Shown: one piece after another, positions 1-64,000 of the stretch
How the letters are laid out: the number at the start of each line of letters is the position of its first letter
Position numbering within the stretch: position 1 is the first letter of the stretch
Sequence record: MK568540.2
Reading direction: 5' to 3' (one strand)
Length of the DNA stretch: 64,000 nucleotides
Notes under the pieces: generated by a model
What the model saw: the letters and a program-made list of their open reading frames with translations, nothing else
What the model was told of the DNA's origin: nothing
Database searches by the model: none
Program-made: the position numbers and the translations under genes

Positions 1-3000
1 TCGATAGCTGAATACTCATCTAAAGCAATCACACGATCATTAGCCCAGTAGTTGTTGTAGTCGATGATTGTAATACCCTGTGTATTAGTCAATCGATCTT
101 GAATCGCATGATCAAGCGGGTCTTCTAGTGCTAACGGGTGTGGCTTCAATTGAAGTTCACCGAACGAGTTGTAAATTCTATCGTCGTTACCATCAAGCAA
201 TGAAGTTTCTTCAGTGAAGTTATTCCCTATACCGTTGTCATAGCGAATCAATCTGTATGAATCTACAATCGTTTCGTGGTGGTTGACTGAGATACCGTGA
301 TTGATCAATACTGTCAGCAACGTAATACCTAAGAACCCAAACCCAATTGGGTGTACAAATCGAATTACATCATCTTTGTACTGACTAAGCTGAATCTCAG
401 AACGAATCTTCATAACGTAGTATGATTTGCTTCGATCAAGAAATTCATTTGAATCGTAGTCGATTCGTTCACCTTGTACGCGAGTAATCGCAGTTGCAGT
501 GAATTCCAGACCGTCGATTTCTAACGTGTCGCCGATGTTCAACTCACCGATTAAGTTGTTCAAAGTCAATTTCCAGTAACGTTTACCTTCAATGTAATGA
601 CGGTCAACATATGTCACGTCTGCGTTGCCTGTCTCTGAATAAATTCTACGACCTACCACATCATCGGTTACGTCATTTGAGTTAACAACGATTGAATATT
701 CAAACGTGTTAAGCGATTCTATTTCAACTTCAACATCTTCGTTGTACAGTAACTTGAACAAGAACTTGTATGAGTCTAAAATACCTTTAGTGCTGTAAAA
801 ATCTGCACGTCGTGCCAAGAAAAATTTAACAACTGCATCACGTTTCTCTGGCTCTAGAATACGATTTCGCTCGTATACTAATTTGTGTAGATACTCAGTG
901 TAATGGTCGTCAAGTGGGTTTTTGCTGTTAAGCAAGTTATACACGTTATTATAAGCCGTACCATCACCTTTACTGATGAAATCTAAGTAGTGCTTTGCAA
1001 AACTCTTGTAAAACCCGTCTGCATCGAGATAATTCTCTGGCATCATCTTGTAAATCAATGGTGTCAGAGTCGGGTCGAGCATACTTGTTGGGTCTTCTTC
1101 AGGCGGCTCGATAATTACTGGAGAATAATTAGACAAACTAGCCGTGATTACACGACGCTCAGGCGACCAGCGAATTGGCGCTGTGATATCAACGCGGTAT
1201 GGAAACTTGTAGTAACCTATTACCTTGTTGTCGTTCGCGCTGTGAATGATCGCACCTGCTGCATAACCATTAAACCCGAAAATCGATAGATTAGGAGCTT
1301 CCAGTTTGTATTCACCTTCGTCAAATGTCTCTTTCCATTTATATTCGTCTAGATCTTCAAAATCGCTTCTGAAAATTGACTCTTTCTTGTAGTACATGAT
1401 TTCATTTGCCCAAGATTTCCAATCACGTGTTTCAGCACGCTGCATCCAGTTGAAATGCGCGGATCCGTAATAATCTTGCGGCTTGTAGTACCAATCATCA
1501 CCGTCTTTCGTCGCGATAATCTGTGTCATCGGCTTAACGTATGTTGTAAAGAACGGTTTAGTGAACATACGAACAGCTTCGTCAACTTCATCGTTGTCTG
1601 AAACTAGATACGGGTCATCTATTGTACCGTAGTTATCACCCGCAGTTGAGTGGAAATTACCAGGTGCACCGCTAGACTCTTGACGATTGTCGTAAGCTGG
1701 GTTGCCTTCTTCACCGTAGTTCTTTGTTAGATCGTGACCTACAATCAAATGAGTGTTGTCACGTGAAATAACTGAACGTTCGTTTAGAAGTTCGCGTTCT
1801 TCTTCAATGTTTCCGTATACACGTTCCCATGTCAAGCCAGTGTAACCAATAACGATACCATCTCTCAATGTCGCTGTGCGATTTAGTCGATAAACACCGC
1901 GAATCTCATTCGGGTCAGATGTACCGATTCGTTTACCGTTCTCGTCATGCTCCCACTCACCTATGACTAGCGCGAACATATTTCCGTCTTGATAATCGAG
2001 ACCTTGCTCTGGGTCGTCGAAGTACTGAATTTTCTTAACACACACATCTGCTGTGTTTTCATCAAAATTAGGTCGACTCGCGTCGTTTTTCACAATCTTA
2101 TCTTCAAAGTAAACAGGTTCGTTGTTTAATTCGCCCGTTGTTTCGAAAATACGTTCGCCATATAGTTCTGATAATACGTTATCGAAAATTCGCGGGATTC
2201 TGTTGTTATGCCACACGTAGGTGTTTGCGTATGTTACAACGGACATTACATCATCAACGCCGAAAGCGTCTGCTTTGTTACGCACTTGTGGTGGTAATAT
2301 AGCCAAATCTTTGAAACGCTCAACATCGAACCCAAACCCTAAGTCGAAGTCTAGTTTATCGAACGTCAAATCAACCGATGCATGTGAATATTCAAGCCCA
2401 TTATCGTGCGAGTAATCAACGTCATTCGATTGTACGCCTTGAATAAGGTAATCATACCCTAGTAGGTAACTAAATGCGTTAGACTGCTTACAGATGCAAT
2501 CATAGACTGGGTTCCCTAGTCTTGAGTTCGTTGCTTTATATGTCTGCCATGTTCTACCGCCGTCGTTAGACACTTTACAAACTTGTTGCCAGCGTTCGAA
2601 CGCATATATAACATCGTCTATAACAACAGGGATTACGCGATCAACGTTCTGACATACAGTTGGGACTTTGCCATAATTTGCACTAAAACCGGGATTTGTA
2701 ACAAACCAATATGCCGCTGATTCGACGTTAAACATATTAGGGTCAAATTCAAAACCTGGTCGCACTAGGGTAGCTTGTAGGTTGTTGCGACTGTTTAGGT
2801 ATTGGTCGTTGTCGTTATTCAAACGCTCTTCAATGAATGAAGATGCGGGAATGAATTCGTCTTGAGTCGTGATGTCGTAATCGTTTGTGTCCGACGTATA
2901 CCCGATATCAGATGTAACCCACTCACTCGGTTCAAAACCCTTGTAAACAGAACGAATTCTCCATTGATAATAACGAACAGAACTGTTAATATTCGTAAAC

Positions 3001-3203
3001 AACCTCGTTTCGCTAGTAAACGGGTTAGGGTATAACGCTGTGAAACTTTGTGTTAGAAGAATTTCTGCACTAACAGCCGAACGAACATGAATCTCGTAGC
3101 GAAAGTTTTCGCCCACGGTTGACCATGAAAGTTCCGCATAGTTTCGCGTCAATTTGTCAATAGACACCCCCATAATCGGAGGTGCTTGTAATACGTTTGC
3201 CAT
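1..3203 (-). CDS. 7: Baseplate wedge subunit gp7 (partial; runs off the window start, so absent from the ORF track)
   Basis: ATG at 3203 overlaps the gp6 stop. N-terminus MANVLQAPPIMGVSIDKLTRNYAELSWSTVGENFRY resembles T4 gp7; synteny with gp6. Confidence 0.85.
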   Translation of the reverse strand, partial: MANVLQAPPIMGVSIDKLTRNYAELSWSTVGENFRYEIHVRSAVSAEILLTQSFTALYPNPFTSETRLFTNINSSVRYYQWRIRSVYKGFEPSEWVTSDIGYTSDTNDYDITTQDEFIPASSFIEERLNNDNDQYLNSRNNLQATLVRPGFEFDPNMFNVESAAYWFVTNPGFSANYGKVPTVCQNVDRVIPVVIDDVIYAFERWQQVCKVSNDGGRTWQTYKATNSRLGNPVYDCICKQSNAFSYLLGYDYLIQGVQSNDVDYSHDNGLEYSHASVDLTFDKLDFDLGFGFDVERFKDLAILPPQVRNKADAFGVDDVMSVVTYANTYVWHNNRIPRIFDNVLSELYGERIFETTGELNNEPVYFEDKIVKNDASRPNFDENTADVCVKKIQYFDDPEQGLDYQDGNMFALVIGEWEHDENGKRIGTSDPNEIRGVYRLNRTATLRDGIVIGYTGLTWERVYGNIEEERELLNERSVISRDNTHLIVGHDLTKNYGEEGNPAYDNRQESSGAPGNFHSTAGDNYGTIDDPYLVSDNDEVDEAVRMFTKPFFTTYVKPMTQIIATKDGDDWYYKPQDYYGSAHFNWMQRAETRDWKSWANEIMYYKKESIFRSDFEDLDEYKWKETFDEGEYKLEAPNLSIFGFNGYAAGAIIHSANDNKVIGYYKFPYRVDITAPIRWSPERRVITASLSNYSPVIIEPPEEDPTSMLDPTLTPLIYKMMPENYLDADGFYKSFAKHYLDFISKGDGTAYNNVYNLLNSKNPLDDHYTEYLHKLVYERNRILEPEKRDAVVKFFLARRADFYSTKGILDSYKFLFKLLYNEDVEVEIESLNTFEYSIVVNSNDVTDDVVGRRIYSETGNADVTYVDRHYIEGKRYWKLTLNNLIGELNIGDTLEIDGLEFTATAITRVQGERIDYDSNEFLDRSKSYYVMKIRSEIQLSQYKDDVIRFVHPIGFGFLGITLLTVLINHGISVNHHETIVDSYRLIRYDNGIGNNFTEETSLLDGNDDRIYNSFGELQLKPHPLALEDPLDHAIQDRLTNTQGITIIDYNNYWANDRVIALDEYSAI

Positions 3204-5161
3204 TAAGAAATACCCTCAAGAACGATATCCGTGTATTGAGGACGAAGCTCGTTCTCATATACGATCAAGCTACCGTCATCTGTGTATATATTAGATCGTG
3301 TAGGCGAAGCTGATACAATCAAATTACCAGTCACATCCCAATCTGCTGAGTTTATCCCCAAGTTGATGAAATCATAGTCCATCATACCTGATGCGTAGTT
3401 GATAGTACCAATTCGGTAGTATAAGCTGCGCGAGCCGATTACTTCACGATCAAAGTCGTTATCAGTATAAGCACCCGTAGGCAAGCCAGTTTCTGGGTCT
3501 AGCGGGTTTGTAATATCACCGGGTGCAAATGGACCCAATAACATCGTACCGATATCTTCTTCGGTCGGTGCAGTTCGTGCGGCTGTCGTTCTGATCTGCA
3601 CGTCATACCCGCCCGGTGTGAACATGATATCTTCTGATTTTACAGAACGCTCAGTAATCGGGTTTAAGAAACTATAGCCACTCATAGGCGTTTGAGCGAA
3701 ATTCGCTAATTCACGAATTAAGCTAATGTCACATCTAGAACCTAGAATTGACGGGTGAGCTTCATCAACATAGCTCAACATCTTAGAAACATGGAACGAT
3801 GCATTGAAGATCTCAACATCATTGTAGTAATAATCTGAAATCGCATTGATGATTTGAGCTTTCAAATAATCAGCACCTTCAGCCAATGAACCTGTACGGT
3901 AGTTGATTCTCAGATTATGTTTTACATACAAGTAATCTGGGTCAACGACTTTAGGTGTCACTGTAACGATATTGAATTCTTTCAAATATTCTTCGATGTC
4001 TTGTCGCGCTACTTGTGGTAGTGTCAACCCGCTCTTCGGCTTAATCGAGATAAACACATAACCTGGCTTATCTGAGCTTCCGAACGCCTGAACAGACTGA
4101 ACGATGTTACCGAACTTCTGAGAAACAAATGTTTCATAGTCAAGTTTAGTAACACAACGACGCTGCGACTCTCTGAAAATAGGGGCTAGTTCGCGAATAC
4201 GCTCCGTGCCTTCAGCATAACCACCACCAATCGAACCAACAAAGTTTTCATCGTTATTCGGGTTATCGTCGATGTTTTTATCATCTAACTGGAAGTTAGG
4301 AATGTCATCTGCCCATGTGAATCGTTTTGAGCCGTTAGCAACTGGTCCCTGTGTTTTCACATATTGAACACGAATGCGCTGACCTTCGATTGGACGCAGA
4401 CCGCCGATATAACCCGGGTCGTAAGCACCACCACTTTCTACAAAGTCAGTTAGTTCGCCTTCACCGAAGTAAACCTCAGTGTAACCATCTACAGTTTCAC
4501 GCAGATAGAATACGTTTGAACCGCCTGTTACATTGACTATCGATTTGTCTGTCCAGTTAGTCCATTCCGTGTTATCAACGAACACACGCACATAGTTTCG
4601 ATCTAAATCTGGGTCTTTGATCGTAATCGATTCGGTTTCACTAAATAGCGCCTCATATCGACCTAAAGTGCCTTGAACGAGGTCTATCTGGTCTTGATAT
4701 ACAAGCGGGCTTTGTGGGTCTAATGGGTCCTGCTTTGCACCGATTAGAATGTGAGGTTCCCACACGATGTAGCTGTAGTAATCAACCCCATCAACGTCAG
4801 CACTGAAACGAGTACCCGTACCTAGCGTAATTTCAACTGGGTTTTCAGCGTGATACGCTTTGATACCGATTGTATGTGTTGCTGCCGATAAAGAACTAGG
4901 CGCGTAACCCATATCTTGAGCGTGCTGAACTACACTGCTGTGTTTTTGAGCAGTGCGAATAAAACTCTCGAACAATGCTGCATTCGAGTAGTGCTGCATG
5001 TACATTGTGCTGTATGCAAGCAAATCTGTTAGTACGTTCAGACGACTTCCCTTGAAGTCATAATCCTTGAACTCGTCTTGACCTTTCAGATATTGAATAA
5101 GATCTTGCTTGATTGTCTCAAACGAGCCAGAACTAACAGGCAAATTCGAGTTAGTTGTCAT
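3203..5161 (-). CDS. 6: Baseplate wedge subunit gp6
   Basis: 652 aa; FKDYDFKGSRLNVLTDLLAY and RELAPIFRESQRRCVTKLDY motifs typical of gp6. Confidence 0.95.
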   Translation of the reverse strand: MTTNSNLPVSSGSFETIKQDLIQYLKGQDEFKDYDFKGSRLNVLTDLLAYSTMYMQHYSNAALFESFIRTAQKHSSVVQHAQDMGYAPSSLSAATHTIGIKAYHAENPVEITLGTGTRFSADVDGVDYYSYIVWEPHILIGAKQDPLDPQSPLVYQDQIDLVQGTLGRYEALFSETESITIKDPDLDRNYVRVFVDNTEWTNWTDKSIVNVTGGSNVFYLRETVDGYTEVYFGEGELTDFVESGGAYDPGYIGGLRPIEGQRIRVQYVKTQGPVANGSKRFTWADDIPNFQLDDKNIDDNPNNDENFVGSIGGGYAEGTERIRELAPIFRESQRRCVTKLDYETFVSQKFGNIVQSVQAFGSSDKPGYVFISIKPKSGLTLPQVARQDIEEYLKEFNIVTVTPKVVDPDYLYVKHNLRINYRTGSLAEGADYLKAQIINAISDYYYNDVEIFNASFHVSKMLSYVDEAHPSILGSRCDISLIRELANFAQTPMSGYSFLNPITERSVKSEDIMFTPGGYDVQIRTTAARTAPTEEDIGTMLLGPFAPGDITNPLDPETGLPTGAYTDNDFDREVIGSRSLYYRIGTINYASGMMDYDFINLGINSADWDVTGNLIVSASPTRSNIYTDDGSLIVYENELRPQYTDIVLEGIS

Positions 5162-5246
5162 GTTATTCCCCTGTTGGTAAAATTATGTAAATTTCGTTTC
5201 TTATATTTAATATACAAAAAAGCCCACTCAATGAGCGGGCTATCGT

Positions 5247-5666
5247 TTATAGACGATTTACTAGTCTAGTTGACAAGGCAAACAATCTATCGAAGTTAGT
5301 TTTTAAGTGATACTGTATAGACACGTCATACGTGTTTTCATCATATACAGGGATGACATCAATTCGCTGAATAGCAACACGAGGTTCCCATCTTGAAATT
5401 GCGTTTTCAATACTATATTTGATTGAGAACGCGCTTGCTGGAGAAATATTCTCAAACAATTGATTGTTAATGTCACAGCCGAATTCAGGGTTGAACGGTC
5501 GTTCTCCCTTATTCGTACTCACGATACCTACGATAGATTCTTGTATTGCTTTTAAGTCATACGATGCGCTCAAGTCATTGTTTACAACACTTTTATTAAA
5601 GTTTGCAGGGATGTCACTGAAATAGAAACTCCCTGGCTTTAACGTGTTCAACTCTGCAATTGCCAT
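5247..5666 (-). CDS. 25: Baseplate wedge protein gp25
   Basis: 139 aa; KGERPFNPEFGC motif and WEPRV. Confidence 0.92.
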   Translation of the reverse strand: MAIAELNTLKPGSFYFSDIPANFNKSVVNNDLSASYDLKAIQESIVGIVSTNKGERPFNPEFGCDINNQLFENISPASAFSIKYSIENAISRWEPRVAIQRIDVIPVYDENTYDVSIQYHLKTNFDRLFALSTRLVNRL

Positions 5667-5689
5667 AGTTTTTTCTCCGATTTTAAATT

Positions 5690-5697
5690 TATTTATA
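5690..5697 (-). promoter_or_regulatory. T4-type late promoter TATAAATA
   Basis: Exact TATAAATA on the minus strand upstream of gp25. Confidence 0.75.
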
Positions 5698-5705
5698 GAA
5701 AAGTG

Positions 5706-5734
5706 TTGACAGGCATATCTTATTTACCTATTAT
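5706..5734 (+). promoter_or_regulatory. Early (sigma70-like) promoter
   Basis: AAAAGTG-TTGACA-N17-TATTAT. Confidence 0.75.
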
Positions 5735-5808
5735 GTACTCCTCAGCGCAACGAAGCGCACAAACAAAATAGATTGTGATATTAACTTCATTAACTAAGAG
5801 AGCAAAAC

Positions 5809-6684
5809 ATGTTTAAGAAACTTGCAAAACTATTATCAGTATCTGCGCTAGGTCTAGCACTTGTAGGCTGTGGCACACCTGCTGAAATCCCAACGGGTTT
5901 CGTCGGTAAGATTCAAACGCCTAATGGCTTCAATTTAGAAGCAGAGCCGCGACAACCGTCTAAATTTCGTCTCGATTGGGCATGGCGCTACCCAGATCGT
6001 CTAGTACTTCTTGACGTATCTGACAGCTTCTACCAAATGAACTTCAACACGTTCATGCCAAAAGATGAGCTTATGCTTGCTTACTCAGTCGAAATGACAA
6101 TGGCGATTGACCCTGCGAAGTACAACTTCGTATTCGCTAAAGTACCGTTCCGAGCACAGACAGATCAGCTTGGTGTAATTGATCAGAAAGACGTGTTTAA
6201 ACGTTATGCGAAAGCTAAACTGAATACGATTGTACCTAGTATTGTAGCTGAATACAGCATCAAACAGGTTGCGTCTGAACGTCAAAAACTGAACTCGTTC
6301 GTTCTTAATCGCTTGAATCAAGAGCTGAAAGATACGCCGTTCGTTCTTAAAGTCGTAGGTGTTACTAACGTAGATTACCCTAAGACAATCACAGACGCAC
6401 AAATCAAATCTGCTGAACGTCGTCAAGAAGAAGACACAGTTAAAGCACAACGTAAGCTAGACTTGCTACAAATCACAACTCGTGAAGAAGTGTCAAAGCG
6501 TCAGCGTGAAATCGAACTGTACGAAGCTGAAACTAAAAAGCTAGTAGCTGACAAGCTGATGAACTCTAACGTTCGATTCATCGAAGAGCAAAAAACTCTA
6601 CGTGAGCTTGCGAAGTCGAATAACAAAGTGTTCGTACCAACGAAAATGCTTGATGATATCGCAGTACAAACACCAATCAAATAA
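5809..6684 (+). CDS. SPFH/Band-7 (prohibitin-like) lipoprotein
   Basis: Lipobox LALVGC, SPFH-like core (LKVVGVTNVDYPKTITDA), C-terminal coiled coil. Confidence 0.75.
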   Translation: MFKKLAKLLSVSALGLALVGCGTPAEIPTGFVGKIQTPNGFNLEAEPRQPSKFRLDWAWRYPDRLVLLDVSDSFYQMNFNTFMPKDELMLAYSVEMTMAIDPAKYNFVFAKVPFRAQTDQLGVIDQKDVFKRYAKAKLNTIVPSIVAEYSIKQVASERQKLNSFVLNRLNQELKDTPFVLKVVGVTNVDYPKTITDAQIKSAERRQEEDTVKAQRKLDLLQITTREEVSKRQREIELYEAETKKLVADKLMNSNVRFIEEQKTLRELAKSNNKVFVPTKMLDDIAVQTPIK

Positions 6685-6733
6685 TAACCACAAAGGGCAG
6701 TGAAACACTGCCCTCTCTTAAAAAGGAAACGTA

Positions 6734-7093
6734 ATGGAATTTCTTCTACCTGTTTTGCCAATTATTGGCATGTTTGTAATCTTACTTCTAATTCTAGCAG
6801 TGTCTTTCTTCATGGCGAAGATTTTCAAGCTAGACATCAAACTACCTTACGGTAAAATCATCACTGCTGCGCTTCTACTTACAGTTGCTGCGAGTGGTTT
6901 TAAAATTGCAACATCGCCAATTACTCGTCCTACAATGAACGAAGCAGTCAACGACACAGCCAAGTACAAAGTAGACGAATTTACTGAGCTTGAAGCACCT
7001 GTACTTGAAGACAAGTCATTCAAGGCTGAAGATGTTGATGTTACTACGCTAGACAGCGAAGAGCGTATCAAAAATCACACTAAGAACTTGTAA
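6734..7093 (+). CDS. Two-TM membrane protein, unknown function
   Basis: Two hydrophobic N-terminal segments; SD AAGGA. Confidence 0.7.
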   Translation: MEFLLPVLPIIGMFVILLLILAVSFFMAKIFKLDIKLPYGKIITAALLLTVAASGFKIATSPITRPTMNEAVNDTAKYKVDEFTELEAPVLEDKSFKAEDVDVTTLDSEERIKNHTKNL

Positions 7094-7376
7094 CCTTCCC
7101 TGCGCCTCCTGCAACCGTATCGCCGCATGTTAACGTGTCACCGATACGGATTGCATTGCTCCCCTCGATAAACACTTTCGAACTGAACGATGCTGCGCTA
7201 CCTGCGTGGCAATCGTGGTTCGGAACTGTATTACAGTGCGTTACGTGAACTAAATTATCTTTAGACAACGCAGGTTTACCTTGTACTGTTACTTTCCCAC
7301 TCCCACCCGTTACTACTGTTGGCGGGTATGTCCCATGACCTGTTGTTGGTTCATCTGCACCTGCTAAAGCTGGCAT
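7080..7376 (-). CDS. 5.4: PAAR spike-tip protein gp5.4
   Basis: 98 aa; TTGHG..PPT, HC...H and AIRIGD.L.CGD pattern. Confidence 0.9.
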   Translation of the reverse strand: MPALAGADEPTTGHGTYPPTVVTGGSGKVTVQGKPALSKDNLVHVTHCNTVPNHDCHAGSAASFSSKVFIEGSNAIRIGDTLTCGDTVAGGAGKVTSS

Positions 7377-7861
7377 TAGTTACCTCCTGCTGCTATATAA
7401 TCTCTAAGTTGCTGCGCCCATGTATCCCACTTACCTTTAACGTTCTGAGTGAATGATTCAACGAGCTGGCGCTCTTCAATTACTCCCGGTACAAGCGGGT
7501 CTTCGTATTCGTAATCAACTGTAACTGTATATGTGTAGTCAGTTGATAACACGCTCGGCGCTTCGAATCTATACACGTGACCATGTTCAGGGTTGTTCGG
7601 TAGATCGCTAAATCTACTCACTTCATGATAGCTATTGTCTCGTGTATCTCTGTATTTCAGACTACTAGGTCCCAGATCAAACGAATCTTGATACTGACCG
7701 TAATATCTTGCGCCTGAGACATTAATACCCGCATTCGCTCGATGATCAGTTATTGATATCTGAACAAGTGTCTCACCTTCGTCCATAACCGCGGAGAACG
7801 TCACATCGACGTTCTCTCCTTCTGCAATGGTCGGTAAAGTGATTGGTGTAATACTAGCCAT
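7376..7861 (-). CDS. gp5.1-like protein
   Basis: Position between gp5 and gp5.4; ITPITLPTIAEGENVDVTF N-terminus. Confidence 0.6.
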   Translation of the reverse strand: MASITPITLPTIAEGENVDVTFSAVMDEGETLVQISITDHRANAGINVSGARYYGQYQDSFDLGPSSLKYRDTRDNSYHEVSRFSDLPNNPEHGHVYRFEAPSVLSTDYTYTVTVDYEYEDPLVPGVIEERQLVESFTQNVKGKWDTWAQQLRDYIAAGGN

Positions 7862-7865
7862 TCAA

Positions 7866-9083
7866 TTACCCTAGGCTCACTGTTGAACCGTCTAATGCCG
7901 CAGCTCCTGCGAGACTAAGCGTTGCGCCACCACCGTCATCACTAATTGATGACGCCGAACGTGTATAAGACGAACTAACGCTTTCTGACATCGAGCCACC
8001 GACTGTTATTGTGTAATTACCGCTGATATTCTGCGTGTAATCGCCCGTGACGTTACTTTGAACATTCCCGCCCACAGTTTGATTAACATTCCCGTCAACG
8101 TTCTGTGTGACGTTCTGATGCACTGTCTGACTAACATCTTTATCAACTGTTTGAGTAACATTCATTTCAACATGCTGATCAACATTACCCTTAACATGCT
8201 GCTTCAAATCACCATCAACTTGCTGCGTGACATTTTGCTGGCAATAGAACGTCGCGTCACCGACAACGGTTATATTCAAATTCCCTTTGATAAAGACATT
8301 CTGATCTTTTTGAACAATCTCAAAATCATCACCAACAATCTTTGTAACTTTACTACCGTCAGGGTGAATTTCTTCAAATGTTCCAGTTCGATGATACGTA
8401 TGTAAACGCTCTGCACCCTCTGTGTCATCAACCTCTCTGATGTGCCCAGATTCAGACTCGTGTACATGATTAAACGGGTACTGCGCTGCGTACGGCGTCT
8501 CTTTCTCGTTATAAACGGGACCGTTTTGATTATAACCCGCAATCGGAATGTCTTTCTCTTCGGCTGCGCGTTTACTAGAGATTATTTCATGTGGTCTATA
8601 CACATAAGGCGCATCGCCGCTATCAAAATCGCTCTGAGATTGATTTTCATCATACACATCGGGGTCTACATCGTTTCGAGCTAAACGGTTTGTATCGGGC
8701 TCATTAAGTTTATCAGCTAACGGGTATTTTTCGTTTGGGTCATTAAACCCCTTACTGCCGTTAGCTAATTCTTCAGGTATACCAGGCAAAACACCCATCG
8801 CAATTGCATCTTGATGCAACTTATCTCTGAAAAAGCCGAATACCCATGTACCTTCAACTACCCCTATTGGTGTATTACCAATCCCGTTCATCGCAGCGTT
8901 ATCAAGCGACTGCATAGGGTGAACCCAAAGAAGTTCTTCAGTTCGAATACCTTGATTTGAACTTTTCTTCTCGGGGTGAAACCCAATCATTCTGACTTTA
9001 ATTCTACCGAGTTTGAGTGGGTCGTTTGTTCTATCTTCAACAACACCAGTCCACCAATCAAACCCATCTAATCCCATAAACAT
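7866..9083 (-). CDS. 5: Baseplate central spike gp5 (OB fold plus beta-helix; no lysozyme domain apparent)
   Basis: WWTGVVEDRTNDPLKLGRIKVR, YPFNHVHESESGH, VxGxxxxx beta-helix repeats. Confidence 0.92.
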   Translation of the reverse strand: MFMGLDGFDWWTGVVEDRTNDPLKLGRIKVRMIGFHPEKKSSNQGIRTEELLWVHPMQSLDNAAMNGIGNTPIGVVEGTWVFGFFRDKLHQDAIAMGVLPGIPEELANGSKGFNDPNEKYPLADKLNEPDTNRLARNDVDPDVYDENQSQSDFDSGDAPYVYRPHEIISSKRAAEEKDIPIAGYNQNGPVYNEKETPYAAQYPFNHVHESESGHIREVDDTEGAERLHTYHRTGTFEEIHPDGSKVTKIVGDDFEIVQKDQNVFIKGNLNITVVGDATFYCQQNVTQQVDGDLKQHVKGNVDQHVEMNVTQTVDKDVSQTVHQNVTQNVDGNVNQTVGGNVQSNVTGDYTQNISGNYTITVGGSMSESVSSSYTRSASSISDDGGGATLSLAGAAALDGSTVSLG

Positions 9084-10354
9084 TATTTCTTGCTCCCCGC
9101 AACTGCTACATTCATCGACGAATCACTTGATAATTCAAGCGTAGTAATGAATGAATTAGGCTCAACGCGATGCTTCAATTCATGAACAATCCATTTCCCT
9201 GACACATCAAGACTCGAATGGTTGTCACCAGTTACTGCGTGATAGTCAAGAAACACAACATCACCAACTGTAATGTTCGTATTACCTGGTATTTCTACAA
9301 GTATCTGTTTTGCATTCAAGTACGTTTCTTCCATTAATGAAACGCCATGAACAGACCCCAAAGGGTGTTTATTGTCATGCTCGTAAAAGCCGTCGTTTGA
9401 TATCAATTGAATGCTATTCAACGGTTGTTCGGTTACTGGAACTTCACTAGGAAATTCTGATTCGCTCGTGTACATATGAGCTTTGTCATTTAAAATCCCA
9501 ACCTTTTCAATATAATCACCACGACGAACATCTTTAGTCGTCAACTTTTTGCGAATTAAACTATGAGAATATGTTCTAGAACCGAATAAACCACTAGAAA
9601 TCTCATGCATATTAGACTGTTCTTTCACCACAACGCGCAATGCTGTGATTGTTTTACCGCGACCAGATGTCCATTTACCGTCACCTGTATCAGCACCTTT
9701 ACGAATTATATAATCGTAATCTTTGTTTCTGATCGTACCAAGAGACGTGAATTTAACCGAGTCCCGATCTTCGTAAAACATGAACTTACAACTGTTATTC
9801 ACGTCAGTACTTGCATGGTCTACAAGACTGCTGATGATGTCGTAAGGTTTACCGATCTGCGTCACGTAATCACGTTGATAAAGAGAAGATTCAATTTCAT
9901 ACACGGGCTTCTCATCACCCAAATTGTCTAAAATCGTTTTGATTATGTTCGATATACTAGTTTTCTTGAACACATACGGGCGTTTAACGTAATCATTCAA
10001 TGTCAATAGATTATTAGTAAAACGAACAATTATAGTTTCGAAACCACCAGTCGTTGACGGCATTCTTGATATGCCAGTAGCACGAAACGTTTTTCGATAT
10101 ACCTTATTTGCTTGCTCCCCGACATATGAAGCAAAATCAACATCGATAGCTTCAAACCCCGTCATTCGAACAGTGTCTACGATTCCGACTGAATCTGTGA
10201 ACATGAACATGCCCGAAACTAACCCGTCAAGCGACTCATAAATTTCCATGTGTGTGATTTCATTTTCAACAGCCGAGGCGAAATCAACACCACGAATGTG
10301 AATTTTGCTAACCACAAAGTTCTCAATTGGGTTAGCGGAGCGCATTTCAAACAT
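9083..10354 (-). CDS. Baseplate hub protein (gp27-like)
   Basis: 423 aa; hub-type motifs (IYESL, FMFYEDR, PGNTNITVGDVV, SGKWIV); adjacent to gp5. Confidence 0.6.
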   Translation of the reverse strand: MFEMRSANPIENFVVSKIHIRGVDFASAVENEITHMEIYESLDGLVSGMFMFTDSVGIVDTVRMTGFEAIDVDFASYVGEQANKVYRKTFRATGISRMPSTTGGFETIIVRFTNNLLTLNDYVKRPYVFKKTSISNIIKTILDNLGDEKPVYEIESSLYQRDYVTQIGKPYDIISSLVDHASTDVNNSCKFMFYEDRDSVKFTSLGTIRNKDYDYIIRKGADTGDGKWTSGRGKTITALRVVVKEQSNMHEISSGLFGSRTYSHSLIRKKLTTKDVRRGDYIEKVGILNDKAHMYTSESEFPSEVPVTEQPLNSIQLISNDGFYEHDNKHPLGSVHGVSLMEETYLNAKQILVEIPGNTNITVGDVVFLDYHAVTGDNHSSLDVSGKWIVHELKHRVEPNSFITTLELSSDSSMNVAVAGSKK

Positions 10355-10355
10355 G

Positions 10356-10934
10356 TTATACCCCTGCTAATTTCATAAACGTGCTGATGTATGTACTAAT
10401 ATCGTCACGCGAAAGAATGTTAATCACGCGATTCGTTTCATTCTTATTGAACTCAAACTCATCAACTGATACTGGAATCATAACGCCGTGATACAACAGT
10501 TCTCGAAAATCTTCCTGACCTTCTTCAGGTACATTATTTTCCCAGTCGAACTTGTTATACCAATTACGCGGGTTTTCAGGGTCTTCAATCATATCAAACC
10601 ACCAACGACCTTGTTCATCGACGTGATGATGAACTTGCTCATTCCCACCAATATACTGATAACGATAAATAGCATTCTCAGCTACAGATTCATTGGGCTG
10701 AACCCAATCATAAAACGGGTCAACGCGCTGATTGAGAAGTAATATCAACCAATACAACGACGTGTCACCGTACAATTCATATGCAATTTGTTCAGGGCGA
10801 TAATCACCCCTGATTTTATACTGAATCGTCGTAAACGACGGGATGATCTGCTTATGATAATAATTCAAATTCTTGAATATGTCCGCAGTTTCAACCCCTT
10901 GATAATCAGTCTTTTCAAATATCGAAAAAATCAT
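10356..10934 (-). CDS. 53: Baseplate wedge gp53
   Basis: RPEQIAYELYGDTSLYWLILLLN LysM-like motif. Confidence 0.9.
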   Translation of the reverse strand: MIFSIFEKTDYQGVETADIFKNLNYYHKQIIPSFTTIQYKIRGDYRPEQIAYELYGDTSLYWLILLLNQRVDPFYDWVQPNESVAENAIYRYQYIGGNEQVHHHVDEQGRWWFDMIEDPENPRNWYNKFDWENNVPEEGQEDFRELLYHGVMIPVSVDEFEFNKNETNRVINILSRDDISTYISTFMKLAGV

Positions 10935-12067
10935 TTAATCAATCCCTCAATATCACCAAAGAACGAACCAGAGTTTGTATTACTACCACTAGCCGTTTTC
11001 GTTCCACTGTCATAACCTCGAACATTACTGTTAAGGTCGCGTTGATACATAGCACGATCAAGTGGGATAAGTTCGCTAAATGTAATCTCAAGCTCAATAC
11101 CCGCTGGGTCACCAGCCGTACCTCTAAATGTGCGCCAGTACTGATCAGGTGTACGATTCAACTTCACAGATGTGATACCAGCTGGACCGAAAATAAAGCG
11201 AGGTGTGTATCGCGTCGCGTCTGTGTCTGACACTTCTTCAATCATCCATACAGGCGGAGTTTTCAATAAAGTCGCGTATTTCGCAAAACCTGCTGCAAAA
11301 CCTGAACCTAAATTTGCTGTACCTGTATCTAATAACTGCGAATCAATCTGACCTTTCACTGGCAACGATAGCCCATAGAACGTCTTTATAATCTCTGCAA
11401 CTACTTTCAATTCATCTAACGACTTAGGATGGAATTGATATACCATTGTTTGTGTACGCTGCGCTGTACCTTTATACGCAGTTACAGTCACGTTGTCTGT
11501 TACGACACTGCTGTTCTTCTCCAACTGTCCTGCTGCATTCGATTGAATGAATGAACGTTTAATCTGAGCCAGTGTTGCGCCTGCTGCTGTCGCGACTGCT
11601 CGTTTACCGCGATCAACACCTTCAGACACTGTATCTGAGCCTGCTGCTGAAGCTGCACTAGCAAGAAAGTCATTTAACACTGAAGTCGGTGTTTTATCAT
11701 ATTCGTGAGACACTTCTTCAACGATATTAGGCGCGTAAAGTGCAAGTGTAGCCTTCAGTTCGCTAGGAACTTCACCAGATTGTTCATTTTCAGTTTGCGC
11801 GGCAGTAAACGAACTACGCATGTCCGTATAGTGTTGTTTTGTTGTGTGTGCCAAGTCATACGCTCTAAAAATAAAGAAATTCGGGTGTCCAGACTCAGCC
11901 CCTAAATTAAGCGGGTATGTCAATGCTACATTATTCGAGTCACGACCGAGTTTAGTAACATCTTCACCTGTCGAAAGCTCTTGTGTAGTACTTTGAACTC
12001 CTCCTGATATTGTTTCTACTAGAGTGCTACTTTTTGCAGCGATTGTACTAGTAAGATTCATTTTCAT
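10931..12067 (-). CDS. 48: Baseplate-tail tube cap gp48
   Basis: 378 aa; PAGITSVKLN and LEITFSE motifs; synteny. Confidence 0.75.
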   Translation of the reverse strand: MKMNLTSTIAAKSSTLVETISGGVQSTTQELSTGEDVTKLGRDSNNVALTYPLNLGAESGHPNFFIFRAYDLAHTTKQHYTDMRSSFTAAQTENEQSGEVPSELKATLALYAPNIVEEVSHEYDKTPTSVLNDFLASAASAAGSDTVSEGVDRGKRAVATAAGATLAQIKRSFIQSNAAGQLEKNSSVVTDNVTVTAYKGTAQRTQTMVYQFHPKSLDELKVVAEIIKTFYGLSLPVKGQIDSQLLDTGTANLGSGFAAGFAKYATLLKTPPVWMIEEVSDTDATRYTPRFIFGPAGITSVKLNRTPDQYWRTFRGTAGDPAGIELEITFSELIPLDRAMYQRDLNSNVRGYDSGTKTASGSNTNSGSFFGDIEGLIK

Positions 12068-12134
12068 GATCTCCTTTTTAAAAATATATATCTGTATTTA
12101 GATGCGATACTAAATATATGAAAGGAGGCGCTAC

Positions 12135-12590
12135 ATGGCATATTCTGGAAAATTTGTTCCGTCGAACAAGTCAAAATACAAAGGCAATTATCAAAAGATT
12201 GAGTATAGAAGCTCATGGGAATTGTCGTTTATGCGTTGGTGTGACAACAACCCACACGTAGTTCGCTGGAATTCTGAAGAGATTGTAATCCCATATGTTA
12301 GTTCGGCTGACGGCGGGAAAAAACGTAGATATTTTATGGACTTTTACGTGAAGTTCAGTGATGGGCGCGAATTCATATTTGAAATTAAACCGCACAAAGA
12401 AACGATGCCGCCTGAGAAGCCACAGAGGCTTACTGAAAAGGCTAAGAAACGTCTTTTAAAAGAAGTATATACGTTTCAAGTGAATCAAGATAAATGGGCT
12501 GCTGCGATTAAATTCGCAAAGCAGAAAGGTTGGCAATTCAAAGTCTTGACTGAACACGGACTGAGAAAATTGATAGGACTGAGAGTGTAA
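12135..12590 (+). CDS. 4: Head completion protein gp4 (TnsA-like nuclease fold)
   Basis: YSGKFVPSNKSKYKG..IEYRSSWE, YFMDF, EIKP motifs. Confidence 0.93.
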   Translation: MAYSGKFVPSNKSKYKGNYQKIEYRSSWELSFMRWCDNNPHVVRWNSEEIVIPYVSSADGGKKRRYFMDFYVKFSDGREFIFEIKPHKETMPPEKPQRLTEKAKKRLLKEVYTFQVNQDKWAAAIKFAKQKGWQFKVLTEHGLRKLIGLRV

Positions 12591-12591
12591 T

Positions 12592-13188
12592 ATGGCTAGA
12601 CCAGAACGAGCAAAGAAGAAAAAGGAAAGTTTGCTTGATAGCTTCAAAGCTCAAACGCACGAGCTTGGTCGTCAACCAATCGCGAAGAATCAACGCAAAT
12701 CATTAGCATGGTTCAAAAAGCGTGTTCATGATGCAATACGTAGTCGAAAAGTACAGCGACCACACAAAGGCAACATGTATGTATTCGCATATGATGCTAA
12801 ACACAAAGACAAACTTCCGTATTGGGATAAATTCCCGTGTATTATCTGTCTCGGGGTCGAAAAGGGATATATGTTAGGCTTGAACTTGCACTACATCCCA
12901 CCGAAAGATCGCGAGAAGTTTTTAACAATTTTACTACGATACGCAACTACAAAAACAGTAAGTAACACAACTCGACTATCGGTTGATTGGGGTCGAGTGA
13001 AAAACATCAAGTTCAGTAAACATATGGTTAAATTGTACATTCTAAAGCGAATTAAAGGTTCACTTGAAGAAGTCAAACCACATGATTGGTACAATGTTAT
13101 TCACATGCCACTACAGCAATTCGTTGCTAAAAATGGTCGTAACATTTCTGCTGTTCGTGCGTACGATGATCGTTATAGAAGGAGATAA
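12592..13188 (+). CDS. 2: DNA end protector gp2
   Basis: YDAKHKDKLPYWDKFP and GLNLHYIPP motifs. Confidence 0.93.
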   Translation: MARPERAKKKKESLLDSFKAQTHELGRQPIAKNQRKSLAWFKKRVHDAIRSRKVQRPHKGNMYVFAYDAKHKDKLPYWDKFPCIICLGVEKGYMLGLNLHYIPPKDREKFLTILLRYATTKTVSNTTRLSVDWGRVKNIKFSKHMVKLYILKRIKGSLEEVKPHDWYNVIHMPLQQFVAKNGRNISAVRAYDDRYRRR

Positions 13189-13191
13189 CGA

Positions 13192-13938
13192 ATGGCAATC
13201 GGTATTGACGTTAAAAAGTTCTTATCTCAGATCAATAAGAACGATTTAGCAAGACAAAACTTGTATGCGGTGCGTTTTGCATCGCTGCAAGATACAGCAA
13301 AGCAGTTAATGAACACTGGTGAAACGTTCTCGAATGCTGCATCGACTAGAGTAAACGGTATCGGGGTTAAAGATGCATTAGCCTCGACTGCTGCGTTATT
13401 CGGTAGTGGGTTTGAATTCGAGCGAAACATCGGGATGATGGTTAAATCAGTAAATATACCTGGGTCATCATACGAAACAGATATTGATAGATCGAGAAGA
13501 CGTCCGCATCATGTAATCAAAACGAAAACTGATGAAACGGTAACGATGTCGCTGTATCTTTCACCCTCACACCCTGAGCGTAAAATGCTATTAGGTTGGT
13601 TCAAACAGATTTATTCAAACGATTCTGCGCAAGTCGGGTTCTTCTCGAATTACGCACGCACTATCGAGATTTACACGTACGACCGCAACGCGAACATGGT
13701 TACTATGACCAGTTTAAAAAATGCGTTTCCTATTCGAGTCGGTGGAGTTCAGTTGGGCTATGAAAATAGCAATGCAGTTGCCGAATTCGAGGTTGAATTT
13801 GTTTACGAAAGTGCAACGTACATGACTGAAGATTTATCTAGCACAATTGCAGACACGTTAGATATAACACAGAATTTCGAAAAAACATATAACAGCATTT
13901 ACAATACTGCGGCAGAAACATTCCCAAACTTATTTTAA
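13192..13938 (+). CDS. 54: Baseplate tail tube initiator gp54-like
   Basis: ARQNLYAV, VKSVNIPG, NAFPI tube-fold motifs. Confidence 0.7.
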   Translation: MAIGIDVKKFLSQINKNDLARQNLYAVRFASLQDTAKQLMNTGETFSNAASTRVNGIGVKDALASTAALFGSGFEFERNIGMMVKSVNIPGSSYETDIDRSRRRPHHVIKTKTDETVTMSLYLSPSHPERKMLLGWFKQIYSNDSAQVGFFSNYARTIEIYTYDRNANMVTMTSLKNAFPIRVGGVQLGYENSNAVAEFEVEFVYESATYMTEDLSSTIADTLDITQNFEKTYNSIYNTAAETFPNLF

Positions 13939-13950
13939 GGCAAAAATATC

Positions 13951-14799
13951 ATGACAAAACCATTTGATTTGAGCGTACTTGCTGCGCCTCAATATACTGT
14001 AAAACTACCATCTACTGGCGAAGAGATCAAGTTACGTGCCATGCTCGCAAAAGAGCATAAAACACTGTTGATCGCTAACGAATCAGATGAAAAGGTTGAT
14101 GCAATCGAGCAATGTCTTGAAAACTGTATTGTTTCAGACATCAAGATGGAAGACCTAACGGTTGGTGATGCTGAATACTTGTTCATGCACATGTATATGA
14201 ACAGCAATGGCGTAACTGAAATTCAAGCGGAATACAACTGCTGTGCAGATAAGCCAGAAGAAGAACTCAAACAGCTAGACGCACAAGAAGAAGCTGAACT
14301 TGAGAAATCTGCCGATGACTTGTTCGCAGAGATTGTTAATCAATCAAACGAAGAGGCAATCGAAGCAGTATTCGCACCTGACAAGCGTCTATGCGGTGAA
14401 CGAATCACGGCAAATATAGACCTAAACGCTGCGTTTGTGCCTGCATTCACTGGTGAAGATACAGTTCGTGTTAACAAACAAGTATTAATCAAACTCCAAC
14501 ACCCGAATATTCGCGTGTATGAGAACAACGACCCTAACACTCCTGAAGGTCTGTTCAATATTGCTGTTGAATCGATCAAAGAAGTTCACGTTGGTGATAC
14601 TGTGTACAGCAAAGAAGAGCTTGCCGCACAAGGTCAGTTGATCAATATCATGGGTGAACTAGACACTGCTGCATTCAAGAAAGTTCAAACTTTCGTCGAT
14701 GCAGTACCGCGAATCACCACTTATGTTGACGTTAAATGTCCTAAGTGTGGTAACGCAGAGAAAGTAACTCTACGAGGCATCGAAGATTTTTTCGTATAA
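13951..14799 (+). CDS. 26: Baseplate hub subunit gp26
   Basis: YTVKLPSTGEEIKLRAMLAKEHK; C-terminal KCPKCG..LRGIEDFF. Confidence 0.88.
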   Translation: MTKPFDLSVLAAPQYTVKLPSTGEEIKLRAMLAKEHKTLLIANESDEKVDAIEQCLENCIVSDIKMEDLTVGDAEYLFMHMYMNSNGVTEIQAEYNCCADKPEEELKQLDAQEEAELEKSADDLFAEIVNQSNEEAIEAVFAPDKRLCGERITANIDLNAAFVPAFTGEDTVRVNKQVLIKLQHPNIRVYENNDPNTPEGLFNIAVESIKEVHVGDTVYSKEELAAQGQLINIMGELDTAAFKKVQTFVDAVPRITTYVDVKCPKCGNAEKVTLRGIEDFFV

Positions 14800-14966
14800 T
14801 GCTCGGTAGATACTCACTCGAAGAGTATTACAAAGAAAACTTTGCCATGATCACTCATGGCAATTTTTCGCTATACGATTTAGAGACAATGGTTCTATTC
14901 GAGCGCGAAATCTATGCCGCACAGCTTATACATCACATCAAAGAAAAGAATAAGGAACAACAATAA
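14799..14966 (+). CDS. 51: Baseplate hub assembly protein gp51-like (55 aa; not in the ORF track)
   Basis: MLGRYSLEEYYKENFAMITHGNFSLYDLETMVLFEREIY matches the short gp51 pattern; overlaps both neighbours by a base. Confidence 0.7.
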   Translation: MLGRYSLEEYYKENFAMITHGNFSLYDLETMVLFEREIYAAQLIHHIKEKNKEQQ

Positions 14967-16939
14967 TGGCGGCTGATGAAAAAAAGATGAATGAGATAAT
15001 CGGAAGATTAGATCATTTGATTCTCCAACAAGAAGACCGACCTGAAGTTTACACGATGCAGCGTGTGGCTCGTCATATCAACAACATTGATATAACAACG
15101 TCAACGATGCTCGAAACAATGCAATCGGTCTTCAAAACTAACGAAAAGGCAGTTGCACAACAGAAAAATCTATTTCAGCGCGTCATTGAAAACTTCGAAC
15201 AGACATCAAACAGAGTCCGCGCTTCGATTATATCACTAACTGATATCATCAAAACTACTTTAGATTTCAAAGGTCACTTGTCTAGAATTGATCGCGGTAT
15301 TCAAGAGATGCGATTGACTGCAAAAATGCAGTTTGCTCGTATGCAGGAGGGGTTTACTCGATGGTTTGAACGACTGATCTTCAGAGTCAATGACATGAAG
15401 CGAATAATCGGGCTTCAGAAGACGACTGCCGACGATTTAAATAGTTTCTTGACGAACGGTGCGGGTAACAACTCTCCGCTTACTGTGGGCTTTATAAGCG
15501 CGTTATACAAGAAGATATTTGCATATCAAGTCGTTACTGATACTCGTGCTCGTAAAACTGAGCAATTTCGTTACAAAGAAAACATGAAAGTACAACGCAA
15601 CCAAGCGAGTGATCTACGTCGAATCGCGAATCACTTAACAGGTGAAAAGCTAGGGTGGATTGCCAAGTTGTTCAGACTAGTTGGTGTAGGTCTAATAATG
15701 CTAGGCGGTCAATTAGTAAAGTTTTCAACATCTATGGCAGATGCTGCATCAACGGCTAGTAAATTCGGTAGACTAGGTCGTATTGCTTCAAGCATTCTAT
15801 TAGGGTTTGGTAAGTTTAGTCAAGGGACGGGTGGAATCATCAAAGACCTTGCAACTGACATGAGAGGTACGGTCAAAAAATGGATGTGGGCAGTTGTTCG
15901 TCAAACATTCTTAGGACTAGGTCGTATGATTTCAATCATGCTAAACCCACTCGCACTAGCAGGTATGCTTGCAGGTTATGGTATTTACAAGCTATTCGAA
16001 GAAGAAATCGACCGAATCTTCGTTGCATTGAAAAGTATTTTCAGCGACCCCGAAAAACGGGAAATGTTGTTTAATATAGTGTCGAATTGGTTTAGCGATA
16101 TGGTTCGAGGTATCGGAGAATGGTTCGGTATTGTCAGTGAAAATATTCAAGAAGCAGTACCAGAAGGTGCAGTTGATGGAATTGTATCTGGCTTCAATGC
16201 AGTGGTATCTTTCGTTAAGAAAGCTTTCCGAATGTACGTTAATGCAATTAACAAAATCATAGCTGGTTGGTTATCAATTCCTGATTCGTTTAGATTGCTT
16301 ATGTTAGCAATAGATGACTTGATGTTAAACGTTAAATCATTTGTAGTTGATGCATTAAATGCATTACCAGACTGGATGCGTTCAGAAGGCATGGACAAGT
16401 TCATAGCAGATGCTGATATTGAAGGTAAAAGAGCGAAACTAGATGCTGACAAAGCTGAAGTTCGTGAAAGACTCAATGCGCGTTATCAAACAGACTATCT
16501 AGGCAAAGCTGGGGATATGATCGTTGATGGGGCTAAGAATACAGCACAAGCGGTTATAGACGGTGCTAAGAACGCTGCTGATGCTATCAAAGACCCTGCT
16601 AAGAATTTAGCAACGTCTGCCGAATCTCTTGACAAGTTCTTGCAAGCTGAAGTCGAGAAGAAGCAAATAGCAGAAGACGCAATTGTAGCGGCTGAACGTC
16701 AACGTATGATCAACGAGGGGATCATTAAGCCAATGCAAGAAGTTAAGCGTTCAATCATCTTAGAAGCTGTCGCAGCGCGAGAAGCAGCATTTCGAGCAGC
16801 ACAGCAAACGAAAGAGGTTGGAACTAACTTCGTGAACAATGCGGTCAATTCAGTTCAGAATACAACGAACTTCAATAGACCGTTAAGCGTAAACAGTGAA
16901 GCGAAAGTGCCTTCACCAAATAGAAGAACGGTGAATTAA
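14966..16939 (+). CDS. 29: Tape measure / baseplate hub gp29
   Basis: 657 aa, helical and amphipathic; synteny. Confidence 0.7.
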   Translation: MAADEKKMNEIIGRLDHLILQQEDRPEVYTMQRVARHINNIDITTSTMLETMQSVFKTNEKAVAQQKNLFQRVIENFEQTSNRVRASIISLTDIIKTTLDFKGHLSRIDRGIQEMRLTAKMQFARMQEGFTRWFERLIFRVNDMKRIIGLQKTTADDLNSFLTNGAGNNSPLTVGFISALYKKIFAYQVVTDTRARKTEQFRYKENMKVQRNQASDLRRIANHLTGEKLGWIAKLFRLVGVGLIMLGGQLVKFSTSMADAASTASKFGRLGRIASSILLGFGKFSQGTGGIIKDLATDMRGTVKKWMWAVVRQTFLGLGRMISIMLNPLALAGMLAGYGIYKLFEEEIDRIFVALKSIFSDPEKREMLFNIVSNWFSDMVRGIGEWFGIVSENIQEAVPEGAVDGIVSGFNAVVSFVKKAFRMYVNAINKIIAGWLSIPDSFRLLMLAIDDLMLNVKSFVVDALNALPDWMRSEGMDKFIADADIEGKRAKLDADKAEVRERLNARYQTDYLGKAGDMIVDGAKNTAQAVIDGAKNAADAIKDPAKNLATSAESLDKFLQAEVEKKQIAEDAIVAAERQRMINEGIIKPMQEVKRSIILEAVAAREAAFRAAQQTKEVGTNFVNNAVNSVQNTTNFNRPLSVNSEAKVPSPNRRTVN

Positions 16940-17475
16940 TGAAAAACTTAACGATGAAGAATAATTTCCGAATCGACATCCCTGATAATAACGCAACTCA
17001 AACGTTTCAGTGGCAGATACAAACTGCCACTATCCCGGGTGTTACGATGGAAATTGCAAGCATTACTCGTGGTCCGAAGTATGCCAAACTAGCAAATAAC
17101 CATGTTGCAGGTTCTGGTACATCATATGACGATCTTTCGATTCAATTTCTAGTCGATGAAGAAATGCGTACGTATGCAGAGCTGTATAGATGGTTGATCA
17201 CAATGAACAACCCAACAGGTGCTAGTACAAGTGACGGGATTGTTCCAGTTACTATGCTTCTACATGTTCTAGACAACAACAAAGATAAAATTGTAGCAAC
17301 ATATCGTTTTGTCAATGCATTCCCAAAGTCACTCAGTGCTGTAGAATGGAACTATACTGAATCTGGTGATGTTGAAGTCGTAACTTGTGATGTCGAGTTT
17401 GAATATTCATATTTTGAAATGATTCATAAAGTCGATGGCAAAGAAGAAGTAATAACACCCTATATGGGTTCATAG
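16939..17475 (+). CDS. 3: Tail completion / sheath stabiliser gp3
   Basis: IQTATIPGV, YDDLSIQFLVDEEMRTYAELYRW. Confidence 0.88.
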   Translation: MKNLTMKNNFRIDIPDNNATQTFQWQIQTATIPGVTMEIASITRGPKYAKLANNHVAGSGTSYDDLSIQFLVDEEMRTYAELYRWLITMNNPTGASTSDGIVPVTMLLHVLDNNKDKIVATYRFVNAFPKSLSAVEWNYTESGDVEVVTCDVEFEYSYFEMIHKVDGKEEVITPYMGS

Positions 17476-17484
17476 AAAGCAATT

Positions 17485-17506
17485 AAGCCCCGTAAGGGGC
17501 TTTTTT
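17485..17506 (+). terminator. Rho-independent terminator
   Basis: AAGCCCC-GTAA-GGGGCTT followed by a T-run. Confidence 0.85.
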
Positions 17507-17704
17507 GTATCTGAATCTAGAGCGAAGCGGCAGAATTTGGTGTGAGGCCCAAAAATTGGGCATCATCTTAGTAGTATTAGTAGTTTTAGTGAAGTTAGAG
17601 GTATTAGTAATATTAGAGAATAGGCACCTTGTCGCATTGTTTAGAAACCACCAGATCTGTCGTATAATCGTGAGACGAAACACACTATTAATAGGTAACT
17701 CATT

Positions 17705-18349
17705 ATGATTATAGGAATCAATGGACAAAAGCGTTCAGGGAAAGATACCCTTGCTGCTGCCATTAAAAAATCTCATAGTGATAGCACTTACATTTACAAA
17801 TTTGCCGACCCGATTAAAGAAGGGTTGTTCATTGGGTTAAAAGAATATGGCTATGATTATGCAGACATAGACGGTCAAACAGATTGTGACCGCGAAGTTC
17901 CAGTATTTACGTTAGACGAAGCAATTGAACTTGTATTGAAGTGCTGTGACTACGCAAACGTAGATGCTGATTATGATTACGTATACTTTACTCTACTTCC
18001 ACACACTGGTCTTTTTAGTATTCGAGATCTCTTACAAATGACAGGTACTGATGTTGCACGTTCTCTTAACGATCAGCATTGGATCAATTATGCACGTGAT
18101 AAATACAATCAGTTAGTGTTTAACAACCCCGACTTGCTCTTTATAATTACTGATGTTCGTTTTGAAAACGAAATGAATTTAGTATATGAGCTTGGTGGCA
18201 CGATGTTACAAGTTAACCGAGAAGGTTCTCTGGCATCTAATCACATTAGCGATACCGAATTGGGTTTTATTGAAGACGCTATTCAAATAGACAATAACGG
18301 TTCTCTTGAAGAACTGTATGAACAAATTGATAATTTAAATTTAAGGTGA
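17705..18349 (+). CDS. 1: Deoxynucleoside monophosphate kinase gp1
   Basis: IGINGQKRSGKDT P-loop; RDLLQMTGTDV; ITDVRFENE. Confidence 0.93.
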   Translation: MIIGINGQKRSGKDTLAAAIKKSHSDSTYIYKFADPIKEGLFIGLKEYGYDYADIDGQTDCDREVPVFTLDEAIELVLKCCDYANVDADYDYVYFTLLPHTGLFSIRDLLQMTGTDVARSLNDQHWINYARDKYNQLVFNNPDLLFIITDVRFENEMNLVYELGGTMLQVNREGSLASNHISDTELGFIEDAIQIDNNGSLEELYEQIDNLNLR

Positions 18350-18353
18350 AAAC

Positions 18354-18620
18354 ATGTCACAACAAACTGCTGAACAAGTAATCGAACAGAAAGACGCACA
18401 AATCAAAGATCTTAAAGTGCGTACCTTTGACCTACAAGAGACTCTTCAAGAAGAGCGCAATTCTTTTGGTCAGTTCGTGGGTGTACTAGCTCAACTACTC
18501 GATTTCGATCAGACGCAAGCAAGTTCTCTACAGAACTACGTTGACGAAATCGCAATTCTAACCGGTAAAGCTGAACGTCCTGCTGAAGGCGACGGCGAAC
18601 AAGAAAAAGACGCTGAATAA
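18354..18620 (+). CDS. 57A: Tail fibre chaperone gp57A
   Basis: Coiled coil with LKVRTFD motif; position after gene 1. Confidence 0.8.
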   Translation: MSQQTAEQVIEQKDAQIKDLKVRTFDLQETLQEERNSFGQFVGVLAQLLDFDQTQASSLQNYVDEIAILTGKAERPAEGDGEQEKDAE

Positions 18621-19075
18621 TGAAACTATCTAAGTTCCTTGAAAGTCAGGGAACTTACGTTGGTATCAGATTAGACGAGGCGAGTAAGCAAGAGTTAGTT
18701 CGATTGCAGAAAACGCTTCGTCTAAAAAATCCGTTAGAACCAGATAAATTTCACGTGACTGTGCTTTATAGTCGTAAGCAAATTGATGTACCTGTTGTCG
18801 ATACCACTTTCGTTGCTACTGTTGAACATATCGACTGTTGGAAAACGCAAGACGGCAAATATGCAGTTGTTGCTAAGATGGTATGTCCAGAACTTGTAGA
18901 ACGTCACGATGATCTTATCTCTATCGGTGGTACTCACGACTACCCTGACTATACCCCTCACGTTACGTTGTCTTATGACGACGCGATCACACCTATGCCC
19001 GTCAACGCTGAAGTTCGGCTTGTTGATGAATATCTTGAACCACTTGATTTAAATTGGGTTAATAGTAATGACTGA
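18620..19075 (+). CDS. 57B: gp57B / Acb1, 2H phosphodiesterase (anti-CBASS)
   Basis: Two HxT motifs (HVTV, HVTL); WKTQDG, THDYPDYTPH and EYLEPLDLNW are shared with T4 57B. Confidence 0.9.
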   Translation: MKLSKFLESQGTYVGIRLDEASKQELVRLQKTLRLKNPLEPDKFHVTVLYSRKQIDVPVVDTTFVATVEHIDCWKTQDGKYAVVAKMVCPELVERHDDLISIGGTHDYPDYTPHVTLSYDDAITPMPVNAEVRLVDEYLEPLDLNWVNSND

Positions 19076-19322
19076 TTTATCTACTGAAGCAGTATTAAAG
19101 AAGTACAATGAAGCTCCCGAAACTCTAACTACTGAAGAGAACGTTGTATTATTGACGTATATCATCGGTATGCAGACCGATCAGATTGCTTTACTTAAAG
19201 AGAACAACAAACTTTACGATAAAGCTATCACTGAGCTTCAGCAAGCTGTATCTCAGCTTCAAATCAAGCACGCTGCGCTTGAACGAGGTGAGACAGAAAG
19301 CGGTATCATTCTTTCAGTATAA
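19068..19322 (+). CDS. Hypothetical coiled-coil protein
   Basis: 84 aa ORF coupled to 57B. Confidence 0.7.
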   Translation: MTDLSTEAVLKKYNEAPETLTTEENVVLLTYIIGMQTDQIALLKENNKLYDKAITELQQAVSQLQIKHAALERGETESGIILSV

Positions 19323-19339
19323 AAACTTTCAAAAAGTTG

Positions 19340-19367
19340 TTGACTTATTCTGAAAAGCATGTAGAAT
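19340..19367 (+). promoter_or_regulatory. Early promoter
   Basis: AAAAAGTTG-TTGACT..TAGAAT. Confidence 0.7.
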
Positions 19368-19431
19368 GTATTTCATCGAGTCGAGAGACAGAACACAAAC
19401 TTTCAACTCGATGAAATATTTGAAAAAGTTG

Positions 19432-19459
19432 TTGACTTACACTGAAATGATGTTAAGAT
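19432..19459 (+). promoter_or_regulatory. Early promoter driving the RNA island
   Basis: AAAAAGTTG-TTGACT..TG-T-TAAGAT. Confidence 0.7.
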
Positions 19460-19467
19460 TAACACAG

Positions 19468-19576
19468 TTGATTAAGCGAGCTAAGTTCATCGTTCTCGCC
19501 TCTTATTGAAGATGAACAATATTGATTAAGCAGACTAAACTCATCGTTTCTGCCTCTTCTCTGAAGATGAGTAATA
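19468..19576 (+). repeat. Two tandem 54/55-nt repeats, each an H-type pseudoknot
   Basis: Copy 1: GCGAG/CTCGC plus GTTCATC/GATGAAC. Copy 2: GCAGA/TCTGC plus ACTCATC/GATGAGT. Both stems show compensatory changes. Confidence 0.85.
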
Positions 19577-19721
19577 TTTTAAATGTGCGTTAGCCGCAAT
19601 GAATACATGGAGCCAGTATACGTTCTGGCGTGCAGGGATACTCTTAGCGGACGAATTCTCAATCAAAAACTAGCTGAGTTAAAATTCGCTCAGTCGGCGT
19701 GCAAGTAGCGCACATTTAAAA
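19577..19721 (+). ncRNA. Orphan structured RNA
   Basis: 13-bp terminal stem TTTTAAATGTGCG/CGCACATTTAAAA with inner stems GCCG/CGGC and GCCAG/CTGGC. Confidence 0.55.
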
Positions 19722-19739
19722 TATCGAGAGTACATTGGT

Positions 19740-19862
19740 CGAGTGTTGGTGTAGTGGCAGCACACGTAGCATACTGTAATCAGACATGATTATATTCAGC
19801 AACCAATTTACGCATATCATAGGGAGATCGTGGGAACGGTTCGATTCCGTTACACTCGACCA
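19740..19862 (+). ncRNA. tRNA-like RNA E1 with CAGCAA module inserted in the anticodon stem (loop ATAGGGA)
   Basis: Acceptor CGAGTGT/ACACTCG, D-arm, T-arm AACGG-TTCGATT-CCGTT, ACCA end; 49-nt insert after position 28; 21-bp leader/trailer duplex 19726-19872. Confidence 0.8.
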
Positions 19863-20121
19863 ATGTACTCTCACTAACAAAGCGAGGTGGACAATTTGAT
19901 TGTATATCTTCTCGCACTAGTATTCATCGTCCTTTTTGCCTTGGACATTGAAGAAGAAAAGGTGCGCATTCATACTTTTGCGCTAATCACATGCGAACGG
20001 GTCATTCATCCCGTAATTAAAGCGCACGATTCCAGATTGTGTTTTGATTAGCTAAGGCAAATATAACTAGAGGATTTTTGGTGCTTGTGGTTAATCACAA
20101 GCACTCTCAAGAACATATTGA

Positions 20122-20243
20122 GCAGGGTTGGTGTAGTGGCTAGCACACGTAGCATAAACGCAAGCTGTTAAGTTTGTATTCTGCAATCAATTTAGCATAT
20201 CATTTCCAAGATCGTGACGCAGGTTCGAATCCTGCACCCTGCT
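20122..20243 (+). ncRNA. tRNA-like RNA E2 with CTGCAA module (loop ATTTCCAA)
   Basis: Cloverleaf with insert after position 28; 17-bp extended acceptor duplex 20112-20252; no encoded CCA. Confidence 0.8.
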
Positions 20244-20260
20244 CAATATGTTTTTACATT

Positions 20261-20373
20261 GGTGAAGTTAGTTCAGTAGGTTAGAACGCCGGCCAAAAAA
20301 CGAAGTCTGATAAGATTTCATTCTGCATTCACATGCACGCCGGAGGTCGCAGGTTCGAGTCCTGCACTTCACC
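20261..20373 (+). ncRNA. tRNA-like RNA E3 with CTGCAT module in the anticodon loop
   Basis: GGTGAAGT/ACTTCACC acceptor, CCGGC/GCCGG anticodon stem, canonical T-arm. Confidence 0.8.
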
Positions 20374-20383
20374 TTCAAATTCT

Positions 20384-20508
20384 GGAGAGTTAGCTCAGTC
20401 TGGTAGAGCAAAAGAATGTTAAAGAATACTGACAAGCATTCATGCTGCAAACCTTAATAACTAGGTAAATCTTTTTGTCACGTGGTTCAAATCCCGTACT
20501 CTCCACCA
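20384..20508 (+). ncRNA. tRNA-like RNA E4 with CTGCAA module in the anticodon loop
   Basis: GGAGAGT/ACTCTCC-A-CCA, GCTC/GAGC D-stem, AAAGA/TCTTT anticodon stem. Confidence 0.8.
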
Positions 20509-20522
20509 ATTTTCGAGGGTTT

Positions 20523-20891
20523 ATGAATAAGTTTAATGACATAAATGACGAACTTGATTGTATATTGCATCGTTGTGAGATTGTAAAGCGCAATCTTCGA
20601 AAATATTGTACATTTGCTGTTGAAATGCAGTATAGACTTATGATAAACTTCATTGGCATGGGTTGCTATCAACAAGTTCTGCCGATATTAGACAATCTAA
20701 ATTATCACCCTGATACAAGTCAGTTTGATAATATTGAGATTATGCAAACTATAAAAGAATTGATGAAATGTGCAGATAAGCTCGATTTGCTGCATCAACA
20801 AGACGCATTTCATCAAATTAAATCGACTGCTCGTATTACAGAAGAAGCAAACATCTTCGCTGCGAAAGTTGGTCGATTTCTAGAGAAATGA
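20523..20891 (+). CDS. Hypothetical protein
   Basis: ATG 20523 after SD GAGG (the track's GTG start overlaps E4). Confidence 0.65.
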   Translation: MNKFNDINDELDCILHRCEIVKRNLRKYCTFAVEMQYRLMINFIGMGCYQQVLPILDNLNYHPDTSQFDNIEIMQTIKELMKCADKLDLLHQQDAFHQIKSTARITEEANIFAAKVGRFLEK

Positions 20892-20892
20892 T

Positions 20893-20970
20893 GGCCCTAT
20901 AGCTCAACACGGTTAGAGCAACCGACTCATAATCGGTAGGTTACAGGTTCGAGTCCTGTTGGGGTCACCA
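20893..20970 (+). tRNA. tRNA-Ile2/Met (CAT)
   Basis: Canonical cloverleaf, loop CTCATAA, CCA; GGCCC start like ileX. Confidence 0.92.
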
Positions 20971-20990
20971 AAATAAATTGAAAAAAGTTG

Positions 20991-21019
20991 TTGACAGACG
21001 TTTCATCAACGTGTAGTAT
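20991..21019 (+). promoter_or_regulatory. Early promoter
   Basis: AAAAAAGTTG-TTGACA-N17-TAGTAT. Confidence 0.8.
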
Positions 21020-21049
21020 ACACATTATCAACTACACGAGGAAAACATT

Positions 21050-21280
21050 ATGTCACATAAATTGCTAGTTATCACATCAATGCACGGTTGCTACGTCGAT
21101 TACGATTTCAGAACTGAAATGTTTGACAGATACATGTGTGATGTTGTGATTCCGAACGACTCTGTTGTTTTGTACTCGGGTACAGTTTCAATAGATGAAA
21201 TTCGAGCAGTTGCGAACGAATGTTACGCTGACATCAAGATTGAAGAAGTCAGTGATGATGTTTTTGACAGCTATCTTTAA
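21050..21280 (+). CDS. Hypothetical protein
   Basis: SD GAGGA; 76 aa. Confidence 0.7.
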   Translation: MSHKLLVITSMHGCYVDYDFRTEMFDRYMCDVVIPNDSVVLYSGTVSIDEIRAVANECYADIKIEEVSDDVFDSYL

Positions 21281-21284
21281 AAAT

Positions 21285-21524
21285 GCCGCTAACTGGCGTA
21301 CAATACACAGTGTATTCCCAACATTAGTGCAGACGTAGGCTCGCAACCTACGTTGGTACCGAATCACTGGGACCGAGTAGAAAGTGCATGTGAGATGTCG
21401 AAGTCTTGTATGTAGAAATAACGCTCGGCTGCTCTGAAATGCTGATTAGCTCTTACTTCGAAACTCTAATTGGGTGGAAGAGGTGTTGTGTTTGACGTGT
21501 GTTCGATTCACACGAGCGGCGCCA
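21285..21524 (+). ncRNA. tmRNA-shaped RNA (tRNA-like ends, ~190-nt internal domain)
   Basis: GCCGCT/AGCGGC-G-CCA acceptor; T-arm CGTGTG-TTCGATT-CACACG; long H2-like helix (ACAATAC/GTGTTGT, TTCC/GGAA, ATTAG/CTAAT). Confidence 0.65.
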
Positions 21525-21537
21525 AGAGGAAATTATA

Positions 21538-22059
21538 ATGAAACCATTGAAGTTCGTTGAGGCGTTCTCTAAAGAAGAACGTGCTGCTATGACGATTGAA
21601 GAACGTAGCAGACTTCGTAAAATATATAACGAACGCTATCAAGAGTATGTTGATAAGTACATCAATGTATTCACTCGAAAAGACTTTCGAAGAGAGCGTT
21701 GCTGGGTTATTCTTGCACGATGTAAAAAGACTGGTGAAATCATCGGTCGAATTGAAAATAGTTTTAGTATGGGATGGTCTAAAGAGCGTGTTCGTGTTAT
21801 TCGACCGTATCTAAACGGTAATTTCACGGGCGATGACCGCTTCTCTAAAGCTGAGTACAACAAAGCGTGTGCTGAGTACATAACTCATCATGAGAAACAA
21901 GTAAAGTCTCTCAGAGAAGCTTACAAAGACACTCACGACGTTTTCTTATCTCGTGTGGGTAGTAAGAACTGTCCTGTTTCTATTGATTGGGATACGTATT
22001 ACAGTAAAAAAGACAAACGAAACTTTGAATATCGAAATTTGAAATTCAAAGTTAAATAA
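21538..22059 (+). CDS. Hypothetical basic protein
   Basis: ATG 21538 after SD GAGGA. Confidence 0.7.
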   Translation: MKPLKFVEAFSKEERAAMTIEERSRLRKIYNERYQEYVDKYINVFTRKDFRRERCWVILARCKKTGEIIGRIENSFSMGWSKERVRVIRPYLNGNFTGDDRFSKAEYNKACAEYITHHEKQVKSLREAYKDTHDVFLSRVGSKNCPVSIDWDTYYSKKDKRNFEYRNLKFKVK

Positions 22060-22064
22060 TTCAT

Positions 22065-22180
22065 AGTCGGGTAGCTCAGTGGTAGAGCACGAAGAATGAT
22101 ACTGACAAGTATCGCTCCAGCACTCCTTCAATTGCCTGTTAAGCACGTGGTCGCTGGTTCGAATCCAGCCCCGACTACCA
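22065..22180 (+). ncRNA. tRNA-Asn(GTT)-like RNA E5 with a 41-nt CAGCAC module inserted between positions 28 and 29
   Basis: Removing the insert restores CGTGC-CTGTTAA-GCACG; acceptor AGTCGGG/CCCGACT-A-CCA. Confidence 0.85.
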
Positions 22181-22206
22181 TTTTTGATAAACTAGTGAGG
22201 TATAAC

Positions 22207-22443
22207 ATGAGCGGAACATTTAATATCAACAAAACGTTACTGACTCCGAAACAATTGCGCAATCTAACAGATGAGCGTCTGAATGAATATCGCAAGTCGT
22301 TTCGTAAGCCTCTTGGGTTTTTGAAGCATCTGAACGATACAAACGAATTGACTTCAGATCAGCACAAGAAATTCGTTGAGCTTAATAAGCACTACAACGA
22401 CGAAATTCTTGCTGAAATGAACAAGCGAAAACACTTAGGTTAA
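22207..22443 (+). CDS. Hypothetical protein
   Basis: ATG 22207 after SD GAGG; reads on the plus strand. Confidence 0.6.
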   Translation: MSGTFNINKTLLTPKQLRNLTDERLNEYRKSFRKPLGFLKHLNDTNELTSDQHKKFVELNKHYNDEILAEMNKRKHLG

Positions 22444-22556
22444 TAAAATCGCAGAAAATTGATAATTTTTTTCAATTTTCTGCGAAAATACCGCAAATCG
22501 TCAGATTTAGTGTTATAAGTACTATAAAGAAACAAAACAAATTTTAATTTTTATTT

Positions 22557-22681
22557 CAAGAGAGCATTCAATGACGCATTCGTTTACACATTCATCTGAG
22601 ACATTACGCAGCGATTTTCTGCGCTCAGAATTCGTGTATCTAGCGAATCCGATTGCGAACCAGAAGTGGGATACCCTCTTG
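22557..22681 (+). ncRNA. Orphan structured RNA
   Basis: Nested stems CAAGAG/CTCTTG, TACAC/GTGTA, CTGAG/CTCAG, CGCAG/CTGCG; followed by a terminator. Confidence 0.5.
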
Positions 22682-22713
22682 TAGTCCGATAGTATAACAT
22701 AGAAGTATACTTG

Positions 22714-22738
22714 AGGACGCAAATAGCGTCCTTTTTTT
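22714..22738 (+). terminator. Rho-independent terminator
   Basis: AGGACGC-AAATA-GCGTCCT followed by a T-run. Confidence 0.85.
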
Positions 22739-22815
22739 ATGGGCGTAAGAAAGTTAAGAAATTTTGTTTAACGTACTTTGATTACAGAGTATGATAAACA
22801 AAGTTAAAGAACAAA

Positions 22816-22889
22816 CGGGACGTGGCGTAAAGGTAGCGTTCATGCTTTGGGAGCATGTGGTAAGAGTTCGAGTCTCTTCGTCCCGACCA
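22816..22889 (+). tRNA. tRNA-Pro (TGG)
   Basis: Cloverleaf, loop TTTGGGA, CCA. Confidence 0.92.
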
Positions 22890-22898
22890 ATTTAAAAT

Positions 22899-22975
22899 CC
22901 GTGACTAGCTCAATCTGGTAGAGTACTCCGTTTGGGGCGGAGAAGTTAAGCGTTCGAATCGCTTGTCACGGACCA
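22899..22975 (+). tRNA. tRNA-Pro (TGG)
   Basis: Cloverleaf, loop TTTGGGG, CCA. Confidence 0.9.
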
Positions 22976-22982
22976 GTTTAAT

Positions 22983-23058
22983 GCCCGATTAGCTCAATTG
23001 GAAGAGCAGCGCCCTACGAAGGCGAAGGTTACAAGTTCGAATCTTGTATTGGGTGCCA
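22983..23058 (+). tRNA. tRNA-Arg (ACG)
   Basis: Cloverleaf, loop CTACGAA, CCA. Confidence 0.92.
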
Positions 23059-23261
23059 GTTAGTGTTGTTTGATTGAAGCTCGCTTTCGCACATTCCCGA
23101 AACTGCTTCTACGAATTGATACGCTTAGGACCGTATCTCGTTAAGTACTGTCGAGATGATAGAATTTAACGAACTTTTCATAAATTAGTGTTTATGATGT
23201 CTTGAGCGAGTGTTAATATTAACACATAGAAAATGAAAACGTTAAGTTCTTCAAAATAAAT

Positions 23262-23392
23262 TCAAAAAGATGTTTACAACGATATAAACATCGTGTACAA
23301 TGAAGAAAAGCGAAACATCATTCAAAATCGAATGAAAAGTTTTTCAAAAAAGATGTTTACAACGATAAAAACATCATGTACAATGAAGAAAA
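23262..23392 (+). promoter_or_regulatory. Duplicated strong early promoters
   Basis: Two near-identical ~48-bp copies: AAAAAGATG-TTTACA-N17-TACAAT-GAAGAAAAG (-35 boxes at 23273 and 23356). Confidence 0.85.
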
Positions 23393-23411
23393 GAAGTTTA
23401 CAAAATTTAAT

Positions 23412-23488
23412 GCGCAAGTAGCCCAATTGGCAGAGGCACTGGTCTTAGAAACCAGAAGTTAAGAGTTCGAATCTCTTCTTGCGTACCA
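23412..23488 (+). tRNA. tRNA-Leu (TAG), short variable loop
   Basis: Loop CTTAGAA; 5-nt variable region. Confidence 0.9.
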
Positions 23489-23489
23489 A

Positions 23490-23564
23490 GCACCCTTAGC
23501 TTATCAGGAAAAGCGGCGGATTGAAGTCCCGCAGTGCTCGGTTCGATTCCGAGGGGGTGCACCA
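23490..23564 (+). tRNA. tRNA-Phe (GAA)
   Basis: Loop TTGAAGT with an A31-C39 mismatch. Confidence 0.85.
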
Positions 23565-23653
23565 TATTATAGCTTGTTTGTAAGAGTTAAATCAAGCAAG
23601 GGGTTTTAGTTTTGGGTTATTTAGCAAACGCTCTTAACGTGAAAATCAAATCT

Positions 23654-23728
23654 GGGTCGTTCGTATAACGGTAGTACATCTGGCTTTTAACCAGACCGGT
23701 GAGAGTTCGAATCTCTTGCGACCCACCA
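23654..23728 (+). tRNA. tRNA-Lys (TTT)
   Basis: Loop CTTTTAA, CCA. Confidence 0.92.
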
Positions 23729-23739
23729 TATTTTATAAT

Positions 23740-23816
23740 GCGTCGGTAGCTCATCATGGAAGAGCAGGGAGCTTTTAACTCTCAGGTGTCTGGTTCGAGT
23801 CCAGGGCGGCGTACCA
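23740..23816 (+). tRNA. tRNA-Lys (TTT)
   Basis: Loop CTTTTAA, CCA. Confidence 0.9.
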
Positions 23817-23879
23817 AATTAGATACATTGTGTATCGCTTTGCAAGTTAGATAGCTTGCAAAGCAATATACAATTTAAT

Positions 23880-23954
23880 TCTCCCGTGGACTAACGGTAG
23901 GTCATCACCCTTTCAAGGTGAAGTGCGCGAGTTCGAATCTCGTCGGGAGAACCA
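23880..23954 (+). tRNA. tRNA-Glu (TTC)
   Basis: Loop CTTTCAA, CCA. Confidence 0.9.
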
Positions 23955-23960
23955 AATTAC

Positions 23961-24046
23961 GGAGCGTACGTCTCAAGGTGAGACAGGGGACTGTAAATCC
24001 CTGACCCTTAACGGGTAGAGAGGTTCGATTCCTCTACGCTCCACCA
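23961..24046 (+). tRNA. tRNA-Tyr (GTA)
   Basis: Loop CTGTAAA, long variable arm, CCA. Confidence 0.92.
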
Positions 24047-24051
24047 GTTTT

Positions 24052-24139
24052 AGCTTGCATACTGCAATTTAACTTAATCTATTGATCGCTCGGCGAACTC
24101 AGTTCAGACAGCGATAAACAGACCAAAGAACGCAAGCTG
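24052..24139 (+). ncRNA. Free-standing CTGCAA-motif RNA
   Basis: GCTTGC-ATA-CTGCAA ... GCAAGC-TG with inner ATCGCT/AGCGAT stem. Confidence 0.75.
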
Positions 24140-24148
24140 TTGAATAAT

Positions 24149-24225
24149 TGCGGGGTAGAGAAGTGGTCATCTCGTCGGTCTCATAAGCCGGAGAACGCTG
24201 GTTCGAATCCAGCCCCACGCAACCA
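24149..24225 (+). tRNA. tRNA-fMet-like (CAT)
   Basis: GCGGGG..TCGGT-CTCATAA; extra A in the acceptor 3' strand. Confidence 0.85.
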
Positions 24226-24271
24226 AATTTATTTCGACTAAATATTGTTTTACGCAATAAGGAAAATTACA

Positions 24272-24514
24272 ATGAAAACATTTGATGAATTCATTACCGA
24301 GTCGAAAGATGTTACTTTCGGAGTTTCTGGCTCACTTTTTAGTGGTGCAATGGATAGAGAGAGACATCGAAACATGATGCAAAAACTTGGCGCTGTTAGA
24401 GACACCAAATCAAAATCACAAGATAATGTTTGGGTTGTCAGTCAAGCGAATGCTGATGCAGTTGAAGAATATCTTAGTCAGTTTGATAAGCTGATGTGGG
24501 GTAGACACAAATAA
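24272..24514 (+). CDS. Putative internal head protein with capsid-targeting sequence
   Basis: Starts MKTFDEFITE (T4 CTS MKTYQEFIAE); CTAAATA late-like promoter at ~24238. Confidence 0.7.
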   Translation: MKTFDEFITESKDVTFGVSGSLFSGAMDRERHRNMMQKLGAVRDTKSKSQDNVWVVSQANADAVEEYLSQFDKLMWGRHK

Positions 24515-24520
24515 TTAATT

Positions 24521-24619
24521 GGAAGGCTTAGCCGAGAGATTCTGGGTAGCGGCAACGGTCTTGAAAACCGTCGGTCACCGGGAGGTGATGTTAGGGTTCG
24601 AATCCCTAGTCTTCCGCCA
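24521..24619 (+). tRNA. tRNA-Ser (TGA)
   Basis: Loop CTTGAAA, long variable arm, large D-loop, G73-CCA. Confidence 0.9.
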
Positions 24620-24683
24620 ATTAGTTAACCGGGAAGTTTAGTCACTTAACCGATTAACACGAGCACTGAAATGTGCTCACTTT

Positions 24684-24757
24684 AGTCCCTTAGCTCAACG
24701 GTAGAGCGTGCGACCGATAATCGCTTGGTAAGAGTTCGATTCTCTTAGGGACTACCA
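24684..24757 (+). tRNA. tRNA-Ile (GAT), C33
   Basis: Loop CCGATAA, CCA. Confidence 0.88.
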
Positions 24758-24763
24758 GATTTT

Positions 24764-24837
24764 AGGGGCATGATGTAAAGGCAGCATGACGGATTCCAAA
24801 CCCGTTCGTTAGAGTTCGAATCTCTATGCCCCTGCCA
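24764..24837 (+). tRNA. tRNA-Trp (CCA)
   Basis: Loop TTCCAAA, G73-CCA. Confidence 0.88.
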
Positions 24838-24842
24838 GTTTA

Positions 24843-24901
24843 AGTAATCTTACAGCAAACAATACAAAACTTTTATTTGGAAAAAGCAAAAAGGATTACT
24901 G
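24843..24901 (+). ncRNA. Minimal CAGCAA-motif RNA carrying an anticodon-like stem-loop
   Basis: GTAATC-TTA-CAGCAA ... CTTTT-ATTTGGA-AAAAG ... GATTAC-TG. Confidence 0.8.
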
Positions 24902-24912
24902 TTTAAATTCAA

Positions 24913-24987
24913 GGGTGTGTAACTCAGAGGCAGAGTAGTCGGCTGTTAACCGACAAGTCGAGATTTCGAAATTCTCCACGCCCGCCA
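24913..24987 (+). tRNA. tRNA-Asn (GTT)
   Basis: Loop CTGTTAA, CCA. Confidence 0.88.
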
Positions 24988-24988
24988 T

Positions 24989-25064
24989 GCTTCATTAACT
25001 CAGTTGGTAGAGTGTCTGACTGTTAATCAGAGAGTCGTTGGTTCGAGTCCAACATGAAGCGCCA
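24989..25064 (+). tRNA. tRNA-Asn (GTT)
   Basis: Loop CTGTTAA, CCA. Confidence 0.92.
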
Positions 25065-25132
25065 AATTCGGAGAGTCACTACCGTTAAGTGTGAACTTGA
25101 AAAACAAAGCAACTACTTTAAGTTGTCTTTGG

Positions 25133-25208
25133 GGAGCCGAGGTGTAAGTGGTTGCATGTCTCCCTGTCACGGAGAAGGTAGCGGGTTCGAAACCCGTCGG
25201 TTCCGCCA
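25133..25208 (+). tRNA. tRNA-Asp (GTC)
   Basis: Loop CTGTCAC, CCA. Confidence 0.92.
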
Positions 25209-25227
25209 AAGATAATTTAAGAACAAT

Positions 25228-25301
25228 TGGGGATTGGTGTAAAGGCAGCATAACGTACTTTGAATGCGTTGGTATCAGTTCGAATCTGTTATCCCCAGCC
25301 A
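25228..25301 (+). tRNA. tRNA-Gln (TTG)
   Basis: TGGGGAT start, loop CTTTGAA, CCA. Confidence 0.9.
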
Positions 25302-25310
25302 AATACCGAA

Positions 25311-25424
25311 GAGTGTTTTCAGCAAACAATTTACTAATATTCTTATCGGAAAGAAATGTTTAGGGTTCGATTCCCTTTCAGTGTTGGTATCACTGGTCTG
25401 GACGACGCTAGTAATAACACTCAG
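25311..25424 (+). ncRNA. Circularly permuted tRNA-like RNA closed by the CAGCAA motif (YrlA-like topology)
   Basis: Order: GAGTGT-TTT-CAGCAA, anticodon-like hairpin, T-arm AGGG-TTCGATT-CCCT, closed acceptor CAGTG/CACTG, D-like hairpin, ACACTC-AG. Confidence 0.8.
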
Positions 25425-25428
25425 TAAC

Positions 25429-25504
25429 GCCCTGATAGCACAACTGGCAGTGCAGCTCACTTGTAATGAGCAGGTTCGCGGTTCGAATCCGTGTCAGGGC
25501 ACCA
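25429..25504 (+). tRNA. tRNA-Thr (TGT)
   Basis: Loop CTTGTAA, CCA. Confidence 0.92.
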
Positions 25505-25528
25505 TTTTCAAACAACTGCGAGAATAAC

Positions 25529-25738
25529 ATGAACTATATTTCTGTATGGTGTGAATATGACATTGGTGGGGATTTCGGTGGCAACAATAACGAAGATGTT
25601 TTTTCCGTTAGTGAAGAATTATCTAATGAAGAAGTTGAAGCAAAAGTTGCTGAATATATTTCTGACATTGTTAGTGAGCCGATTGAAGAACTTGAAGGTT
25701 TATACGGTTGGGAATATATTTCAATCACACAGTTGTAA
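25529..25738 (+). CDS. Hypothetical acidic protein
   Basis: ATG 25529, MNYISVWCEY. Confidence 0.6.
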   Translation: MNYISVWCEYDIGGDFGGNNNEDVFSVSEELSNEEVEAKVAEYISDIVSEPIEELEGLYGWEYISITQL

Positions 25739-25745
25739 AAAATAT

Positions 25746-25820
25746 GGGCCGTTAGCTTAATTGGGAAAGCGCCTCACTTGCAATGAGGAAGATAGGGTTC
25801 GACTCCCTGCGTGTCCACCA
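25746..25820 (+). tRNA. tRNA-Ala (TGC)
   Basis: Loop CTTGCAA; irregular acceptor/T stems; CCA. Confidence 0.8.
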
Positions 25821-25894
25821 AATTTCGAACACATGAGCGTAGACTCTCTTTACTACCATCGTCTACACTAGTTCATGGTTCGAATCTTTTCAAT

Positions 25895-25970
25895 GCGCTG
25901 TTAGCTCAATTGGAAGAGCACGTCCCTTCTAAGGATGGGGTTATGAGTTCGAATCTCATACGGCGTGCCA
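25895..25970 (+). tRNA. tRNA-Arg (TCT)
   Basis: Loop CTTCTAA, CCA. Confidence 0.92.
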
Positions 25971-26033
25971 TATTAAGCTCTTATCATGCGACGAATGATA
26001 CTTTGCTTCGGCATATCACGAGCATGGTGAGAG

Positions 26034-26262
26034 AGACAATATACAGCAAACAATTGAAATTACTTAAAAGAAGTGATGATCTTAACCTGGGCTGATTTTA
26101 ACCTGAGCTTGCTTAGGCGCAGCTTGAAAGGAAAGATTCTCTCTGTCTAGAAATAGTCAGATAGGCGCGTCGCTGAAACAGACGATATTTGCTTGTTGAG
26201 AATCAATAAGCTAGTCAACTCCGATTTATGCAAAAGACGAAAAAACACTTCGGTATTGTCTG
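26034..26262 (+). ncRNA. Large CAGCAA-motif RNA L1
   Basis: GACAAT-ATA-CAGCAA ... ATTGTC-TG; several hairpins; 3' block shared with L2. Confidence 0.8.
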
Positions 26263-26266
26263 TACT

Positions 26267-26485
26267 TAATTCGTCGGAAACGACACTGTAGCCGAAAGGC
26301 AAGATACGCTAACTTAGATGTTAGCAGCGATATAGGATGTATCGCGTGGCATTATTATGAACGTTTCTAGTCATCGTCATGTAAAACAATCAAAACTAAG
26401 CAGAGGTAACAGTACCCACTATGTGGTTCCTCACTCAGACCATGAATATATGGTGTCAGCCAGTGTGCGATTAAATGAGTTAATT
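26267..26485 (+). ncRNA. Orphan multi-hairpin RNA with GNRA loops
   Basis: GTCG-GAAA-CGAC, GCC-GAAA-GGC, GCTAAC/GTTAGC, GCGATA/TATCGC, ACCAT/ATGGT. Confidence 0.55.
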
Positions 26486-26494
26486 ACTGCAATT

Positions 26495-26570
26495 GGTGAT
26501 GTAGCTCAAGTGGCAGAGCAACGCTTTCATACGGCGTAAGATCCGATTTCGAGTATCGGTGTCACCTCCA
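26495..26570 (+). tRNA. tRNA-Met (CAT)
   Basis: Loop TTCATAC, T73-CCA. Confidence 0.85.
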
Positions 26571-26759
26571 AATTCAAAAACAAAGAGGTTACGAAGCATG
26601 ACTACTTTACACTAAGCAAGGGCAACATACGCGATAAAATTCGATATGTTGAAAAATGTCTCGCGAATGAGACCAACCCGTTCTTTATAAGAACACTTAC
26701 TGTAGAGCTTACGAATCTACGTGCAATACGTGATTTGTTTGACGCTTCAGATTAACAAT

Positions 26760-26833
26760 GCGGGTATGATGTAATGGTAGCATGACGTCCTTCCAAGTCG
26801 TTCGTCTCGGTTCGAGTCCGTGTACCCGCTCCA
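26760..26833 (+). tRNA. tRNA-Gly (TCC)
   Basis: GCGGGTA start, loop CTTCCAA, T73-CCA. Confidence 0.9.
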
Positions 26834-26839
26834 AATTTT

Positions 26840-26913
26840 GGTCCCTTAGTATAATGGCAGTACGTCTCTTTTACACAGAGAAAGAAGTGGCTCGATTCCA
26901 CTAGGGACTACCA
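26840..26913 (+). tRNA. tRNA-Val (TAC)
   Basis: Loop TTTACAC, CCA. Confidence 0.88.
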
Positions 26914-26936
26914 TTCTTTATTATGAGAAATAAATT

Positions 26937-27176
26937 ATGACTCCTGTATTACTTGAAACTCACGAATACGTAAACCCGAATCAAATTGAAAAGCTTCAAC
27001 GCATGGACAGACTTATGTTTGACTGTTGGCGCGCTGGGTTTAAGCGTAACAAGATTCTTGAGCGTGCTCTTGAAATTGAGTCTTCAACGACTGAAGCAGA
27101 TATCGAAATTTATTTCAAAAACATGTTTACAAGAGAACTATCGCCTGATAGAATCTACTTAAAGAAAACTGATTAA
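26937..27176 (+). CDS. Hypothetical protein
   Basis: 79 aa ORF with SD-like GAGA. Confidence 0.65.
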   Translation: MTPVLLETHEYVNPNQIEKLQRMDRLMFDCWRAGFKRNKILERALEIESSTTEADIEIYFKNMFTRELSPDRIYLKKTD

Positions 27177-27302
27177 TGCACAGGAAGCGCATTCGTTTGA
27201 TGTCGTAAACATCCCAAAGTATTGCAGGTAGCGACGGCGGTGTTGCTAGTAGATTTATCTATTTCTCCAAGACATAATGCAAACTTTTAAGTGTACTTTG
27301 GT

Positions 27303-27379
27303 GTGGCAGTGGGTGAAGTGGAAATACCCCCGGGTTGTGATTCCGGAAGATGCGGGTTCGATCCCCGTCTGTCACCCCA
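27303..27379 (+). tRNA. tRNA-His (GTG)
   Basis: Loop TTGTGAT, C73-CCA. Confidence 0.88.
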
Positions 27380-27391
27380 AAGTACATTTAT

Positions 27392-27465
27392 GCTCGAATC
27401 GTATAATGGAAGTATGACGGATTGCAAATCCGCAGGTCAGGGTTCGATTCCCTGTTCGAGCTCCA
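27392..27465 (+). tRNA. tRNA-Cys (GCA)
   Basis: Loop TTGCAAA, T73-CCA. Confidence 0.9.
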
Positions 27466-27467
27466 AT

Positions 27468-27544
27468 GCGCACGTGGTCCAATTGGCAGAGGCATGAGGC
27501 TTAAAATCTCAGGGATGGCGGTTCGAATCCGCCCGTGCGTACCA
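27468..27544 (+). tRNA. tRNA-Leu (TAA), short variable loop
   Basis: Loop CTTAAAA; 5-nt variable region. Confidence 0.9.
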
Positions 27545-27548
27545 AATT

Positions 27549-27649
27549 CTAGCATAAGCCGCGTTCTATACGAAGCTAGACTACCGCCGTTGAAAAACGG
27601 TCTCAGCCGAGCGAAAGCTGACAGGTGTTAGGGATTAAAGAGTCGCGGC
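27549..27649 (+). ncRNA. Pseudoknotted orphan RNA
   Basis: TCTAGC/GCTAGA crossed by GCCGCG/CGCGGC; inner GCCGTT-GAAA-AACGGT and TCAGC/GCTGA. Confidence 0.55.
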
Positions 27650-27660
27650 AGTTTATTCAA

Positions 27661-27737
27661 GCCCAACTAGTCCAATTGGCAGAGGCACTAGTTTCAAACA
27701 CTAGGAGTTCCGAGTTCGAATCTCGGGTTGGGCACCA
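27661..27737 (+). tRNA. tRNA-Leu (CAA), short variable loop
   Basis: Loop TTCAAAC; 5-nt variable region. Confidence 0.9.
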
Positions 27738-27743
27738 AATTCA

Positions 27744-27868
27744 CTTAGCAACGCGAATCGAAAGAGAGTGGATAGACCTGCTAAGAGTCCCGCTAGGTCT
27801 TTAAATTATCTAAAGTGGATCTGCGAAGCGCGTGGCACACGTCAGCAATAAGAGCAAATATGTGTCTG
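27744..27868 (+). ncRNA. Pseudoknot followed by a minimal CAGCAA-motif hairpin
   Basis: CTTAGC/GCTAAG crossed by AGACCT/AGGTCT; then GGCACA-CGT-CAGCAA...TGTGTC-TG (27834-27868). Confidence 0.65.
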
Positions 27869-27905
27869 AGCATGAGAGCAGCATGCCATTAATTGATGAG
27901 ACGTT

Positions 27906-27994
27906 GGAAGCATGGTCTAAAGGTATGACAGCACCCTGCTAAGGTGTCGGACGTTAATAGCGTTCTCTGGGTTCGATTCCCAGTGCTTCCGCCA
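27906..27994 (+). tRNA. tRNA-Ser (GCT)
   Basis: Loop CTGCTAA, long variable arm, G73-CCA. Confidence 0.92.
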
Positions 27995-27999
27995 AATTC

Positions 28000-28260
28000 G
28001 CAATAAGACATTGTACAGCAATCATTACAAAATCAAAGCAAACTTTAATAGTAATGAGGCGCACTAGCTGCTTTCTCAGTGATGACGTGAGCCTGTCGCA
28101 TTCTCATGGTAGGAAATGACCATTAAGACGGTGTTCGTACTGTCAAACGAAATAGGACTCATGCCGAATCATGAGTATTTTTCCGATGAGAAACATCGTT
28201 ATAGTCAATTGAGATTTAAGGAAAGACGATAAAACATTTCTCGAATGTCTGTGTATTGCA
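28000..28260 (+). ncRNA. Large CAGCAA-motif RNA L2
   Basis: GACATT-GTA-CAGCAA ... AATGTC-TG, outer GCAATA/TATTGC stem, many hairpins, 3' block shared with L1. Confidence 0.8.
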
Positions 28261-28266
28261 CATTAG

Positions 28267-28290
28267 AACCTGCCTTGAGCAGGTTTTTTT
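28267..28290 (+). terminator. Terminator ending the RNA island
   Basis: AACCTGC-CTTGA-GCAGGTT followed by a T-run. Confidence 0.85.
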
Positions 28291-28380
28291 GTTTATGGCG
28301 TTTGATAATTGATATAGTCTAAAGAAACAGTTAGATATGATTCTAAATACAGATGAACTCAAATCAATTGGAGAAATGTC

Positions 28381-28587
28381 ATGAGTGATAAAACATTCGA
28401 TAAGTTCATGTTAGAACTAGAAGAACAAAAGCCAGAAGATAAAAAGAAAAAGAAACGTTCAGTAAAAGATCGTGTCAAGTCTGGTGCAAAGAAAGCTGGT
28501 AAAGCTGCGAAAACTGGTGCTAAAGTAGCCGCTGGTGCTGCTGCGGTAGGTCTTGCAACTCAAGTAACAAAGAAATCTAACGAATAA
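28381..28587 (+). CDS. Lys/Ala-rich small protein, putative internal head protein
   Basis: MSDKTFDKFMLELEE CTS-like start; late-like CTAAATA at 28344. Confidence 0.65.
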   Translation: MSDKTFDKFMLELEEQKPEDKKKKKRSVKDRVKSGAKKAGKAAKTGAKVAAGAAAVGLATQVTKKSNE

Positions 28588-28814
28588 TGAAGAACATTCA
28601 TCAAAAGTCTCATGCTCGTGAAGGGCGTGGTTCTGGTAATGGGCACAATGAAAATTGGCGCAATGCACCTCTTTGGAAGAACATTGGTCCCAATGCTGAA
28701 AAGATTAAAAAGGAAGCAGAAGCCGCAGAGAAAGACGAAGAGATTGATAAACCCAATCTCGATGAGTTATCGCAGCGTGAGCGTATGCGCCGTTTACAAA
28801 GCATAGCGCATTAA
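28587..28814 (+). CDS. Hypothetical protein
   Basis: Translationally coupled (TAATG) 75 aa ORF. Confidence 0.6.
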   Translation: MKNIHQKSHAREGRGSGNGHNENWRNAPLWKNIGPNAEKIKKEAEAAEKDEEIDKPNLDELSQRERMRRLQSIAH

Positions 28815-28838
28815 TCTGAATTGGCGTAACTTCTCAGT

Positions 28839-28884
28839 GGGAGATATGTGGTCAAGGCAATAGGTTCGATTCCTGTGTCTCCCG
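28839..28884 (+). ncRNA. Armless mini-tRNA (acceptor plus T-arm only)
   Basis: GGGAGAT/GTCTCCC, ATAGG-TTCGATT-CCTGT; no D or anticodon arm; no CCA. Confidence 0.55.
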
Positions 28885-28912
28885 TATTCTATTAACTAAG
28901 AGGTGAGCAATC

Positions 28913-29125
28913 ATGGAAATACTTTCTGAAGAAACACTAAAAAGCATGGAATTGTCTGAAGTTTGCAAAGTACGCAAAACGCTTAATAAATTTATTGCAC
29001 GTCTGCGCAAAGATTTTCGAGACTTTCAATGTAACCGAGTTGATGAGAAATATTATAAAGAACATCTTATGTACTCCACGATTGTAGATCGAATGATCGA
29101 AAAAAAGTTACGCCATTCACACTAA
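28913..29125 (+). CDS. Hypothetical protein
   Basis: SD GAGGT; 70 aa. Confidence 0.65.
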   Translation: MEILSEETLKSMELSEVCKVRKTLNKFIARLRKDFRDFQCNRVDEKYYKEHLMYSTIVDRMIEKKLRHSH

Positions 29126-29126
29126 C

Positions 29127-29152
29127 AAAAAAGCCCCAATTAAGGGGCTTTT
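29127..29152. terminator. Bidirectional terminator (same core at 49360 and 60428)
   Basis: AAAAAAGCCCC-AATTAA-GGGGCTTTT between convergent genes. Confidence 0.85.
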
Positions 29153-29156
29153 ATTT

Positions 29157-29528
29157 TTATAGCTTATGTTGAATCATTAGCTCATGTAAACCTTCAACTG
29201 CAAAATCATTCAGCCTATCTAGCTCGACATCTAACTTGTCCATTGCCATTCTTAGTTCATCACTAATACCTTTCTTATAGCGTAGCTTATTGATCAGCCT
29301 CTTCGCGTCTAACACGTTCATCTTGATGTGTTCGTAATTATATCGCACTGCTTCATATCGATATTTGTTTTGCTTGGCTTTCTGTTCGATATGCAACAAT
29401 TTAGTGTGCATCTTGGCTAGTTTCTTAATGCTGCGCGAGTCAGCCCCTGCTTTGTATCTAGACCATTGTCTTTCAAACCAACCTTCGTTTAGGTACTCTT
29501 CAAAAGATTTTATTTTTTCGTCATTCAT
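29157..29528 (-). CDS. Putative internal head protein
   Basis: KIKSFEEYLNE CTS-like start; GATAAATA late-like promoter at 29562-29569 (minus). Confidence 0.65.
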   Translation of the reverse strand: MNDEKIKSFEEYLNEGWFERQWSRYKAGADSRSIKKLAKMHTKLLHIEQKAKQNKYRYEAVRYNYEHIKMNVLDAKRLINKLRYKKGISDELRMAMDKLDVELDRLNDFAVEGLHELMIQHKL

Positions 29529-29593
29529 GTGTTGACTTCCTGTTGTTAAACCTGTATCATGTATTTATCGGAAATAACTAACGAGAATTTACT

Positions 29594-29941
29594 ATGTTTG
29601 TAATGATTGATGATATGCGTGATATCGATAAGTTCACTGCGCCTGAAATTTCCGCAGATCAGAAGCTTGTTTTGCGTACGTATGAAGACGGTATGAAATT
29701 CGTCAAACATACGAATCTTACAGATATTACTTTATTCATGGACAATGATCTAGGCGGTGCTCTTGGTCATGAGGGATATGATATTCTCTCTCATGCAATT
29801 GATCATCGTAACTTCCCACGCACAGTTGTTCTAGTAACGAGTAACCCTGTTGCTCACTCTAAGATGACTATGATGTTGATGAGTACACTTCAATATAAAC
29901 GTGTGGGTTCTATCTTTATGAGGCAAGATACATGCACTTAA
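29594..29941 (+). CDS. Cyclic-phosphate-processing receiver-like domain protein
   Basis: VMIDDMR and FMDNDLG...EGYDIL, V..SNPVA pattern; early promoter TTGACT-N17-TATCAT at 29532. Confidence 0.65.
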   Translation: MFVMIDDMRDIDKFTAPEISADQKLVLRTYEDGMKFVKHTNLTDITLFMDNDLGGALGHEGYDILSHAIDHRNFPRTVVLVTSNPVAHSKMTMMLMSTLQYKRVGSIFMRQDTCT

Positions 29942-30297
29942 ACGTAATTTCTGCTGCTGCAAATGCAATTAGAGTCACTTTACCAAATGGCGAAGAGAGG
30001 GATATTGTTGTTGCAGATAGCTGCCATTTTGGTCGAAACATGCAAGGCGTGTTTAAGCTATTGAAAGAACTTGGCTGTACATATGAACATCGAAGCGAAC
30101 TTGGTGATCGTGGGCAGGGATTCATCAATTATTGTGGTGAATACTTCAATCGCGCTGATGCTTATGAACTCGCGAAAGAAAGCGGTCAACCATTCAATGA
30201 TGGGTACACGCTACCAGATATTGACGGTGATGGTCGTCCTCGTCTCGATAGTTCATGCATTCGACATTTTTCAAAACCAATTAAGGAATATCTATGA
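29932..30297 (+). CDS. Hypothetical protein
   Basis: QGFINYCGEYFNRADAYELA motif, seen in small phage proteins. Confidence 0.7.
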   Translation: MHLNVISAAANAIRVTLPNGEERDIVVADSCHFGRNMQGVFKLLKELGCTYEHRSELGDRGQGFINYCGEYFNRADAYELAKESGQPFNDGYTLPDIDGDGRPRLDSSCIRHFSKPIKEYL

Positions 30298-30629
30298 GCA
30301 ATCTATATGATATTTTAACTCAACGAGTCAAGCAGAATCGTTCAAAACGCGAAGAATTGTTCGTCGTTGAAATGCGTAAATCAATTGAGCGTAAGATCGG
30401 TGGTGTTTCGGGATTTCAGTTCCCGATTACGATTCAAGTTAATCTTGAACGAAATGAATGTTGTGATGAAATGATGACTCTCATCAAGAGTGTCATGCGA
30501 CGTGAGGGATTTCACAATTTCGATGCACAGTTCGGTCATTATTCTGGCGACCCTCGTGATGTGAGAGACTATTCATATTCTTTTGTGAAATTGACAATTC
30601 GAGAAAATAAACAAGCGGGGTTTCAATGA
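30294..30629 (+). CDS. Hypothetical protein
   Basis: Coupled ORF; weakly similar to the next ORF. Confidence 0.65.
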   Translation: MSNLYDILTQRVKQNRSKREELFVVEMRKSIERKIGGVSGFQFPITIQVNLERNECCDEMMTLIKSVMRREGFHNFDAQFGHYSGDPRDVRDYSYSFVKLTIRENKQAGFQ

Positions 30630-30940
30630 TGCTTAGTCATGACGAACTTTCAAAACAAATTAATCAACGAGAGCAAATAGCTCGTAAAGTTCTTAGCGAA
30701 CATTATAATGCCGAGTGTGAAAAAGAATTCACACATGCAGTTGAAAACGGGGCTTTTTTCCCGATTAAAATCAAAGTACCAATTCACATTAGTGATTGTG
30801 ATAAGAAAGGTTCTGGTTTCATTCGTGCATTCTTCGAACAGCATGGCTACCGAAATTTACGCACTTGCTATGAATCTGGTGGTTATGTATCTGTTGAAAT
30901 ATTCAAAAATGGTACGAATATCAGTCGTCATTATCGATAA
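30626..30940 (+). CDS. Hypothetical protein
   Basis: Coupled ORF. Confidence 0.65.
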   Translation: MMLSHDELSKQINQREQIARKVLSEHYNAECEKEFTHAVENGAFFPIKIKVPIHISDCDKKGSGFIRAFFEQHGYRNLRTCYESGGYVSVEIFKNGTNISRHYR

Positions 30941-30951
30941 ATTAAAAAAGT

Positions 30952-30980
30952 GTTTACATGCATTAAAATTCGCGTATAAT
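30952..30980 (+). promoter_or_regulatory. T4-type early promoter of the DUF2828 gene
   Basis: AAAAAAGT-GTTTAC-N17-TATAAT. Confidence 0.8.
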
Positions 30981-30992
30981 CACTTCATCAAA

Positions 30993-31035
30993 GACATTTT
31001 ACAGCAATTAATTATGAGGAAATGAACAATGTCAG
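30993..31035 (+). promoter_or_regulatory. CAGCAA motif enclosing the SD and pairing with the start codon of the DUF2828 gene
   Basis: GACATT-TTA-CAGCAA-...GAGG...-AATGTC-AG; the ATG at 31029 lies in the 3' strand. Confidence 0.85.
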
Positions 31036-32465
31036 TATTTATGAACGCAATGCAAACAAACGATTCACGCACAGCAAACGGTGCAGTTACTCACAGCACT
31101 TCAGGTAACGAGTGTCTAAACTTGTTCTTCGGTATTGCTGCTATGCGTGGCAACGATCAGTCTAAAACACTGTTCGGTCGTGCGTTTGCAGAAAACCCAG
31201 AACTAGCGACTCGCATTCTTTTGTGGTCTCGTGATGTTCGAGGTGGTGCGGGTGAACGTGGTACTTTCCGTACTCTATTCACTAAACTTTGTAATGAACA
31301 GCCTGACGTAGCTCGTGCTGTAATGTCGAAAATTCCAGAACTAGGTCGTTACGATGACTTGATTTCTGCTTTCGGTACACGTCTTGAAAAAGATGCGATT
31401 ACAATGTGGTCGAACGCAATTGTCAATGACAAGAATGGTCTTGCTGCGAAGTGGTTCCCACGTGAAAACAGCAAAAACGGTCATGTGTTCAAGCGCACAA
31501 TCAAGTCTCTTGGCGTAACTGCGAAGCAGTGGCGTAAGATTCTGTCGCTTCTGTCTGACACTGTTGAGCAGAAGATGTGTGCGCAAAAATGGGATGCAAT
31601 CGACTTCGGTAAGTTGCCTTCTGTAGCGTCTGCTCGTTATCAACAAGCATTCGGTCGTAACGCTTCAACACGTTACACAAACTACATCGAGTCACTTCAA
31701 AAAGGTGAAGCGAAGATCAACGCTGGCGCATTGTTCCCATACGATGTCGTTAAGAGCGTTAGTCACGGTAATGCGTCTGTAGCGAACGAGCAATGGAAAG
31801 CTCTGCCAAACTACATGGAAGGTTCTGATGAACGCATCATCCCTGTTGTTGACGTGTCTGGCTCTATGAGCACGCCAATTAACGCAGGTACAGACCGTTC
31901 AGGTGTGACTTGTAAGCAAGTTGCAATGTCTCTTGGGATTTATGTTGCTGAACGCAATGAAGGCATCTTCAAAGATCAGTTCATTTCGTTCTCAAGCGAC
32001 CCGCACTTCCACCAGTTGCGCGGCTCTTCATTGAAAGAGCGTCTTGATAACATGAATCGTTCAGGCGAAGACATGAGTACGAACATCGGTAAGTGCTTTG
32101 ATGTTCTGCTAGAGCGTGCGAAGCGTGCAAATCTTTCACAAGAAGATATGCCAACCAAGTTGCTTATCATGAGTGACATGGAATTCGATCAAGCAAACAC
32201 TGGTGGTGGTTGGTACGGTCGCGGTGAACCTGCGAACTTCGATGCAATCAAAGCCAAGTACGCACGTGCTGGTTATGAAATGCCACAACTGGTCTTCTGG
32301 AACATTCGTGGTCGTCTTGGCAACGTTCCGGTTAAAGCTGGTGAAGCGGGTACTGCACTGGTATCTGGTTGTAGCCCATCTATCTTGACTTCACTGTTGG
32401 GTGGTGAGCTTGAGCCAATCAAGATCATGATGAAAACTGTAGGCGTCGAACGCTACAGCTTTTAA
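31029..32465 (+). CDS. DUF2828-type TROVE/Ro60-like protein with C-terminal vWA domain
   Basis: T.NGA..HSTSG..CL.LF, RDVRGGAGER, IPELGRYDDL, AKWFPR; vWA MIDAS DVSGSM, ST, LIMSDMEFD, VFWN. Confidence 0.8.
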   Translation: MSVFMNAMQTNDSRTANGAVTHSTSGNECLNLFFGIAAMRGNDQSKTLFGRAFAENPELATRILLWSRDVRGGAGERGTFRTLFTKLCNEQPDVARAVMSKIPELGRYDDLISAFGTRLEKDAITMWSNAIVNDKNGLAAKWFPRENSKNGHVFKRTIKSLGVTAKQWRKILSLLSDTVEQKMCAQKWDAIDFGKLPSVASARYQQAFGRNASTRYTNYIESLQKGEAKINAGALFPYDVVKSVSHGNASVANEQWKALPNYMEGSDERIIPVVDVSGSMSTPINAGTDRSGVTCKQVAMSLGIYVAERNEGIFKDQFISFSSDPHFHQLRGSSLKERLDNMNRSGEDMSTNIGKCFDVLLERAKRANLSQEDMPTKLLIMSDMEFDQANTGGGWYGRGEPANFDAIKAKYARAGYEMPQLVFWNIRGRLGNVPVKAGEAGTALVSGCSPSILTSLLGGELEPIKIMMKTVGVERYSF

Positions 32466-32474
32466 ATAAGTGAT

Positions 32475-32501
32475 AAGGGCGGCATTGTGCTGCCCTTTTT
32501 T
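32475..32501 (+). terminator. Terminator after the DUF2828 gene
   Basis: AAGGGCGGCA/TGCTGCCCTT followed by a T-run. Confidence 0.75.
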
Positions 32502-32514
32502 GTAAGAGGTGAAA

Positions 32515-33039
32515 ATGTTCGATTGGGAAGCGATAGAAACAGCTATCAATAACAGTCATCCAAATAGCACAATATACGTTGGGTGTGATAGTAAGCGTAA
32601 AAGTGACATGATTAGTTACGCGACTGTGATCATAATTCATCTTGAAGGTAGTAAAGGTGCTCAAGTGTTTAAAGCAGTTGAGACTGAACCTGCATACTTA
32701 TCATGTAAAGATGGTATCAGAAGTCGATTGATGAATGAAGTATACAAAGCGGGTGAAACTGCACTAATGGTTAAGCCAATGTGCGGTACTAGAGGCTTTG
32801 AAGTTCACGTTGACATCAACCCTGACCCCACACACAAATCTCACGTTGCTTATAACGAAGCTAAAGGCACGATCTTGGGATATGTTGGTCAAGAGCCCGT
32901 GTTCAAACCTGATGCGTTTGCTGCGTCTTGTGCTGCTGATTATGACGCAGTTCGAAGAGCAGATAAAATCGCTAAACGAAAAGAACTTAGACGGGCTAAA
33001 CGAAAAGCAAAGAAACAAAAAACAAAAGGGCGCAAATAG
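32515..33039 (+). CDS. RNase H-like YkuK (DUF458)-family protein
   Basis: IYVGCDS, RLMNEV, EVHVDINPD..HKS, KPDAFAAS.AAD. Confidence 0.8.
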   Translation: MFDWEAIETAINNSHPNSTIYVGCDSKRKSDMISYATVIIIHLEGSKGAQVFKAVETEPAYLSCKDGIRSRLMNEVYKAGETALMVKPMCGTRGFEVHVDINPDPTHKSHVAYNEAKGTILGYVGQEPVFKPDAFAASCAADYDAVRRADKIAKRKELRRAKRKAKKQKTKGRK

Positions 33040-33106
33040 CGCCCTTTTTTACGGCTATACTAAATACTGTCATATATTCTAATTTCAAACACATGGAATA
33101 ACGCTA

Positions 33107-34645
33107 ATGGCAGAATTAAGATCAACTACCGCAATTGGCGGTAAACTAGTATGGCACGGAGGTAATTTACGATTTGACCCACAAGGTGAAACTGTTCTTT
33201 ACAACGGCTACAAAATTTATACAGAACACGACAAGCCAGACCCGCATACCGATTTAACCGAATCTGTTGTTAAGCGTGCTGGTGATTCAATGTCAGGTGT
33301 ATTGAAAGTTAATGCGCTTGGCGAAGTGATGAGATTTGATGGCGGTTACTCAGATGGTCAAGGTGACAATCTTGGGGGCGCCGACGCATGGATTTATCTA
33401 GGTAATAATGCATATGCGTGGAACTTGAAATATCGCGGGACATCATCTGGTGCTGACGGTAACGAGTTTATGATTGAATCTAAACAATCTGGTCGATACT
33501 GGTCATTTGATCACTTAGGGAACATGCAGTATTACGACGGTTCAACACATCGAACTATGTTGCATACTGGAAATCAGTCTTTACTTGATGGTCGCTATTT
33601 GAATGTATCGGGTGACTCGATGACGGGTATTTTCAATACATTGACTGCGCCTGAGACTAACGAGGGGTCGAGACAACTTCGTTTCCCTTCATCTAGACCG
33701 TGGAACTTTCAGACTCGCGGTGTCGGTGCTGGGGCGGTGTTATATCTTTCAAGTGAAAGTACCGACAAAGCATTCAAAATCGAAGATAGTAGTCAGATAA
33801 CTGCATTGACTGTTGGCGTTGGTGCAAATTCGTATGTAGACGCTGAACGTGAATTGAGAGAGCGAGGTAATCGCGTATTCAGCCCGAATAACAGAAACAT
33901 CACCGACTCGGTTAGTACAGCAAGCTCGACTGTATATGCATCTGCGACTGCTGCTAAAACTGCAAATGATAACGCGAATACTCGTGTACTTAAATCAGGT
34001 GATACGATGTCTGGGCATTTATTGTTTGATGTGGGATTTGGTATTCGCCGAACTAATGAATATTTCTTAGATTTCAATAGTACTGACATACACATGTCAT
34101 CAATTGGTGATCTTACTATCGAAGCAGACGCGAACGACAACGAAACAACTCGTCATTTGAACTTGATTGCAGGGTTAAACTCGTTGACTATTGATGGTGG
34201 TTCTCAGAACAGTGCAAGCGCATTGAAATTCAACGATAACGTTGTACTACACACTGGAAACTACACGACGAATCTAGACGGTCGTTACGTAAACGCCGCA
34301 GGTGATTCGATGACGGGTAACTTGACGATGAATGGTAATCTCATCTACGGTTCATCTACAAGTCGCTATCTGAAGTTAAGTAGTGACACTGAACTTGTTA
34401 CCCCTGCAAGCGTGTTTATTTCAGCGGATACCGACTCTAATAGCACTGTAGAAGCGGTTAATCTAGAAGCGGGTGTTAACATATTAAAAATCAAGTCAAA
34501 CGCTGCTGCGACGCATACAGACAATATAACGTATAACGGTAGCGTAGTTCAGCACGATGGTCGAAGTGAAATGAAATTCGACGACGGTGCAGCGTCGATT
34601 GTGTATAACTCAACGAGTGAATCAATCGACTTTATTTTCTCATAA
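33107..34645 (+). CDS. Tail fibre protein
   Basis: Repeated V...GDSM.G fibre motifs; late-like ACTAAATA at ~33058. Confidence 0.75.
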   Translation: MAELRSTTAIGGKLVWHGGNLRFDPQGETVLYNGYKIYTEHDKPDPHTDLTESVVKRAGDSMSGVLKVNALGEVMRFDGGYSDGQGDNLGGADAWIYLGNNAYAWNLKYRGTSSGADGNEFMIESKQSGRYWSFDHLGNMQYYDGSTHRTMLHTGNQSLLDGRYLNVSGDSMTGIFNTLTAPETNEGSRQLRFPSSRPWNFQTRGVGAGAVLYLSSESTDKAFKIEDSSQITALTVGVGANSYVDAERELRERGNRVFSPNNRNITDSVSTASSTVYASATAAKTANDNANTRVLKSGDTMSGHLLFDVGFGIRRTNEYFLDFNSTDIHMSSIGDLTIEADANDNETTRHLNLIAGLNSLTIDGGSQNSASALKFNDNVVLHTGNYTTNLDGRYVNAAGDSMTGNLTMNGNLIYGSSTSRYLKLSSDTELVTPASVFISADTDSNSTVEAVNLEAGVNILKIKSNAAATHTDNITYNGSVVQHDGRSEMKFDDGAASIVYNSTSESIDFIFS

Positions 34646-34656
34646 GGTGAATTCAT

Positions 34657-37600
34657 ATGGCATTAATTGCATGGTACCCTTTACATAAAGATCTTAAAGA
34701 CTGGAGTGGTAATGAAAACCACTTGAGTCTTTATAACGATAGCGGTGCAATCGTAGATAGTCAAGGTAAATTGGGTATGTGTCAAGAGCGCACAGTTTAC
34801 AATACTACTGACCATCTACGAAGTGAGCGCAAAGTTAATCTAAACAAAGATTTCACGTTGGCTGCGTGGATCAGACCAATGGGGAATTATCATCTTTCAA
34901 CTGCGAATGGTGTAGTTACTCTGCATAGTCACTCAGATGATACGGGACCTGGGTTGACGCTTAAATGTGATAGTGTCACTTCTGCTTTATTGAGTTGTAA
35001 CACAGGCAATGGTACGTCTCGTACATATCACACGTACTACGGTACGACTAATATGCACTTGAAATGGCATCACTGTGTTATGAGATATAATGACGGTGTT
35101 GTGACGCTGTGGGTTGATGGGGTAGTTGAGAGAACTTTCTCTTATGACATGGCATATCAAGAAGACTATATCGCACTGTTTGCATGGTCTACTACATACC
35201 TAGGCGCGAGTAATTATCGCCCGACGTGTAAGTTGAATGACGTGCGTGTGTACGATCACGCGCTTTCAACTGCTGAAATCAAAGAACTTGCTCGTGGTCT
35301 TCAGGTGCATTATACATTTGACGACCTAGAACCGGGATTTGAAAACCGTATTGTGAATAGCTCATTGTTAGGTGCAGTTCCGTTTGACCCGTTAGTGCAT
35401 ACAAACATCGGCTGGGATCCCGATCTGCATAAAGACGCGCTAATCGTACCGGGATGGTCTAGTGGTTGGAATGGTGGTTCAGACCCTGATAATGATCGAA
35501 TTCATGCACACTTTAAAGAATTTCAAGGTGAAACTGTCGGGTATGCGAATAACATAGATGGTGGCTGGCTTGGGTTAACACACACGACCCTTAATAATGA
35601 ATTACTAGACCCTGGTTTAGAAACTGACCCAAATGGTTCGCCTAATGATCGTCGTATCGGTCGTAAGATGATTTTATCACTTGACGTTTATACTGAAGAC
35701 GTTGGTAGTGGTATTCCGTATTGGGATATCGGGTTATATAGACCTGTGATCGGCGGCAATCGTTCGTTTGCGAAGCGTATGTACGTAAGACCAACTCGCT
35801 CAAAAGCATGGGAACGAATTCAAGTTGAATTTGAGATTGACGATCAATGGGATTGGGATTCGACATCAAGTGCAACAATCTACTTTTACGGGCATTACGG
35901 GCCGACGGGACCAAAATACTTCAAGAATGTTCAGCTTGAATTGATGACTGACCGTGCAAATGATTACAAGGTATCAAATACTACGGGTCGTTTCGTCAAC
36001 CCTGCCCAGTATGAACTACATGATGCATCTGGGTTCAAACATGATGCTGAATATCTGATTAACGGTGATGTCGAAGCTAGAAACTACAATTCGGTTTATT
36101 ACTCTCATATGTCGATTAATAACACGAAACAATCAGTAGTTTATAACGTTTTTGATGAAAGAGATATCAAACCATCTCCCGTAGGTCATACTGTATACTG
36201 GGCACCGGGTAGTGATGCTATTTGGTATAATGCTAGTGGTTACGATATGACTCAAGGCTCACCGGGTGCTTGGGTTGTTGATGGGTACGTTCCGCCAGAA
36301 GATAGCTTCACATGGATGGCATGGATCAATAAACGCAATCAACGCGCACGAGATTCAGTTCTAGTGTCATGTGGCGATGGTTGGGATACAGCTAGTGGGT
36401 TTGAAATCGGCTATGGTTGGCGTGATTCGAACTATGCAGGTGTTGCGGGTGAGCGTGTTGCATCTGGCGGTGCTGCTGGATTTCCTGGGTCTGTTAATGA
36501 ATGGAGTCATTGTGCTCTAGTGTTCGATGGTGAAACTGGTATCACTAAATGGTACGTAAATGGCGTTGTGACTAAAACTCATAGCGGAACGCCTCGTGAC
36601 ATCGGTTTAGGTGTTGGGTATCTTAAAGTTCTCAATACGGGAGTTTCACGAAACACCACGGGTGATGCTTATTACGGTGGCGTTGCTGATTATAAGATTT
36701 ACGCGAAAGCACTTGAACAATCCGAAATTCAAGAGTTAATGAACATCAAAACAAGCATCGACAATAAAGGACAGCTTAATAGCTCGCGTTTAGTCGAGGG
36801 TTGGGATGACTCTGCGGAAACGGAAATTCAAATTCGTTCGAGTTCTGAGTCATTTGATGATGGTACAGCTACGTTCATTGATGGCGTTAAACAAGGGACT
36901 CCTTTATCGAGACGTGGGCTAAATTTCTGTATCTTTGATCATGGGATGAACTTGCGTGCATTTGGTAACCTCGACACATACGCAGGGACTGTAGTCTCTC
37001 AGTACTACGAGTTTGACGGTGACGTGTACATTTCTACGGGTTCTGAAGTTACTGACGCACAAGACGCGCATAACTGGGTTAAGCACGCTATTGATAAGAT
37101 GGAAGATGGTTGGTTATTGAGTATTGCTCGTTGTGATGCATCTTCAGCGCAAGATGGTACACTCGATGAGTATTTCAAAACGTACTTCAGTGCTGATTAT
37201 GGTCCTAGTGAAATTATCACTCGCGGTACGTGGGCGTTGATTGGGTTTAAAAACGGTCAAAAGCTTCTCGAAGAAAAAGAAGGTCGTCGTTACAACGAAC
37301 AAGGTGAACGTATTAACTACACTCGTACATCTTTCTTGCGCGGTAGTTTCAATAAACCAAATGTTAATAAAGATGGTACAACGTATGCAGGTGTGTTTGA
37401 TGAAGTCGGTAATACCGATTCACTATATGCATATCTTGATTTTACTGATGTTGAGCCGTTTACAGACAAATCGATGTCAAGAACGTCAATCACTCAATTC
37501 AATAACCCGTTGATTGATAAAGGTGGGTTATACACTGACGGTACATTAGCTGCTAATGGCGGTGTACTGATTGACAATTCACTAGATGTTACCTTTAGTG

Positions 37601-38115
37601 ATGCAGATTGGGATACGAGTGAGTTTACGATGACTGTTCTGTGTACTGCACTATCTGAGACTCAAGATACCGAAGCGTTGATAATGGCGAGTAGAGGTTT
37701 TCATACTGGTATCGTTGCAAATAACGGTCGATATGACGCTCGAATTTCAGTATCTGAGACATCGGGTGGTCGATGGTATACTCTTTCGGGTATCCCGCAT
37801 ACAGTGAACGAGATAACTGCTATATCACTCGTTAAAAAAGCGAAACAGTTTAGATTGTATGTGAATGGTTCATTACTAGATACCGCGACACTAGATGATG
37901 ATTTCATCGAGTTTAAATCTGATCATGATATTACATTTGGGTATAACTCATCAACGAGTGAAGATTTTCGCTTTAATGGTGTGACGCATAAAGGCAAATT
38001 ACATACAAAAGCACTGAGTGATATTGAAATCGAGCGCGAACACAAGTTGTTGCTTGAGTCTGCGAGTTTCAATAAAAATGGTTCAGTGTCTGTTGTGTCA
38101 CTGAGTGAATCATAA
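34657..38115 (+). CDS. Large multi-LamG/concanavalin-like adhesin
   Basis: Three LamG-like blocks (WHHCVMRY..VYDHALS; WSHCALVF..KIYAKAL; FRLYVNG..KALS) separated by carbohydrate-binding-like domains. Confidence 0.7.
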   Translation: MALIAWYPLHKDLKDWSGNENHLSLYNDSGAIVDSQGKLGMCQERTVYNTTDHLRSERKVNLNKDFTLAAWIRPMGNYHLSTANGVVTLHSHSDDTGPGLTLKCDSVTSALLSCNTGNGTSRTYHTYYGTTNMHLKWHHCVMRYNDGVVTLWVDGVVERTFSYDMAYQEDYIALFAWSTTYLGASNYRPTCKLNDVRVYDHALSTAEIKELARGLQVHYTFDDLEPGFENRIVNSSLLGAVPFDPLVHTNIGWDPDLHKDALIVPGWSSGWNGGSDPDNDRIHAHFKEFQGETVGYANNIDGGWLGLTHTTLNNELLDPGLETDPNGSPNDRRIGRKMILSLDVYTEDVGSGIPYWDIGLYRPVIGGNRSFAKRMYVRPTRSKAWERIQVEFEIDDQWDWDSTSSATIYFYGHYGPTGPKYFKNVQLELMTDRANDYKVSNTTGRFVNPAQYELHDASGFKHDAEYLINGDVEARNYNSVYYSHMSINNTKQSVVYNVFDERDIKPSPVGHTVYWAPGSDAIWYNASGYDMTQGSPGAWVVDGYVPPEDSFTWMAWINKRNQRARDSVLVSCGDGWDTASGFEIGYGWRDSNYAGVAGERVASGGAAGFPGSVNEWSHCALVFDGETGITKWYVNGVVTKTHSGTPRDIGLGVGYLKVLNTGVSRNTTGDAYYGGVADYKIYAKALEQSEIQELMNIKTSIDNKGQLNSSRLVEGWDDSAETEIQIRSSSESFDDGTATFIDGVKQGTPLSRRGLNFCIFDHGMNLRAFGNLDTYAGTVVSQYYEFDGDVYISTGSEVTDAQDAHNWVKHAIDKMEDGWLLSIARCDASSAQDGTLDEYFKTYFSADYGPSEIITRGTWALIGFKNGQKLLEEKEGRRYNEQGERINYTRTSFLRGSFNKPNVNKDGTTYAGVFDEVGNTDSLYAYLDFTDVEPFTDKSMSRTSITQFNNPLIDKGGLYTDGTLAANGGVLIDNSLDVTFSDADWDTSEFTMTVLCTALSETQDTEALIMASRGFHTGIVANNGRYDARISVSETSGGRWYTLSGIPHTVNEITAISLVKKAKQFRLYVNGSLLDTATLDDDFIEFKSDHDITFGYNSSTSEDFRFNGVTHKGKLHTKALSDIEIEREHKLLLESASFNKNGSVSVVSLSES

Positions 38116-38145
38116 ATATTATAAAACAACTAATAGGAATATGAA

Positions 38146-39804
38146 ATGGCAAAATTAGGTCCTACTAACATTTTCGGTACGTTGAACGTATCGTCAATGA
38201 CACATGTCGGGAGTCTAGTTGTTGATACTGAGCTTTTTGCGCAAAATACGCAAAAGGTGTTTCATGATGCCTATCACCCAAATGCAGATAAATGGACTAC
38301 CGCTCGTACGTTGAATTTAAGCGGCGACGCGAGTGGTAGCGTCTCTTGGGATGGTAGCTCAGATGTTACATTAAACGTCACAGTAGCAGACGACTCACAT
38401 ACTCACGAAACGCAATATATTAGTAAAACACAACCGTATAACGATAATATTCTAAGCGGGTCAATTGGCGGCTCAGATGGCAAACCGTTACTACAAGTTA
38501 ATGGGGCTTCTGCGTATCTAGGCTCGACTGGGCGTGCAGGGTTACAATTAGCAACAAGCACCAACCCTGAGTGGGTTGGTGGTGGTGGGGCATATAAACT
38601 TTTTAATGATGCCTATCACCCAAATGCTGATAAATGGACTAATGCACGAACATTGACATTGAGTGGTGATTTAAGTGGCTCAGTATCTATTGATGGTAGT
38701 TCTAACGTAACGTTATCAGCTTCGGTTGCTAATGACTCACACACGCATACGTGGATTGTTGTTGACGATACTCGCGATACACCGATTACACCTAATACGC
38801 TTGTGGCTCGATCAGTATCTGCACAGTTTACAAACTTAGACAGACCGGGCGGTTTTTCAGCTTGGTATTCTGCGTTATCTGTGAACGGCTGGGATTCTGG
38901 TTATCAAGCATGGCAATTACTTGGTGGTAGTAACAATTTTTCTGATAACGAGCTGTATTTCCGTCGTGGCTTGACAACTTCTTGGAGTAGTACACAGCGC
39001 ATTTTCATGGACGATTATCACCCAAATGCAGACCGATGGACAACTTCTCGTACGTTGACGCTGAACGGTGATGCAAGTGGTTCAGTTTCAATTAACGGTA
39101 GTTCGAACGTGACTTTAACCGTTACTGTTGCTAATGACTCACACACTCACGACGGGCGATATTACACAGAATCCGAATCGAATTCAAGATATGTGTATAA
39201 GTCTGGTGATACGATGACTGGCAATCTGACATTCAAGGCTGGTTCACATGCGGGTGCTGTTATTAAGGCATTAGATGGTGGAGCTAACGGGACGAACTTG
39301 ATTTTTTCACCGGGTGGTAATCTAGTAATCGGTTCGGGTGAGTCAACTGCGGCAAATGCAGTCTTATCGGGAAATACGGGAGAAGATTTGCACGCTGGGT
39401 CTGATGGTACAATATTCATGTATACTAATGCTCAAACATGGGGCAGCCGTAAAACGTATACACTATCAACTACTGGTGATTTTACAGCACCGGGTAATAT
39501 CACTGCGTATTCTGATATAAGAATCAAAACTGATATTAAGCGCATTGTTAACCCACTTGAAAAAATTGACAGTCTGAATGGTTATACGTATGAGCGTACT
39601 GACATTGACGGGCCTCGTCAAACTGGTGTGATTGCTCAAGAAGTTATTGAAGTTCTACCAGAAGCAGTTGTCGAGCAAAACAACATGTATTCTGTTTCAT
39701 ACGGGAACATGGTTGGGTTGTTGATCGAAGGTATTAAAGAAGAGAAACGAAAACGCGAAGAACTTGAAAAACGTCTAGAAAGTCTAGAAAAACTACTTAA
39801 ATAA
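38146..39804 (+). CDS. Tail fibre with C-terminal S74-like intramolecular chaperone
   Basis: YHPNADKWT repeats; AYSDIRIKTDIKRI..LNGYTY..TGVIAQEV. Confidence 0.85.
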   Translation: MAKLGPTNIFGTLNVSSMTHVGSLVVDTELFAQNTQKVFHDAYHPNADKWTTARTLNLSGDASGSVSWDGSSDVTLNVTVADDSHTHETQYISKTQPYNDNILSGSIGGSDGKPLLQVNGASAYLGSTGRAGLQLATSTNPEWVGGGGAYKLFNDAYHPNADKWTNARTLTLSGDLSGSVSIDGSSNVTLSASVANDSHTHTWIVVDDTRDTPITPNTLVARSVSAQFTNLDRPGGFSAWYSALSVNGWDSGYQAWQLLGGSNNFSDNELYFRRGLTTSWSSTQRIFMDDYHPNADRWTTSRTLTLNGDASGSVSINGSSNVTLTVTVANDSHTHDGRYYTESESNSRYVYKSGDTMTGNLTFKAGSHAGAVIKALDGGANGTNLIFSPGGNLVIGSGESTAANAVLSGNTGEDLHAGSDGTIFMYTNAQTWGSRKTYTLSTTGDFTAPGNITAYSDIRIKTDIKRIVNPLEKIDSLNGYTYERTDIDGPRQTGVIAQEVIEVLPEAVVEQNNMYSVSYGNMVGLLIEGIKEEKRKREELEKRLESLEKLLK

Positions 39805-39829
39805 AAAAGCTCCTACGGGAGCTTTTTTT
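39803..39829 (+). terminator. Terminator
   Basis: AAAAAAGCTCC/GGAGCTTTTTT. Confidence 0.8.
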
Positions 39830-39874
39830 ATACATGATAAATAAATGATAAAACGTACTCAATGAGAGAATAAC

Positions 39875-42800
39875 ATGGCAGAACTAAGATCAACTACCGC
39901 AATTGGTGGTAACATAGTTTGGCACGGAGGGAATCTTCGCTTTGACCCGCAAGGCGAGACAATTCGCTACCAAGGCCACAAAATTTATACAGAACATGAT
40001 ACACCACTACCAGGCGAATTAGGTAACGGTGGGACGACTTCTGCATTCACGAAAGCTGAATCTGATGGTCGTTTTGCTCCGATTGTTGCTGGCGGCTACG
40101 TGAAGAAAACCGGCGATACAATGTCAGGTAAATTGACAAACACGGCAAACGAAATTGAGATCAACGGGGCATCGCCACGTCTGTTGTTGCGCGACAACGA
40201 CAACTCGAAAAACTGGTACATTATGAACTCGACTGATAGTTTCAGTATTCGAGAAAATGATGTAGTCACTACTCGCTTCAGAATTGATGCTACTGCTGCC
40301 GACTTTTCTGTTGATAGTATTGATATCAACATGAAAACAGCATTGCGTGGGTTTGATGATTGGTTGAGAATCAATGATCAGAATGAGTTTACGTCTGGGG
40401 TTTATTACGGAAGCTCTCTATTACGTACAGACGGAACGTTGCAAATCGGCAACAATGGTTCAACTCTGAGTGTAAACGGCTCTGCGTTCACGTATGAAGG
40501 TAATAACGTCTTCACTGAAGCATATCACCCAAATGCGGACAAATGGACATCTGCACGCACTCTTACAACGACTCTAACGGGCGATGTAAGCGGTTCTGCG
40601 TCTATGACTATTGATGGATCGGCTAATGCGACCGTGACTGTTACAGCGACTGTAGCGAACGATTCACACACACATGACGGTAGGTACTACACTGAAGCTG
40701 AATCTGATGCGAGATTTGCAAATGTTACAGGTGATACATTTACTGGAAACGTTGCGATCAGCAAAGCAGGTGCGCGTTTAAGCTTCAACGAGACTCTATA
40801 TGCAACCGAAAACTCAGGTATTAACTGGATTACGGGTGCGAATCAGAATCTGGAATTGATTCATGAGATTAGTGATGTTGACATCAACACTGATGGTGGT
40901 AACGGTCAAGCATTGATCATTCGTGAGAATGGTTCAACTGCATCGGTCGCAGGACTTGAAGTACAAGGTGAGATCTTCGCGAAAGTAAACCAACGTGTAT
41001 TCCACGATGCTTATCACCCAAATGCTGATAGGTGGACATCTGCACGCACTCTTACAACGACTCTAACGGGCGATGTAAGCGGTTCTGCGTCTATGACTAT
41101 TGATGGATCGGCTAATGCGACCGTGACTGTTACAGCGACTGTAGCGAACGATTCACACACACATGACGGTAGGTACTACACTGAAGCTGAATCTGATGCG
41201 AGATTTGCAAATGTTACAGGTGATACATTTACTGGAAACGTTGCGATCAGCAAAGCAGGTGCGCGTTTAAGCTTCAACGAGACTCTATATGCAACCGAAA
41301 ACTCAGGTATTAACTGGATTACGGGTGCGAATCAGAATCTGGAATTGATTCATGAGATTAGTGATGTTGACATCAACACTGATGGTGGTAACGGTCAAGC
41401 ATTGATCATTCGTGAGAATGGTTCAACTGCATCGGTCGCAGGACTTGAAGTACAAGGTGAGATCTTCGCGAAAGTAAACCAACGTGTATTCCACGATGCT
41501 TATCACCCAAATGCTGATAGGTGGACTACTGCTCGTACAATCACACTAGGTGGTGATCTAACAGGTTCAGTATCTATCGATGGTACTTCAAACGTTACGT
41601 TGAATGCATCTGTTCCGTCACTATCAAACTACCCGACATTTGCTGAAGTTGGTATACGCGCAGATCAGCCGAATTACTTAGCAACTGGTCGAACGATGGC
41701 AGGTGTTGATACTACAGTTGATTGGGATACGCTAACACAAGGTGGTTTCTACTACAAGTTATCACAAGGTACAAATAGACCAAGCGGATTTACTGGCTAC
41801 TGGTATGTTCAGAACATGACATATGGTTCAACTTCGAATACTACTCAAGTTGCATACCCTTACGGTCTAGCTGGAAATGTTGGTACAATGGCGATGCGTA
41901 CTCGTTATAGTGAAGTATGGGAAGACTGGGTGTACATGTACCACACAGATTATCACCCATATGCAGACAAATGGACAACTGCACGTTCACTATCACTAGG
42001 TGGTGAGTTAAGCGGTTCAGTATCTATCGATGGTAGTTCAAACGTTACGCTAGATGCCTCAGTTGATTTCATCACGAACGTGTTGAATATCAATCGCGTT
42101 GGCGAATCAAACCCGTCGATTTGGTTTAACAACGACACGGGTGAAACTCGCGGTAACATCTACTGGAATCGAGTTGATGATTCATTGCAGTTTCGTTTGA
42201 ATGCCTCTGATGGAACTACTGCTGAAAACATAATGTCAATGTACTCAGACCGTACAGTGTTTACAGATGCAGTTCATACAAGCGCGCTGTTGAATGATGC
42301 AAACACAGAACAAGGTTTGTTGATGTATAGCGGTGGTACGACTCGACTAGGTGGCGGCGGCGCGGGGGCAATTTACTTATGCCCGCAGGGTGTTAATTAT
42401 AATGCATCAAGTAATTTCGCAGCATCGCTTAACACGTTCGGGGTGATGTCATTGAATTCATCATCTTCAACCCCACTTTCTGTACATCGAGTTGAGGAGT
42501 CTTCAGTACCTAACGTTAATATTCGATTCCAAGGAAAGAGTACTAACGGAAATGCACTAGGTGAATCGTGGTATGCAGGTTCGTTCACGAACGGTGCAGG
42601 GTTTGGTATTGGTACAAATGCAGACTTATCCACAGCATCAAATCGATTGTTCGAAGTTGGTGGTGCAGGTGCAGTTGTGCGTCGAGAAGGAACTGGTGCT
42701 ACGAGTCTTACTATTCAAGGTACTGACCCGTTCTTGTTGTTTGATCAAACAGATATTGGTAAATCTGGTTATATCGGAATGGACGGTTCGGGTGTTGATT

Positions 42801-44377
42801 CACTTTATGTTCGTACCCCAGACGATTCGACAAGACGCAGCATTTACCATGAAGCGAATAAACCAACTGCGAATGATGTAGTCAATAACGTAATCAGTCT
42901 AAATGGTTTAGATTCGACTAAATTCTATCCAGTCGTATTTGATGCAAACAATACTGCTGGTTATACGTGTGAATTCACATTGTCTGTAGGTTCGGGTCAA
43001 GGCAGCTCACCATATAACAATAACACATTAACAGGGGTTGCTCGTGGCGGCGGTTGGTCAGACCACAATGCATATTATGACTTGATGTTACAGAAATACT
43101 CAGACAGTGAAACAAACATTCACTCGATCTGGGAAGGTTCACAGGGATTTGTTGGTCTTGTTATCTACGTTCGTGGTGGTCAGAGTATAAATCTGCGTAG
43201 TAACTCTCGCGCTCAAGTGTATACTTCAGACTACTCATTCGGTGGGTCGGTGTTCCCTGCGGGAATCTCAAACCCACTGGGTGCTGCAACTAATGCTAAT
43301 ATGCTCGCATACTTCGATAGATCAGGACGATACACATCGTGGTCGGCGACTAATTTCAAACTAAATGGTGGTAAGTATAGCATCTACACGGGTACGAGTA
43401 ATGCTGAATTGACATTAGACACCGACGCTAACGTTAATTCGATCTTTCGTATGACTGAAGATGCTGGGCATCATGGCGCTTATATTCAATATGAAGGCGG
43501 GGCAAACGAGTTTCGTTTAGGTACTCGTCAGTCAGATGTTGACACTATTGCATTACGTGTATATCGCGGTTCTGCAAGTGTACATATCGGAAATGAGCTA
43601 CTTTCCAAGGCTGTGGATATTGCGTTAGGTGGTCGTATTAAGTTCAATGGTAAACATGCGATTAGAGCTTATGATGCTCAGTGGCTGAGAATAAATGACG
43701 AAAGTGCATTTACTTCTGGAATTTATTGTGGTAATTCATTGCTACGCACAGACGGTCAAATCACTTCAGGTTCTTGGTCTGGTTCAAATAAATCAGCTAG
43801 AGTTGCATCTAACTTTTACGATTCGACGTGGGCAGGTAACGGAACTGCTGCATTTAGCGTAAACAACCCAGATACTGTGGGTGCTCACTGGGCATTTGCT
43901 TCTTATTACAACGGTAGTAATATTCGCTCGGGTATTCAGATTCTATCAAATTCTGAAGGTCGTATGCGTTTCTACACTAACCGTAGAAGTAAGTATGTTG
44001 AGATAAATGGTGGTAGTGTAGTTGCAACAGGTAACGTTACAGCTTACTCAGATGCACGTTTGAAAGAGAATGTCAAGGTTATTGACAATGCACTCAATAA
44101 AGTAGGTGAATTAAGCGGGTATACATATGATAAGCGCACATCATTAGACTCAGATGAGTTTACTCGTGAAACTGGTGTAATCGCGCAAGAAGTGCAAAAA
44201 GTGCTACCAGAAGCTGTGATGGAAAGTGACGAAGATCATATTCTATCAGTGGCGTACGGTAATATGAACGGTCTTTTGATTGAAGCTATTAAAGAGCTTA
44301 ATGAGAAAGTCGATTCACTTCAGAACGAAGTACAAGAACTTAAACGCCCATGGTGGAAGAAGTTGCTTCGTTTATAA
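39875..44377 (+). CDS. Long tail fibre distal subunit (gp37-like) with S74-like chaperone
   Basis: 1500 aa; fibre repeats; AYSDARLKENV C-terminal chaperone. Confidence 0.85.
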   Translation: MAELRSTTAIGGNIVWHGGNLRFDPQGETIRYQGHKIYTEHDTPLPGELGNGGTTSAFTKAESDGRFAPIVAGGYVKKTGDTMSGKLTNTANEIEINGASPRLLLRDNDNSKNWYIMNSTDSFSIRENDVVTTRFRIDATAADFSVDSIDINMKTALRGFDDWLRINDQNEFTSGVYYGSSLLRTDGTLQIGNNGSTLSVNGSAFTYEGNNVFTEAYHPNADKWTSARTLTTTLTGDVSGSASMTIDGSANATVTVTATVANDSHTHDGRYYTEAESDARFANVTGDTFTGNVAISKAGARLSFNETLYATENSGINWITGANQNLELIHEISDVDINTDGGNGQALIIRENGSTASVAGLEVQGEIFAKVNQRVFHDAYHPNADRWTSARTLTTTLTGDVSGSASMTIDGSANATVTVTATVANDSHTHDGRYYTEAESDARFANVTGDTFTGNVAISKAGARLSFNETLYATENSGINWITGANQNLELIHEISDVDINTDGGNGQALIIRENGSTASVAGLEVQGEIFAKVNQRVFHDAYHPNADRWTTARTITLGGDLTGSVSIDGTSNVTLNASVPSLSNYPTFAEVGIRADQPNYLATGRTMAGVDTTVDWDTLTQGGFYYKLSQGTNRPSGFTGYWYVQNMTYGSTSNTTQVAYPYGLAGNVGTMAMRTRYSEVWEDWVYMYHTDYHPYADKWTTARSLSLGGELSGSVSIDGSSNVTLDASVDFITNVLNINRVGESNPSIWFNNDTGETRGNIYWNRVDDSLQFRLNASDGTTAENIMSMYSDRTVFTDAVHTSALLNDANTEQGLLMYSGGTTRLGGGGAGAIYLCPQGVNYNASSNFAASLNTFGVMSLNSSSSTPLSVHRVEESSVPNVNIRFQGKSTNGNALGESWYAGSFTNGAGFGIGTNADLSTASNRLFEVGGAGAVVRREGTGATSLTIQGTDPFLLFDQTDIGKSGYIGMDGSGVDSLYVRTPDDSTRRSIYHEANKPTANDVVNNVISLNGLDSTKFYPVVFDANNTAGYTCEFTLSVGSGQGSSPYNNNTLTGVARGGGWSDHNAYYDLMLQKYSDSETNIHSIWEGSQGFVGLVIYVRGGQSINLRSNSRAQVYTSDYSFGGSVFPAGISNPLGAATNANMLAYFDRSGRYTSWSATNFKLNGGKYSIYTGTSNAELTLDTDANVNSIFRMTEDAGHHGAYIQYEGGANEFRLGTRQSDVDTIALRVYRGSASVHIGNELLSKAVDIALGGRIKFNGKHAIRAYDAQWLRINDESAFTSGIYCGNSLLRTDGQITSGSWSGSNKSARVASNFYDSTWAGNGTAAFSVNNPDTVGAHWAFASYYNGSNIRSGIQILSNSEGRMRFYTNRRSKYVEINGGSVVATGNVTAYSDARLKENVKVIDNALNKVGELSGYTYDKRTSLDSDEFTRETGVIAQEVQKVLPEAVMESDEDHILSVAYGNMNGLLIEAIKELNEKVDSLQNEVQELKRPWWKKLLRL
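40544..41526 (+). repeat. In-frame 489-bp tandem duplication (163 aa)
   Basis: Copy starting at 40544 repeats at 41033; no differences seen by eye. Confidence 0.9.
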
Positions 44378-44380
44378 ATA
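44373..44380 (+). promoter_or_regulatory. Late promoter TATAAATA
   Basis: Exact match upstream of 44427. Confidence 0.75.
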
Positions 44381-44426
44381 CACCTGACAGTCAGAGAATA
44401 AGACAACCAACATAGGAACCAATACT

Positions 44427-45002
44427 ATGAGCAAGATAGCACAAGTGTTATTAGCTATTATCGGTACTATTCTTATACCTCTGGCTATCACCTCAATGAG
44501 CGTGGCGACAAACTACGGCGGAATGCAGGAAGCATTACAAGTTGTACAAGAGCAAGGAAAAACCGCTGTAGCTCAAAACGCGATGATCATGCAAGAAATA
44601 ACTGACATCAAACTAACAAACGCGACACAAGCGCAACAGTTGATTAGCTTAGAAGGGTCACAAGCTCTTTTGGTTAAGAAACAAGATGAAGTGCTTGTGA
44701 ACTATGGTAGGCTTGAGAGCGAAGTAAGAGCATTGAGGAATACGTCCGAATTGGGCGACAAAAATCTAGTGAATTCAGTTAACAGTTTAAAAAACTCACA
44801 AACTGATATTTTATCTAAGATAGAAGGTACCCATTCACGTTATTCCAAGATTGAGACTGATTTAGCCAGAGTCGAGACATTAATAAACATTGATTCGTCT
44901 GACCGCTTTACTGGTAAAGACGGTGATATGCTTAACACTCGTATTGATAATCTTGAAACTAAAGTTGACGAGATTGATAAACGAACTAAGAAAGTACAGT
45001 GA
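44427..45002 (+). CDS. Membrane-anchored coiled-coil protein at the T4 holin (t) position
   Basis: N-terminal TM segment; lies between the fibre gene and asiA. Confidence 0.5.
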   Translation: MSKIAQVLLAIIGTILIPLAITSMSVATNYGGMQEALQVVQEQGKTAVAQNAMIMQEITDIKLTNATQAQQLISLEGSQALLVKKQDEVLVNYGRLESEVRALRNTSELGDKNLVNSVNSLKNSQTDILSKIEGTHSRYSKIETDLARVETLINIDSSDRFTGKDGDMLNTRIDNLETKVDEIDKRTKKVQ

Positions 45003-45035
45003 CCAAAAAAAGGAGAGCAAATGCTCTCCTTTTGT

Positions 45036-45332
45036 TTATTCGTCGTGAACGACCCAATCTTCAGCTAGTATGTCTGCTTGAGACGCTACCCAACCTGGTT
45101 GCCATTTCTGTTCAGCCGTAAACATTGCGATATACGGTTGACTATCTAATGGTGTATCTTCACCGATATGCTTCGCAGTGCGATCATTGACTTTTCGCAT
45201 TGTATCTTGAGTGTTAAACGGCGGTAAGTAAAGTGCTGGCATTAACACAATAAACATACCTTGACCATTCCAACCTTCGCGAGAAATCTTGCGACCTGCT
45301 TTTAAAGAAATTAGTGCATTTCCGAAATCCAT
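45036..45332 (-). CDS. Tad2-like (DUF2829) anti-Thoeris sponge protein
   Basis: MDFGNAL..LKAG.KI.REGWNGQGMF..PYI..W.ASQ.DILAEDW. Confidence 0.8.
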   Translation of the reverse strand: MDFGNALISLKAGRKISREGWNGQGMFIVLMPALYLPPFNTQDTMRKVNDRTAKHIGEDTPLDSQPYIAMFTAEQKWQPGWVASQADILAEDWVVHDE

Positions 45333-45341
45333 ATTTTTACC

Positions 45342-45641
45342 TTATACGTAGATACTTTCTAAAATTGATTCACCTTGAGGGATATTCCCCCATGAAAATG
45401 TTTCGCGAACTTCGCGTTTAGTACCGTGCGGTAATCGAGCAAACATCTGTCTGAATGACATCTGTGTGAATTCTTTACCAGTTGTAGTTCTAAACCCAGC
45501 TTCGTTACACATTTCTACAAAGAGTTTTTGATTTGTGACGCACTCATCAAATCCCATCTTAACTAACAGTGATGCATATGCTGCAATGTCAAGAGCTAGT
45601 TGTGTTGTGCTTTTGTAAGTTGTTGTTGATACTTCATTCAT
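45342..45641 (-). CDS. asiA: Anti-sigma70 factor AsiA
   Basis: ASLLVKM..NE.GF..G..SFRQ aligns with T4 AsiA; synteny. Confidence 0.75.
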   Translation of the reverse strand: MNEVSTTTYKSTTQLALDIAAYASLLVKMGFDECVTNQKLFVEMCNEAGFRTTTGKEFTQMSFRQMFARLPHGTKREVRETFSWGNIPQGESILESIYV

Positions 45642-45646
45642 AATAA

Positions 45647-46378
45647 TTAAAACTCTTCTTCGTCTAGCGACATTAATACTTTGTCTAAATCAGATACATC
45701 TGGAATGACACATTTTTTATGAACTTCTTCGAGTTCATTTTCGTCATTCCAATCGTCTTCATCATTATAGTCTAAACACTCAATAACGTCAACCGTTTTC
45801 TTCCCGATCTGAGCAGGACAGTTGATGTTTTGAGTTTTGTCATAGGCATCTACTACATACCGTAACTTACCGATTGCAAATGCGTACAGCTTGGGTTTTT
45901 GATTCTCGTCGAGAACTAGCATTGCACATGCTCTATCGGCTGAACGTCGAACATTAGAAAGACGCAAACCGCACGTGTAAAACGTCGGTAATTTATCACG
46001 TGTATCTCCGTTCGGGTACTTTACTTTGATTTTGTTCTGTCGCAATATTGATTTAAACCAATCTTCTTGCTGTTGATAATAATGATGATGCTCGTATCTT
46101 GCTGATTTGATACGTTTCATGCCGTTATTGGCTCTGTTTGATTCAGTGAAATTAGCATATAGATTCATCGAGTTTAAAAAGATGAGTGATTCAGCGTCCA
46201 TTAATGTTATCTCTGCGCGAAACCCGTCTAATTTCGACCCTTTGATTCTATTGTCGTACAATGTGTTTGTTACACAGCGTACGTGATAGTGATCAAGTTT
46301 GCTAGTGTCGATCACTTCGAACTCATACCCCGCATTCCTAACGTTCTTCGTAGGAATGATGATTTCTGTTCTTTCCAT
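45647..46378 (-). CDS. Hypothetical protein
   Basis: Likely start MERTEIII at 46378. Confidence 0.65.
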   Translation of the reverse strand: MERTEIIIPTKNVRNAGYEFEVIDTSKLDHYHVRCVTNTLYDNRIKGSKLDGFRAEITLMDAESLIFLNSMNLYANFTESNRANNGMKRIKSARYEHHHYYQQQEDWFKSILRQNKIKVKYPNGDTRDKLPTFYTCGLRLSNVRRSADRACAMLVLDENQKPKLYAFAIGKLRYVVDAYDKTQNINCPAQIGKKTVDVIECLDYNDEDDWNDENELEEVHKKCVIPDVSDLDKVLMSLDEEEF

Positions 46379-46544
46379 TAATCGCCCCGATGTGCTGAAA
46401 CGCACTCTTGTTGAGATAATTTGTAGATAGTGTGTGGAAAATTTTCGTAACTGACATGTCACGAAATTCGGGCAACTGTTGTAACTGCTCTGCGATTTGA
46501 ATTGAACATCGAACTTTCAATTGTTGATTTTCTTTCATCGTCAC
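46338..46544 (-). CDS. Small hypothetical protein
   Basis: SD GGAGG upstream of ATG ~46538. Confidence 0.5.
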   Translation of the reverse strand: MTMKENQQLKVRCSIQIAEQLQQLPEFRDMSVTKIFHTLSTNYLNKSAFQHIGAINGKNRNHHSYEER

Positions 46545-46611
46545 CTCCGTCTAACTATTTTATGTCAAAACCTCTGAGTTCTAAACAAAAAAAGCGCCCG
46601 AAGGCGCTTTG

Positions 46612-46920
46612 TTAATTGAGTTTCGATGTAATCTGAACTCTATGTCGGTCTTTCTTCATATCATAGTCAGGCGAGTTGCGGTCATGAATGATAGAACCCA
46701 AAGCAGTTGTGTAATGCTTTGAGGTCTTAGTGACTAATGAATACACGCCACCAGGTACTGTTGCGTCATCATAGATCTTGATGTTCACAATCTCACCTTC
46801 TTCGAGCTGAAGACTTTCGGTTATTTCTTTAGTCTCAAGTTCATACCATTGCTTGACTAGAATGTTGAAGTTACCGACATCGATTATTTTAACCGTTTGG
46901 TTGTCGATAAGTTTTGCCAT
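46612..46920 (-). CDS. Hypothetical protein
   Basis: Coupled to phoH. Confidence 0.65.
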   Translation of the reverse strand: MAKLIDNQTVKIIDVGNFNILVKQWYELETKEITESLQLEEGEIVNIKIYDDATVPGGVYSLVTKTSKHYTTALGSIIHDRNSPDYDMKKDRHRVQITSKLN

Positions 46921-47624
46921 TACTGAGCCTTGTCGATAATATCTAGTGCCATTTTACAAGCGCCAGAACGTACTACGTCTTTATTAGTAAATTCGATGAT
47001 TTCAATGCCTGAACGTTGTTGGTTACGAATTTCATTAACCATCCACGCTAGACCACTGAGTTCTTTCTGACCGGTGCGATAAATCATCTTGTGATCGTCT
47101 TGTTTCAAGTCGCCACAGAAAATCATTTTCGTATTCTCACCGATACGAGTCATAATAGTCTGAATTTCAGTCTTTGTTAAGTTCTGAGCTTCATCAACGA
47201 TGATAAAACAATTGTCAAATGTCTTACCGCGCACGAATTGAATCGGCTCTGCGTGAATGCGTTTACCCCAATCACACTTGAACTTATCATCACCTAGGCG
47301 GTCTTTCAAAGGCTGTGTTACTGTTTGAATCCATGGTTCCATTTTCTCTTCGAGCGTACCCGGGAGGTAACCAAGTTCTTCACCGCATGAGAGTGTCGGT
47401 TTCAAGATAACGAATTGAGCGTATTCGAATGCTGAATACATGTCTGCGCCTAATGTAGTAGCAAGCCATGTCTTACCGGTACCCGCAGACCCAATCGCAA
47501 ATACAAACGCACCCGAACCGTCTTCACCGACTTCTTCCCAAATCGCATCTGCATATTGCTCTTGATTGAAAGATTTCAGTGTAACACGTTCTTGAATGCG
47601 CTCTTCTTTTTTCTTTTTGCCCAT
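46920..47624 (-). CDS. phoH: PhoH-family ATPase
   Basis: GSAGTGKT, LGYLPG, RGKTF, IVDEAQN, RIGENTK, GD..Q. Confidence 0.95.
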   Translation of the reverse strand: MGKKKKEERIQERVTLKSFNQEQYADAIWEEVGEDGSGAFVFAIGSAGTGKTWLATTLGADMYSAFEYAQFVILKPTLSCGEELGYLPGTLEEKMEPWIQTVTQPLKDRLGDDKFKCDWGKRIHAEPIQFVRGKTFDNCFIIVDEAQNLTKTEIQTIMTRIGENTKMIFCGDLKQDDHKMIYRTGQKELSGLAWMVNEIRNQQRSGIEIIEFTNKDVVRSGACKMALDIIDKAQ

Positions 47625-47686
47625 GTAGTAGACCTTTTGTTGTGTGTTGACAATTTTATAGTAACTTCAATAACCTAGATGTTAAA

Positions 47687-48172
47687 CTAAAGTTGACGGC
47701 GAATGACTTCGCTGTGACTAATCACACCTTCTTTCGGTGACCAACAATATACATCTGTGCCGTTTCGAACGTCGATGTGAACCCACGTCATCGCATTACC
47801 ACTCTTCAACGGCCCACATTCAATGAATTTCACGTATGGGAATTCATCTGGGTTCTCTAAGATGTATTTACGCACTTCATGAGCAGCAATATCTCTGAAT
47901 TTACAATCAGCCGCACGACCGTATTTGTGCTGAGAACGACTAGCAAGATATTTTTGAGCAGAACCATAGAAGTTCTCGTCTCTCATACCGCTGTCATCAA
48001 ACGAACCGCCCCAACTCCAATCGTTTATGGTGCAGGGACCGAATCGTTCTCTGAGAGCGTCTAGCGTGCGTAATAGACGGTCATCAAAAAGTGTCCAACA
48101 TTTTTCACCCCAATTTCTATACATTTGAGGTGTCACGAGTTCTTGAATTTTAAAGTGTTTACATTTATACAT
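47687..48172 (-). CDS. Peptidase M15-type endolysin
   Basis: HF...E, SQHKYGRAAD, WVHID. Confidence 0.85.
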   Translation of the reverse strand: MYKCKHFKIQELVTPQMYRNWGEKCWTLFDDRLLRTLDALRERFGPCTINDWSWGGSFDDSGMRDENFYGSAQKYLASRSQHKYGRAADCKFRDIAAHEVRKYILENPDEFPYVKFIECGPLKSGNAMTWVHIDVRNGTDVYCWSPKEGVISHSEVIRRQL

Positions 48173-48213
48173 GATTCAGTCCTAAAAAAGGGAGCGTTAT
48201 TGCTCCCTAGTAT

Positions 48214-49323
48214 TTAGTAGTCGTCATCGTCGTCTTCGAATTCATCTGCGAGGTCATCCCACAGTTCTTCAAAGTGAGCAATGAATTTCTCTGGCTTGTA
48301 CTGGTCCCAGTAATCGAACGAACGATGGTTTACCGTTTCAGTGCGCATTTCTGCCATATCAAATTCGCCGTCCATTTCCCAATACATTTCTGGCATTGAT
48401 TCTTCAATTACGTCACCGTCAGCGTAGATGAAATTGAAATGACTTGCAGGAATTCGACCTTTGTACCCGAATACACCTATGCGAGTACTCAACCCACCCA
48501 GACGTTTGCCGAATCGACTTTCAATATCATCTTTGTGATACTTCGTCCCGTCTCCGCGTTGATGTGGTAATTGATAGAATATGTCAGCATAACCGAGTTC
48601 GCTTGCTTCTTCTGAATTTGCACCTAGTACATCAATTACAACGTCATAATCAGACACAAGCTTGCTTTCGTCTGGTATACGAATCTCGATTATCACAGGG
48701 AACGAGTTGTTTCGGTTCGCTGAGTGTGTCGCATGAAACATTGCTTTATCAAGTTCAGTCGTAATGAATACTTTATCAGCATGTTCAATATTATCAAATT
48801 GAGTTTCGCCTGGGTTCGGCTTCAGACCAAACTTCAACATTGATTCGATGTATGCTGTCGATGTGCCATGATAAAACGTCTTTTGTGACAGTTTCTTGTT
48901 GAATTCATATCGATCTGTTTCGAAATCGTGCTCAACTTCATCGTAATCAGGGTTAAATGATTGCGTGCGACGAGTTACACCGTTTAGATTAAGTGCTTTG
49001 ATCGTCTTACGAAGCGTGTCAGACGTTACAGACGGTCGGTAAGCAGAATCCCCGAACATATCTAGTCTGCCGTTCTCAATCGTCGCGTATACCGCTTGTG
49101 CGCCTTCTCTATACCAATCGTCTAGATCGTATTCTTCCTCGAAGTCAGTTCCCAACTCGCGATTGATGAATGGCACTAGACGTTCAAACTCTCTATCGTT
49201 ATTCCATACCCAAATATTCTTACCGTTAGCAAGTACTTTTGAGCCGTTTCGTGGTCGCCCGCCGCGAATAAAAACCTCAGTGACTAACTGAAGTTCTTCC
49301 ATAAAAGATTTTAGATTTTTCAT
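48214..49323 (-). CDS. ADP-ribosyltransferase-fold protein with CTS-like N-terminus
   Basis: FYHGTS..I...GL.P and VFITT..A..A motif; start MKNLKSFMEELQLVTE; CATAAATA late promoter at 49344-49351. Confidence 0.65.
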   Translation of the reverse strand: MKNLKSFMEELQLVTEVFIRGGRPRNGSKVLANGKNIWVWNNDREFERLVPFINRELGTDFEEEYDLDDWYREGAQAVYATIENGRLDMFGDSAYRPSVTSDTLRKTIKALNLNGVTRRTQSFNPDYDEVEHDFETDRYEFNKKLSQKTFYHGTSTAYIESMLKFGLKPNPGETQFDNIEHADKVFITTELDKAMFHATHSANRNNSFPVIIEIRIPDESKLVSDYDVVIDVLGANSEEASELGYADIFYQLPHQRGDGTKYHKDDIESRFGKRLGGLSTRIGVFGYKGRIPASHFNFIYADGDVIEESMPEMYWEMDGEFDMAEMRTETVNHRSFDYWDQYKPEKFIAHFEELWDDLADEFEDDDDDY

Positions 49324-49400
49324 ACAATACCTCATTTTACTTGTATTTATGTCAGACACAAAAAAGCCCCAATTAAGGGGCTTTATGAAACTGTCATCGT

Positions 49401-49673
49401 TTACGAGGTGAATTCTTCAACTCGCTTCGCAACTCGTTCGGCGCGTTCTTTAGACTGTGCATGTACGTTGTTCTGTGCTGCAAGCTCTTGTGCGCGGCGC
49501 TCAACTTCTTCACGGGCACGACGCTCTTCCGCTTCGTTTGCTTCAATCTGTTCTTGATCGAACTGAGCACGTGCGCGAAGCTCATTTGCTTTTTGATTCA
49601 TGTCGTCAAGAATGTCTTCAGTTGGACGTGGAGTATTTGTAAAGATTGCTACTAGTTTTTGAAAGAATGTCAT
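49401..49673 (-). CDS. Coiled-coil hypothetical protein
   Basis: Likely start MTFFQKL. Confidence 0.65.
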   Translation of the reverse strand: MTFFQKLVAIFTNTPRPTEDILDDMNQKANELRARAQFDQEQIEANEAEERRAREEVERRAQELAAQNNVHAQSKERAERVAKRVEEFTS

Positions 49674-49680
49674 GTTTTTC

Positions 49681-49950
49681 TCACTTCTGTTGTAGGCGTT
49701 TATAGCCTTTGATAATGTATTCACGATATTTGTATTCGAGCGTGTTTGACCACAAGTCGATACCGTTATTTTGAATCTGTTCAGTCACAACAACGACGCG
49801 ATTTGGGTCGCATTGTAGACCATCATTTAACAGCACTTTGTACTGCGTAAAACCCGTGACTATGCATGGCTCGACGCACAATCGTTCTTTTGAAAGACGA
49901 AACACAATATCTTTCATTTCAATAACGTTGCCGAGCACATCTTTATGCAT
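49681..49950 (-). CDS. Hypothetical protein
   Basis: Likely start overlapping the upstream stop. Confidence 0.5.
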   Translation of the reverse strand: MHKDVLGNVIEMKDIVFRLSKERLCVEPCIVTGFTQYKVLLNDGLQCDPNRVVVVTEQIQNNGIDLWSNTLEYKYREYIIKGYKRLQQK

Positions 49951-50242
49951 CTTTAAAGTCATCCCAAGTTGGTCGAGGTAGTTGCTCAGTACCGAAATTC
50001 GGTCCACTGAACATGTACTTACACCACGCATCAAAGATTTCATTACGACGTTCATTGCAAATTCTAGATTTCAATATTCGCAAATTCTTTCGTCCCTGTT
50101 CCCACTTCGAGTGAGAATCACTGAATTCATGATACCAATCGAACCCTTCACAATCATGAAAGAATTGATGATCGTCGGACTCGGGTATGAACTTGGGCTT
50201 TTGGGGTGGCATGGGTATACCAGCTAAAACATTATTCATCAT
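49943..50242 (-). CDS. Hypothetical protein
   Basis: 99 aa ORF. Confidence 0.6.
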   Translation of the reverse strand: MMNNVLAGIPMPPQKPKFIPESDDHQFFHDCEGFDWYHEFSDSHSKWEQGRKNLRILKSRICNERRNEIFDAWCKYMFSGPNFGTEQLPRPTWDDFKDA

Positions 50243-50387
50243 AGGCTTTCCCTTTATGTTTCATCTTGCGCTTAGTCAAACGTTTCGATTTTTTCTTTCG
50301 ATCTTCTTCAACAGAAGCGTGATTGAAAGTGTTCATGTGCTTCGCAACAAAGTTTTGAGGTTTGTTGTTCTCTTTATTTTTAGACAT
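50232..50387 (-). CDS. Small basic protein (51 aa; not in the ORF track)
   Basis: MSKNKENNKPQNFVAKHMNTFNHASVEEDRKKKSKR; the N.VAK..FN pattern is common in T4-like phages; SD GGAG. Confidence 0.6.
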   Translation of the reverse strand: MSKNKENNKPQNFVAKHMNTFNHASVEEDRKKKSKRLTKRKMKHKGKAYDE

Positions 50388-50452
50388 TAGATTCTCCATT
50401 TTATATGTCGATTCGCAATTAATTATACACGAATCGACATTTTTATCAACTA

Positions 50453-50707
50453 CTATTTAGCTGTTTTCGTCTTTTTGTAGTTCTTATACAGTGCGGTACC
50501 ACTGATGTAAATCCAGAATAGCTCAATCATGAAGCTACCTAGGTTGAAGTTGATTAGTAAACTAATCGTAAGTAGTATAGCACCCGACATATTAGTCCAC
50601 AAGTACTTATTATCAGTAGGCTTATATTTCTCACTCGTCACCATCCAGAATGCCAGACAGATTAGAATCATACCGATAGTACCAACTACGTGACCAAAAA
50701 GAATCAT
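50453..50707 (-). CDS. Small three-TM membrane protein
   Basis: Hydrophobic; VGTIG..L.A..Y..N..GA..L..S..F pattern. Confidence 0.7.
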   Translation of the reverse strand: MILFGHVVGTIGMILICLAFWMVTSEKYKPTDNKYLWTNMSGAILLTISLLINFNLGSFMIELFWIYISGTALYKNYKKTKTAK

Positions 50708-50742
50708 ATTATTTTCTCACTTTAAAGGGAATGAAAGGGCAC

Positions 50743-51627
50743 TTATGTGCCCACCGCGTTACCCCAAATCCATACGTGTACACGAACAGAAACGTTGTAA
50801 CCACGCTCCAATGCTTTCCCTGCAATTGAAGCCATATAACCATCTTGCTCTTGCTCTTCTTGAGTAGCACCACATGGCATGATATACACTGGAACATTGT
50901 GTAAGTTGTTTTCTACTTTATACAACGCAATTGTTGTATCAAGCTCGTCCCAACACGCTTCCTTGTCTACGACAACTGGTTTCAACCAAACGTCTGCGAT
51001 GCGTGCATATTTGTTAACAACTTTAGGCTTAATTGCTTTCTCTGCAACTTCACCTGTTACGTTGAATAACTTAAACGATACACTGAAGCTCAACTGTGGT
51101 TTCTCAGAACGAGCTTTCCATTGAATCAATGCCCAACGTTCTGAAAATTCGGGCTTGAGATCTCGCGTACCGTTTGTTTCAATCGTGATATGTTTTGGGT
51201 AATTGTCGATTTCGATGAAGTAATTCATCATTTCGATGATCTGTGATTGGTTCATCATAGGCTCACCGCCCGTAATTACCCAATGAATTTCTCCCCATTC
51301 TCGATTAGGCAGTTTGTCAAGCATTGCTTCGCAAACGTCTGGTACTTCAGACTTAGAAGCAAGATGAGCATACTTTTTAGCCCACGTGTATGAAGAGTCA
51401 CAACCACGAGTCCATACAGGTAGATCTTCAACTGAAGTCACGTTGTTTGCTTTCGGGTCGTAATCTTTGAAATCTAAAACCCATGTGTCTTTGTTCGTCG
51501 GGTCTTCTTGACCGAAGCCGTGACATTCTAAATTACAACCCCAGAAGCGAAAGAATAAACTAGCTTGACCAGTGTATTTGCCTTCACCTTGAACGCTGTA
51601 AAACATTTCTGTCCATCGTACCTGCAT
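50743..51627 (-). CDS. queE: QueE-like radical SAM (7-carboxy-7-deazaguanine synthase)
   Basis: EMFYSVQGEG..G..F.RF.GCNL.C, CDS, VITGGEP, ETNG, RVH..IWG. Confidence 0.85.
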   Translation of the reverse strand: MQVRWTEMFYSVQGEGKYTGQASLFFRFWGCNLECHGFGQEDPTNKDTWVLDFKDYDPKANNVTSVEDLPVWTRGCDSSYTWAKKYAHLASKSEVPDVCEAMLDKLPNREWGEIHWVITGGEPMMNQSQIIEMMNYFIEIDNYPKHITIETNGTRDLKPEFSERWALIQWKARSEKPQLSFSVSFKLFNVTGEVAEKAIKPKVVNKYARIADVWLKPVVVDKEACWDELDTTIALYKVENNLHNVPVYIMPCGATQEEQEQDGYMASIAGKALERGYNVSVRVHVWIWGNAVGT

Positions 51628-51635
51628 ATATTACC

Positions 51636-51878
51636 TTACTCTGTTGGGTTCCAGACGTACAAAGGCGTTTTCTTATTGCCTTTGAATTCATTGTAACCGT
51701 GAGGGATTTCACCAACACGTTTCGCTTGTCTGGCTTGTGATTTTGATTTGTATAGACCAAGATGACAAACTAAGTCAGTAAGTGTGAAAGTGCTAGGCAC
51801 TCTCACAACTTCTTCGTCCGCAAATAATGTCGCTTGGTCGTTCGGCTGAATGTTGCCGTTTTCGACTATAATGTTCAT
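51636..51878 (-). CDS. Stand-alone S4-like RNA-binding domain protein
   Basis: LTDLVCHLGLYKSKSQARQA resembles the TyrRS C-terminal S4 motif. Confidence 0.5.
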   Translation of the reverse strand: MNIIVENGNIQPNDQATLFADEEVVRVPSTFTLTDLVCHLGLYKSKSQARQAKRVGEIPHGYNEFKGNKKTPLYVWNPTE

Positions 51879-53164
51879 TATATTGCCTTTAAGTCTTTGA
51901 TAAACTCTTTATGTGGAGTTGTTTTCTTCCAATATAAGAGTTCTTTTTGTGCTGCTGCTGCATCTTTTTCAAGACGTGCAATCTCGTCGTCGGTCATTTT
52001 ATCAACCGACATATTTAGAAGATCGTTGACATGATCTTTAAATGCGTCTTCTGCTTTAAGCTCTGCTGCTACTTCAGCACGCTTCTTACCGAATAGAACA
52101 ATTTTACCAGACACAACACGCTTGATGAACTCAACTTTAGCAATCGCTAGTGATGAACGCTTCTCTGTGCGCTCTGAAGAGTCTTTAATTCGTTTAGGTA
52201 AGAATGATAGACGAAAGTCAACGAACCACTTCACAAGTTCTCGTGCGTCGTCAAAATGACGAATCTGATAATTCTCGTCGATGACGTTGATGTTCTGTGT
52301 AAATGTGCTTTGCAGTTTTAGAGTTTTGATTACGAAGTCTTCGGTCATTTTTGCACCGCGCTTGAATCGAACACGAAACTGAAATGTTTCACCTGTTTCA
52401 TCAACGTAGCTACTGATTTTACCTTGTTCTACGAGCTTGTCAAGTTCTTTGATATATTTCGTGTGGTCGAAACCAGTCGGGATTTCAGTAACAACTACCG
52501 TCAAACCGCTAACTTCAAAGTTGCCGATCTGAGCGTATTTGTTGTGTTCGAGTTTAACGATCTTGCCGTGAAATTCAGGGAACTTCAGAACGGGTTCGCT
52601 AATCTCTTTACCCGAAAGATATTCAACAACTGCTTTCTTAACCCATTCTGGGTCATGCGGTAGAATGTTACACGCAAAACCAGTTGCAATACCCTCAATA
52701 CCATTTAGTAGAACCATCGGGACAACAGGCACATAGAACTGAGGTGGTACATGCTCAACGTCTTTATGTTCAGGTGATAGATGAATATCTTTGAAATATT
52801 TGTCAAAGTTTTCATGTAGCTTTGCATAAACGTAACGAGCAGACGCAGACACTTTAACCATGCGAGAACCAAAGTTACCGCGACCTTGAACAATCGGTAC
52901 GTTGTTTGTCCACTCTGCTGCCATACGCGCTAGAGCGTCTTGTGCTGCTGTCTCGCCGTGATTGTAACCAATCTTTGACACTGAGCTTCCCAACGCTGCG
53001 ACCTTGTCAAAAGACGTACTAGCGTCTTTGATGACGTTATACAATACAAAACGATGCACTGGCTTGAGACCATCAATCCCATTAGCCAGTGCTCGATTCT
53101 CGATTGTATACATTGCGTATTCTAACGCTTCATCATTTGTAATACTTGATAATGTACGTTGCAT
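51878..53164 (-). CDS. 52: DNA topoisomerase II subunit gp52
   Basis: IDGLKPVHR, YNHGE, GNFGSR, SARYV. Confidence 0.95.
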   Translation of the reverse strand: MQRTLSSITNDEALEYAMYTIENRALANGIDGLKPVHRFVLYNVIKDASTSFDKVAALGSSVSKIGYNHGETAAQDALARMAAEWTNNVPIVQGRGNFGSRMVKVSASARYVYAKLHENFDKYFKDIHLSPEHKDVEHVPPQFYVPVVPMVLLNGIEGIATGFACNILPHDPEWVKKAVVEYLSGKEISEPVLKFPEFHGKIVKLEHNKYAQIGNFEVSGLTVVVTEIPTGFDHTKYIKELDKLVEQGKISSYVDETGETFQFRVRFKRGAKMTEDFVIKTLKLQSTFTQNINVIDENYQIRHFDDARELVKWFVDFRLSFLPKRIKDSSERTEKRSSLAIAKVEFIKRVVSGKIVLFGKKRAEVAAELKAEDAFKDHVNDLLNMSVDKMTDDEIARLEKDAAAAQKELLYWKKTTPHKEFIKDLKAI

Positions 53165-53209
53165 TTTTCCCTCGTATGAAAAACGGGGCTTTACAGCCCC
53201 TCAAAGAGT

Positions 53210-54214
53210 TTATTTACGCTTCTTAGATAGCATAGTCATCTTAGCAAGCATTTCCCATTTAGTCGGTGATGTTAGCATCATATCAGCAATGTGTAAACAT
53301 GTACGAAGCGATAGAGCACGTAGTTCAAGCATGTGTTTCTCAATCCAAGCTATCATGTCAGCGATTTGTGCTGCGTTTAGACCTAGATCTTCTAGCATTG
53401 TAGTTGCTGCTACAACTTGCTTGATGCGAACCATGATTTCTTCTTTTGTATGTACACCTAAGTCAAGGTAGATGCTACGTGAAATCAGTGCGCTGAAGTG
53501 CGGTGAAAGTTTAGTATTCGCTTCAAGTTCACGGTCAAAGTCTTTGTTTGAGATAAAGATTACTGTACCTTCAAACAAGAATTCTTGATCGATGCCTTGC
53601 TCTTCTAAGTAAGAACTTGCTTTCGCCCATGAAACCCAACGCTCTTCACCAGTGTCTAGTGCTGCTTTTAGAACGTTCATTTGATCTTCATCTTTGAAAA
53701 CGTCTACGTCATCTAGAAGAAGAACTGAATCAGGGTGACGGCATTCCCATAGTTTTGTGAACAGACCGATACCAGAACATGTACCTGCAACTTTCTTGAA
53801 TGTGATATCACCGCGTTCTTGAGCTTGATTTAACTCGCGTTCAAGCGTGAACGTCTTACCCACACCCGCTGCACCTGAGATAAGTAGCGATTTAACGTGA
53901 CCAGCGATTGCACCGACAGTAAAGATGTCCATCGCTTCGAACGCTTCAGTGATACGCTCTGCAATTTGTTCTTCAGTTTCAGCTTCAACGACTGGTGCAA
54001 GTGCAGGTACTGCTGTTTGTGATGCGTCAGCTTCGTCTACGTACTGTACGTCTTCTTTGTTTACGCGAATAGTACGTACTGCACCATCAAGCATAATCTT
54101 CATACGACCGTTTTTCTCACCGGCATCTGAACTATTCCAAACTCGTTCGATAAGAGTGTAAGTGCCGTTGATTTCAGTTTTACGAAAAAGACCGTTTGTG
54201 ATGATAGCTTGCAT
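53210..54214 (-). CDS. AAA-type ATPase
   Basis: GAAGVGKT Walker A; LLLDDVD Walker B. Confidence 0.8.
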   Translation of the reverse strand: MQAIITNGLFRKTEINGTYTLIERVWNSSDAGEKNGRMKIMLDGAVRTIRVNKEDVQYVDEADASQTAVPALAPVVEAETEEQIAERITEAFEAMDIFTVGAIAGHVKSLLISGAAGVGKTFTLERELNQAQERGDITFKKVAGTCSGIGLFTKLWECRHPDSVLLLDDVDVFKDEDQMNVLKAALDTGEERWVSWAKASSYLEEQGIDQEFLFEGTVIFISNKDFDRELEANTKLSPHFSALISRSIYLDLGVHTKEEIMVRIKQVVAATTMLEDLGLNAAQIADMIAWIEKHMLELRALSLRTCLHIADMMLTSPTKWEMLAKMTMLSKKRK

Positions 54215-54315
54215 ATAATGTTCTCTCTTTTAGTTAGTTGCGTTGTTCTCTTCAACACCGTCTATATTAATGATTTTTGAGACCAACGCAACCACTTTTT
54301 GCATTTTTTTAAAAT

Positions 54316-54534
54316 TTATTTCCAATCAGTGTCATTACCGACGCGAATTAAACTTTGGCGCTTGTTGCAATGTGTACACACTCGCTTGCTACCTTTCTTG
54401 TATTCCCATGTATGCCAACCAAACATACAAAAGATTTTCTTCAGCCATGGGTTTTGCAGTACAAAAAATAGAACTGCTGCCAGAAATATAATCATGTTCA
54501 TTAGTATAGACCTCTCATTAATTGTGGTTTGCAA
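54316..54534 (-). CDS. Small membrane protein with C/H motif
   Basis: C.FG.H.W...C.HC. Confidence 0.55.
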   Translation of the reverse strand: MQTTINERSILMNMIIFLAAVLFFVLQNPWLKKIFCMFGWHTWEYKKGSKRVCTHCNKRQSLIRVGNDTDWK

Positions 54535-55073
54535 GCTTTTAACTTGCGCATTGTGTTGATTATCTTACTTGCATACTTCTCAGCACGAGGTTCCCAACGT
54601 TTACCTTTGTAGAAACCACCGTTGTAGCTTGCATACACTTCACGCCAATTGTGATGACCTCGAATCTTTTTCCAATATTCAAGTTCTTCTATTGCAAGCT
54701 GCACTGATACGGTACGATCAGTAAGCAAGATTGTTTTCACGTCTTCAGGGTTATTGAGGTCATACGGACCGAAATCTCGACCTGCTTTCTCCCATCGCTT
54801 CAAGCGCGTTGTTGCTGTTTTGATGTTGTTTTGCATCAAACCATAGTCTTTCGTTCTATGGTTTATCATCTGCTCACCCGCACTTGATTCGACAATTGCG
54901 ATTGCTGCTAGAGACCAGCTCAAATCATTAAACCAACCGTTCACAAACACTGCACGTACATTATGCCATTGCTTTTCAGACAGTTCTTGACCTTTAAATT
55001 TCACGTGACACTGATTGCTTGCAGTTGCATTAAATGCACACACTGCTAAAAGCAGCGTAAATAACTTCTTCAT
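54501..55073 (-). CDS. SLT/lysozyme-like transglycosylase with signal peptide
   Basis: AIAIVESS, YGLMQ, ASYNGG; start MKKLFTLLL. Confidence 0.8.
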   Translation of the reverse strand: MKKLFTLLLAVCAFNATASNQCHVKFKGQELSEKQWHNVRAVFVNGWFNDLSWSLAAIAIVESSAGEQMINHRTKDYGLMQNNIKTATTRLKRWEKAGRDFGPYDLNNPEDVKTILLTDRTVSVQLAIEELEYWKKIRGHHNWREVYASYNGGFYKGKRWEPRAEKYASKIINTMRKLKACKPQLMRGLY

Positions 55074-55145
55074 ATTTGATCTCTTTGTCGATTTAGCACA
55101 CGAATGATACAAAAAAGGGCTGACATCTGTCAACCCTTTTTTTAA

Positions 55146-55445
55146 TTATTTTGCACGCGCTTCCCATCGCGCTTCTTCAAGTGCATGAATTTTTGCCTTG
55201 AAGTCATCAAACCCACCAACATGAACACCATCAAAGAACACTTGAGGTAGAGTCTTTAACTCTTGACCAAGTTCGTGCATTCGTCTTTCAAGTTCTTCAC
55301 GGTTATGTTTATGTGCGTCTGTAACCTTTTCTTTTGCAAGCGGAATGAAATCGAAAATCAAACCACGTGTTTCAGCTAGTCGTTTTGCTTTCAAGCAAGG
55401 AACGCAGCGAAAATCGCTTTCGTCCCAACCAAATATTTCTAACAA
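55146..55445 (-). CDS. nrdC: Glutaredoxin
   Basis: CVPC and TLPQVF..G..VGGFD. Confidence 0.9.
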   Translation of the reverse strand: MLEIFGWDESDFRCVPCLKAKRLAETRGLIFDFIPLAKEKVTDAHKHNREELERRMHELGQELKTLPQVFFDGVHVGGFDDFKAKIHALEEARWEARAK

Positions 55446-55446
55446 T

Positions 55447-56571
55447 TTACACCTCTAACGTTTTCAGGAATTCAGCGCGTACAGTTGAATCAATCTGACC
55501 AACAAGATACGAACTCAGTTCAGCTTCTTGTGCTGCTACTTGTACTGAATCACTATTTAGCCATTTGCGAATCCACGGTAATGGGTGCTTACGGCGAGGG
55601 TATGGGCTGTTTAAACCAACTGAACGCATACGACTATCAGCAAGATATTCAACGTATTCACATAGAATCTGAGCATTCAGACCAGGAACTGTGCCTTTAG
55701 AGAACAAAGAATGTGCCCATTCTTTCTCTTGCTCAACAACTTGCATGAAGATTTTTTCAGCTTCAGGTTGAAGACGACGAGCAATCTCAAGCATTTCAGG
55801 GTCATCTTTACCTGCATGCCAGATGTTGAGTAATGCTTGTGTACCTTTCAAGTGAAGTTGTTCATCACGAGCAATGAGTTTCATCACTTTCGCGTTGCCT
55901 TCCATGATACCTTGCTCTGCAAAGTTGAAAGTACATGCGAATGATACATAGAAACGAATTGCTTCAAGTGCGTTTACTGCGTGCATACACAGATATAGTG
56001 CTTCTTTTACTGCGGTTTCTTGAATACTCAAGATGTACGAAGTACAATTCATTGCTTTGAGCTGTTGCAATTTCTGTGTTTCAGCGATGAGTTTATCATA
56101 ATGCTCTGTAACTGCACTAGCACGAGCCATGATAGATTCGTCGAGAACAATCTCGTCAAACACCGCGCTTGGGTTTGCATACAAGTTACGCATAATATGC
56201 GTGTAAGAGCGACTATGAATCGTTTCACTGAAATCCCATGTCGTTACCCAGTTTTCAAAAGCATTGTCGCTACAGATAGGCAAGAACGCGATATTGGGCG
56301 CACGACCTTGAACTGAGTCAAGCAGAGATTGGTATTTTAGATTTTGAGTGAAGACAAACTTCCAATGCTCAGGCATACGGTCAAAATCTTGTGAGTCACG
56401 AGTCAAGTCAACTTCTTCTGGTCGCCAAAAGAAACTAAGTTGTTTTTCAGTGAGTTGATCGAATACTGCATGTTTTACAGTTTCGAAACGAGAAATATTC
56501 GGGTCATCGCCCAAGAAAAGAGGTTGCTCAAGATGAGCAACCTGGTTTTTATTAAAAATCGTTTTAGACAT
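55447..56571 (-). CDS. nrdB: Ribonucleotide reductase class Ia beta subunit
   Basis: FFWRPEE, ETIHSRSY, EAIRFYVSF, RDEQLH. Confidence 0.97.
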   Translation of the reverse strand: MSKTIFNKNQVAHLEQPLFLGDDPNISRFETVKHAVFDQLTEKQLSFFWRPEEVDLTRDSQDFDRMPEHWKFVFTQNLKYQSLLDSVQGRAPNIAFLPICSDNAFENWVTTWDFSETIHSRSYTHIMRNLYANPSAVFDEIVLDESIMARASAVTEHYDKLIAETQKLQQLKAMNCTSYILSIQETAVKEALYLCMHAVNALEAIRFYVSFACTFNFAEQGIMEGNAKVMKLIARDEQLHLKGTQALLNIWHAGKDDPEMLEIARRLQPEAEKIFMQVVEQEKEWAHSLFSKGTVPGLNAQILCEYVEYLADSRMRSVGLNSPYPRRKHPLPWIRKWLNSDSVQVAAQEAELSSYLVGQIDSTVRAEFLKTLEV

Positions 56572-56580
56572 TATCTACCT

Positions 56581-58806
56581 TTAAACTTTACAACCATCAC
56601 AGTCTTCATCGCCTTCGTTGCCGTCAGCACCGTCGCGAGTGTTAGAATAATAAAGCGTTTTGATACCGTAGTGGCTACAGAACGCAAGCTCTTCGAAGAT
56701 TCGTTCCATTGCGATCTTACCGTTAGCAACTTGGGACGGGTCGTAGTATTCATTCGCTGAAATACTCTGGTCTACAAACTTCTGCATGATTGCTACAAGA
56801 GTCAAATAACCGAAGTTGTCTTTACCACATGCTTTCCATGCTAGACCGTATTCATCTTTCAGTAAATCAACTTCAGGTACAACTTGGTTGAATACACCGT
56901 CTTTTGATTGCTTAGTCGAGACTAGAGCACGCGGCGGTTCAATCCCGTTTGTGCTGTTGCTAATCTGAGAGCTACTTTCACAAGGCATGAAAGCTGAAGT
57001 GGTGTCATTTCGCATACCGTAACGAATTACGTCAGCGCGAAGTGCTTCCCAATCTAAATTATAATTCGGCTTGACAAGCTTATCAACATTTTTATTGTAC
57101 CAGTCAATCGGTAATTTACCTTGAGCCCATCGAGTCTTACGATGCCACTTGTTCGGCCCTCGTTCTTTCGCTAACATCATCGATGCTTGAATGTTGTAGT
57201 AAGACATTGCTTCCATCCACTCATGCACGAGATACTTAGCTGAATCATCGTAACCAACAAAGTTCTTCGCTAAGAAATAAGCAAAGTTAGTTATACCAAC
57301 ACCTAGAGCACGACGATATTTCGCCTTTTCCGCTGCTTTCACAGGGTAATCTTGGTAATCTAGTAGATTATCAAGCGCACGAATGATGATCGGTGCAAGA
57401 TGAGCAAACTCACTAGGCGATTCGATAGCACCTAAGTTGTATGCAGCAAGCGTACACAGTGCAATCTCTTCATCTGCTGAGCCTAACGGGTACGTAGGAA
57501 GAGCGATTTCCATACACAAGTTTGATTGCTTGATTGCTTCGATGTACGGTGATTGAGCATTCAAGTTATCAACAAAGATCGGGTAGATACGACCAGTGCC
57601 GTTACGCTCTTGACCAAACATACTGAATAGCTCAGTTGCTTTGATGCGCTTTTTACGCACATTCGGGTCAGCTTCAAGTTCTAGGTAAAGTTTTTCGAAT
57701 TGCTCTGGGTTTGTGTGATATTCACCATATAGAGCACCATGACGTTCGTCAGGACTGAATAGCGTGATGTAATCGTTATTCACAAGACGCTCAAGCATCA
57801 ATCGACTGATTGATACACTGTAGTCAAGATGACGAATACGGTTTTCTTCAACACCTTTGTTGTTCTTCAGAACTAACAGTTTTTCAACTTCTAAGTGCCA
57901 AATCGGGTAAGTTAGAGTCGCAGCACCACCACGTACACCACCTTGAGAACACGATTTAACCGCAGTTTGAAAGTGTTTCCAGAATGGAATTACACCAGTG
58001 TGACGAATCTCACCTGAACGAACGACTGCCCCTTCAGCACGAATCGCACCGCCGTTAACACCGATACCTGCACGCTTACTAATGTAACTTACAATTGATT
58101 TAGCCACTTCATTGATTGAATGCAAAGAGTCGCCTGATTCAATCTTAACACACGAACTAAACTGGCGTGTCGGGGTACGAACGCCAGCCATAATCGGTGT
58201 CGGTAATGAAAGTTTGTGAGTCGAAACTGCATTGTAGAAGTCAACGACGTGCTTAATGCGGTCATATTTCTCTTCTTGATGAAGACACATTGCAATGAGC
58301 ATGTAAGCATACTGAGGTGTTTCATAGATTGCGCCAGTACCGCGGTTTTTACATAGGTACTTTTCTTTCAACTGCATTACGCCAGCGTATGCAAATTCAA
58401 AGTCGCGCTCGTGTTTCACTTGCGATTCTAGATATTCAAGTTCATCATCTGACCATTTCTGAAGAATCTCAGAGTCGTAAACTTCAATCGCAGTGTTTCG
58501 TTCGATTAATTGTTTGAATGGGATAGGGTCGAACTGACCATATACATCTTTGCGAAGACCATACATAGCAAGACGAGCCGCGACATATTGATAGTCTGGC
58601 TCGTCTACTGAAATGCTATCGGCAGCGATCTTAATCGCTGCCTTTTGAATGTCTTTGCTCGTCATACCGTCGCTAAGTTGAGCTATAACGCGGTCAAGTA
58701 ATTGATGTGGATTTATTTTGGTGTTTTCACATGCATCTGATAAAACACGCATCAATTTACTTTCTTCAAATTCTTCTGTAATGCCAGAAGACTTCACTAC
58801 AAGCAT
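56581..58806 (-). CDS. nrdA: Ribonucleotide reductase class Ia alpha subunit
   Basis: ATP cone, PTPIMAG, SNLCMEI, C-terminal CDGCKV. Confidence 0.97.
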   Translation of the reverse strand: MLVVKSSGITEEFEESKLMRVLSDACENTKINPHQLLDRVIAQLSDGMTSKDIQKAAIKIAADSISVDEPDYQYVAARLAMYGLRKDVYGQFDPIPFKQLIERNTAIEVYDSEILQKWSDDELEYLESQVKHERDFEFAYAGVMQLKEKYLCKNRGTGAIYETPQYAYMLIAMCLHQEEKYDRIKHVVDFYNAVSTHKLSLPTPIMAGVRTPTRQFSSCVKIESGDSLHSINEVAKSIVSYISKRAGIGVNGGAIRAEGAVVRSGEIRHTGVIPFWKHFQTAVKSCSQGGVRGGAATLTYPIWHLEVEKLLVLKNNKGVEENRIRHLDYSVSISRLMLERLVNNDYITLFSPDERHGALYGEYHTNPEQFEKLYLELEADPNVRKKRIKATELFSMFGQERNGTGRIYPIFVDNLNAQSPYIEAIKQSNLCMEIALPTYPLGSADEEIALCTLAAYNLGAIESPSEFAHLAPIIIRALDNLLDYQDYPVKAAEKAKYRRALGVGITNFAYFLAKNFVGYDDSAKYLVHEWMEAMSYYNIQASMMLAKERGPNKWHRKTRWAQGKLPIDWYNKNVDKLVKPNYNLDWEALRADVIRYGMRNDTTSAFMPCESSSQISNSTNGIEPPRALVSTKQSKDGVFNQVVPEVDLLKDEYGLAWKACGKDNFGYLTLVAIMQKFVDQSISANEYYDPSQVANGKIAMERIFEELAFCSHYGIKTLYYSNTRDGADGNEGDEDCDGCKV

Positions 58807-58838
58807 CAAAATTCCCTCGTTTGTTAATTGTTTTCTAT

Positions 58839-59315
58839 TTATTGATCTGAATCAACCTCACTTTCAGCTTGTTCAAGATCTTCAGATGATTTCACTCGAA
58901 TCTTGTATGCTTCGATGATTCGTTGACGGTATTTGCTGTTACGTTCTTTATAACACGTTCTCAAGTTTACATAAACTTTACCTGTCTGAGCTTTATTGAT
59001 TGTAATGCCAACCATGTACGGTGAATCAGGCTTATTACCGTATACGTTGATATGCTTCGGTCTTTCGCTTGCAGGCATGTTAGCAATTTTTAAGATTTCA
59101 TCTTGGTGATTTTTAATCAATCGACCTACGATAATTTCAAACACACGTGCAGGGAAAGAGTGATCCATGATTCGGTCAATCACATGATAGTCCATCGTGA
59201 CGTAAATACCTTTGTCTACTGCACCATGTCGATGAGCAACTTTGTTGATGTATTCACGACCTTCACGTAGAACTTTGTAACGATTCGTACCGTTAAAAAC
59301 TGATTCATATGGCAT
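58839..59315 (-). CDS. Hypothetical protein
   Basis: 158 aa ORF. Confidence 0.65.
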   Translation of the reverse strand: MPYESVFNGTNRYKVLREGREYINKVAHRHGAVDKGIYVTMDYHVIDRIMDHSFPARVFEIIVGRLIKNHQDEILKIANMPASERPKHINVYGNKPDSPYMVGITINKAQTGKVYVNLRTCYKERNSKYRQRIIEAYKIRVKSSEDLEQAESEVDSDQ

Positions 59316-59318
59316 AAT

Positions 59319-59522
59319 TTAATCTCCAATTTTCTTTAAAAGAAATTTTAATAGTTTACGAGCACCTGCTGATGTTTCAGTGTGCTTCTCTAAAGTATAG
59401 ATAGTCTCGTCATCGAGCGTGTTGAGATAATCGCATATTTTAATCTGCTGTTCAACACTTAATTTAACAAAGGGAAGTTCTTCAACACGCAAGCGCACTA
59501 AGTCTTGTGAAAGTAGACGCAT
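59319..59522 (-). CDS. Hypothetical protein
   Basis: 67 aa ORF. Confidence 0.55.
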   Translation of the reverse strand: MRLLSQDLVRLRVEELPFVKLSVEQQIKICDYLNTLDDETIYTLEKHTETSAGARKLLKFLLKKIGD

Positions 59523-59590
59523 TGTTTAATACCTTTCTTACTTGCGATAAAATACATTTTACACAATAACACAATGAGAGTCAACATTTT

Positions 59591-59821
59591 ATGAAAGCAA
59601 ATTTCAATATTCTCGCAATTGATAAATGGGAACAGGTTGTTGTCATTGATTGGGGTGATGATTGCGTGTATAAGCACGTATTACCGCGTGAAATAGTCGA
59701 ACACGAATTACCACTTGAGTCAGTTATTCATATTCTTGAAGACTTACGACCTCAAGCACCTGAAATCAAATCATTAAAATCACTGAATGCTTTAATGCAA
59801 AAGAACGAAAAGGGGAGCTAA
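59591..59821 (+). CDS. Hypothetical protein
   Basis: 76 aa; ends at a bidirectional terminator. Confidence 0.5.
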   Translation: MKANFNILAIDKWEQVVVIDWGDDCVYKHVLPREIVEHELPLESVIHILEDLRPQAPEIKSLKSLNALMQKNEKGS

Positions 59822-59834
59822 TCGCTCCCTTTTT

Positions 59835-60341
59835 TTATTCATACGTTACTTCAAATTCAAATTCAAAACCGCTTGGCATATGATCTGGTTCGATTTCATA
59901 TACATCTTCATCTTCAGATTCAAAATCAATGATTACCAGCTTTCGATCTGACGCATACAGAACTTGCACATCAACGTATTCATCATTAACCCATGCTTTG
60001 ATAAATTCACCTGATTGAAAGGGAACTTTAACTCGCGTGTTTTTAGTAGTTTCGTATTCGAACGTAAGCGTGTTTTTATCAACAATGCACTCACGACCAC
60101 CCCACTCAGTTAGATAATGTGAGACTTCTGCTCCTGTAGTAGTAAGACCGTCAACTACAGACAATGCATGACCTGTATCTGTCGAGACAAACGTGGCTGA
60201 ATTTAAAGTTGAGTCACTATGAACTTTAATCATATTTTCGTCTACACGACCTGATTCAAAAACGATTGAAACTTTATCATTTACACGTAGTGGGCGAGTT
60301 TTAGTGACTACTTTCTTTTCGTTAGTAAATTTGTAAAACAT
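59835..60341 (-). CDS. Hypothetical protein
   Basis: SD GGAGA; early-like promoter upstream. Confidence 0.65.
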   Translation of the reverse strand: MFYKFTNEKKVVTKTRPLRVNDKVSIVFESGRVDENMIKVHSDSTLNSATFVSTDTGHALSVVDGLTTTGAEVSHYLTEWGGRECIVDKNTLTFEYETTKNTRVKVPFQSGEFIKAWVNDEYVDVQVLYASDRKLVIIDFESEDEDVYEIEPDHMPSGFEFEFEVTYE

Positions 60342-60469
60342 AATATAATCTCCAATTATTAAAATGTAATCTCGTTTCGATGTAGTAATAATAGGGTTTT
60401 ATTGATTATCATGCAACCACTAAAACGAAAAAAGCCCCAATTAAGGGGCTTTTTGTGATTCAAGTCACA

Positions 60470-61189
60470 TTATTTGTTGATTTCAACTTCTAACTTGAGC
60501 ATTTCACACTGTAGAACTAGACCTTTGACTTCATCATAATGCTTGGTTGTTAGTGGTTCACCAGCATCGACTACGCTCATTAGTTTCACCTTAGCTCGAT
60601 TACAGTCTTTAACTGAACCACGTAGGTCACGAACAAGCTCAGGTGATAGAAGCACATCGTCATTAATCACTACAGACTCTTCAATTACTTTTTCAGCTTT
60701 GATTTCTTTCTTGCTGAATTCTTGTTCTTCGATTACGACGCGATCTTTGATTTCTTCGGCTTCTTCTTTCGCAAGTTTGATTTGCATTGCAATTCGAGCG
60801 CGGTCAGATTTATTACATTGCTCAACCAACGGGATGCCGTACTTCAGTTTCCATTGATTGCTCAACGTGTAGTCTCGTTCGAGCATACCATGCTCACGCT
60901 CTGCTGCAATTACAGAGTCAATGACATCACAGAACGGTACTTCAGCATCTGAACGAGGCGTTGGATCTTGACCGAAATGTACTCGATTCTTAACGATTTC
61001 AACGTACACGTTATCATAACGACTTAGAAAACTCGGCGCAGCAAACACGTTCAGCATGTCTTTTTCAGTTTGAGATAGCACGGGTTTTGCCGCGTCTAAA
61101 CGATCTGTTGATGCAGTGTCAATAGTGTCAGTACAACCAGTCATTACCACTGATGCTGCTAGTGCTGCGATTGCGATTAGTTTTTTCAT
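60470..61189 (-). CDS. Lipoprotein
   Basis: MKKLIAIAALAASVVMTGC lipobox. Confidence 0.75.
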   Translation of the reverse strand: MKKLIAIAALAASVVMTGCTDTIDTASTDRLDAAKPVLSQTEKDMLNVFAAPSFLSRYDNVYVEIVKNRVHFGQDPTPRSDAEVPFCDVIDSVIAAEREHGMLERDYTLSNQWKLKYGIPLVEQCNKSDRARIAMQIKLAKEEAEEIKDRVVIEEQEFSKKEIKAEKVIEESVVINDDVLLSPELVRDLRGSVKDCNRAKVKLMSVVDAGEPLTTKHYDEVKGLVLQCEMLKLEVEINK

Positions 61190-61200
61190 GATGTTCTCTC

Positions 61201-61461
61201 TTATTTGTCAAATTTGATGTAGAAGTATTGTGTGTTATTGTTCCCTGTTGGTACGCAAGTCAAGTACGGTTGCATGCCTTCGGGGCACTGAGCAAAAAAT
61301 TCAGGGTTAAGACGTTGAATAACGTACCAGAATTCACTGCGTTTTTCTTCCCACTCTGCTAATGCTTTCTTTCTGAATTTCATTGGCTTTTGGTGAAGCA
61401 CTACATATGCGCGGCGATGTAGCCAATGATTTTTAATGTGAAGAGTTACTTCATCTTTCAT
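61201..61461 (-). CDS. Hypothetical protein
   Basis: 86 aa ORF. Confidence 0.6.
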   Translation of the reverse strand: MKDEVTLHIKNHWLHRRAYVVLHQKPMKFRKKALAEWEEKRSEFWYVIQRLNPEFFAQCPEGMQPYLTCVPTGNNNTQYFYIKFDK

Positions 61462-61525
61462 GATATTGTTCTCTCGTTAGTTGTTGAGTGACATATTACA
61501 GCCACTCAACGTTGTTGTCAACTAT

Positions 61526-62755
61526 TTAGTTGAAATTAATTACTTGACCGTCGTCTACATCACGTAGCACATCGTATTCTTCGATGAATTGAGCCATTTT
61601 ACAGTTCTTATCACCGACTGTGAAACTGCTTTGTTCATTCATATATTCAACGGCAGCAAGATAATCTTGATATTCTTGGTCATCTTCGTCATACCAATCG
61701 CTGAACTTCTCGTGCAGATCTTCGCGGCGTAGAGTCAGGCGAGTTGTACGCTCGACTTTGAGTTGAACTGATTCTTCAAAATACCAATCTGGTTGTAGAT
61801 CTTCGATGATGTCTGCCATTTTACGAAGACGTTCAGCGTCTGCACACATGTCGTGACATTGACCAGAAGTCATAGCAGGCATAAATTCAAGGTTATTCGC
61901 CAAGAAGAAGCGAGACGTCCATTTACCACCGATATATGCTTCAGCAATCTTTTGACCGAAATCGTTTTCTTTCATGTCAACAATCGGGTGAGTTTCAGTC
62001 AACCATTCCGAGCGTTCGAACTGCGTATCAAATTTAACCATGTCAACTTGCAGTTCGATTAAACTATCAATGATTTCTTTCTTCTCTTCTTCTGTTTTCG
62101 TATCGTCTTTTTCAAGTTCAATACGCGCACGTTCGATTTGAAGTCTACCACGAGCTGAAATCATTTCAAGATTAGATGTAGATTTTGAATATTTCGCTAC
62201 AAATTCGTCAACTTCTTCTGTAAACGTGTATGTCTTCGCGTCTTCACCCCAACCCGTAGTATACGTACCATCGAGAATCATTTGCTGATAAATCTCTTCG
62301 TGAATTGCCATTTTCGCAATCAGACTAACGCCGTGACACGTTTTCACACGCAACGCACCGCTATGTTCCATGTCTTGAAGTTGATTCATATCTTCGATTT
62401 CATCAATTTCCATGTAATCGTGATATTCGTTGTAGTCGTCAAGCGACTTCCCTTCTGGAACACGATTCGGCATATAAATGTTGTTAATCGCCTTGAGCGT
62501 CAACGATTCCATATCAGCGTCTTCGAATTCGTAATTGTTGTAATCAGCATACTTAGCTAGAAGCGGGTAACCAATGACTTTAAACGTATCCCACGGGTAA
62601 CACTTACTTCCCATTAGAACATTGCTGTAGAGCGATTTCGAGCGCAAGTTGTAATGTTGATCAAACGTGTCCATGACTAAGAAGAACACACGCGCTTTCT
62701 GACCTTCTAGAATAGGTGTACGTGAGATTGCGCAAGTTGTGTTGAATGAACCCAT
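61526..62755 (-). CDS. Hypothetical protein
   Basis: 409 aa; MGSFNTTCAISRTPI N-terminus. Confidence 0.7.
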   Translation of the reverse strand: MGSFNTTCAISRTPILEGQKARVFFLVMDTFDQHYNLRSKSLYSNVLMGSKCYPWDTFKVIGYPLLAKYADYNNYEFEDADMESLTLKAINNIYMPNRVPEGKSLDDYNEYHDYMEIDEIEDMNQLQDMEHSGALRVKTCHGVSLIAKMAIHEEIYQQMILDGTYTTGWGEDAKTYTFTEEVDEFVAKYSKSTSNLEMISARGRLQIERARIELEKDDTKTEEEKKEIIDSLIELQVDMVKFDTQFERSEWLTETHPIVDMKENDFGQKIAEAYIGGKWTSRFFLANNLEFMPAMTSGQCHDMCADAERLRKMADIIEDLQPDWYFEESVQLKVERTTRLTLRREDLHEKFSDWYDEDDQEYQDYLAAVEYMNEQSSFTVGDKNCKMAQFIEEYDVLRDVDDGQVINFN

Positions 62756-62807
62756 TATTTTGTCTCCATTTGAGCGATTTTAAGTTGATGTAAGTATTCT
62801 AATTGAA

Positions 62808-63134
62808 TTAAGCGAAGTGTGCAAGCACCTTTTTACCAAATTCGTTAGATTCTTCAAGAGAAGCAGCACCTGCACTCATTGTTAAGAATTGATCTGTCAT
62901 TGTTTGCATAAGAATAATGCGGTCGAAATCAGCAACTGTCGCTTCAGCGATAATAGCTGGCTTACCAGTCACGATAGTTGAAATTAGATTGAATCGACGA
63001 GCGACATCTGAACCTTCCATAGCATAAGAACCGTTACGAAACTTATATTGACCTTGATTTGTTTCGCGCTCGAAGTTGAAACCTTCAACAACTTTAGTTT
63101 TTTGAGCTTTAGTCATGTTAGTAGTTAGTTGCAT
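62808..63134 (-). CDS. Hypothetical protein
   Basis: 108 aa ORF. Confidence 0.65.
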   Translation of the reverse strand: MQLTTNMTKAQKTKVVEGFNFERETNQGQYKFRNGSYAMEGSDVARRFNLISTIVTGKPAIIAEATVADFDRIILMQTMTDQFLTMSAGAASLEESNEFGKKVLAHFA

Positions 63135-63241
63135 AATGTTCTCTCTTTGTTTTCGTATCTCGTTTCGATGTAGATATAATACAAAAAAAGGGTTGCCGAA
63201 GCAACCCTAAATTTACGATTTTTAGTGATCAATGTCACGTT

Positions 63242-64000
63242 TTACGCTGTTCGAATCTTCTTGGCGATTTTCCATTCACCTTCGTTGATAAAATCAGCTT
63301 GCACGTCAGACAGTTTACGAGCTTCTTCAAGTGAGAAGTCAGCAACTGTTACACCGTTTTCGAAGATTGTCTGCATCACGCTCTGAGGGTGTACGCGATT
63401 GTCGTAATCTTCAGTAGAGAACGTCACGTAACCACGAGCTGCTGGGTTCGGATTTTCTGCATCGACTGCAATCAAATCTAAGAAACCTGCTTTTGATGCT
63501 TTTGTTGGGTCAGTCTTCGGCATTTTGAACACACTAACGTATTCGCCGTTGATGATCGCCGCTGACATTTTCATTGCAAAACGTTGAGTATCACGGTCAA
63601 GTTGCTGAAGCAAACCACCACCCATACCGAATGCAATGTTTTCTGCCGACCAACCTTTACTTTCCATGTAAGATAGAATTCGACGAATTTCTTCGATGTT
63701 CACGCCGTCGCCTTGAATGATACGGTAACTAGGGTGTAGAACTTTGTAACCCTTGCTGTTGATTGTGTAACCAACGTTCTTAGCAAGAATTTCAAGACCT
63801 TTCATTACTACATCTACAGGTACACCAGAGTCAGGACGAGCAACAAACGTACCGCCTTTACTGATGATTAACTCTTTGAAACGACCAGTCGAGACACGAT
63901 TCATTGCTGCTTCGTAGTCGTAGCTGTCCATTACACAAGCGTATAGAGCTGCGCCCCATTGCTCGATAGAGTTCAAGAATGCTTGATCTTCGCCAAATTC
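63242..64000 (-). CDS. nadV: Nicotinamide phosphoribosyltransferase (partial; continues beyond the window)
   Basis: VMDSYD, ARPDSG, RIIQGDGV, FGMGGGLLQ, RDTQRFAMK. Confidence 0.92.
   Translation of the reverse strand, partial: EFGEDQAFLNSIEQWGAALYACVMDSYDYEAAMNRVSTGRFKELIISKGGTFVARPDSGVPVDVVMKGLEILAKNVGYTINSKGYKVLHPSYRIIQGDGVNIEEIRRILSYMESKGWSAENIAFGMGGGLLQQLDRDTQRFAMKMSAAIINGEYVSVFKMPKTDPTKASKAGFLDLIAVDAENPNPAARGYVTFSTEDYDNRVHPQSVMQTIFENGVTVADFSLEEARKLSDVQADFINEGEWKIAKKIRTA

What the first reader, a model, noticed from the sequence alone, without database searches (positions are those of the whole stretch)
20261..20508. tRNA chimeras E3 and E4: anticodon loop replaced by the motif module
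Seen: intact acceptor, D and T arms and full 5-bp anticodon stems (CCGGC/GCCGG; AAAGA/TCTTT). The loops are expanded to ~45-55 nt and contain the 6-bp helix capped by TGATAA or TGACAA plus CTGCA. Across E1-E5 the capping loop is always 6 nt (AGACAT, TGTTAA, TGATAA, TGACAA, TGACAA). Inference: a tRNA elbow is fused to a protein-binding handle, and the same module was acquired at different positions on different tRNA bodies.
Basis: partly seen in the sequence, partly recalled or inferred. Interest (0 to 1): 0.78.

Follow-up and report, generated by a model that had tools for sequence, protein, structure and literature searches.

The report
tRNA-shaped Y-RNA-like phage RNAs
Two conserved tRNA-shaped RNAs of a KVP40-like Vibrio phage carry, in place of the anticodon loop, a small hairpin-plus-UNCNGCA module that in hundreds of other phages lies right beside the gene for a Ro60-like protein, so they are most likely non-decoding partner RNAs of that protein (a new topology of Y RNA), not broken or intron-containing tRNAs.

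Summary
E3 (20262-20373) and E4 (20384-20505, plus an encoded CCA) score as tRNA in Rfam, with 45- and 54-nt anticodon loops. Each loop holds a 6-bp helix capped by UGAUAA or UGACAA and followed by U-N-C-N-G-C-A. Three paralogues (E1, E2, E5) carry the same module.

In 35 homologues from Vibrio, Aeromonas and Synechococcus phages the cloverleaf and the module helix covary, and the single-stranded motif is invariant.

The window's DUF2828/DUF7788 protein (31029-32465) has the Ro60 fold in an AlphaFold model. The same helix plus motif, in an "open" form, lies next to DUF2828 genes in Felix O1-like, Listeria, mycobacterial, Aeromonas and cyanophage genomes. It also follows the stop codon in 53 of 79 metagenomic loci. 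In this window it occurs six more times in and beside the tRNA cluster, and once in the gene's own 5' UTR.

E1-E5 are the circular permutation of YrlA-type Y RNAs: the acceptor stem is open and the protein-binding stem is capped.

Best reading: they are Ro60-like-protein partner RNAs. Binding and function are inferred, not shown. Verdict: a new variant of a known kind.

The parts
20262..20373 (+). E3: tRNA-shaped RNA. It has acceptor, D and T arms, a 5-bp anticodon stem and a 45-nt loop holding the capped handle. No CCA is encoded.
   Evidence: Rfam tRNA 56.3 bits. MFE fold z = -2.96. Consensus fold of 7 orthologues: 14 of 33 pairs have compensatory changes. Coordinates.
20302..20327 (+). E3 handle: helix 20302-20307/20314-20319, cap UGAUAA 20308-20313, then A plus UUCUGCA 20321-20327.
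   Evidence: The helix covaries and the motif is invariant in 35 sequences.
20384..20508 (+). E4: tRNA-shaped RNA with a 5-bp anticodon stem and a 54-nt loop holding the handle plus a second hairpin (20451-20466). Discriminator A and CCA are encoded (20505-20508).
   Evidence: Rfam tRNA 50.1 bits. Consensus fold of 8 orthologues. A-CCA is encoded in all 6 E4-type sequences checked.
20424..20449 (+). E4 handle: helix 20424-20429/20436-20441 (one A.C mismatch), cap UGACAA 20430-20435, then A plus UGCUGCA 20443-20449.
19740..19858 (+). E1: paralogous tRNA-shaped RNA with a capped handle (cap AGACAU). The anticodon stem is reduced to 2-3 bp. The acceptor stem is extended by 5 flanking bp.
   Evidence: Model R1 83 bits..
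20122..20242 (+). E2: paralogue of E1 (cap UGUUAA).
   Evidence: Model R1 116 bits..
22065..22180 (+). E5: paralogue (cap UGACAA) with a conserved extra hairpin GCCUGUUAAGC. A-CCA is encoded.
   Evidence: Rfam tRNA 49.8 bits. The hairpin is shared with Synechococcus phage BUCT-ZZ01 and Aeromonas phage Aeh1.
19583..19715 (+). Open handle M-a: closing stem, then UU plus AGCCGCAAU. This is a variant motif with A in place of the first U.
   Evidence: The MFE fold has a closing stem of about 15 bp.
24053..24144 (+). Open handle M-b: GCUUGC, A, UACUGCAAU, then GCAAGC followed by UGUUGAA. It lies in the gap between tRNA-Tyr and tRNA-Met.
   Evidence: An identical element is present in KVP40 (L001 7759).
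24844..24906 (+). Open handle M-c: GUAAUC, U, UACAGCAAAC, then GAUUAC followed by UGUUUAA.
   Evidence: The KVP40 orthologue has a compensatory change, GCAAUC/GAUUGC.
25311..25429 (+). Open handle M-d. It encloses a T-arm-like hairpin and a following stem-loop, an order that resembles YrlA.
26035..26267 (+). Open handle M-e, with a large 213-nt insert.
28007..28256 (+). Open handle M-f, lying after the last tRNA.
30993..31033 (+). Open handle M-g in the 5' UTR of the Ro60-like gene: GACAUU, U, UACAGCAAU, loop containing the Shine-Dalgarno sequence, then AAUGUC. The 3' strand overlaps the start codon at 31029-31031. Candidate autoregulatory operator.
   Evidence: The same arrangement is present in Vibrio phage 1.081.O.
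31029..32465 (+). Ro60-like protein gene. The N-terminal part is a helical repeat (DUF2828). The C-terminal part is a vWA domain (DUF7788) with an intact MIDAS motif, D275-x-S277-x-S279.
   Evidence: Pfam. PHROG 850 'RNA-binding protein'. AlphaFold2 model, pLDDT 79. Foldseek best hits are Ro60 structures 9l5y, 2i91 and 1yvr, full length. Invariant residues.
19340..19459 (+). Two T4-early-type promoter-like sites (TTGACT, 16 nt, TAGAAT or TAAGAT) upstream of M-a and E1-E4. No terminator-like site lies before 21957.
   Evidence: Consensus matches only.

Best explanation
E3 and E4 are stable, non-decoding, tRNA-shaped RNAs. They are two of five paralogues (E1-E5) in this phage.

The body keeps everything that makes a tRNA elbow: U8, A14, G18-G19, a possible G15-C48 pair and the UUCRANY T loop. 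It should therefore be cut out of the early polycistronic transcript by the tRNA-processing enzymes. E4 even encodes A-CCA.

The anticodon loop is replaced by a 'handle'. This is a 6-bp helix capped by UGNNAA, followed by one nucleotide and the single-stranded motif U-N-C-N-G-C-A(-A).

The handle is the recognition site of the phage's Ro60-like ring protein (DUF2828/DUF7788, window 31029-32465). Each RNA would then be a Y-RNA-like adaptor. One end binds the Ro60-like protein. The other end looks like a tRNA to tRNA-binding enzymes or nucleases.

Topologically these RNAs are the circular permutation of YrlA-type bacterial Y RNAs. In YrlA the protein-binding stem carries the 5' and 3' ends and the acceptor stem is capped. 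Here the acceptor stem carries the ends and the protein-binding stem is capped.

The ribonucleoprotein most likely works in RNA surveillance or counter-defence early in infection. A copy of the handle over the protein's own start codon probably lets the protein repress its own translation.

Shown: the structures, their conservation and covariation, the motif, the genomic linkage of handle and gene, and the Ro60 fold.
Inferred: binding, processing, autoregulation and biological role.
For: 1. tRNA shape. Rfam tRNA hits of 56.3 and 50.1 bits. The cloverleaf and handle helix covary in 35 homologues from four phage groups. Within E3 and E4 orthologues covariation holds too.

2. The motif U-N-C-N-G-C-A is invariant in all 35 sequences, whereas the helix sequence changes freely.

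3. The protein is Ro60-like. The AlphaFold2 model matches Ro60 of Thermus phage phiLo (E 1.9e-8) and Xenopus Ro60 over the full length (TM 0.53-0.56); all other hits cover only the vWA part.

4. Linkage of handle and gene.
- Long tRNA-shaped RNAs with the handle flank the DUF2828 gene in Aeromonas phage APT65 and Synechococcus phage BUCT-ZZ01. They lie about 0.5 kb downstream of it in locus L056 and 2.6 kb downstream in locus L073, a 233,234-bp contig taken to be Aeromonas phage Aeh1 from its length.
- U.C.GCAA occurs 14-76 nt after the stop codon in 53 of 79 IMG/VR DUF2828 loci, against 0.05 expected per locus.
- Open handles sit beside the gene in APT65 (5 in tandem), BUCT-ZZ01 (3), Listeria phage A511 (2), the Felix O1-like phage VpaE1 (4) and mycobacteriophage Snenia (3).
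- One handle lies in this window's own 5' UTR.

5. Permutation. In open handles the 3' strand is followed by UGUUNAA, which is the same sequence as the cap of the closed handles. Compare M-b (GCAAGC-UGUUGAA) with E2 (GCAAGC-UGUUAA). Some open handles enclose a T arm, an acceptor stem-loop and a D arm in that order, which is the YrlA order.

6. Precedent. Ro60 binds tRNA-like YrlA RNAs (PMC4201824). A phage Ro60 binds phage Yrl RNAs and host PNPase (PMC12135203). In the Felix O1-like phage Bas63, a Ro60-like gene directly upstream of the tRNA cluster counters the Ppl defence system; its authors guessed that some 'tRNAs' there are Y RNAs (bioRxiv 10.1101/2024.10.10.617714).
Against: - No binding, expression or processing data exist for these RNAs. 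The whole argument is comparative.
- In this phage the five RNAs lie 9-11 kb from the protein gene, not beside it.
- The protein does not hit Pfam TROVE, and a sequence profile does not find Ro60. The relation is by predicted fold only, from a model of moderate confidence (pLDDT 79).
- The motif differs from the GNCGAA motif of known Ro60-binding Y RNAs (PMC4201824).
- A capped helix cannot thread a free end into a Ro60-type ring, so the binding mode may differ from that of open handles.
- In 26 of the 79 loci the motif was not within 150 nt of the stop codon. In some of these it lies about 400 nt further on.
- Loci within one phage lineage are not independent counts.
Confidence: 0.62

Rival explanations
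1. The handles act in cis on the long pre-tRNA transcript. They recruit the Ro60-like protein, a known binder of misfolded RNA precursors, to chaperone or quality-control maturation of the phage tRNA cluster. On this view E1-E5 are handle-bearing spacers that happen to be tRNA-shaped, not free adaptor RNAs.
For: - Open handles sit in the gaps between tRNA genes in this window (24053, 24844, 25311, 26035, 28007) and in VpaE1.
- DUF2828 genes abut tRNA clusters in Felix O1-like phages (252 records), in Listeria phage A511 and in many IMG/VR loci.
- No terminator-like site separates the elements.
Against: - Many DUF2828 loci have handles but no tRNA within 5 kb, for example L018-L040.
- E1-E5 keep complete, covarying acceptor, D and T arms, and E4 keeps its CCA. 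That is costly if they were only spacers.
- Mycobacteriophage Snenia has a handle RNA of YrlA type beside a single tRNA.
Confidence: 0.15
2. E1-E5 are tRNA decoys or sponges that work without the DUF2828 protein. The intact elbow plus an anticodon-loop-like cap (U-G-N-N-A-A) titrates host tRNA-targeting defence nucleases or tRNA-modifying enzymes. The handle would be recognised by some other phage or host factor.
For: - The caps resemble the U33-G34-N35-N36-A37-A38 part of an anticodon loop.
- Phage tRNAs are known to counter tRNA-cleaving defences (PMC11555353, listed).
- In this phage the RNAs are not adjacent to the DUF2828 gene.
Against: - In open handles the same UGUUNAA sequence is a 3' tail, not a loop, so anticodon-loop mimicry is not the conserved feature.
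- The handle's tight, strand-specific linkage to DUF2828 genes in unrelated phages is unexplained by this model.
Confidence: 0.12
3. E3 and E4 are functional tRNA genes interrupted by short introns that are excised to give decoding tRNAs. The phi-Grn1 record annotates them this way, as tRNA-Phe and tRNA-Asn.
For: - tRNA-finding software calls the orthologues intron-containing tRNAs.
- The E4 loop starts with AUGUUAA, which would read as a GUU anticodon loop.
Against: - The inserts are 45 and 54 nt, and Rfam finds no group I intron or any other family there.
- The E3 loop starts with CA, so there is no U33.
- The AUGUUAA of E4 is lost in the D482 and L056 orthologues while the handle is kept.
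- The 'intron' is the most conserved part, and it also occurs outside any tRNA.
- The phage already has two tRNA-Asn(GUU) genes.
Confidence: 0.03
4. They are decaying tRNA pseudogenes, as annotated in KVP40 (tRNA-Pseudo-3, -4 and -5).
For: The KVP40, Aeh1 and phi-pp2 annotations and papers list them as pseudo-tRNAs (PMC1524935; PMC3468402).
Against: - Every stem is kept by compensatory changes across Vibrio, Aeromonas and Synechococcus phages.
- The inserted motif is invariant.
Confidence: 0.02

Closest known systems
YrlA-type bacterial and phage Y RNAs bound by Ro60/Rsr (Rfam RF02553; Chen et al. 2014, PMC4201824)
   Same: - A non-coding RNA of about 110-130 nt built from a tRNA-like domain (D arm, T arm, acceptor-like stem) and a stem with an adjacent conserved single-stranded motif that serves a Ro60-type ring protein.
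- Encoded with the protein gene.
- Several copies per genome.
   Different: - Circularly permuted topology: here the 5' and 3' ends are in the acceptor stem and the protein stem is capped. In YrlA the ends are in the protein stem and the acceptor stem is capped.
- Different motif: U-N-C-N-G-C-A-A, not G-N-C-G-A-A-N(0-1)-G.
- The protein belongs to DUF2828/DUF7788, not Pfam TROVE.
- The only Rfam YrlA match in the region (32 bits, threshold 69) runs from the T arm of E3 to the D arm of E4, so it is an artefact of two adjacent tRNA-like RNAs.
- There are up to 12 handle-bearing elements in one phage.
Thermus phage phiLo Ro60 with Yrl1/Yrl2 and host PNPase (PMC12135203; PDB 9l5y)
   Same: - A phage-encoded Ro60-fold protein. 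It is the best structural match to the window's protein.
- It has phage-encoded partner RNAs next to its gene.
- It has a proposed counter-defence role.
   Different: - Only 16% sequence identity.
- Its Yrl RNAs are stem-bulge-stem RNAs with a CGAA motif and are not tRNA-shaped.
Bas63 (Felix O1-like coliphage) gp130, a Ro60-like counter of the Ppl defence system (bioRxiv 10.1101/2024.10.10.617714)
   Same: - A Ro60-like gene directly upstream of the phage tRNA cluster. This matches the DUF2828 gene of the Felix O1-like phage VpaE1, which is 46% identical to the window's protein.
- The authors speculated that some annotated tRNAs are its Y RNAs.
   Different: - No RNA partner was identified in that work.
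- In VpaE1 the handle RNAs lie in the gaps between tRNAs and are not tRNA-shaped in the unpermuted sense.
- Orthology of gp130 to the window's protein is inferred. The Bas63 record itself was not checked.
Phage T4 stable RNAs C and D (species 1 and 2), encoded in the tRNA cluster
   Same: - Same syntenic region: gp3, gp1, 57A, 57B, then the tRNA cluster.
- Similar sizes, 139 and 119 nt.
- rnaC ends in a T arm plus an acceptor-like 3' end.
- Function unknown for 50 years.
   Different: - Neither RNA has a U-N-C-N-G-C-A-A handle (read).
- Model R1 gives only 17 bits on rnaC and nothing on rnaD.
Pseudo-tRNA or intron-tRNA annotations in KVP40, phi-pp2, phi-Grn1 and Aeh1
   Same: These are the same loci. 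KVP40 tRNA-Pseudo-5 corresponds to E3, Pseudo-4 to E4 and Pseudo-3 to E5.
   Different: Those annotations treat the loci as defective or interrupted tRNAs. Conservation and linkage to the Ro60-like gene were not noted in the papers read (PMC1524935, PMC3468402, bioRxiv 10.1101/2024.12.24.630238).

Membership tests
tRNA (Rfam RF00005) | Cloverleaf with acceptor, D, anticodon and T arms, scoring above the family threshold | tested here: met
   E3 scores 56.3 bits and E4 50.1 bits against a threshold of 29, both across the full model. The arms covary.
tRNA (functional decoder) | 7-nt anticodon loop with U33 and an anticodon | tested here: not met
   The loops are 45 and 54 nt. The E3 loop begins with CA. 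ARAGORN calls neither RNA.
Intron-containing bacterial or phage tRNA | A self-splicing group I intron in the anticodon loop | tested here: not met
   The inserts are 45 and 54 nt. Rfam gives no intron-family match at E <= 1 in 19000-23000.
Intron-containing bacterial or phage tRNA | Excision of the insert in vivo | not testable with these tools
   This needs RT-PCR or RNA-seq from infected cells.
YrlA / Y RNA (Rfam RF02553) | Score above the family threshold | tested here: not met
   The best match is 32 bits against a threshold of 69. It spans 20345-20409, from the T arm of E3 to the D arm of E4, covering model positions 27-81 only.
YrlA / Y RNA | tRNA-like domain with D and T arms and tertiary-contact nucleotides | tested here: met
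   Alignment positions corresponding to U8, A14, A21 and the GUUC.A.UC T-loop nucleotides are invariant.
YrlA / Y RNA | The 5' and 3' ends pair to form the Ro60-binding stem | tested here: not met
   In E1-E5 the ends form the acceptor stem, and the putative binding stem is a capped hairpin. The open handles in the same window do meet this feature.
YrlA / Y RNA | G-N-C-G-A-A-N(0-1)-G motif at the protein-binding site (PMC4201824) | tested here: not met
   The invariant motif here is U-N-C-N-G-C-A(-A).
YrlA / Y RNA | Encoded near the Ro60 gene (Chen et al. used 4 kb, same strand) | tested here: inconclusive
   E3 and E4 lie 10.5 kb upstream of the gene on the same strand. An open handle lies in the gene's 5' UTR. 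Homologous RNAs are within 0.1-2.6 kb of the gene in APT65, BUCT-ZZ01, L056 and Aeh1.
YrlA / Y RNA | Bound by the Ro60 protein | not testable with these tools
   This needs immunoprecipitation or EMSA.
Ro60 / TROVE protein (for window 31029-32465) | Pfam TROVE domain detectable by sequence | tested here: not met
   Pfam gives only DUF2828 and DUF7788. Neither the single sequence nor a profile finds Ro60 among PDB sequences.
Ro60 / TROVE protein | Helical-repeat ring followed by a vWA domain with a MIDAS motif | tested here: met
   Foldseek gives full-length matches to Ro60 structures 9l5y, 2i91, 9nep and 1yvr (E 2e-8 to 5e-6, TM 0.50-0.56). D275, S277 and S279 are invariant. Whether the model closes into a ring was not inspected.
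T4 rnaC / rnaD stable RNAs | Sequence or structure similarity to the T4 RNAs | tested here: not met
   Model R1 gives 17 bits on rnaC and nothing on rnaD. Neither contains the motif.

The most novel reading that the evidence does not exclude
The DUF2828/DUF7788 proteins are a large, unrecognised Ro60-like branch. They occur in 710 sequenced phage records and in more than 7,000 protein clusters.

Their partner RNAs are defined by a short portable handle: a helix, then U-N-C-N-G-C-A-A, plus a UGUUNAA tail or cap.

Evolution has grafted this handle onto tRNA bodies in both circular permutations, onto bare stem-loops, and onto the protein's own mRNA. The result is a multi-RNA ribonucleoprotein system (about 12 RNAs in this phage) that serves as a general phage counter-defence or RNA-surveillance platform.

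E3 and E4 would be the first Y-type RNAs with native tRNA topology. They could therefore be processed, CCA-tailed and perhaps even charged like real tRNAs.
Probability: 0.4. Interest if true: 0.85.

Novelty: new variant of a known kind. Interest (0 to 1): 0.74.

Why it matters
- It would explain the 'pseudo-tRNAs' that have been annotated in KVP40-type and Aeromonas T4-like phages since 2003.
- It would name the RNA partners of a protein family found in hundreds of phages, including the Felix O1-like phages. In one of those, a Ro60-like gene was reported to counter the Ppl defence system.
- It gives a concrete, mutable 8-nt motif plus helix with which to test Ro60-like protein-RNA recognition.
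- It shows that tRNA mimicry by Y-type RNAs exists in both circular permutations. That bears on how Y RNAs arose from tRNAs and on what the tRNA-like domain is for, which has been open since 2014.
- Practically, tRNA-finding software miscounts these RNAs as tRNAs with introns or as pseudogenes.

Tried and rejected
- Rfam, at both gathering and E-value thresholds. Only tRNA matched, plus a sub-threshold YrlA hit that bridges two adjacent elements. No family covers the handle or the RNAs downstream of DUF2828 genes.
- Sequence searches of the protein against the PDB found only designed armadillo repeats. NCBIfam found nothing.
- Origin of the bodies. E1-E5, with inserts masked, are no closer to any of the 28 phage tRNAs (about 70% identity, generic) than to each other. 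A recent origin from a resident tRNA is rejected.
- E4 as tRNA-Asn with an intron: rejected, because the anticodon-like start of the loop is not conserved.
- An alternative E4 pairing, GAAUG with CAUUC, competes with the anticodon stem. It was set aside because the D482 orthologue restores the 6-bp module helix.
- T4 rnaC and rnaD as homologues: rejected.
- The YrlA motif GNCGAA within the E3 loop (AACGAAG): it is not conserved in V09 or nt-1, so it was rejected.
- My first strict scan (T arm, 7-bp acceptor stem and capped handle) found elements in only 18 of 94 loci. Model R1 also retrieves ordinary tRNAs. Most marine loci turned out to carry the open handle instead.
- A permissive search for open handles has a high background: 193 on the gene strand, 64 on the opposite strand, 41 in shuffled sequence. 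That statistic is used only as support.
- The supplementary tables of Chen et al. 2014 and two reviews were not available. I therefore could not check whether any DUF2828-type phage was in their set.
- The Bas63 record was not located; one accession guess was wrong.
Full report
**Identity of the window.** The region 19400-22400 is 100% identical to Vibrio phage Va3, and 87% identical to KVP40. It matches 52 Vibrio phage records of the KVP40 group. It lies between the T4-like genes gp3, gp1 and 57B and a cluster of 28 tRNA genes. This is the same syntenic position as the tRNA cluster of T4.

**Checking the observation.** Rfam's tRNA model matches 20262-20373 (56.3 bits) and 20384-20505 (50.1 bits) end to end. 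In both, a large insertion sits in the anticodon loop. A third such match is at 22065-22177. ARAGORN reports none of them.

- E3 has a CCGGC/GCCGG anticodon stem around a 45-nt loop.
- E4 has an AAAGA/UCUUU stem around a 54-nt loop.
- Each loop holds a 6-bp helix capped by UGAUAA or UGACAA, then one A, then UUCUGCA or UGCUGCA.
- In this phage the E4 helix has one A.C mismatch.

E1 (19740-19858), E2 (20122-20242) and E5 (22065-22176) carry the same module, with caps AGACAU, UGUUAA and UGACAA. The tertiary-contact nucleotides of a tRNA elbow are intact.

KVP40's record calls the orthologues tRNA-Pseudo-5, -4 and -3. phi-Grn1's record calls them intron-containing tRNAs.

**Conservation.** I collected homologues from 11 KVP40-group phages, Aeromonas phages APT65 and Aeh1, Synechococcus phage BUCT-ZZ01 and a metagenomic contig. 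In the 35-sequence alignment:
- The cloverleaf plus module helix forms standard pairs in 92.9% of cells. Shuffles give 62% and slid partners 37-46%.
- 25 of 27 pairs show double changes, including all six pairs of the module helix.
- The single-stranded U-N-C-N-G-C-A after the helix is invariant.

Orthologue-only alignments of E3 (7 sequences) and E4 (8 sequences) give the same structures.

Many relatives have either E3 or E4 at this slot, while Va3, KVP40 and V09 have both. With inserts masked, the bodies are no closer to any resident tRNA than generic tRNA similarity. All five RNAs carry the module in the anticodon arm. The idea of insertion at different positions is not supported.

**The protein.** Pfam finds DUF2828 plus DUF7788, and PHROG 850 is named 'RNA-binding protein'. 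Sequence searches do not reach any solved structure of known function.

An AlphaFold2 model was built from 22 homologues, with pLDDT 79 and pTM 0.78. Its five best PDB matches are full-length Ro60 structures: Thermus phage phiLo Ro60, then Xenopus Ro60 (E 2e-8 to 5e-6, TM 0.50-0.56). All later hits cover only the vWA domain. The MIDAS residues are invariant.

The family is very large. More than 7,000 clusters were scored. It occurs in 710 phage records, among them Felix O1-like phages, Listeria phage A511-like phages, Campylobacter, Staphylococcus and Enterococcus phages, and mycobacteriophages, where it is annotated 'Ro-like RNA binding protein'.

**Linkage of handle and gene.**
- A BLAST hit to E3 led to Aeromonas phage APT65, and a hit to E2 led to Synechococcus phage BUCT-ZZ01. 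In both, tRNA-shaped RNAs of 112-114 nt with the module flank a DUF2828 gene.
- Among 80 IMG/VR loci fetched with the protein, a covariance model of the alignment found further tRNA-shaped members 0.5 kb (L056) and 2.6 kb (L073) downstream of the gene. L073 is a 233,234-bp contig taken to be Aeh1.
- Most marine loci had none. Reading the DNA after their stop codons showed the bare motif instead. U.C.GCAA occurs 14-76 nt after the stop in 53 of 79 loci, against a background of 0.05 per 150 nt. In several of the remaining loci it lies about 400 nt further on.
- Rfam has no family for these downstream RNAs.

**The open form.** In these loci the motif follows the 5' strand of a 6-7-bp stem by one nucleotide. 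The 3' strand of that stem lies 30-230 nt downstream and is followed by UGUUNAA or a variant. Such open handles occur in several places:
- five times in tandem upstream of the APT65 gene;
- three times upstream of the BUCT-ZZ01 gene;
- twice upstream of Listeria A511 gp57;
- four times between the first tRNAs after the gene in the Felix O1-like phage VpaE1;
- three times after the gene in mycobacteriophage Snenia, where the motif is NACAGCAA.

Their stems differ in sequence but always pair.

In VpaE1 and Snenia one open handle encloses a T arm, an acceptor stem-loop and a D arm in that order. This is the YrlA architecture. Rfam gives a sub-threshold YrlA match of 39 bits in Snenia.

**The permutation.** The cap of the closed handles is the tail of the open handles. 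Compare E2 (GCAAGC-UGUUAA-GUUUGU-A-UUCUGCAAUC) with the open element at 24053-24144 (GCUUGC-A-UACUGCAAU ... GCAAGC-UGUUGAA). E1-E5 are therefore the circular permutation of YrlA-type RNAs. The acceptor stem carries the ends, and the protein stem is closed by what is otherwise its 3' tail.

**Open handles in this window.** They lie at 19583-19715 (variant motif), 24053-24144, 24844-24906, 25311-25429, 26035-26267 and 28007-28256. All are on the + strand, within or flanking the tRNA cluster: M-a lies upstream of E1, M-f follows the last tRNA, and the others sit in gaps between tRNA genes.

- Outside the region 19-31 kb, only about three comparably strict matches occur on either strand.
- The KVP40 orthologue of the 24844 element has a compensatory stem change.

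A seventh copy sits at 30993-31033, in the 5' UTR of the Ro60-like gene. Its loop holds the Shine-Dalgarno sequence, and its 3' strand overlaps the start codon. The same layout is present in Vibrio phage 1.081.O. In APT65 and BUCT-ZZ01 a handle ends just before the Shine-Dalgarno sequence. This looks like a translational operator, which is what one expects if the handle is the protein's binding site.

**Expression context.** Two T4-early-type promoter-like sites at 19340 and 19432 precede the array. No terminator-like site occurs before 21957. E4-type RNAs always encode A-CCA, as do E5 and E1 in this phage. E3-type RNAs mostly do not.

**Literature.**
- The genome papers treat these loci as pseudo-tRNAs (PMC1524935, PMC3468402). 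A 2024 study of Schizotequatroviruses does not mention them.
- Chen et al. 2014 described YrlA RNAs, with a GNCGAA motif, near TROVE-annotated Ro60 genes, including in some phages.
- The phiLo study showed a phage Ro60 binding phage Yrl RNAs and host PNPase.
- Iyer et al. 2021 noted TROVE proteins with a tRNA-like partner in some jumbo phages.
- The PhageMaP preprint found that Bas63 gp130, Ro60-like and directly upstream of the tRNA genes, counters the Ppl defence. Its authors guessed that some annotated tRNAs are Y RNAs.
- A search for 'DUF2828' found nothing relevant.

I found no description of the handle motif, of unpermuted tRNA-shaped partners, or of the link to the KVP40 pseudo-tRNAs. 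Subscription-only literature and the Chen et al. supplementary tables could not be checked.

**Verdict.** The RNAs work like Y RNAs, but they fail several defining features of the YrlA family: score, topology and motif. The protein fails the sequence definition of TROVE while meeting the fold definition.

I therefore file this as a new variant of the Ro60/Y RNA kind. Binding, processing, autoregulation and biological role remain inferences.

Noticed in passing
window 30993-31033: A handle copy lies in the 5' UTR of the Ro60-like gene. Its 3' strand covers the ATG at 31029 and the Shine-Dalgarno sequence is in its loop. A TATAAT box at 30975-30980 would place the mRNA start just upstream. This is a likely autoregulatory operator.
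   Followed up: partly
window 19455-19558: Two 50-nt direct repeats (76% identical) lie just after the early promoter. Each can form a 7-bp stem around a loop that starts GUUCUCGCC or GUUUCUGCC. That resembles the handle motif but does not match it. Function unknown.
   Followed up: no
window 19735-19863 and 20117-20247: In E1 and E2 the flanks add 5 further base pairs to the acceptor stem (UUGGU/ACCAA and AUUGA/UCAAU). These covary in orthologues and give a 12-bp terminal stem. The 'CCA' of E1 is part of this stem.
   Followed up: partly
window 18620-19075: The gene 57B homologue just upstream of the RNA array matches Pfam Acb1, the anti-CBASS phosphodiesterase (E 9e-46). A known counter-defence gene thus sits next to the array.
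   Followed up: no
window 25746-25817: Rfam finds a tRNA here (44.9 bits) that ARAGORN does not report.
   Followed up: no
L045 8357-8466 and 8748-8867; L050 8357-8478 and 8798-8944; L053 10202-10294: A different class of over-long tRNA-like RNAs (93-147 nt) occurs in tRNA clusters downstream of DUF2828 genes on cyanophage-like contigs. Their 5' half is AGUCCUGUGGCGGAAUUGGUAGACGC. They have large inserts but no U-N-C-N-G-C-A-A handle.
   Followed up: no
L096 2507-3058 (Listeria phage A511): A sub-threshold ROOL RNA match (87.5 bits, threshold 99.1) lies between a tRNA and the two open handles upstream of the DUF2828 gene gp57.
   Followed up: no
L100 3054-3172, minus strand (T4 rnaD): T4 species 2 RNA contains the hairpin GGUUCC-CUGAGUAA-GGAAUU and, further on, CACAGCAG. 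Both are faintly reminiscent of the handle but do not match it. T4 rnaC ends in a T arm.
   Followed up: partly
L004-L011 at about 3150-3280: E3 and E4 alternate at one genomic slot. nt-1, QD01 and D479 have only an E3-type RNA there. CZ01, VS2, D482, F86 and PVA8 have only an E4-type RNA. Va3, KVP40 and V09 have both in tandem.
   Followed up: partly
L013 2302-3282 (BUCT-ZZ01); L094 1759-2691 (Snenia): Neighbouring genes recur near the Ro60-like gene. BUCT-ZZ01 has a second vWA protein just after the tRNA-shaped RNAs. Snenia has a band-7/SPFH protein upstream.
   Followed up: no

What the first reader, a model, noticed from the sequence alone, without database searches (positions are those of the whole stretch)
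22065..22180. E5: a tRNA-Asn(GTT) with a clean 41-nt module insertion at positions 28/29
Seen: deleting 22091-22131 restores a normal tRNA-Asn (CGTGC-CTGTTAA-GCACG), with CCA. The insert carries TGATAC-TGACAA-GTATCG-CTC-CAGCAC. Two ordinary Asn(GTT) tRNAs exist at 24913 and 24989, so this copy is not needed for decoding. This is the clearest case of module insertion. It does not look like a group I intron (too short) or an archaeal bulge-helix-bulge intron. Inference: a tagged tRNA recruited to the RNP, or a new protein-dependent tRNA intron.
Basis: partly seen in the sequence, partly recalled or inferred. Interest (0 to 1): 0.8.

Follow-up and report, generated by a model that had tools for sequence, protein, structure and literature searches.

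The report
tRNA-shaped RNA for phage Ro protein
A phage gene that looks like an asparagine tRNA carrying a 41-base extra arm is real and strongly conserved. It belongs to a seemingly undescribed family of tRNA-shaped RNAs encoded next to a Ro60-like RNA-binding protein in many phages and prophages, so it is probably the RNA half of an RNA-care particle, not a broken or spliced tRNA.

Summary
Window 22065-22180 (+) is a complete tRNA body with a 41-nt insert between positions 28 and 29. Removing it restores an Asn(GTT) anticodon arm.

The window is Vibrio phage Va3, a KVP40-like phage. KVP40 annotates the orthologue as tRNA-Pseudo-3. It is not decaying: it is 97.5-100% identical across phages whose flanks are about 85% identical.

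E5 is one of five insert-bearing tRNA-like genes in the window. All share a module: a 6-8 bp hairpin, then 2-3 nt, then C-N-G-C-A-A/C.

The same architecture, with the same insertion site, occurs in human-gut phages, digester phages and Clostridia prophages. There, 1-4 such RNAs lie 83-1645 nt upstream of a DUF2828/DUF7788 gene. Across 740 kb searched around those genes, 36 of 37 elements lie in that upstream position.

The DUF2828 protein folds like Ro60, and the window encodes one 8.9 kb downstream of E5.

The best reading is a Y-RNA-like partner of a Ro60-like protein in an RNA-repair setting. Splicing is not excluded but is disfavoured. Rfam 15 has no family for it and I found no paper describing it.

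The parts
22065..22180 (+). E5: tRNA-like gene with an Asn(GTT)-type anticodon stem-loop and a 41-nt extra arm; encoded ACCA 3' end
   Evidence: Rfam tRNA 49.8 bits; ARAGORN with introns; orthologue of KVP40 tRNA-Pseudo-3; covariation in acceptor and T stems
22092..22132 (+). The 41-nt insert between tRNA positions 28 and 29
   Evidence: Direct reading. Inserts of 38-52 nt sit at the same site in 16 E5-type relatives
22097..22114 (+). Module hairpin: 7 bp (TGATACT/AGTATCG) with loop GACA
   Evidence: There are 54 different stem sequences among 75 family members, all pairing. The shuffle control gives a mean of 3.8%
22118..22123 (+). Conserved single-stranded motif C-N-G-C-A-A/C (here CAGCAC), 3 nt after the hairpin
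   Evidence: CAGCAA in 43 of 75 distinct elements; the gap is 2-3 nt in 56 of 75
22133..22147 (+). Retained anticodon stem-loop: TGC, CTGTTAA, GCA, closed by C27-G43 and G28-C42
   Evidence: All three inner pairs covary across relatives (UA/GC; GC/CG/AU; CG/UA/AU/GC)
19740..19862 (+). Z: sister module-tRNA, insert at the same 28/29 site, hairpin followed by CAGCAA
20122..20246 (+). A: sister module-tRNA, insert at 28/29, hairpin followed by CTGCAA
20261..20374 (+). B: sister module-tRNA (KVP40 tRNA-Pseudo-5); the module sits inside the loop closed by a 5-bp anticodon stem
   Evidence: Rfam tRNA 56.3 bits; fold z-score -3.2
20384..20508 (+). C: sister module-tRNA (KVP40 tRNA-Pseudo-4); insert after an ATGTTAA loop
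   Evidence: Rfam tRNA 50.1 bits
29594..29941 (+). cREC (cyclic-phosphate-processing receiver) domain protein
   Evidence: PF20274, E 7.5e-15
31029..32465 (+). Ro60-like protein (DUF2828 + DUF7788/vWA), the proposed protein partner
   Evidence: Pfam. The AF2 model (pLDDT 81) has Ro60/TROVE as its top 8 PDB matches, E 1.5e-9 to 5.6e-6. The MIDAS residues D275, S277, S279, T351 and D383 are invariant
32515..33039 (+). YkuK-like RNase H-fold protein
   Evidence: PF04308, E 4.1e-17; the same family is found near an E5-type RNA in locus L118
24913..25064 (+). Two ordinary tRNA-Asn(GTT) genes, both with discriminator G73 (context, not part of the element)

Best explanation
E5 is a stable non-coding RNA, not a decoder and not a pseudogene. 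It keeps a complete tRNA body: acceptor stem with ACCA, D arm, T arm and an Asn-type anticodon stem-loop. Between base pairs 28-42 and 29-41 it carries an extra arm. That arm is an A-rich linker, a 7-bp hairpin and a single-stranded C-N-G-C-A-A/C motif with a U-rich tail.

The extra arm is a shared tag found on five tRNA-shaped RNAs of this phage. I infer that the tag is the binding site for the phage's Ro60-like protein (DUF2828/DUF7788, window 31029-32465). The RNAs would then play the part that Y RNAs play for Ro60: they bind the ring protein and use their tRNA-shaped end to bring it together with tRNA-handling or RNA-repair enzymes (RNA ligases, cREC phosphoesterase, YkuK nuclease) or with damaged tRNAs during infection.

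Shown: the anatomy, the conservation, the structural covariation, the Ro60 fold of the protein, and the genomic linkage between the RNA family and the protein family.

Inferred: physical binding, that the insert stays in the mature RNA, and the repair or quality-control role.
For: (1) Purifying selection acts on the whole element including the insert. It is 99.2-100% identical in 24 records and 97.5-98.3% in the nt-1/VS1 group. The surrounding 1.5 kb is about 85% identical.

(2) The tRNA fold is kept by compensatory changes: acceptor 7/7 pairs, T stem 3/5, inner anticodon stem 3/3.

(3) The module recurs on five genes in the window. It also recurs in at least three other phage lineages at the identical 28/29 site. 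There are 54 different hairpin stems that always pair.

(4) Linkage was found starting from the RNA. Gut-phage contigs found by an RNA pattern alone carry a DUF2828 gene (36% identical) 300-500 nt downstream on the same strand.

(5) Linkage was found starting from the protein. Of 64 DUF2828 loci in bacterial genomes and MAGs, 20 have module-tRNAs within 2 kb upstream on the same strand. That is 36 elements, against 1 element anywhere else in 740 kb on both strands.

(6) The DUF2828 protein has the Ro60 fold and a conserved MIDAS motif. PHROG 850 calls it an RNA-binding protein.

(7) RNA-repair genes recur nearby. In the window: cREC and YkuK. In L112/L118: Rnl1-type and Rnl2-type ligases plus YkuK. 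In L138: an AAA_33 kinase.

(8) From established knowledge, bacterial and phage Ro60 proteins bind tRNA-like Y RNAs encoded beside them (PMC4201824, PMC12135203).

(9) No uninterrupted copy of this anticodon arm exists in 2.9 million viral contigs, so the insert is an integral part of the gene.
Against: No transcript, binding or processing data exist.

In the window E5 is 8.9 kb from the DUF2828 gene, with the tRNA array in between.

44 of the 64 genomic DUF2828 loci, and most marine viral DUF2828 loci (L009-L086), showed no module-tRNA within the DNA fetched. My detector is strict, and the KVP40 layout would fall outside a 10-kb flank.

One E5-type lineage (L104/L112/L118) shows RNA ligases but no DUF2828 in the 9.5 kb available.

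The very strong conservation of a perfect anticodon stem-loop, restorable by a clean deletion, is what an intron model predicts. My model does not explain it specifically.

The topology differs from known Y RNAs.
Confidence: 0.55

Rival explanations
1. The insert is a new protein-dependent tRNA intron. The hairpin/CNGCA module would be the handle by which phage proteins (for example the YkuK nuclease and the Ro60-like chaperone) cut on both sides. cREC and an RNA ligase would then heal and seal the ends, giving a working tRNA-Asn.
For: A clean 41-nt deletion restores a canonical Asn(GTT) arm. The anticodon stem-loop is maintained by covariation. RNA ligases, a cyclic-phosphate enzyme and an RNase H-fold nuclease are linked to the family. 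In the fetched part of the L104/L112 tRNA array no other tRNA-Asn was seen.
Against: Sister RNAs with the same module (B, X1, X3) cannot yield a 7-nt loop with U33 by any deletion. Orthologues of A and Z change their loop sequence and length.

The insertion point relative to the module differs between E5 (28/29) and C (after 38).

The discriminator varies (A/G/U) among GUU-bearing members. Both ordinary Asn tRNAs have G73, which is an AsnRS identity element in E. coli by established knowledge.

The anticodon varies among E5-type members: GUU, GAU, GGU, UUU.

I found no bulge-helix-bulge and no conserved junction structure. The phage already has two Asn tRNAs.
Confidence: 0.15
2. E5 is a decoy or bait. 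It would display an Asn-type (ANN-reading, U36-A37-A38) anticodon loop to soak up or sense a host anticodon nuclease or another tRNA-targeting defence. The extra arm would keep it off the ribosome. The Ro60-like protein would be incidental or would only stabilise it.
For: The anticodon loop pattern C-U-G-N-U-A-A is the most conserved part of E5-type RNAs. The phage duplicates several isoacceptors with different stems, as phages facing anticodon nucleases do. The setting is RNA repair.
Against: It does not explain the sister RNAs that have no normal anticodon loop yet carry the same module. It does not explain the tight linkage to DUF2828. No nuclease target is known. It overlaps with the main explanation rather than excluding it.
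Confidence: 0.15
3. E5 is a decaying tRNA pseudogene, disrupted by a chance insertion. This matches the current GenBank label for KVP40.
For: It is annotated tRNA-Pseudo-3 in KVP40. Default tRNA finders reject it.
Against: It is near-identical across phages whose flanks have diverged 15%. It shows compensatory changes in three helices. The same build is kept in unrelated phage lineages.
Confidence: 0.02
4. E5 decodes Asn codons as it is, with the extra arm tolerated on the ribosome.
For: It has an intact anticodon loop, T and D arms and a CCA end.
Against: From established knowledge, the P-site contacts of 16S rRNA G1338/A1339 with anticodon-stem pairs 29-41 and 30-40 leave no room for a branch at 28/29. 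The discriminator is not G73. The anticodon is not conserved across the family.
Confidence: 0.03

Closest known systems
Bacterial and phage Y RNAs of the YrlA type with Ro60/Rsr (Rfam RF02553; PMC4201824; Thermus phage phiLo Yrl1/Yrl2, PMC12135203)
   Same: These are small RNAs encoded beside a ring-shaped Ro60-fold protein gene, often several per locus. They contain a tRNA-like domain with T and D arms. They are found in RNA-repair neighbourhoods and also in phages.
   Different: The topology is the reverse. In YrlA the 5' and 3' ends form the Ro-binding stem and the 'acceptor' is a closed loop. Here the ends form a true acceptor stem (ACCA in the window) and the added module sits in the anticodon arm.

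The protein is from a different family (DUF2828/DUF7788, not Pfam TROVE; 10-17% identity to solved Ro60 structures).

The YrlA model does not match E5. The only YrlA hits, 32 and 20 bits against a threshold of 69, span the T arm of one neighbouring gene and the D arm of the next.
KVP40 'tRNA-Pseudo-3, -4, -5' (GenBank AY283928)
   Same: These are the same genes. E5 is the orthologue of tRNA-Pseudo-3 (99.2% identical).
   Different: The label implies a non-functional remnant. The conservation, covariation and linkage data argue for a functional RNA. Z and A have no feature at all in KVP40.
Phage T4 stable RNAs rnaC and rnaD (species 1 and 2), function unknown
   Same: They are 119-139-nt stable RNAs encoded in the syntenic tRNA cluster, downstream of genes 3, 1 and 57B. 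rnaC has a canonical T arm. rnaD contains a short hairpin followed by A-CAGCAG.
   Different: No alignment or model-based homology was established. T4 has no DUF2828 gene in the region read. The resemblance is a lead only.
tRNA introns (bacterial group I; archaeal/eukaryal bulge-helix-bulge)
   Same: An insertion in the anticodon arm whose removal restores a canonical tRNA.
   Different: At 41 nt it is far too short for a group I ribozyme, and there was no Rfam intron hit. It sits at 28/29, inside the stem. I saw no bulge-helix-bulge. Sister copies are not restorable.

Membership tests
tRNA (Rfam RF00005) | Score at or above the gathering threshold (29 bits) with acceptor, D and T arms | tested here: met
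   49.8 bits, E 3.7e-9, model positions 1-71
tRNA (Rfam RF00005) | Continuous 5-bp anticodon stem with a 7-nt loop | tested here: not met
   A 41-nt branch lies between pairs 28-42 and 29-41. Default ARAGORN rejects the gene
tRNA-Asn | GUU anticodon plus discriminator G73 (E. coli AsnRS identity set, from established knowledge) | tested here: not met
   GUU is present but the discriminator is A in the window and A/G/U in relatives. Both ordinary phage Asn tRNAs have G73
YrlA-type Y RNA (RF02553) | Match to the YrlA covariance model (69 bits) | tested here: not met
   No hit at E5. The 32- and 20-bit hits elsewhere span two adjacent genes
YrlA-type Y RNA (RF02553) | 5' and 3' ends pair to form the Ro-binding stem; the tRNA-like domain is internal | tested here: not met
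   The ends form a 7-bp acceptor stem with ACCA
Y RNA in the broad sense (RNA partner of a Ro60-fold protein) | Encoded next to a Ro60-fold protein gene | tested here: met
   36 of 37 elements lie within 2 kb upstream of DUF2828 on the same strand. Adjacency also holds in gut phages. In the window the distance is 8.9 kb. The Ro60 fold is shown
Y RNA in the broad sense (RNA partner of a Ro60-fold protein) | Physically bound by the Ro60-fold protein | not testable with these tools
   Needs RIP, EMSA or cryo-EM
Group I intron in tRNA | Ribozyme core P1-P9, more than about 200 nt, usually in the anticodon loop | tested here: not met
   41 nt, no Rfam intron match
Bulge-helix-bulge tRNA intron | Two 3-nt bulges separated by a 4-bp helix at the splice sites | tested here: not met
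   I inspected the junctions and the folds of 16 inserts. The flanks are predicted single-stranded and no conserved junction helix appears. This was inspection, not a dedicated search tool
Ro60/TROVE protein family (for the partner protein) | HEAT-repeat ring plus a vWA domain with a MIDAS motif | tested here: met
   Full-length Foldseek matches to 9kop, 9l5y, 1yvr and 2i91 (TM 0.49-0.59, E 1.5e-9 to 1.5e-7). D-x-S-x-S, T and D are invariant. The Pfam TROVE model itself does not hit

The most novel reading that the evidence does not exclude
The insert is excised. In that case phages of bacteria would have their own protein-only tRNA splicing pathway. The hairpin/CNGCA module would mark the intron, a Ro60-like ring would hold the pre-tRNA, a YkuK-type nuclease would cut it, and cREC plus an RNA ligase would heal and seal it. 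Release of a working tRNA would then be controlled during infection.
Probability: 0.12. Interest if true: 0.9.

Novelty: new variant of a known kind. Interest (0 to 1): 0.7.

Why it matters
Ro60 and its Y RNAs are conserved from bacteria to humans, yet their bacterial and viral roles are poorly understood. This finding points to a second, widespread Ro60-like protein family (DUF2828/DUF7788, currently of unknown function). It also points to a matching RNA family built the opposite way round from known tRNA-like Y RNAs.

It turns 'pseudo-tRNAs', annotated in a model vibriophage in 2003, into testable functional RNAs. It supplies a defined candidate protein-binding tag.

It links phage tRNA arrays to RNA-repair genes, which bears on how phages resist tRNA-cleaving host defences. 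There is also a practical point: genome annotation pipelines currently call these genes pseudo-tRNAs, mis-assign them (Val, Ile, SeC) or skip them.

Tried and rejected
1. Known RNA families. Rfam 15 in E-value mode over window 19000-29000 and over a prophage cluster returned only tRNA, plus chance hits. There was no ribozyme, intron or dedicated family.

2. Whole-element folding. The minimum-free-energy fold is not distinctive (z -1.8) and disrupts the D arm. Only the module hairpin and the acceptor and T arms are stable in the centroid.

3. A closing helix (P1) between the two flanks of the insert. Each lineage offers a possible 4-7 bp pairing, but in no consistent register, and RNAfold leaves the flanks single-stranded. 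I do not claim it.

4. Pairing of CAGCAA with the RNA's own D loop, T loop or T stem. It works in some copies only, so I rejected it.

5. The strict module pattern in DUF2828 loci from IMG/VR matched only KVP40 relatives. My tRNA-shape scan found few long elements within 10 kb in marine viral loci.

6. The gapped pattern scan gave two chance matches, L099 and L100.

7. T4 rnaC/rnaD were read. Homology could not be shown.

8. The KVP40 genome paper (PMC180978) is not held. Searches for DUF2828, DUF7788, Ro60-like, cREC and YkuK found no description of these RNAs.

9. Neighbouring small ORFs (173 aa upstream, 78 aa downstream) have no Pfam or PHROG function.

10. I did not build a covariance model. 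MAFFT does not place the hairpins of different lineages in register. I used per-sequence hairpin detection with shuffles instead.

Full report
WHAT IS THERE

The window is Vibrio phage Va3 (MK568540.2, 124001-188000), a KVP40-like T4 relative of genus Schizotequatrovirus.

At 22065-22180 (+) the sequence reads as a complete tRNA body:
- 7-bp acceptor stem, 22065-22071 with 22170-22176
- D arm with G18-G19
- canonical T arm
- 5-nt variable loop
- discriminator A and an encoded CCA

After C27-G28 (22090-22091) come 41 extra bases, 22092-22132. They are followed by TGC, CTGTTAA, GCA and CG. Removing 22092-22132 gives a perfect Asn(GTT) anticodon arm.

Rfam's tRNA model scores 49.8 bits (E 3.7e-9) with a local insertion in the anticodon arm. 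Default ARAGORN misses the gene. ARAGORN with introns allowed finds it. The two ordinary tRNA-Asn genes at 24913 and 24989 are confirmed.

IT IS NOT A DEAD GENE

KVP40 annotates the orthologue as tRNA-Pseudo-3. Other records call it Val or Ile, or leave it out.

- The 126-nt element is 99.2-100% identical in 24 records and 97.5-98.3% in the nt-1/VS1 group.
- The surrounding 1.5 kb is only about 85% identical between Va3 and KVP40.
- In the more distant 6E35.1a/D482 group the acceptor stem is entirely different yet fully paired, and the insert is retained.
- Across 12 sequences from five lineages, all seven acceptor pairs and three of five T-stem pairs show changes on both sides. 99.6% of cells are paired against 85% in shuffles and 31-50% when partners are slid.

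E5 IS ONE OF FIVE

ARAGORN with introns, Rfam and direct reading give five insert-bearing tRNA-like genes in the window:
- Z, 19740-19862
- A, 20122-20246
- B, 20261-20374
- C, 20384-20508
- E5

All carry the same module: an A-rich linker, a 6-8 bp hairpin, 2-4 nt, then C-N-G-C-A-A/C and a U/A-rich tail. The hairpin stems differ completely between copies but always pair.

In Z, A and E5 the module sits at the same place, after C27-G28, and a 3-bp stem with a 7- or 8-nt loop follows. In B and C it lies within the loop closed by a 5-bp anticodon stem. Only E5 and C regain a GTT loop on deletion. B cannot give a loop with U33 by any deletion.

THE SAME BUILD OCCURS IN UNRELATED PHAGES

An 18-nt pattern from the E5 anticodon arm found further contigs in IMG/VR and in metagenomes:
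- human-gut phage contigs (L088-L097, L101-L117)
- a digester lineage (L104/L111/L112)
- a 359-kb jumbo-phage contig (L087)

Each has a different acceptor stem, the same insertion site, and a 50-55-nt insert. In all but L087 that insert has a hairpin followed by CAGCAA. The gut and digester lineages each carry two or three further module-tRNAs beside it.

This search was biased towards the Asn arm. An unbiased set came later from the protein side.

THE PROTEIN PARTNER

The window encodes a cREC domain protein (29594-29941), a DUF2828+DUF7788 protein (31029-32465) and a YkuK-type RNase H-fold protein (32515-33039).

An AlphaFold model of the DUF2828 protein, built from 26 homologues, has pLDDT 81. 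Its top eight PDB matches are all Ro60/TROVE structures, aligned over the full length (E 1.5e-9 to 5.6e-6, TM 0.49-0.59). They include the Ro60 of Thermus phage phiLo. The vWA MIDAS residues are invariant.

Ro60 proteins of bacteria and phages bind tRNA-like Y RNAs encoded next to them (PMC4201824, PMC12135203). Jumbo-phage surveys have noted TROVE proteins 'with a tRNA-like partner' as an RNA-repair platform (PMC7824862).

LINKAGE, TESTED FROM BOTH SIDES

From the RNA side: the gut-phage contigs, found only by RNA pattern, have a DUF2828 gene (36% identical to the window's) 300-500 nt downstream of the RNA cluster on the same strand.

From the protein side: a scan of 185,579 species genomes with the DUF2828 alignment gave 80 loci. 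These are mostly Clostridia, Erysipelotrichaceae and Lachnospiraceae contigs and include the complete genome AP018533.1.
- I used a strict shape-based detector. It requires a 7/7 acceptor stem, a T arm, a D stem, length of at least 96 nt, and a hairpin of at least 5 bp next to CNGC.
- It found module-tRNAs within 2 kb upstream on the same strand in 20 of the 64 loci that had enough upstream DNA.
- That is 36 elements, 83-1645 nt from the gene start, against one element anywhere else in 740 kb on both strands. Under a uniform spread about 3 would fall upstream.

Over all sources there are 75 distinct elements with 54 distinct hairpin stems. CAGCAA occurs in 43 of them. A hairpin as long as the one observed arises in 3.8% of shuffles on average.

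The E5-type build recurs in this unbiased set. The inner anticodon stem covaries: GAG/CUC, GGU/ACC, UGC/GCA, GCU/AGC, GGA/UCC. The loops are CUGUUAA (most), CUGAUAA, CUGGUAA or AUUUUAA.

REPAIR CONTEXT

- In the digester lineage the E5-type RNA closes a 20-tRNA array. It is followed by an Rnl1-type ligase, an Rnl2-type ligase and a YkuK homologue.
- In a Clostridiaceae locus the cassette is followed by an AAA_33 kinase and a weak RNA-ligase-type OB-fold match.

INTERPRETATION

The best-supported reading is that E5 and its sisters are the RNA subunits of a Ro60-like ribonucleoprotein. On this reading the tRNA body is the working end and the hairpin/CNGCA arm is the tag that the DUF2828 protein recognises. 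The particle would act in tRNA or RNA quality control and repair during infection.

Binding, retention of the insert, and the repair role are all inferences.

The splicing reading is weaker, for five reasons:
- Several sisters are not restorable.
- The insertion point relative to the module differs between E5 and C.
- The discriminator varies (A/G/U) among GUU-bearing members, while both ordinary Asn tRNAs have G73.
- The anticodon itself varies.
- No splice-site structure is conserved.

Splicing is not excluded. The clean restorability, the covarying anticodon stem and the linked ligases are what it predicts.

An uninterrupted copy of this anticodon arm does not exist in IMG/VR. So the insert is not a sporadic insertion.

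NOVELTY

Rfam 15 has no family for these RNAs. Seven full-text searches found no paper describing them or the DUF2828 link. The KVP40 genome paper could not be read.

The kind of thing is known: a Ro60-fold protein with a tRNA-like RNA. The RNA architecture and the protein family are new variants.

CAVEATS

- The association is not universal in the DNA I could fetch.
- In the window the RNAs and the protein gene are 9-11 kb apart.
- MAG contigs may be phage DNA binned with bacteria.
- My detector selects for pairing, so I rely on shuffles and positional enrichment rather than on pair counts for the hairpin.

Noticed in passing
window 25746-25817 (+): Rfam tRNA hit of 44.9 bits that ARAGORN does not call. 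By position in the array it appears to correspond to KVP40 tRNA-Pseudo-1 (L001 10327-10401). It is of normal length and has no module.
   Followed up: no
window 19333-19580 (+): Two near-identical promoter-like stretches (TTGACT-16-TAGAAT at 19340 and TTGACT-16-TAAGAT at 19432). They are followed by two tandem ~55-nt units (about 19468-19522 and 19523-19578), each able to form a TTCATC/GATGAA-type hairpin, just upstream of the first module-tRNA.
   Followed up: no
window 22816-27994: The tRNA array carries duplicated isoacceptors with different stem sequences: Pro(TGG) x2, Lys(TTT) x2, Asn(GTT) x2 and Met(CAT) x3 in the window.
   Followed up: no
window 22097-22114, 20160-20177, 20302-20319: In the KVP40 group the module hairpins end in C-UG(A/U)(C/U)AA-G. 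This is the E5-type anticodon loop pattern C-U-G-N-U-A-A with one base fewer. D. radiodurans Yrn1 is also described as having a 6-nt 'anticodon loop' (PMC4201824).
   Followed up: partly
L087 (IMGVR_UViG_3300015606_001334, 359 kb), e.g. 9493-9620, 3334-3474, 946-1073, 766-945 (-): A jumbo-phage tRNA array with many tRNA-like genes carrying 40-80-nt inserts that lack CAGCAA. Its E5-type member (9676-9805) has a nested-helix insert with CGGCC directly after a hairpin.
   Followed up: partly
L097, L105, L109, L116, L117 (gut-phage contigs): A variant of the E5-type RNA has CAACAA instead of CAGCAA, so the G of the motif is not invariant.
   Followed up: no
L098 (phage T4) 2909-3172 (-): T4 rnaD contains a 4-bp hairpin followed by A-CAGCAG, and rnaC has a canonical T arm. 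Both lie in the tRNA cluster syntenic with the window (genes 3, 1, 57B upstream).
   Followed up: partly
L138 7647-12851; L113 7147-8115: Prophage-type cassettes flank the RNA/DUF2828 unit with an SPFH/Band_7 protein upstream. In L138 a class-V aminotransferase (cysteine-desulfurase-like), an AAA_33/KTI12 kinase and a PAPS-reductase-fold protein lie downstream.
   Followed up: no
window 20345-20409 and 20215-20287: Weak Rfam YrlA hits (32 and 20 bits) arise because the T arm of one module-tRNA and the D arm of the next lie about 10-20 nt apart. That spacing mimics the permuted order of YrlA.
   Followed up: partly

Follow-up and report, generated by a model that had tools for sequence, protein, structure and literature searches.

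A 59-nt element between tRNA genes of Vibrio phage Va3, most likely a minimal member of a Y-RNA-like phage family paired with a divergent Ro60-like protein

Y RNAs are the small RNA partners of the ring protein Ro60, which they bind via a stem and a motif in its 5' strand. They are encoded within 4 kb of the Ro60 gene on the same strand and mimic tRNA, the bacterial Y RNAs carrying a tRNA-like module (PMC4201824). The Ro60 of one phage binds the host PNPase as well as two Y-like RNAs encoded upstream of it (PMC12135203), and Ro/TROVE has been placed among the RNA-repair functions of phages (PMC7824862). Another group of small RNAs, the Class I RNAs of Dictyostelium, are about 60 nt long, start with AAG, end with CUGU and possess a terminal stem that is short and covaries, a box of 11 unstructured nt (CCUUACAGCAA) adjoining the 5' strand of the stem and a variable interior. 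They have been reported to be unique to Dictyostelia (PMC7919456), and their function has been without an assignment since 2004. In the tRNA clusters of T4-type phages, the stable RNAs species 1 and 2 (rnaC and rnaD) are non-tRNA products without a known function.

The 64,000-nt window analyzed here, that is, the whole stretch of DNA under study, is from Vibrio phage Va3, a KVP40-like phage of the T4 type. Within a cluster of at least 28 tRNA genes, the window contains a 59-nt element (positions 24843-24901) that is built from a terminal helix (P1), a single-stranded box and a weak inner hairpin (Table 1). The element is a member of a widespread, previously undescribed family of small phage RNAs. 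Its best-supported identity, and the most likely one, is that of a minimal member of a new, widespread Y-RNA-like family paired with a divergent Ro60-like protein.

The phage RNAs resemble the Y RNAs and YrlA of Ro60 (Rsr) and the Yrl1 and Yrl2 RNAs of the phiLo Ro60 in the stem formed by their 5' and 3' ends, in a motif on the 5' side and in their frequent occurrence in multiple copies. At the level of the family they are also encoded beside a ring protein on the same strand, with a predicted HEAT-repeat ring and a vWA/MIDAS domain, as Y RNAs are. Like YrlA, the family carries a variable tRNA-mimic module; that of YrlA is a permuted T-arm, acceptor and D-arm, which resembles the family's third type of cargo. 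In contrast to the Ro60-binding site (GNCGAAN0-1G or GGUCCGA), the phage box ACAGCAA contains no CGAA. The phage copies also differ in being embedded in tRNA arrays and in having cargo that can be as small as a single hairpin. The 59-nt element itself lacks the T/D-arm module of YrlA, whereas its paralogs E1, E1b and E2 and many relatives possess one. The Rfam YrlA model (RF02553) does not match the element, and the permuted-tRNA relatives reach 27-37 bits against a gathering threshold of 69.

The element also resembles the Class I RNAs. All of the features by which these are defined in PMC7919456 are present in the element and in the phage consensus, and the Class I box agrees with that of the element (CUUACAGCAA) at 10 of 11 nt in the same position. 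The Class I model (Dicty_Class_I_RNA, RF01414) was the only Rfam match of the element (31.8 bits, E 1e-4 locally, gathering threshold 41.5); other phage members scored 36.9, 29.1 and 24.2 bits, all below that threshold, and Rfam 15 has no family model for these phage RNAs. Unlike the phage element, which lies in a vibriophage tRNA operon, Class I RNAs are Pol III-type amoeba genes with an upstream DUSE promoter, and their known direct binder is an RRM protein (Rnp1A/CIBP). The T4 RNAs are similar in their setting, and rnaC has a T-arm at its end, but neither rnaC nor rnaD has the P1 and ACAGCAA module in the same arrangement. Homology to them was rejected because this shared module is absent. 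T4 did not appear among the phages that were noticed here as carriers of the gene for the Ro60-like (DUF2828) protein.

Anatomy and conservation of the 59-nt element

The sequence is as the original prediction had described it, with a motif helix between tRNA-Trp and tRNA-Asn that encloses a small stem-loop, and the element is indeed a minimal form, being the shortest copy in this vibriophage of a real RNA family. The reading of the stem-loop as a 5-bp stem and a 7-nt loop with a UUG triplet and a purine at position 37 stood in part. These features are present in Va3, but the loop varies among relatives and the stem, in which all pairs are A-U except for the closing C-G, is outside the MFE fold (RNAfold). 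In that fold the outer P1 helix is present and a CAAA/UUUG pairing takes the place of the proposed CUUUU/AAAAG stem. The fold has an energy of -8.0 kcal/mol (z = -2.28), and 5 of 200 shuffles were equally good. By fold energy alone there is nothing remarkable about the element; it is by comparison with its relatives that it stands beyond chance. No sigma-70 promoter or terminator was found within positions 24843-24901, and the window is without any reverse-complement copy of the box that would be an antisense partner.

An orthologous element follows tRNA-Trp in nine related vibriophages (KVP40, V05, phi-ST2, nt-1, CZ01, D484, D482, D491s and F86), and P1, the box and a U-run/A-run hairpin are kept in all of them. 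The core of the box (CWGCAAACAA) is invariant in the nine orthologs, the whole box of the more distant ones being AUUCUGCAA. P1 of KVP40 and V05 (AGCAAUC/GAUUGCU) carries one compensatory change, from U-A to C-G. The hairpin loop is AUUUGGA in Va3, phi-ST2, KVP40 and V05, AUUUUAA in nt-1, AUUUUGA in CZ01 and an 8-nt loop (AUUUGAAG) in D484, D482 and D491s. The hairpin of F86 is U9-AUUUG-A8, and the closing C-G pair is changed to U-A in the D48x phages and F86. With the orthologs aligned, RNAalifold predicted only P1. Since P1 and the box are invariant or compensated while the loop is variable, the helix plus box is the selected part and the "Gln anticodon" is not. Covariation of the stem-loop in homologs had been proposed as a check of the prediction. 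A compensatory change was found in P1, whereas the inner stem-loop has no consensus and both the UUG triplet and the 7-nt size vary. Homologs that keep the motif without the 7-nt loop had been named in advance as evidence against the prediction, and with the Gln-like loop unconserved this is in part what the orthologs show.

In KVP40, V07, V09 and phi-pp2, a 65-aa ORF (KVP40.0314; 6585-6779 in the KVP40 contig L001) is inserted between tRNA-Trp and the element. The insertion is on the tRNA-Trp side, and the element thus travels with the tRNA-Asn side of the spacer.

Table 1. The 59-nt element, its paralogs and the Ro60-like protein gene in the 64,000-nt window of Vibrio phage Va3
Feature	Position	Strand	Remarks
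tRNA-like RNA E1	19726-19872	+	hairpin AUAGGGA, T-arm, D-arm, box UUCAGCAACCAAU
tRNA-like RNA E1b	20112-20252	+	design as E1; box UUCUGCAAUCAAU
Paralog between tRNA-Tyr and tRNA-Met	24051-24139	+	P1 UAGCUUGC/GCAAGCUG; box AUACUGCAAUUUAAC; CM R1 25.2 bits, E 0.002
tRNA-Trp	24764-24837	+	upstream flank of the 59-nt element
AAG start of 59-nt element	24842-24844	+	overlaps P1 5' strand
P1 5' strand, AGUAAUC	24843-24849	+	7-bp terminal helix; from sequence, fold, orthologs
Single-stranded box, UU-ACAGCAAACAAU	24850-24863	+	ACAGCAAACAAU itself 24852-24863; family signature ACAGCAA
Spacer, ACAAAA		+	between box and weak hairpin
Weak hairpin, CUUUU/AUUUGGA/AAAAG	24870-24886	+	variable "cargo" module
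A-rich 3' linker, CAAAAAG	24887-24893	+	such a linker before P1' is common in short-form members
P1 3' strand, GAUUACU	24894-24900	+	pairs with AGUAAUC
CUGU end of 59-nt element	24899-24902	+	
tRNA-Asn	24913-24987	+	downstream flank of the 59-nt element
Paralog E2	25311-25423	+	P1 GAGUGUU/AACACUC; box UUCAGCAAACAAU; CM 16.0 bits (25311-25422)
Probable paralog E3	26030-26146	+	P1 AGAGAGA/UCUCUCU; box ACAGCAAACAAU; CUGU end
Long-form paralog, about 250 nt	28005-28252	+	P1 AAGACAUU/AAUGUCU(G); box GUACAGCAAUCAUUAC; CUGU end
Mini element, GACAUU-UU-ACAGCAAUU...GAGG...-AAUGUC	30993-31033	+	5' UTR of Ro60-like gene; CM 11.8 bits (30985-31040)
Ro60-like protein gene, 478 aa	31029-32465	+	DUF2828 + DUF7788/vWA with MIDAS; terminator 32475-32497

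The wider RNA family and its cargo

A first scan of viral contigs used an 18-nt degenerate pattern and returned mostly chance matches inside ORFs. One true match lay in a 371-kb phage contig (L033) with four neighboring elements, all of which combine the box with a terminal helix, a T-arm and a U/A hairpin; two of the four are behind TTG...TGGTATAAT promoters. Because a loose motif-plus-helix script produced many false positives, stricter rules and a covariance model (CM) took its place. The second scan, for the box and then a T-loop, identified 103 loci in diverse large phages. Members of the family share an AAG or UAGG start, a covarying P1, the ACAGCAA box, a tRNA-derived cargo, an A-rich linker, the 3' strand of P1 (P1') and a CUGU end. 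Most of the loci have the layout (U)UUUAGG-P1-NN-(A)CAGCAAAC...cargo...A-rich linker-P1'-CCUGUU, and tandem copies are frequent. The consensus termini are UAGG...CCUGUU and the consensus of the box is ACAGCAA(A/U)C, the box being the most conserved block in a 56-sequence alignment of the family.

The terminal helix was assessed in 84 instances of a box with a T-arm, selected blind to P1. In 70% of these instances, compared to 15.8% of random positions, a helix that is 7 bp or longer begins 1-4 nt 5' of the box; for a helix of 8 bp or longer the figures are 44% and 5.4%. In the alignment of 56 short forms, 91% of the P1 cells pair, 103 cells have both partners changed and covariation scores 0.633 versus 0.150 when shuffled and at most 0.087 with the partner slid, although these statistics are partly circular since the members were picked by P1 pairing. 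A U.G pair at the base of P1 is frequent and conserved in this alignment and fits the transcribed (+) strand only. CM R1, built from the 56 short forms, gave 140 matches at E<=0.01 in 977 kb of phage contigs; the 59-nt element scored 71.7 bits as a seed member. All copies are on the strand of the tRNAs and the Ro60-like gene, and some have their own sigma-70-type promoters.

The cargo takes several forms. It may be a hairpin and a T-arm, a tRNA body that has its D-arm, anticodon arm and T-arm but lacks the acceptor stem, or a circularly permuted tRNA (anticodon arm, T-arm, loop-closed acceptor and D-arm). In about 100 cases it is only one or two hairpins. These short forms of 55-75 nt are the commonest class, and near-identical designs with different P1 sequences occur in unrelated phages; the hairpin type of the 59-nt element is also found in the unrelated phages L139, L204 and L209. 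Anticodon-type 7-nt loops are about 9-fold enriched in the cargo relative to shuffled cargo. The recurrent loops have covarying stems and are CUUUUAA (Lys-UUU), which is the most frequent, followed by CUUGUAA, CUUGAAA and CUGAAAA. Because such loops recur, a tRNA-derived module on a constant handle is a fair description of the family. On two of the contigs with family members, other structured RNAs were seen: a circularly permuted tmRNA (RF04321, 120 bits) at 8566-9274 of L185, which has several members, and a group I intron (RF00028, 59 bits) at 3462-3704 of L133, a tRNA-array contig with four short-form elements.

In the Va3 window, the box is repeated exactly at positions 25320 and 26044 and in variant form at 19797, 20181, 28015 and 31001. 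The cargo of E2, which has orthologs in KVP40 and VH7D, is a hairpin, a T-arm and a second hairpin with a 7-nt loop. E3 was not recovered by the CM at E<=10. The long-form paralog closes the tRNA cluster and is followed by a terminator (28265-28287); its 5' part (27998-28101) is matched by the CM at 16.1 bits. E1 and E1b represent the opposite circular permutation of the family, with an open acceptor and with P1 as a closed hairpin. E1 has a 20-bp acceptor-like helix, and its closed P1 is GUAAUC..GAUUAU; in both RNAs the P1 hairpin and the box are inserted between the D-arm and the next hairpin, and the closed P1 sequence nearly equals P1 of the 59-nt element. Both RNAs are unannotated, their helix of about 20 bp extends the acceptor stem, and the KVP40 annotation has a hypothetical ORF there.

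The cluster also contains three tRNA-like genes of 112-122 nt (20262-20373, 20384-20505 and 22065-22177) that the Rfam tRNA model matches end to end. Their anticodon loops are expanded by inserts of about 45 nt, and KVP40 names them tRNA-Pseudo-5, -4 and -3. In at least one of the inserts, the box-like variant GCAAAC comes directly after a small closed hairpin. A tRNA at 25746-25817 is matched by the Rfam model (44.9 bits) and missed by ARAGORN, and its KVP40 counterpart is tRNA-Pseudo-1.

The Ro60-like protein encoded beside the RNAs

In the phage contig L184, seven elements form an array that extends to the ribosome-binding site of an ORF of 477 aa with DUF2828 and DUF7788 domains. The Va3 window encodes a homolog (41% identity, E 5e-107) 6.1 kb downstream of the 59-nt element on the same strand, with the long-form paralog and the mini element closer to it. 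DUF2828 homologs are present in 711 of 50,697 phage records, where they are annotated as "Ro-like RNA binding protein", "RNA-binding protein", "vWFA protein" or "DUF2828", and metagenomic matches to the protein number at least 7,933. A homolog was found in at least 40 of about 100 RNA-bearing loci (up to 15 kb each). In about 27 of 31 distinct loci, one to five elements are immediately upstream of the gene on the same strand. When loci were chosen by protein similarity alone, seven of eight new loci had CM matches beside the gene. These matches include Synechococcus phage BUCT-ZZ01 (57.4 bits), Staphylococcus phage S-CoN_Ph2 (40.6, 26.6 and 25.6 bits), Bacillus phage MrDarsey (33.8 bits), Enterococcus phage EFDG1 (33.7 bits), Escherichia phage HY02 (33.5, 25.7 and 22.8 bits) and Campylobacter phage PC14 (26.8 bits). 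The locus of Listeria phage P100 gave a further match of 41.9 bits to a copy outside the seed. Among the loci fetched with the protein, that of Sinorhizobium phage phiM7 had no CM match and that of a mycobacteriophage had only a weak one. The constant handle of the family thus travels with the Ro60-like protein gene, which is the strongest evidence for the reading as a Y-RNA-like partner.

The protein differs from Ro60 in sequence: Pfam assigns DUF2828 and DUF7788 and makes no TROVE call, and a sequence search of the PDB returned no match. The MIDAS motif (DxSxS...T...D) is invariant in an alignment of 21 sequences. The AlphaFold2 model (pLDDT 80.2, pTM 0.77) was compared with the PDB by Foldseek, and the best 11 matches were all Ro60/TROVE proteins (Thermus phage phiLo, Xenopus and human) with E 7e-9 to 8e-6, TM 0.5-0.62 and 507-577 columns at 10-17% identity. 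The matches that rank after them are isolated vWA domains. By its predicted fold only, the protein has a Ro60-like architecture with a HEAT-repeat ring and a vWA/MIDAS domain. The next gene past the terminator of the Ro60-like gene (32509-33036) has a Pfam RNaseH_like match (PF04308, E 4e-17), and its product could be a nuclease partner of an RNP.

The mini element lies between the Ro60-like ORF and the best sigma-70-type promoter of the region, a strong one at 30953-30980. It encloses the Shine-Dalgarno sequence and has the start codon within its 3' strand, and its design is identical in KVP40 and VH7D. This suggests that it is an autoregulatory operator of the Ro60-like gene acting through the same binding site, and its position around the Shine-Dalgarno sequence and start codon fits the box and P1 as the binding site of the Ro60-like protein.

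Three elements with P1 and the box are directly upstream of the gene in P100, behind a consensus promoter. Listeria phage CKA15, a relative of P100, encodes a homologous protein with an HHpred match to Rsr (PMC12282133). This protein (CKA15_055, DUF2828 Ro60-like) was detected in purified virions at 57% coverage (PMC12282133), and it may therefore be delivered with the genome. Highly abundant non-coding transcripts were found less than 2 kb upstream of the gene, and the authors guessed that these are Y RNAs; the region 26,236-26,727 was reported to take up to 67% of phage transcripts (PMC12282133). This top-expressed region maps upstream of the P1 elements and not onto them. Its counterpart in P100 (about 3487-3978 of contig L224) is non-coding, lies behind a consensus promoter and is without a P1-and-box element.

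Alternative explanations and proposed mode of action

The original prediction proposed that the element is an anticodon decoy, in which the Gln-like stem-loop soaks up a host anticodon nuclease or another toxin or enzyme that binds anticodon loops while P1 and the box merely stabilize it. The AUUUGGA loop with U at position 2 and a purine at position 6, beneath a 7-bp "acceptor-like" helix, does resemble an anticodon stem-loop or armless tRNA; the UUUG core is kept in seven of the nine orthologs, and the tRNA-Gln of Va3 itself (25228-25301) has the loop CUUUGAA. However, the triplet is UUU in nt-1 and CZ01, the loop is 8 nt in the D48x phages, close analogs in other phages have 6-nt loops (AUUUGA and AUUGGA), and the inner stem is seen neither in the RNAalifold consensus nor in the MFE fold. 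The element also differs from a tRNA in having no T-arm, D-arm or CCA and no conserved loop, and neither ARAGORN nor the tRNA covariance model called it. P1 and the box, which are the invariant parts, would be needless for a bare decoy, many family members carry no anticodon arm, and this analysis gave no link to PrrC, RloC, VapC or PARIS. As an account of this RNA the decoy is therefore improbable. The part of the idea that stands concerns the family, whose cargo has textbook anticodon stem-loops and is rich in canonical anticodon loops, most often Lys-UUU. The Lys-UUU tRNA is the target of PrrC and PARIS. Bacterial Ro60/Y-RNA loci have in turn been tied to tRNA damage and repair (PMC7824862, PMC7790460). 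The enrichment of anticodon loops in the cargo keeps a role at tRNA-directed conflicts attractive for the family, and a decoy role could coexist with a role as Ro60 partner. A CsrA-type sponge with a GGA loop was rejected because the GG is lost in nt-1, CZ01, the D48x phages and F86.

It is unlikely that the element is an inert leftover, either a decayed form of a longer tRNA-like or Y-like element or a spacer hairpin that aids processing of the tRNA precursor and has no function itself. Of the copies it is the shortest, the T-arm, D-arm and acceptor of paralogs are missing from it, its fold energy is modest, processing alone would free it from its position in a tRNA spacer, and the ORF inserted in KVP40 indicates that the spacer is plastic. 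The minimal copy could be a decaying relic, which is a point against the Y-RNA-like reading. An inert sequence is at odds with the compensatory change and the persistence of P1, the box and the hairpin in Schizotequatrovirus, in the nt-1 and D48x groups and in F86, and with the prevalence of the short forms and the recurrence of their design in unrelated phages. Less probable still is a role at the level of DNA or as a mobile element, in which tRNA modules would be shuffled by recombination or endonuclease action at the inverted repeat and box. Such a site would explain the permuted and partial tRNA cargos; tandem arrays share junctions (CCUGUU-N-GUUUUAGG), the cargos are circular permutations and fragments of tRNAs, and homing endonuclease genes are common in these clusters. 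It is opposed by the conserved U.G at the base of P1, which would be C.A on the opposite strand, by the single-stranded, strand-specific box, by the location of every copy on the strand of the tRNAs and protein gene and by the promoters that some copies possess. A tmRNA-like tag (GCA AAC...) was rejected because reading frames are unconserved between relatives, and CRISPR-like or integron attC-like repeats were rejected because the units vary in size, are strand-specific and in some cases have their own promoters.

We consider it probable that positions 24843-24901 are the gene of a small RNA, about 60 nt long, that docks the phage Ro60-like protein and is the minimal representative of a multi-copy Y-RNA-like family. 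The element would be transcribed inside a polycistronic tRNA precursor, being on the same strand as its neighbors and without an internal promoter or terminator. Cleavage by RNase P where tRNA-Asn begins, together with maturation of the 3' end of tRNA-Trp, would release an RNA that may then be trimmed back to P1 and held closed by it. The constant module, which is bounded by AAG and CUGU and consists of P1 and the single-stranded ACAGCAA box just 3' of the first strand of P1, would dock to the Ro60-like ring protein in the manner of the stem and 5'-strand motif of Y RNAs, as genomic linkage and fold suggest. In paralogs, a T-arm, an anticodon arm or the entire body of a permuted tRNA makes up the variable module; here it is one weak U/A hairpin, possibly the degenerate end of a series of tRNA-derived effectors. 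With its cargo reduced in this way, the copy is probably a plain ligand, gate or titrator and not an adaptor. By analogy with Ro60 and Y RNAs, one may speculate that during infection the RNP takes part in the surveillance of RNA or in tRNA metabolism, with gating of the ring or tethering of a host exoribonuclease as examples of how it might act.

The relationship to the Class I RNAs can be taken further only tentatively. In a pull-down that used DdR-21, a Class I RNA, the uncharacterized DDB_G0281243 was one of four proteins (bioRxiv 10.1101/2020.04.05.026054), and the DUF2828-type family is mentioned in plants too in the literature. It is conceivable, if rather doubtful, that Class I RNAs are a eukaryotic branch of the phage family, that both are ligands of DUF2828-type proteins with DDB_G0281243 as the amoeba protein, and that the phage system is a "handle plus tRNA piece" RNP for tRNAs that are damaged or targeted in the course of infection.

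In the tRNA clusters of phages, the family accounts for some of the "spacers" and "pseudo-tRNAs" that are left unannotated, and its design is modular, with one constant handle and a cargo that ranges from a single hairpin to a permuted tRNA. It provides DUF2828, whose carriers include such well-used phages as KVP40-like, Felix O1-like, P100/A511-like, staphylococcal, enterococcal and campylobacter phages, with a candidate RNA partner and hence a testable function, and it offers a concrete lead on the Class I RNAs of Dictyostelium. If the cargo addresses tRNA-directed host defenses, these RNAs and their protein would add an RNA-protein layer to phage counter-defense.
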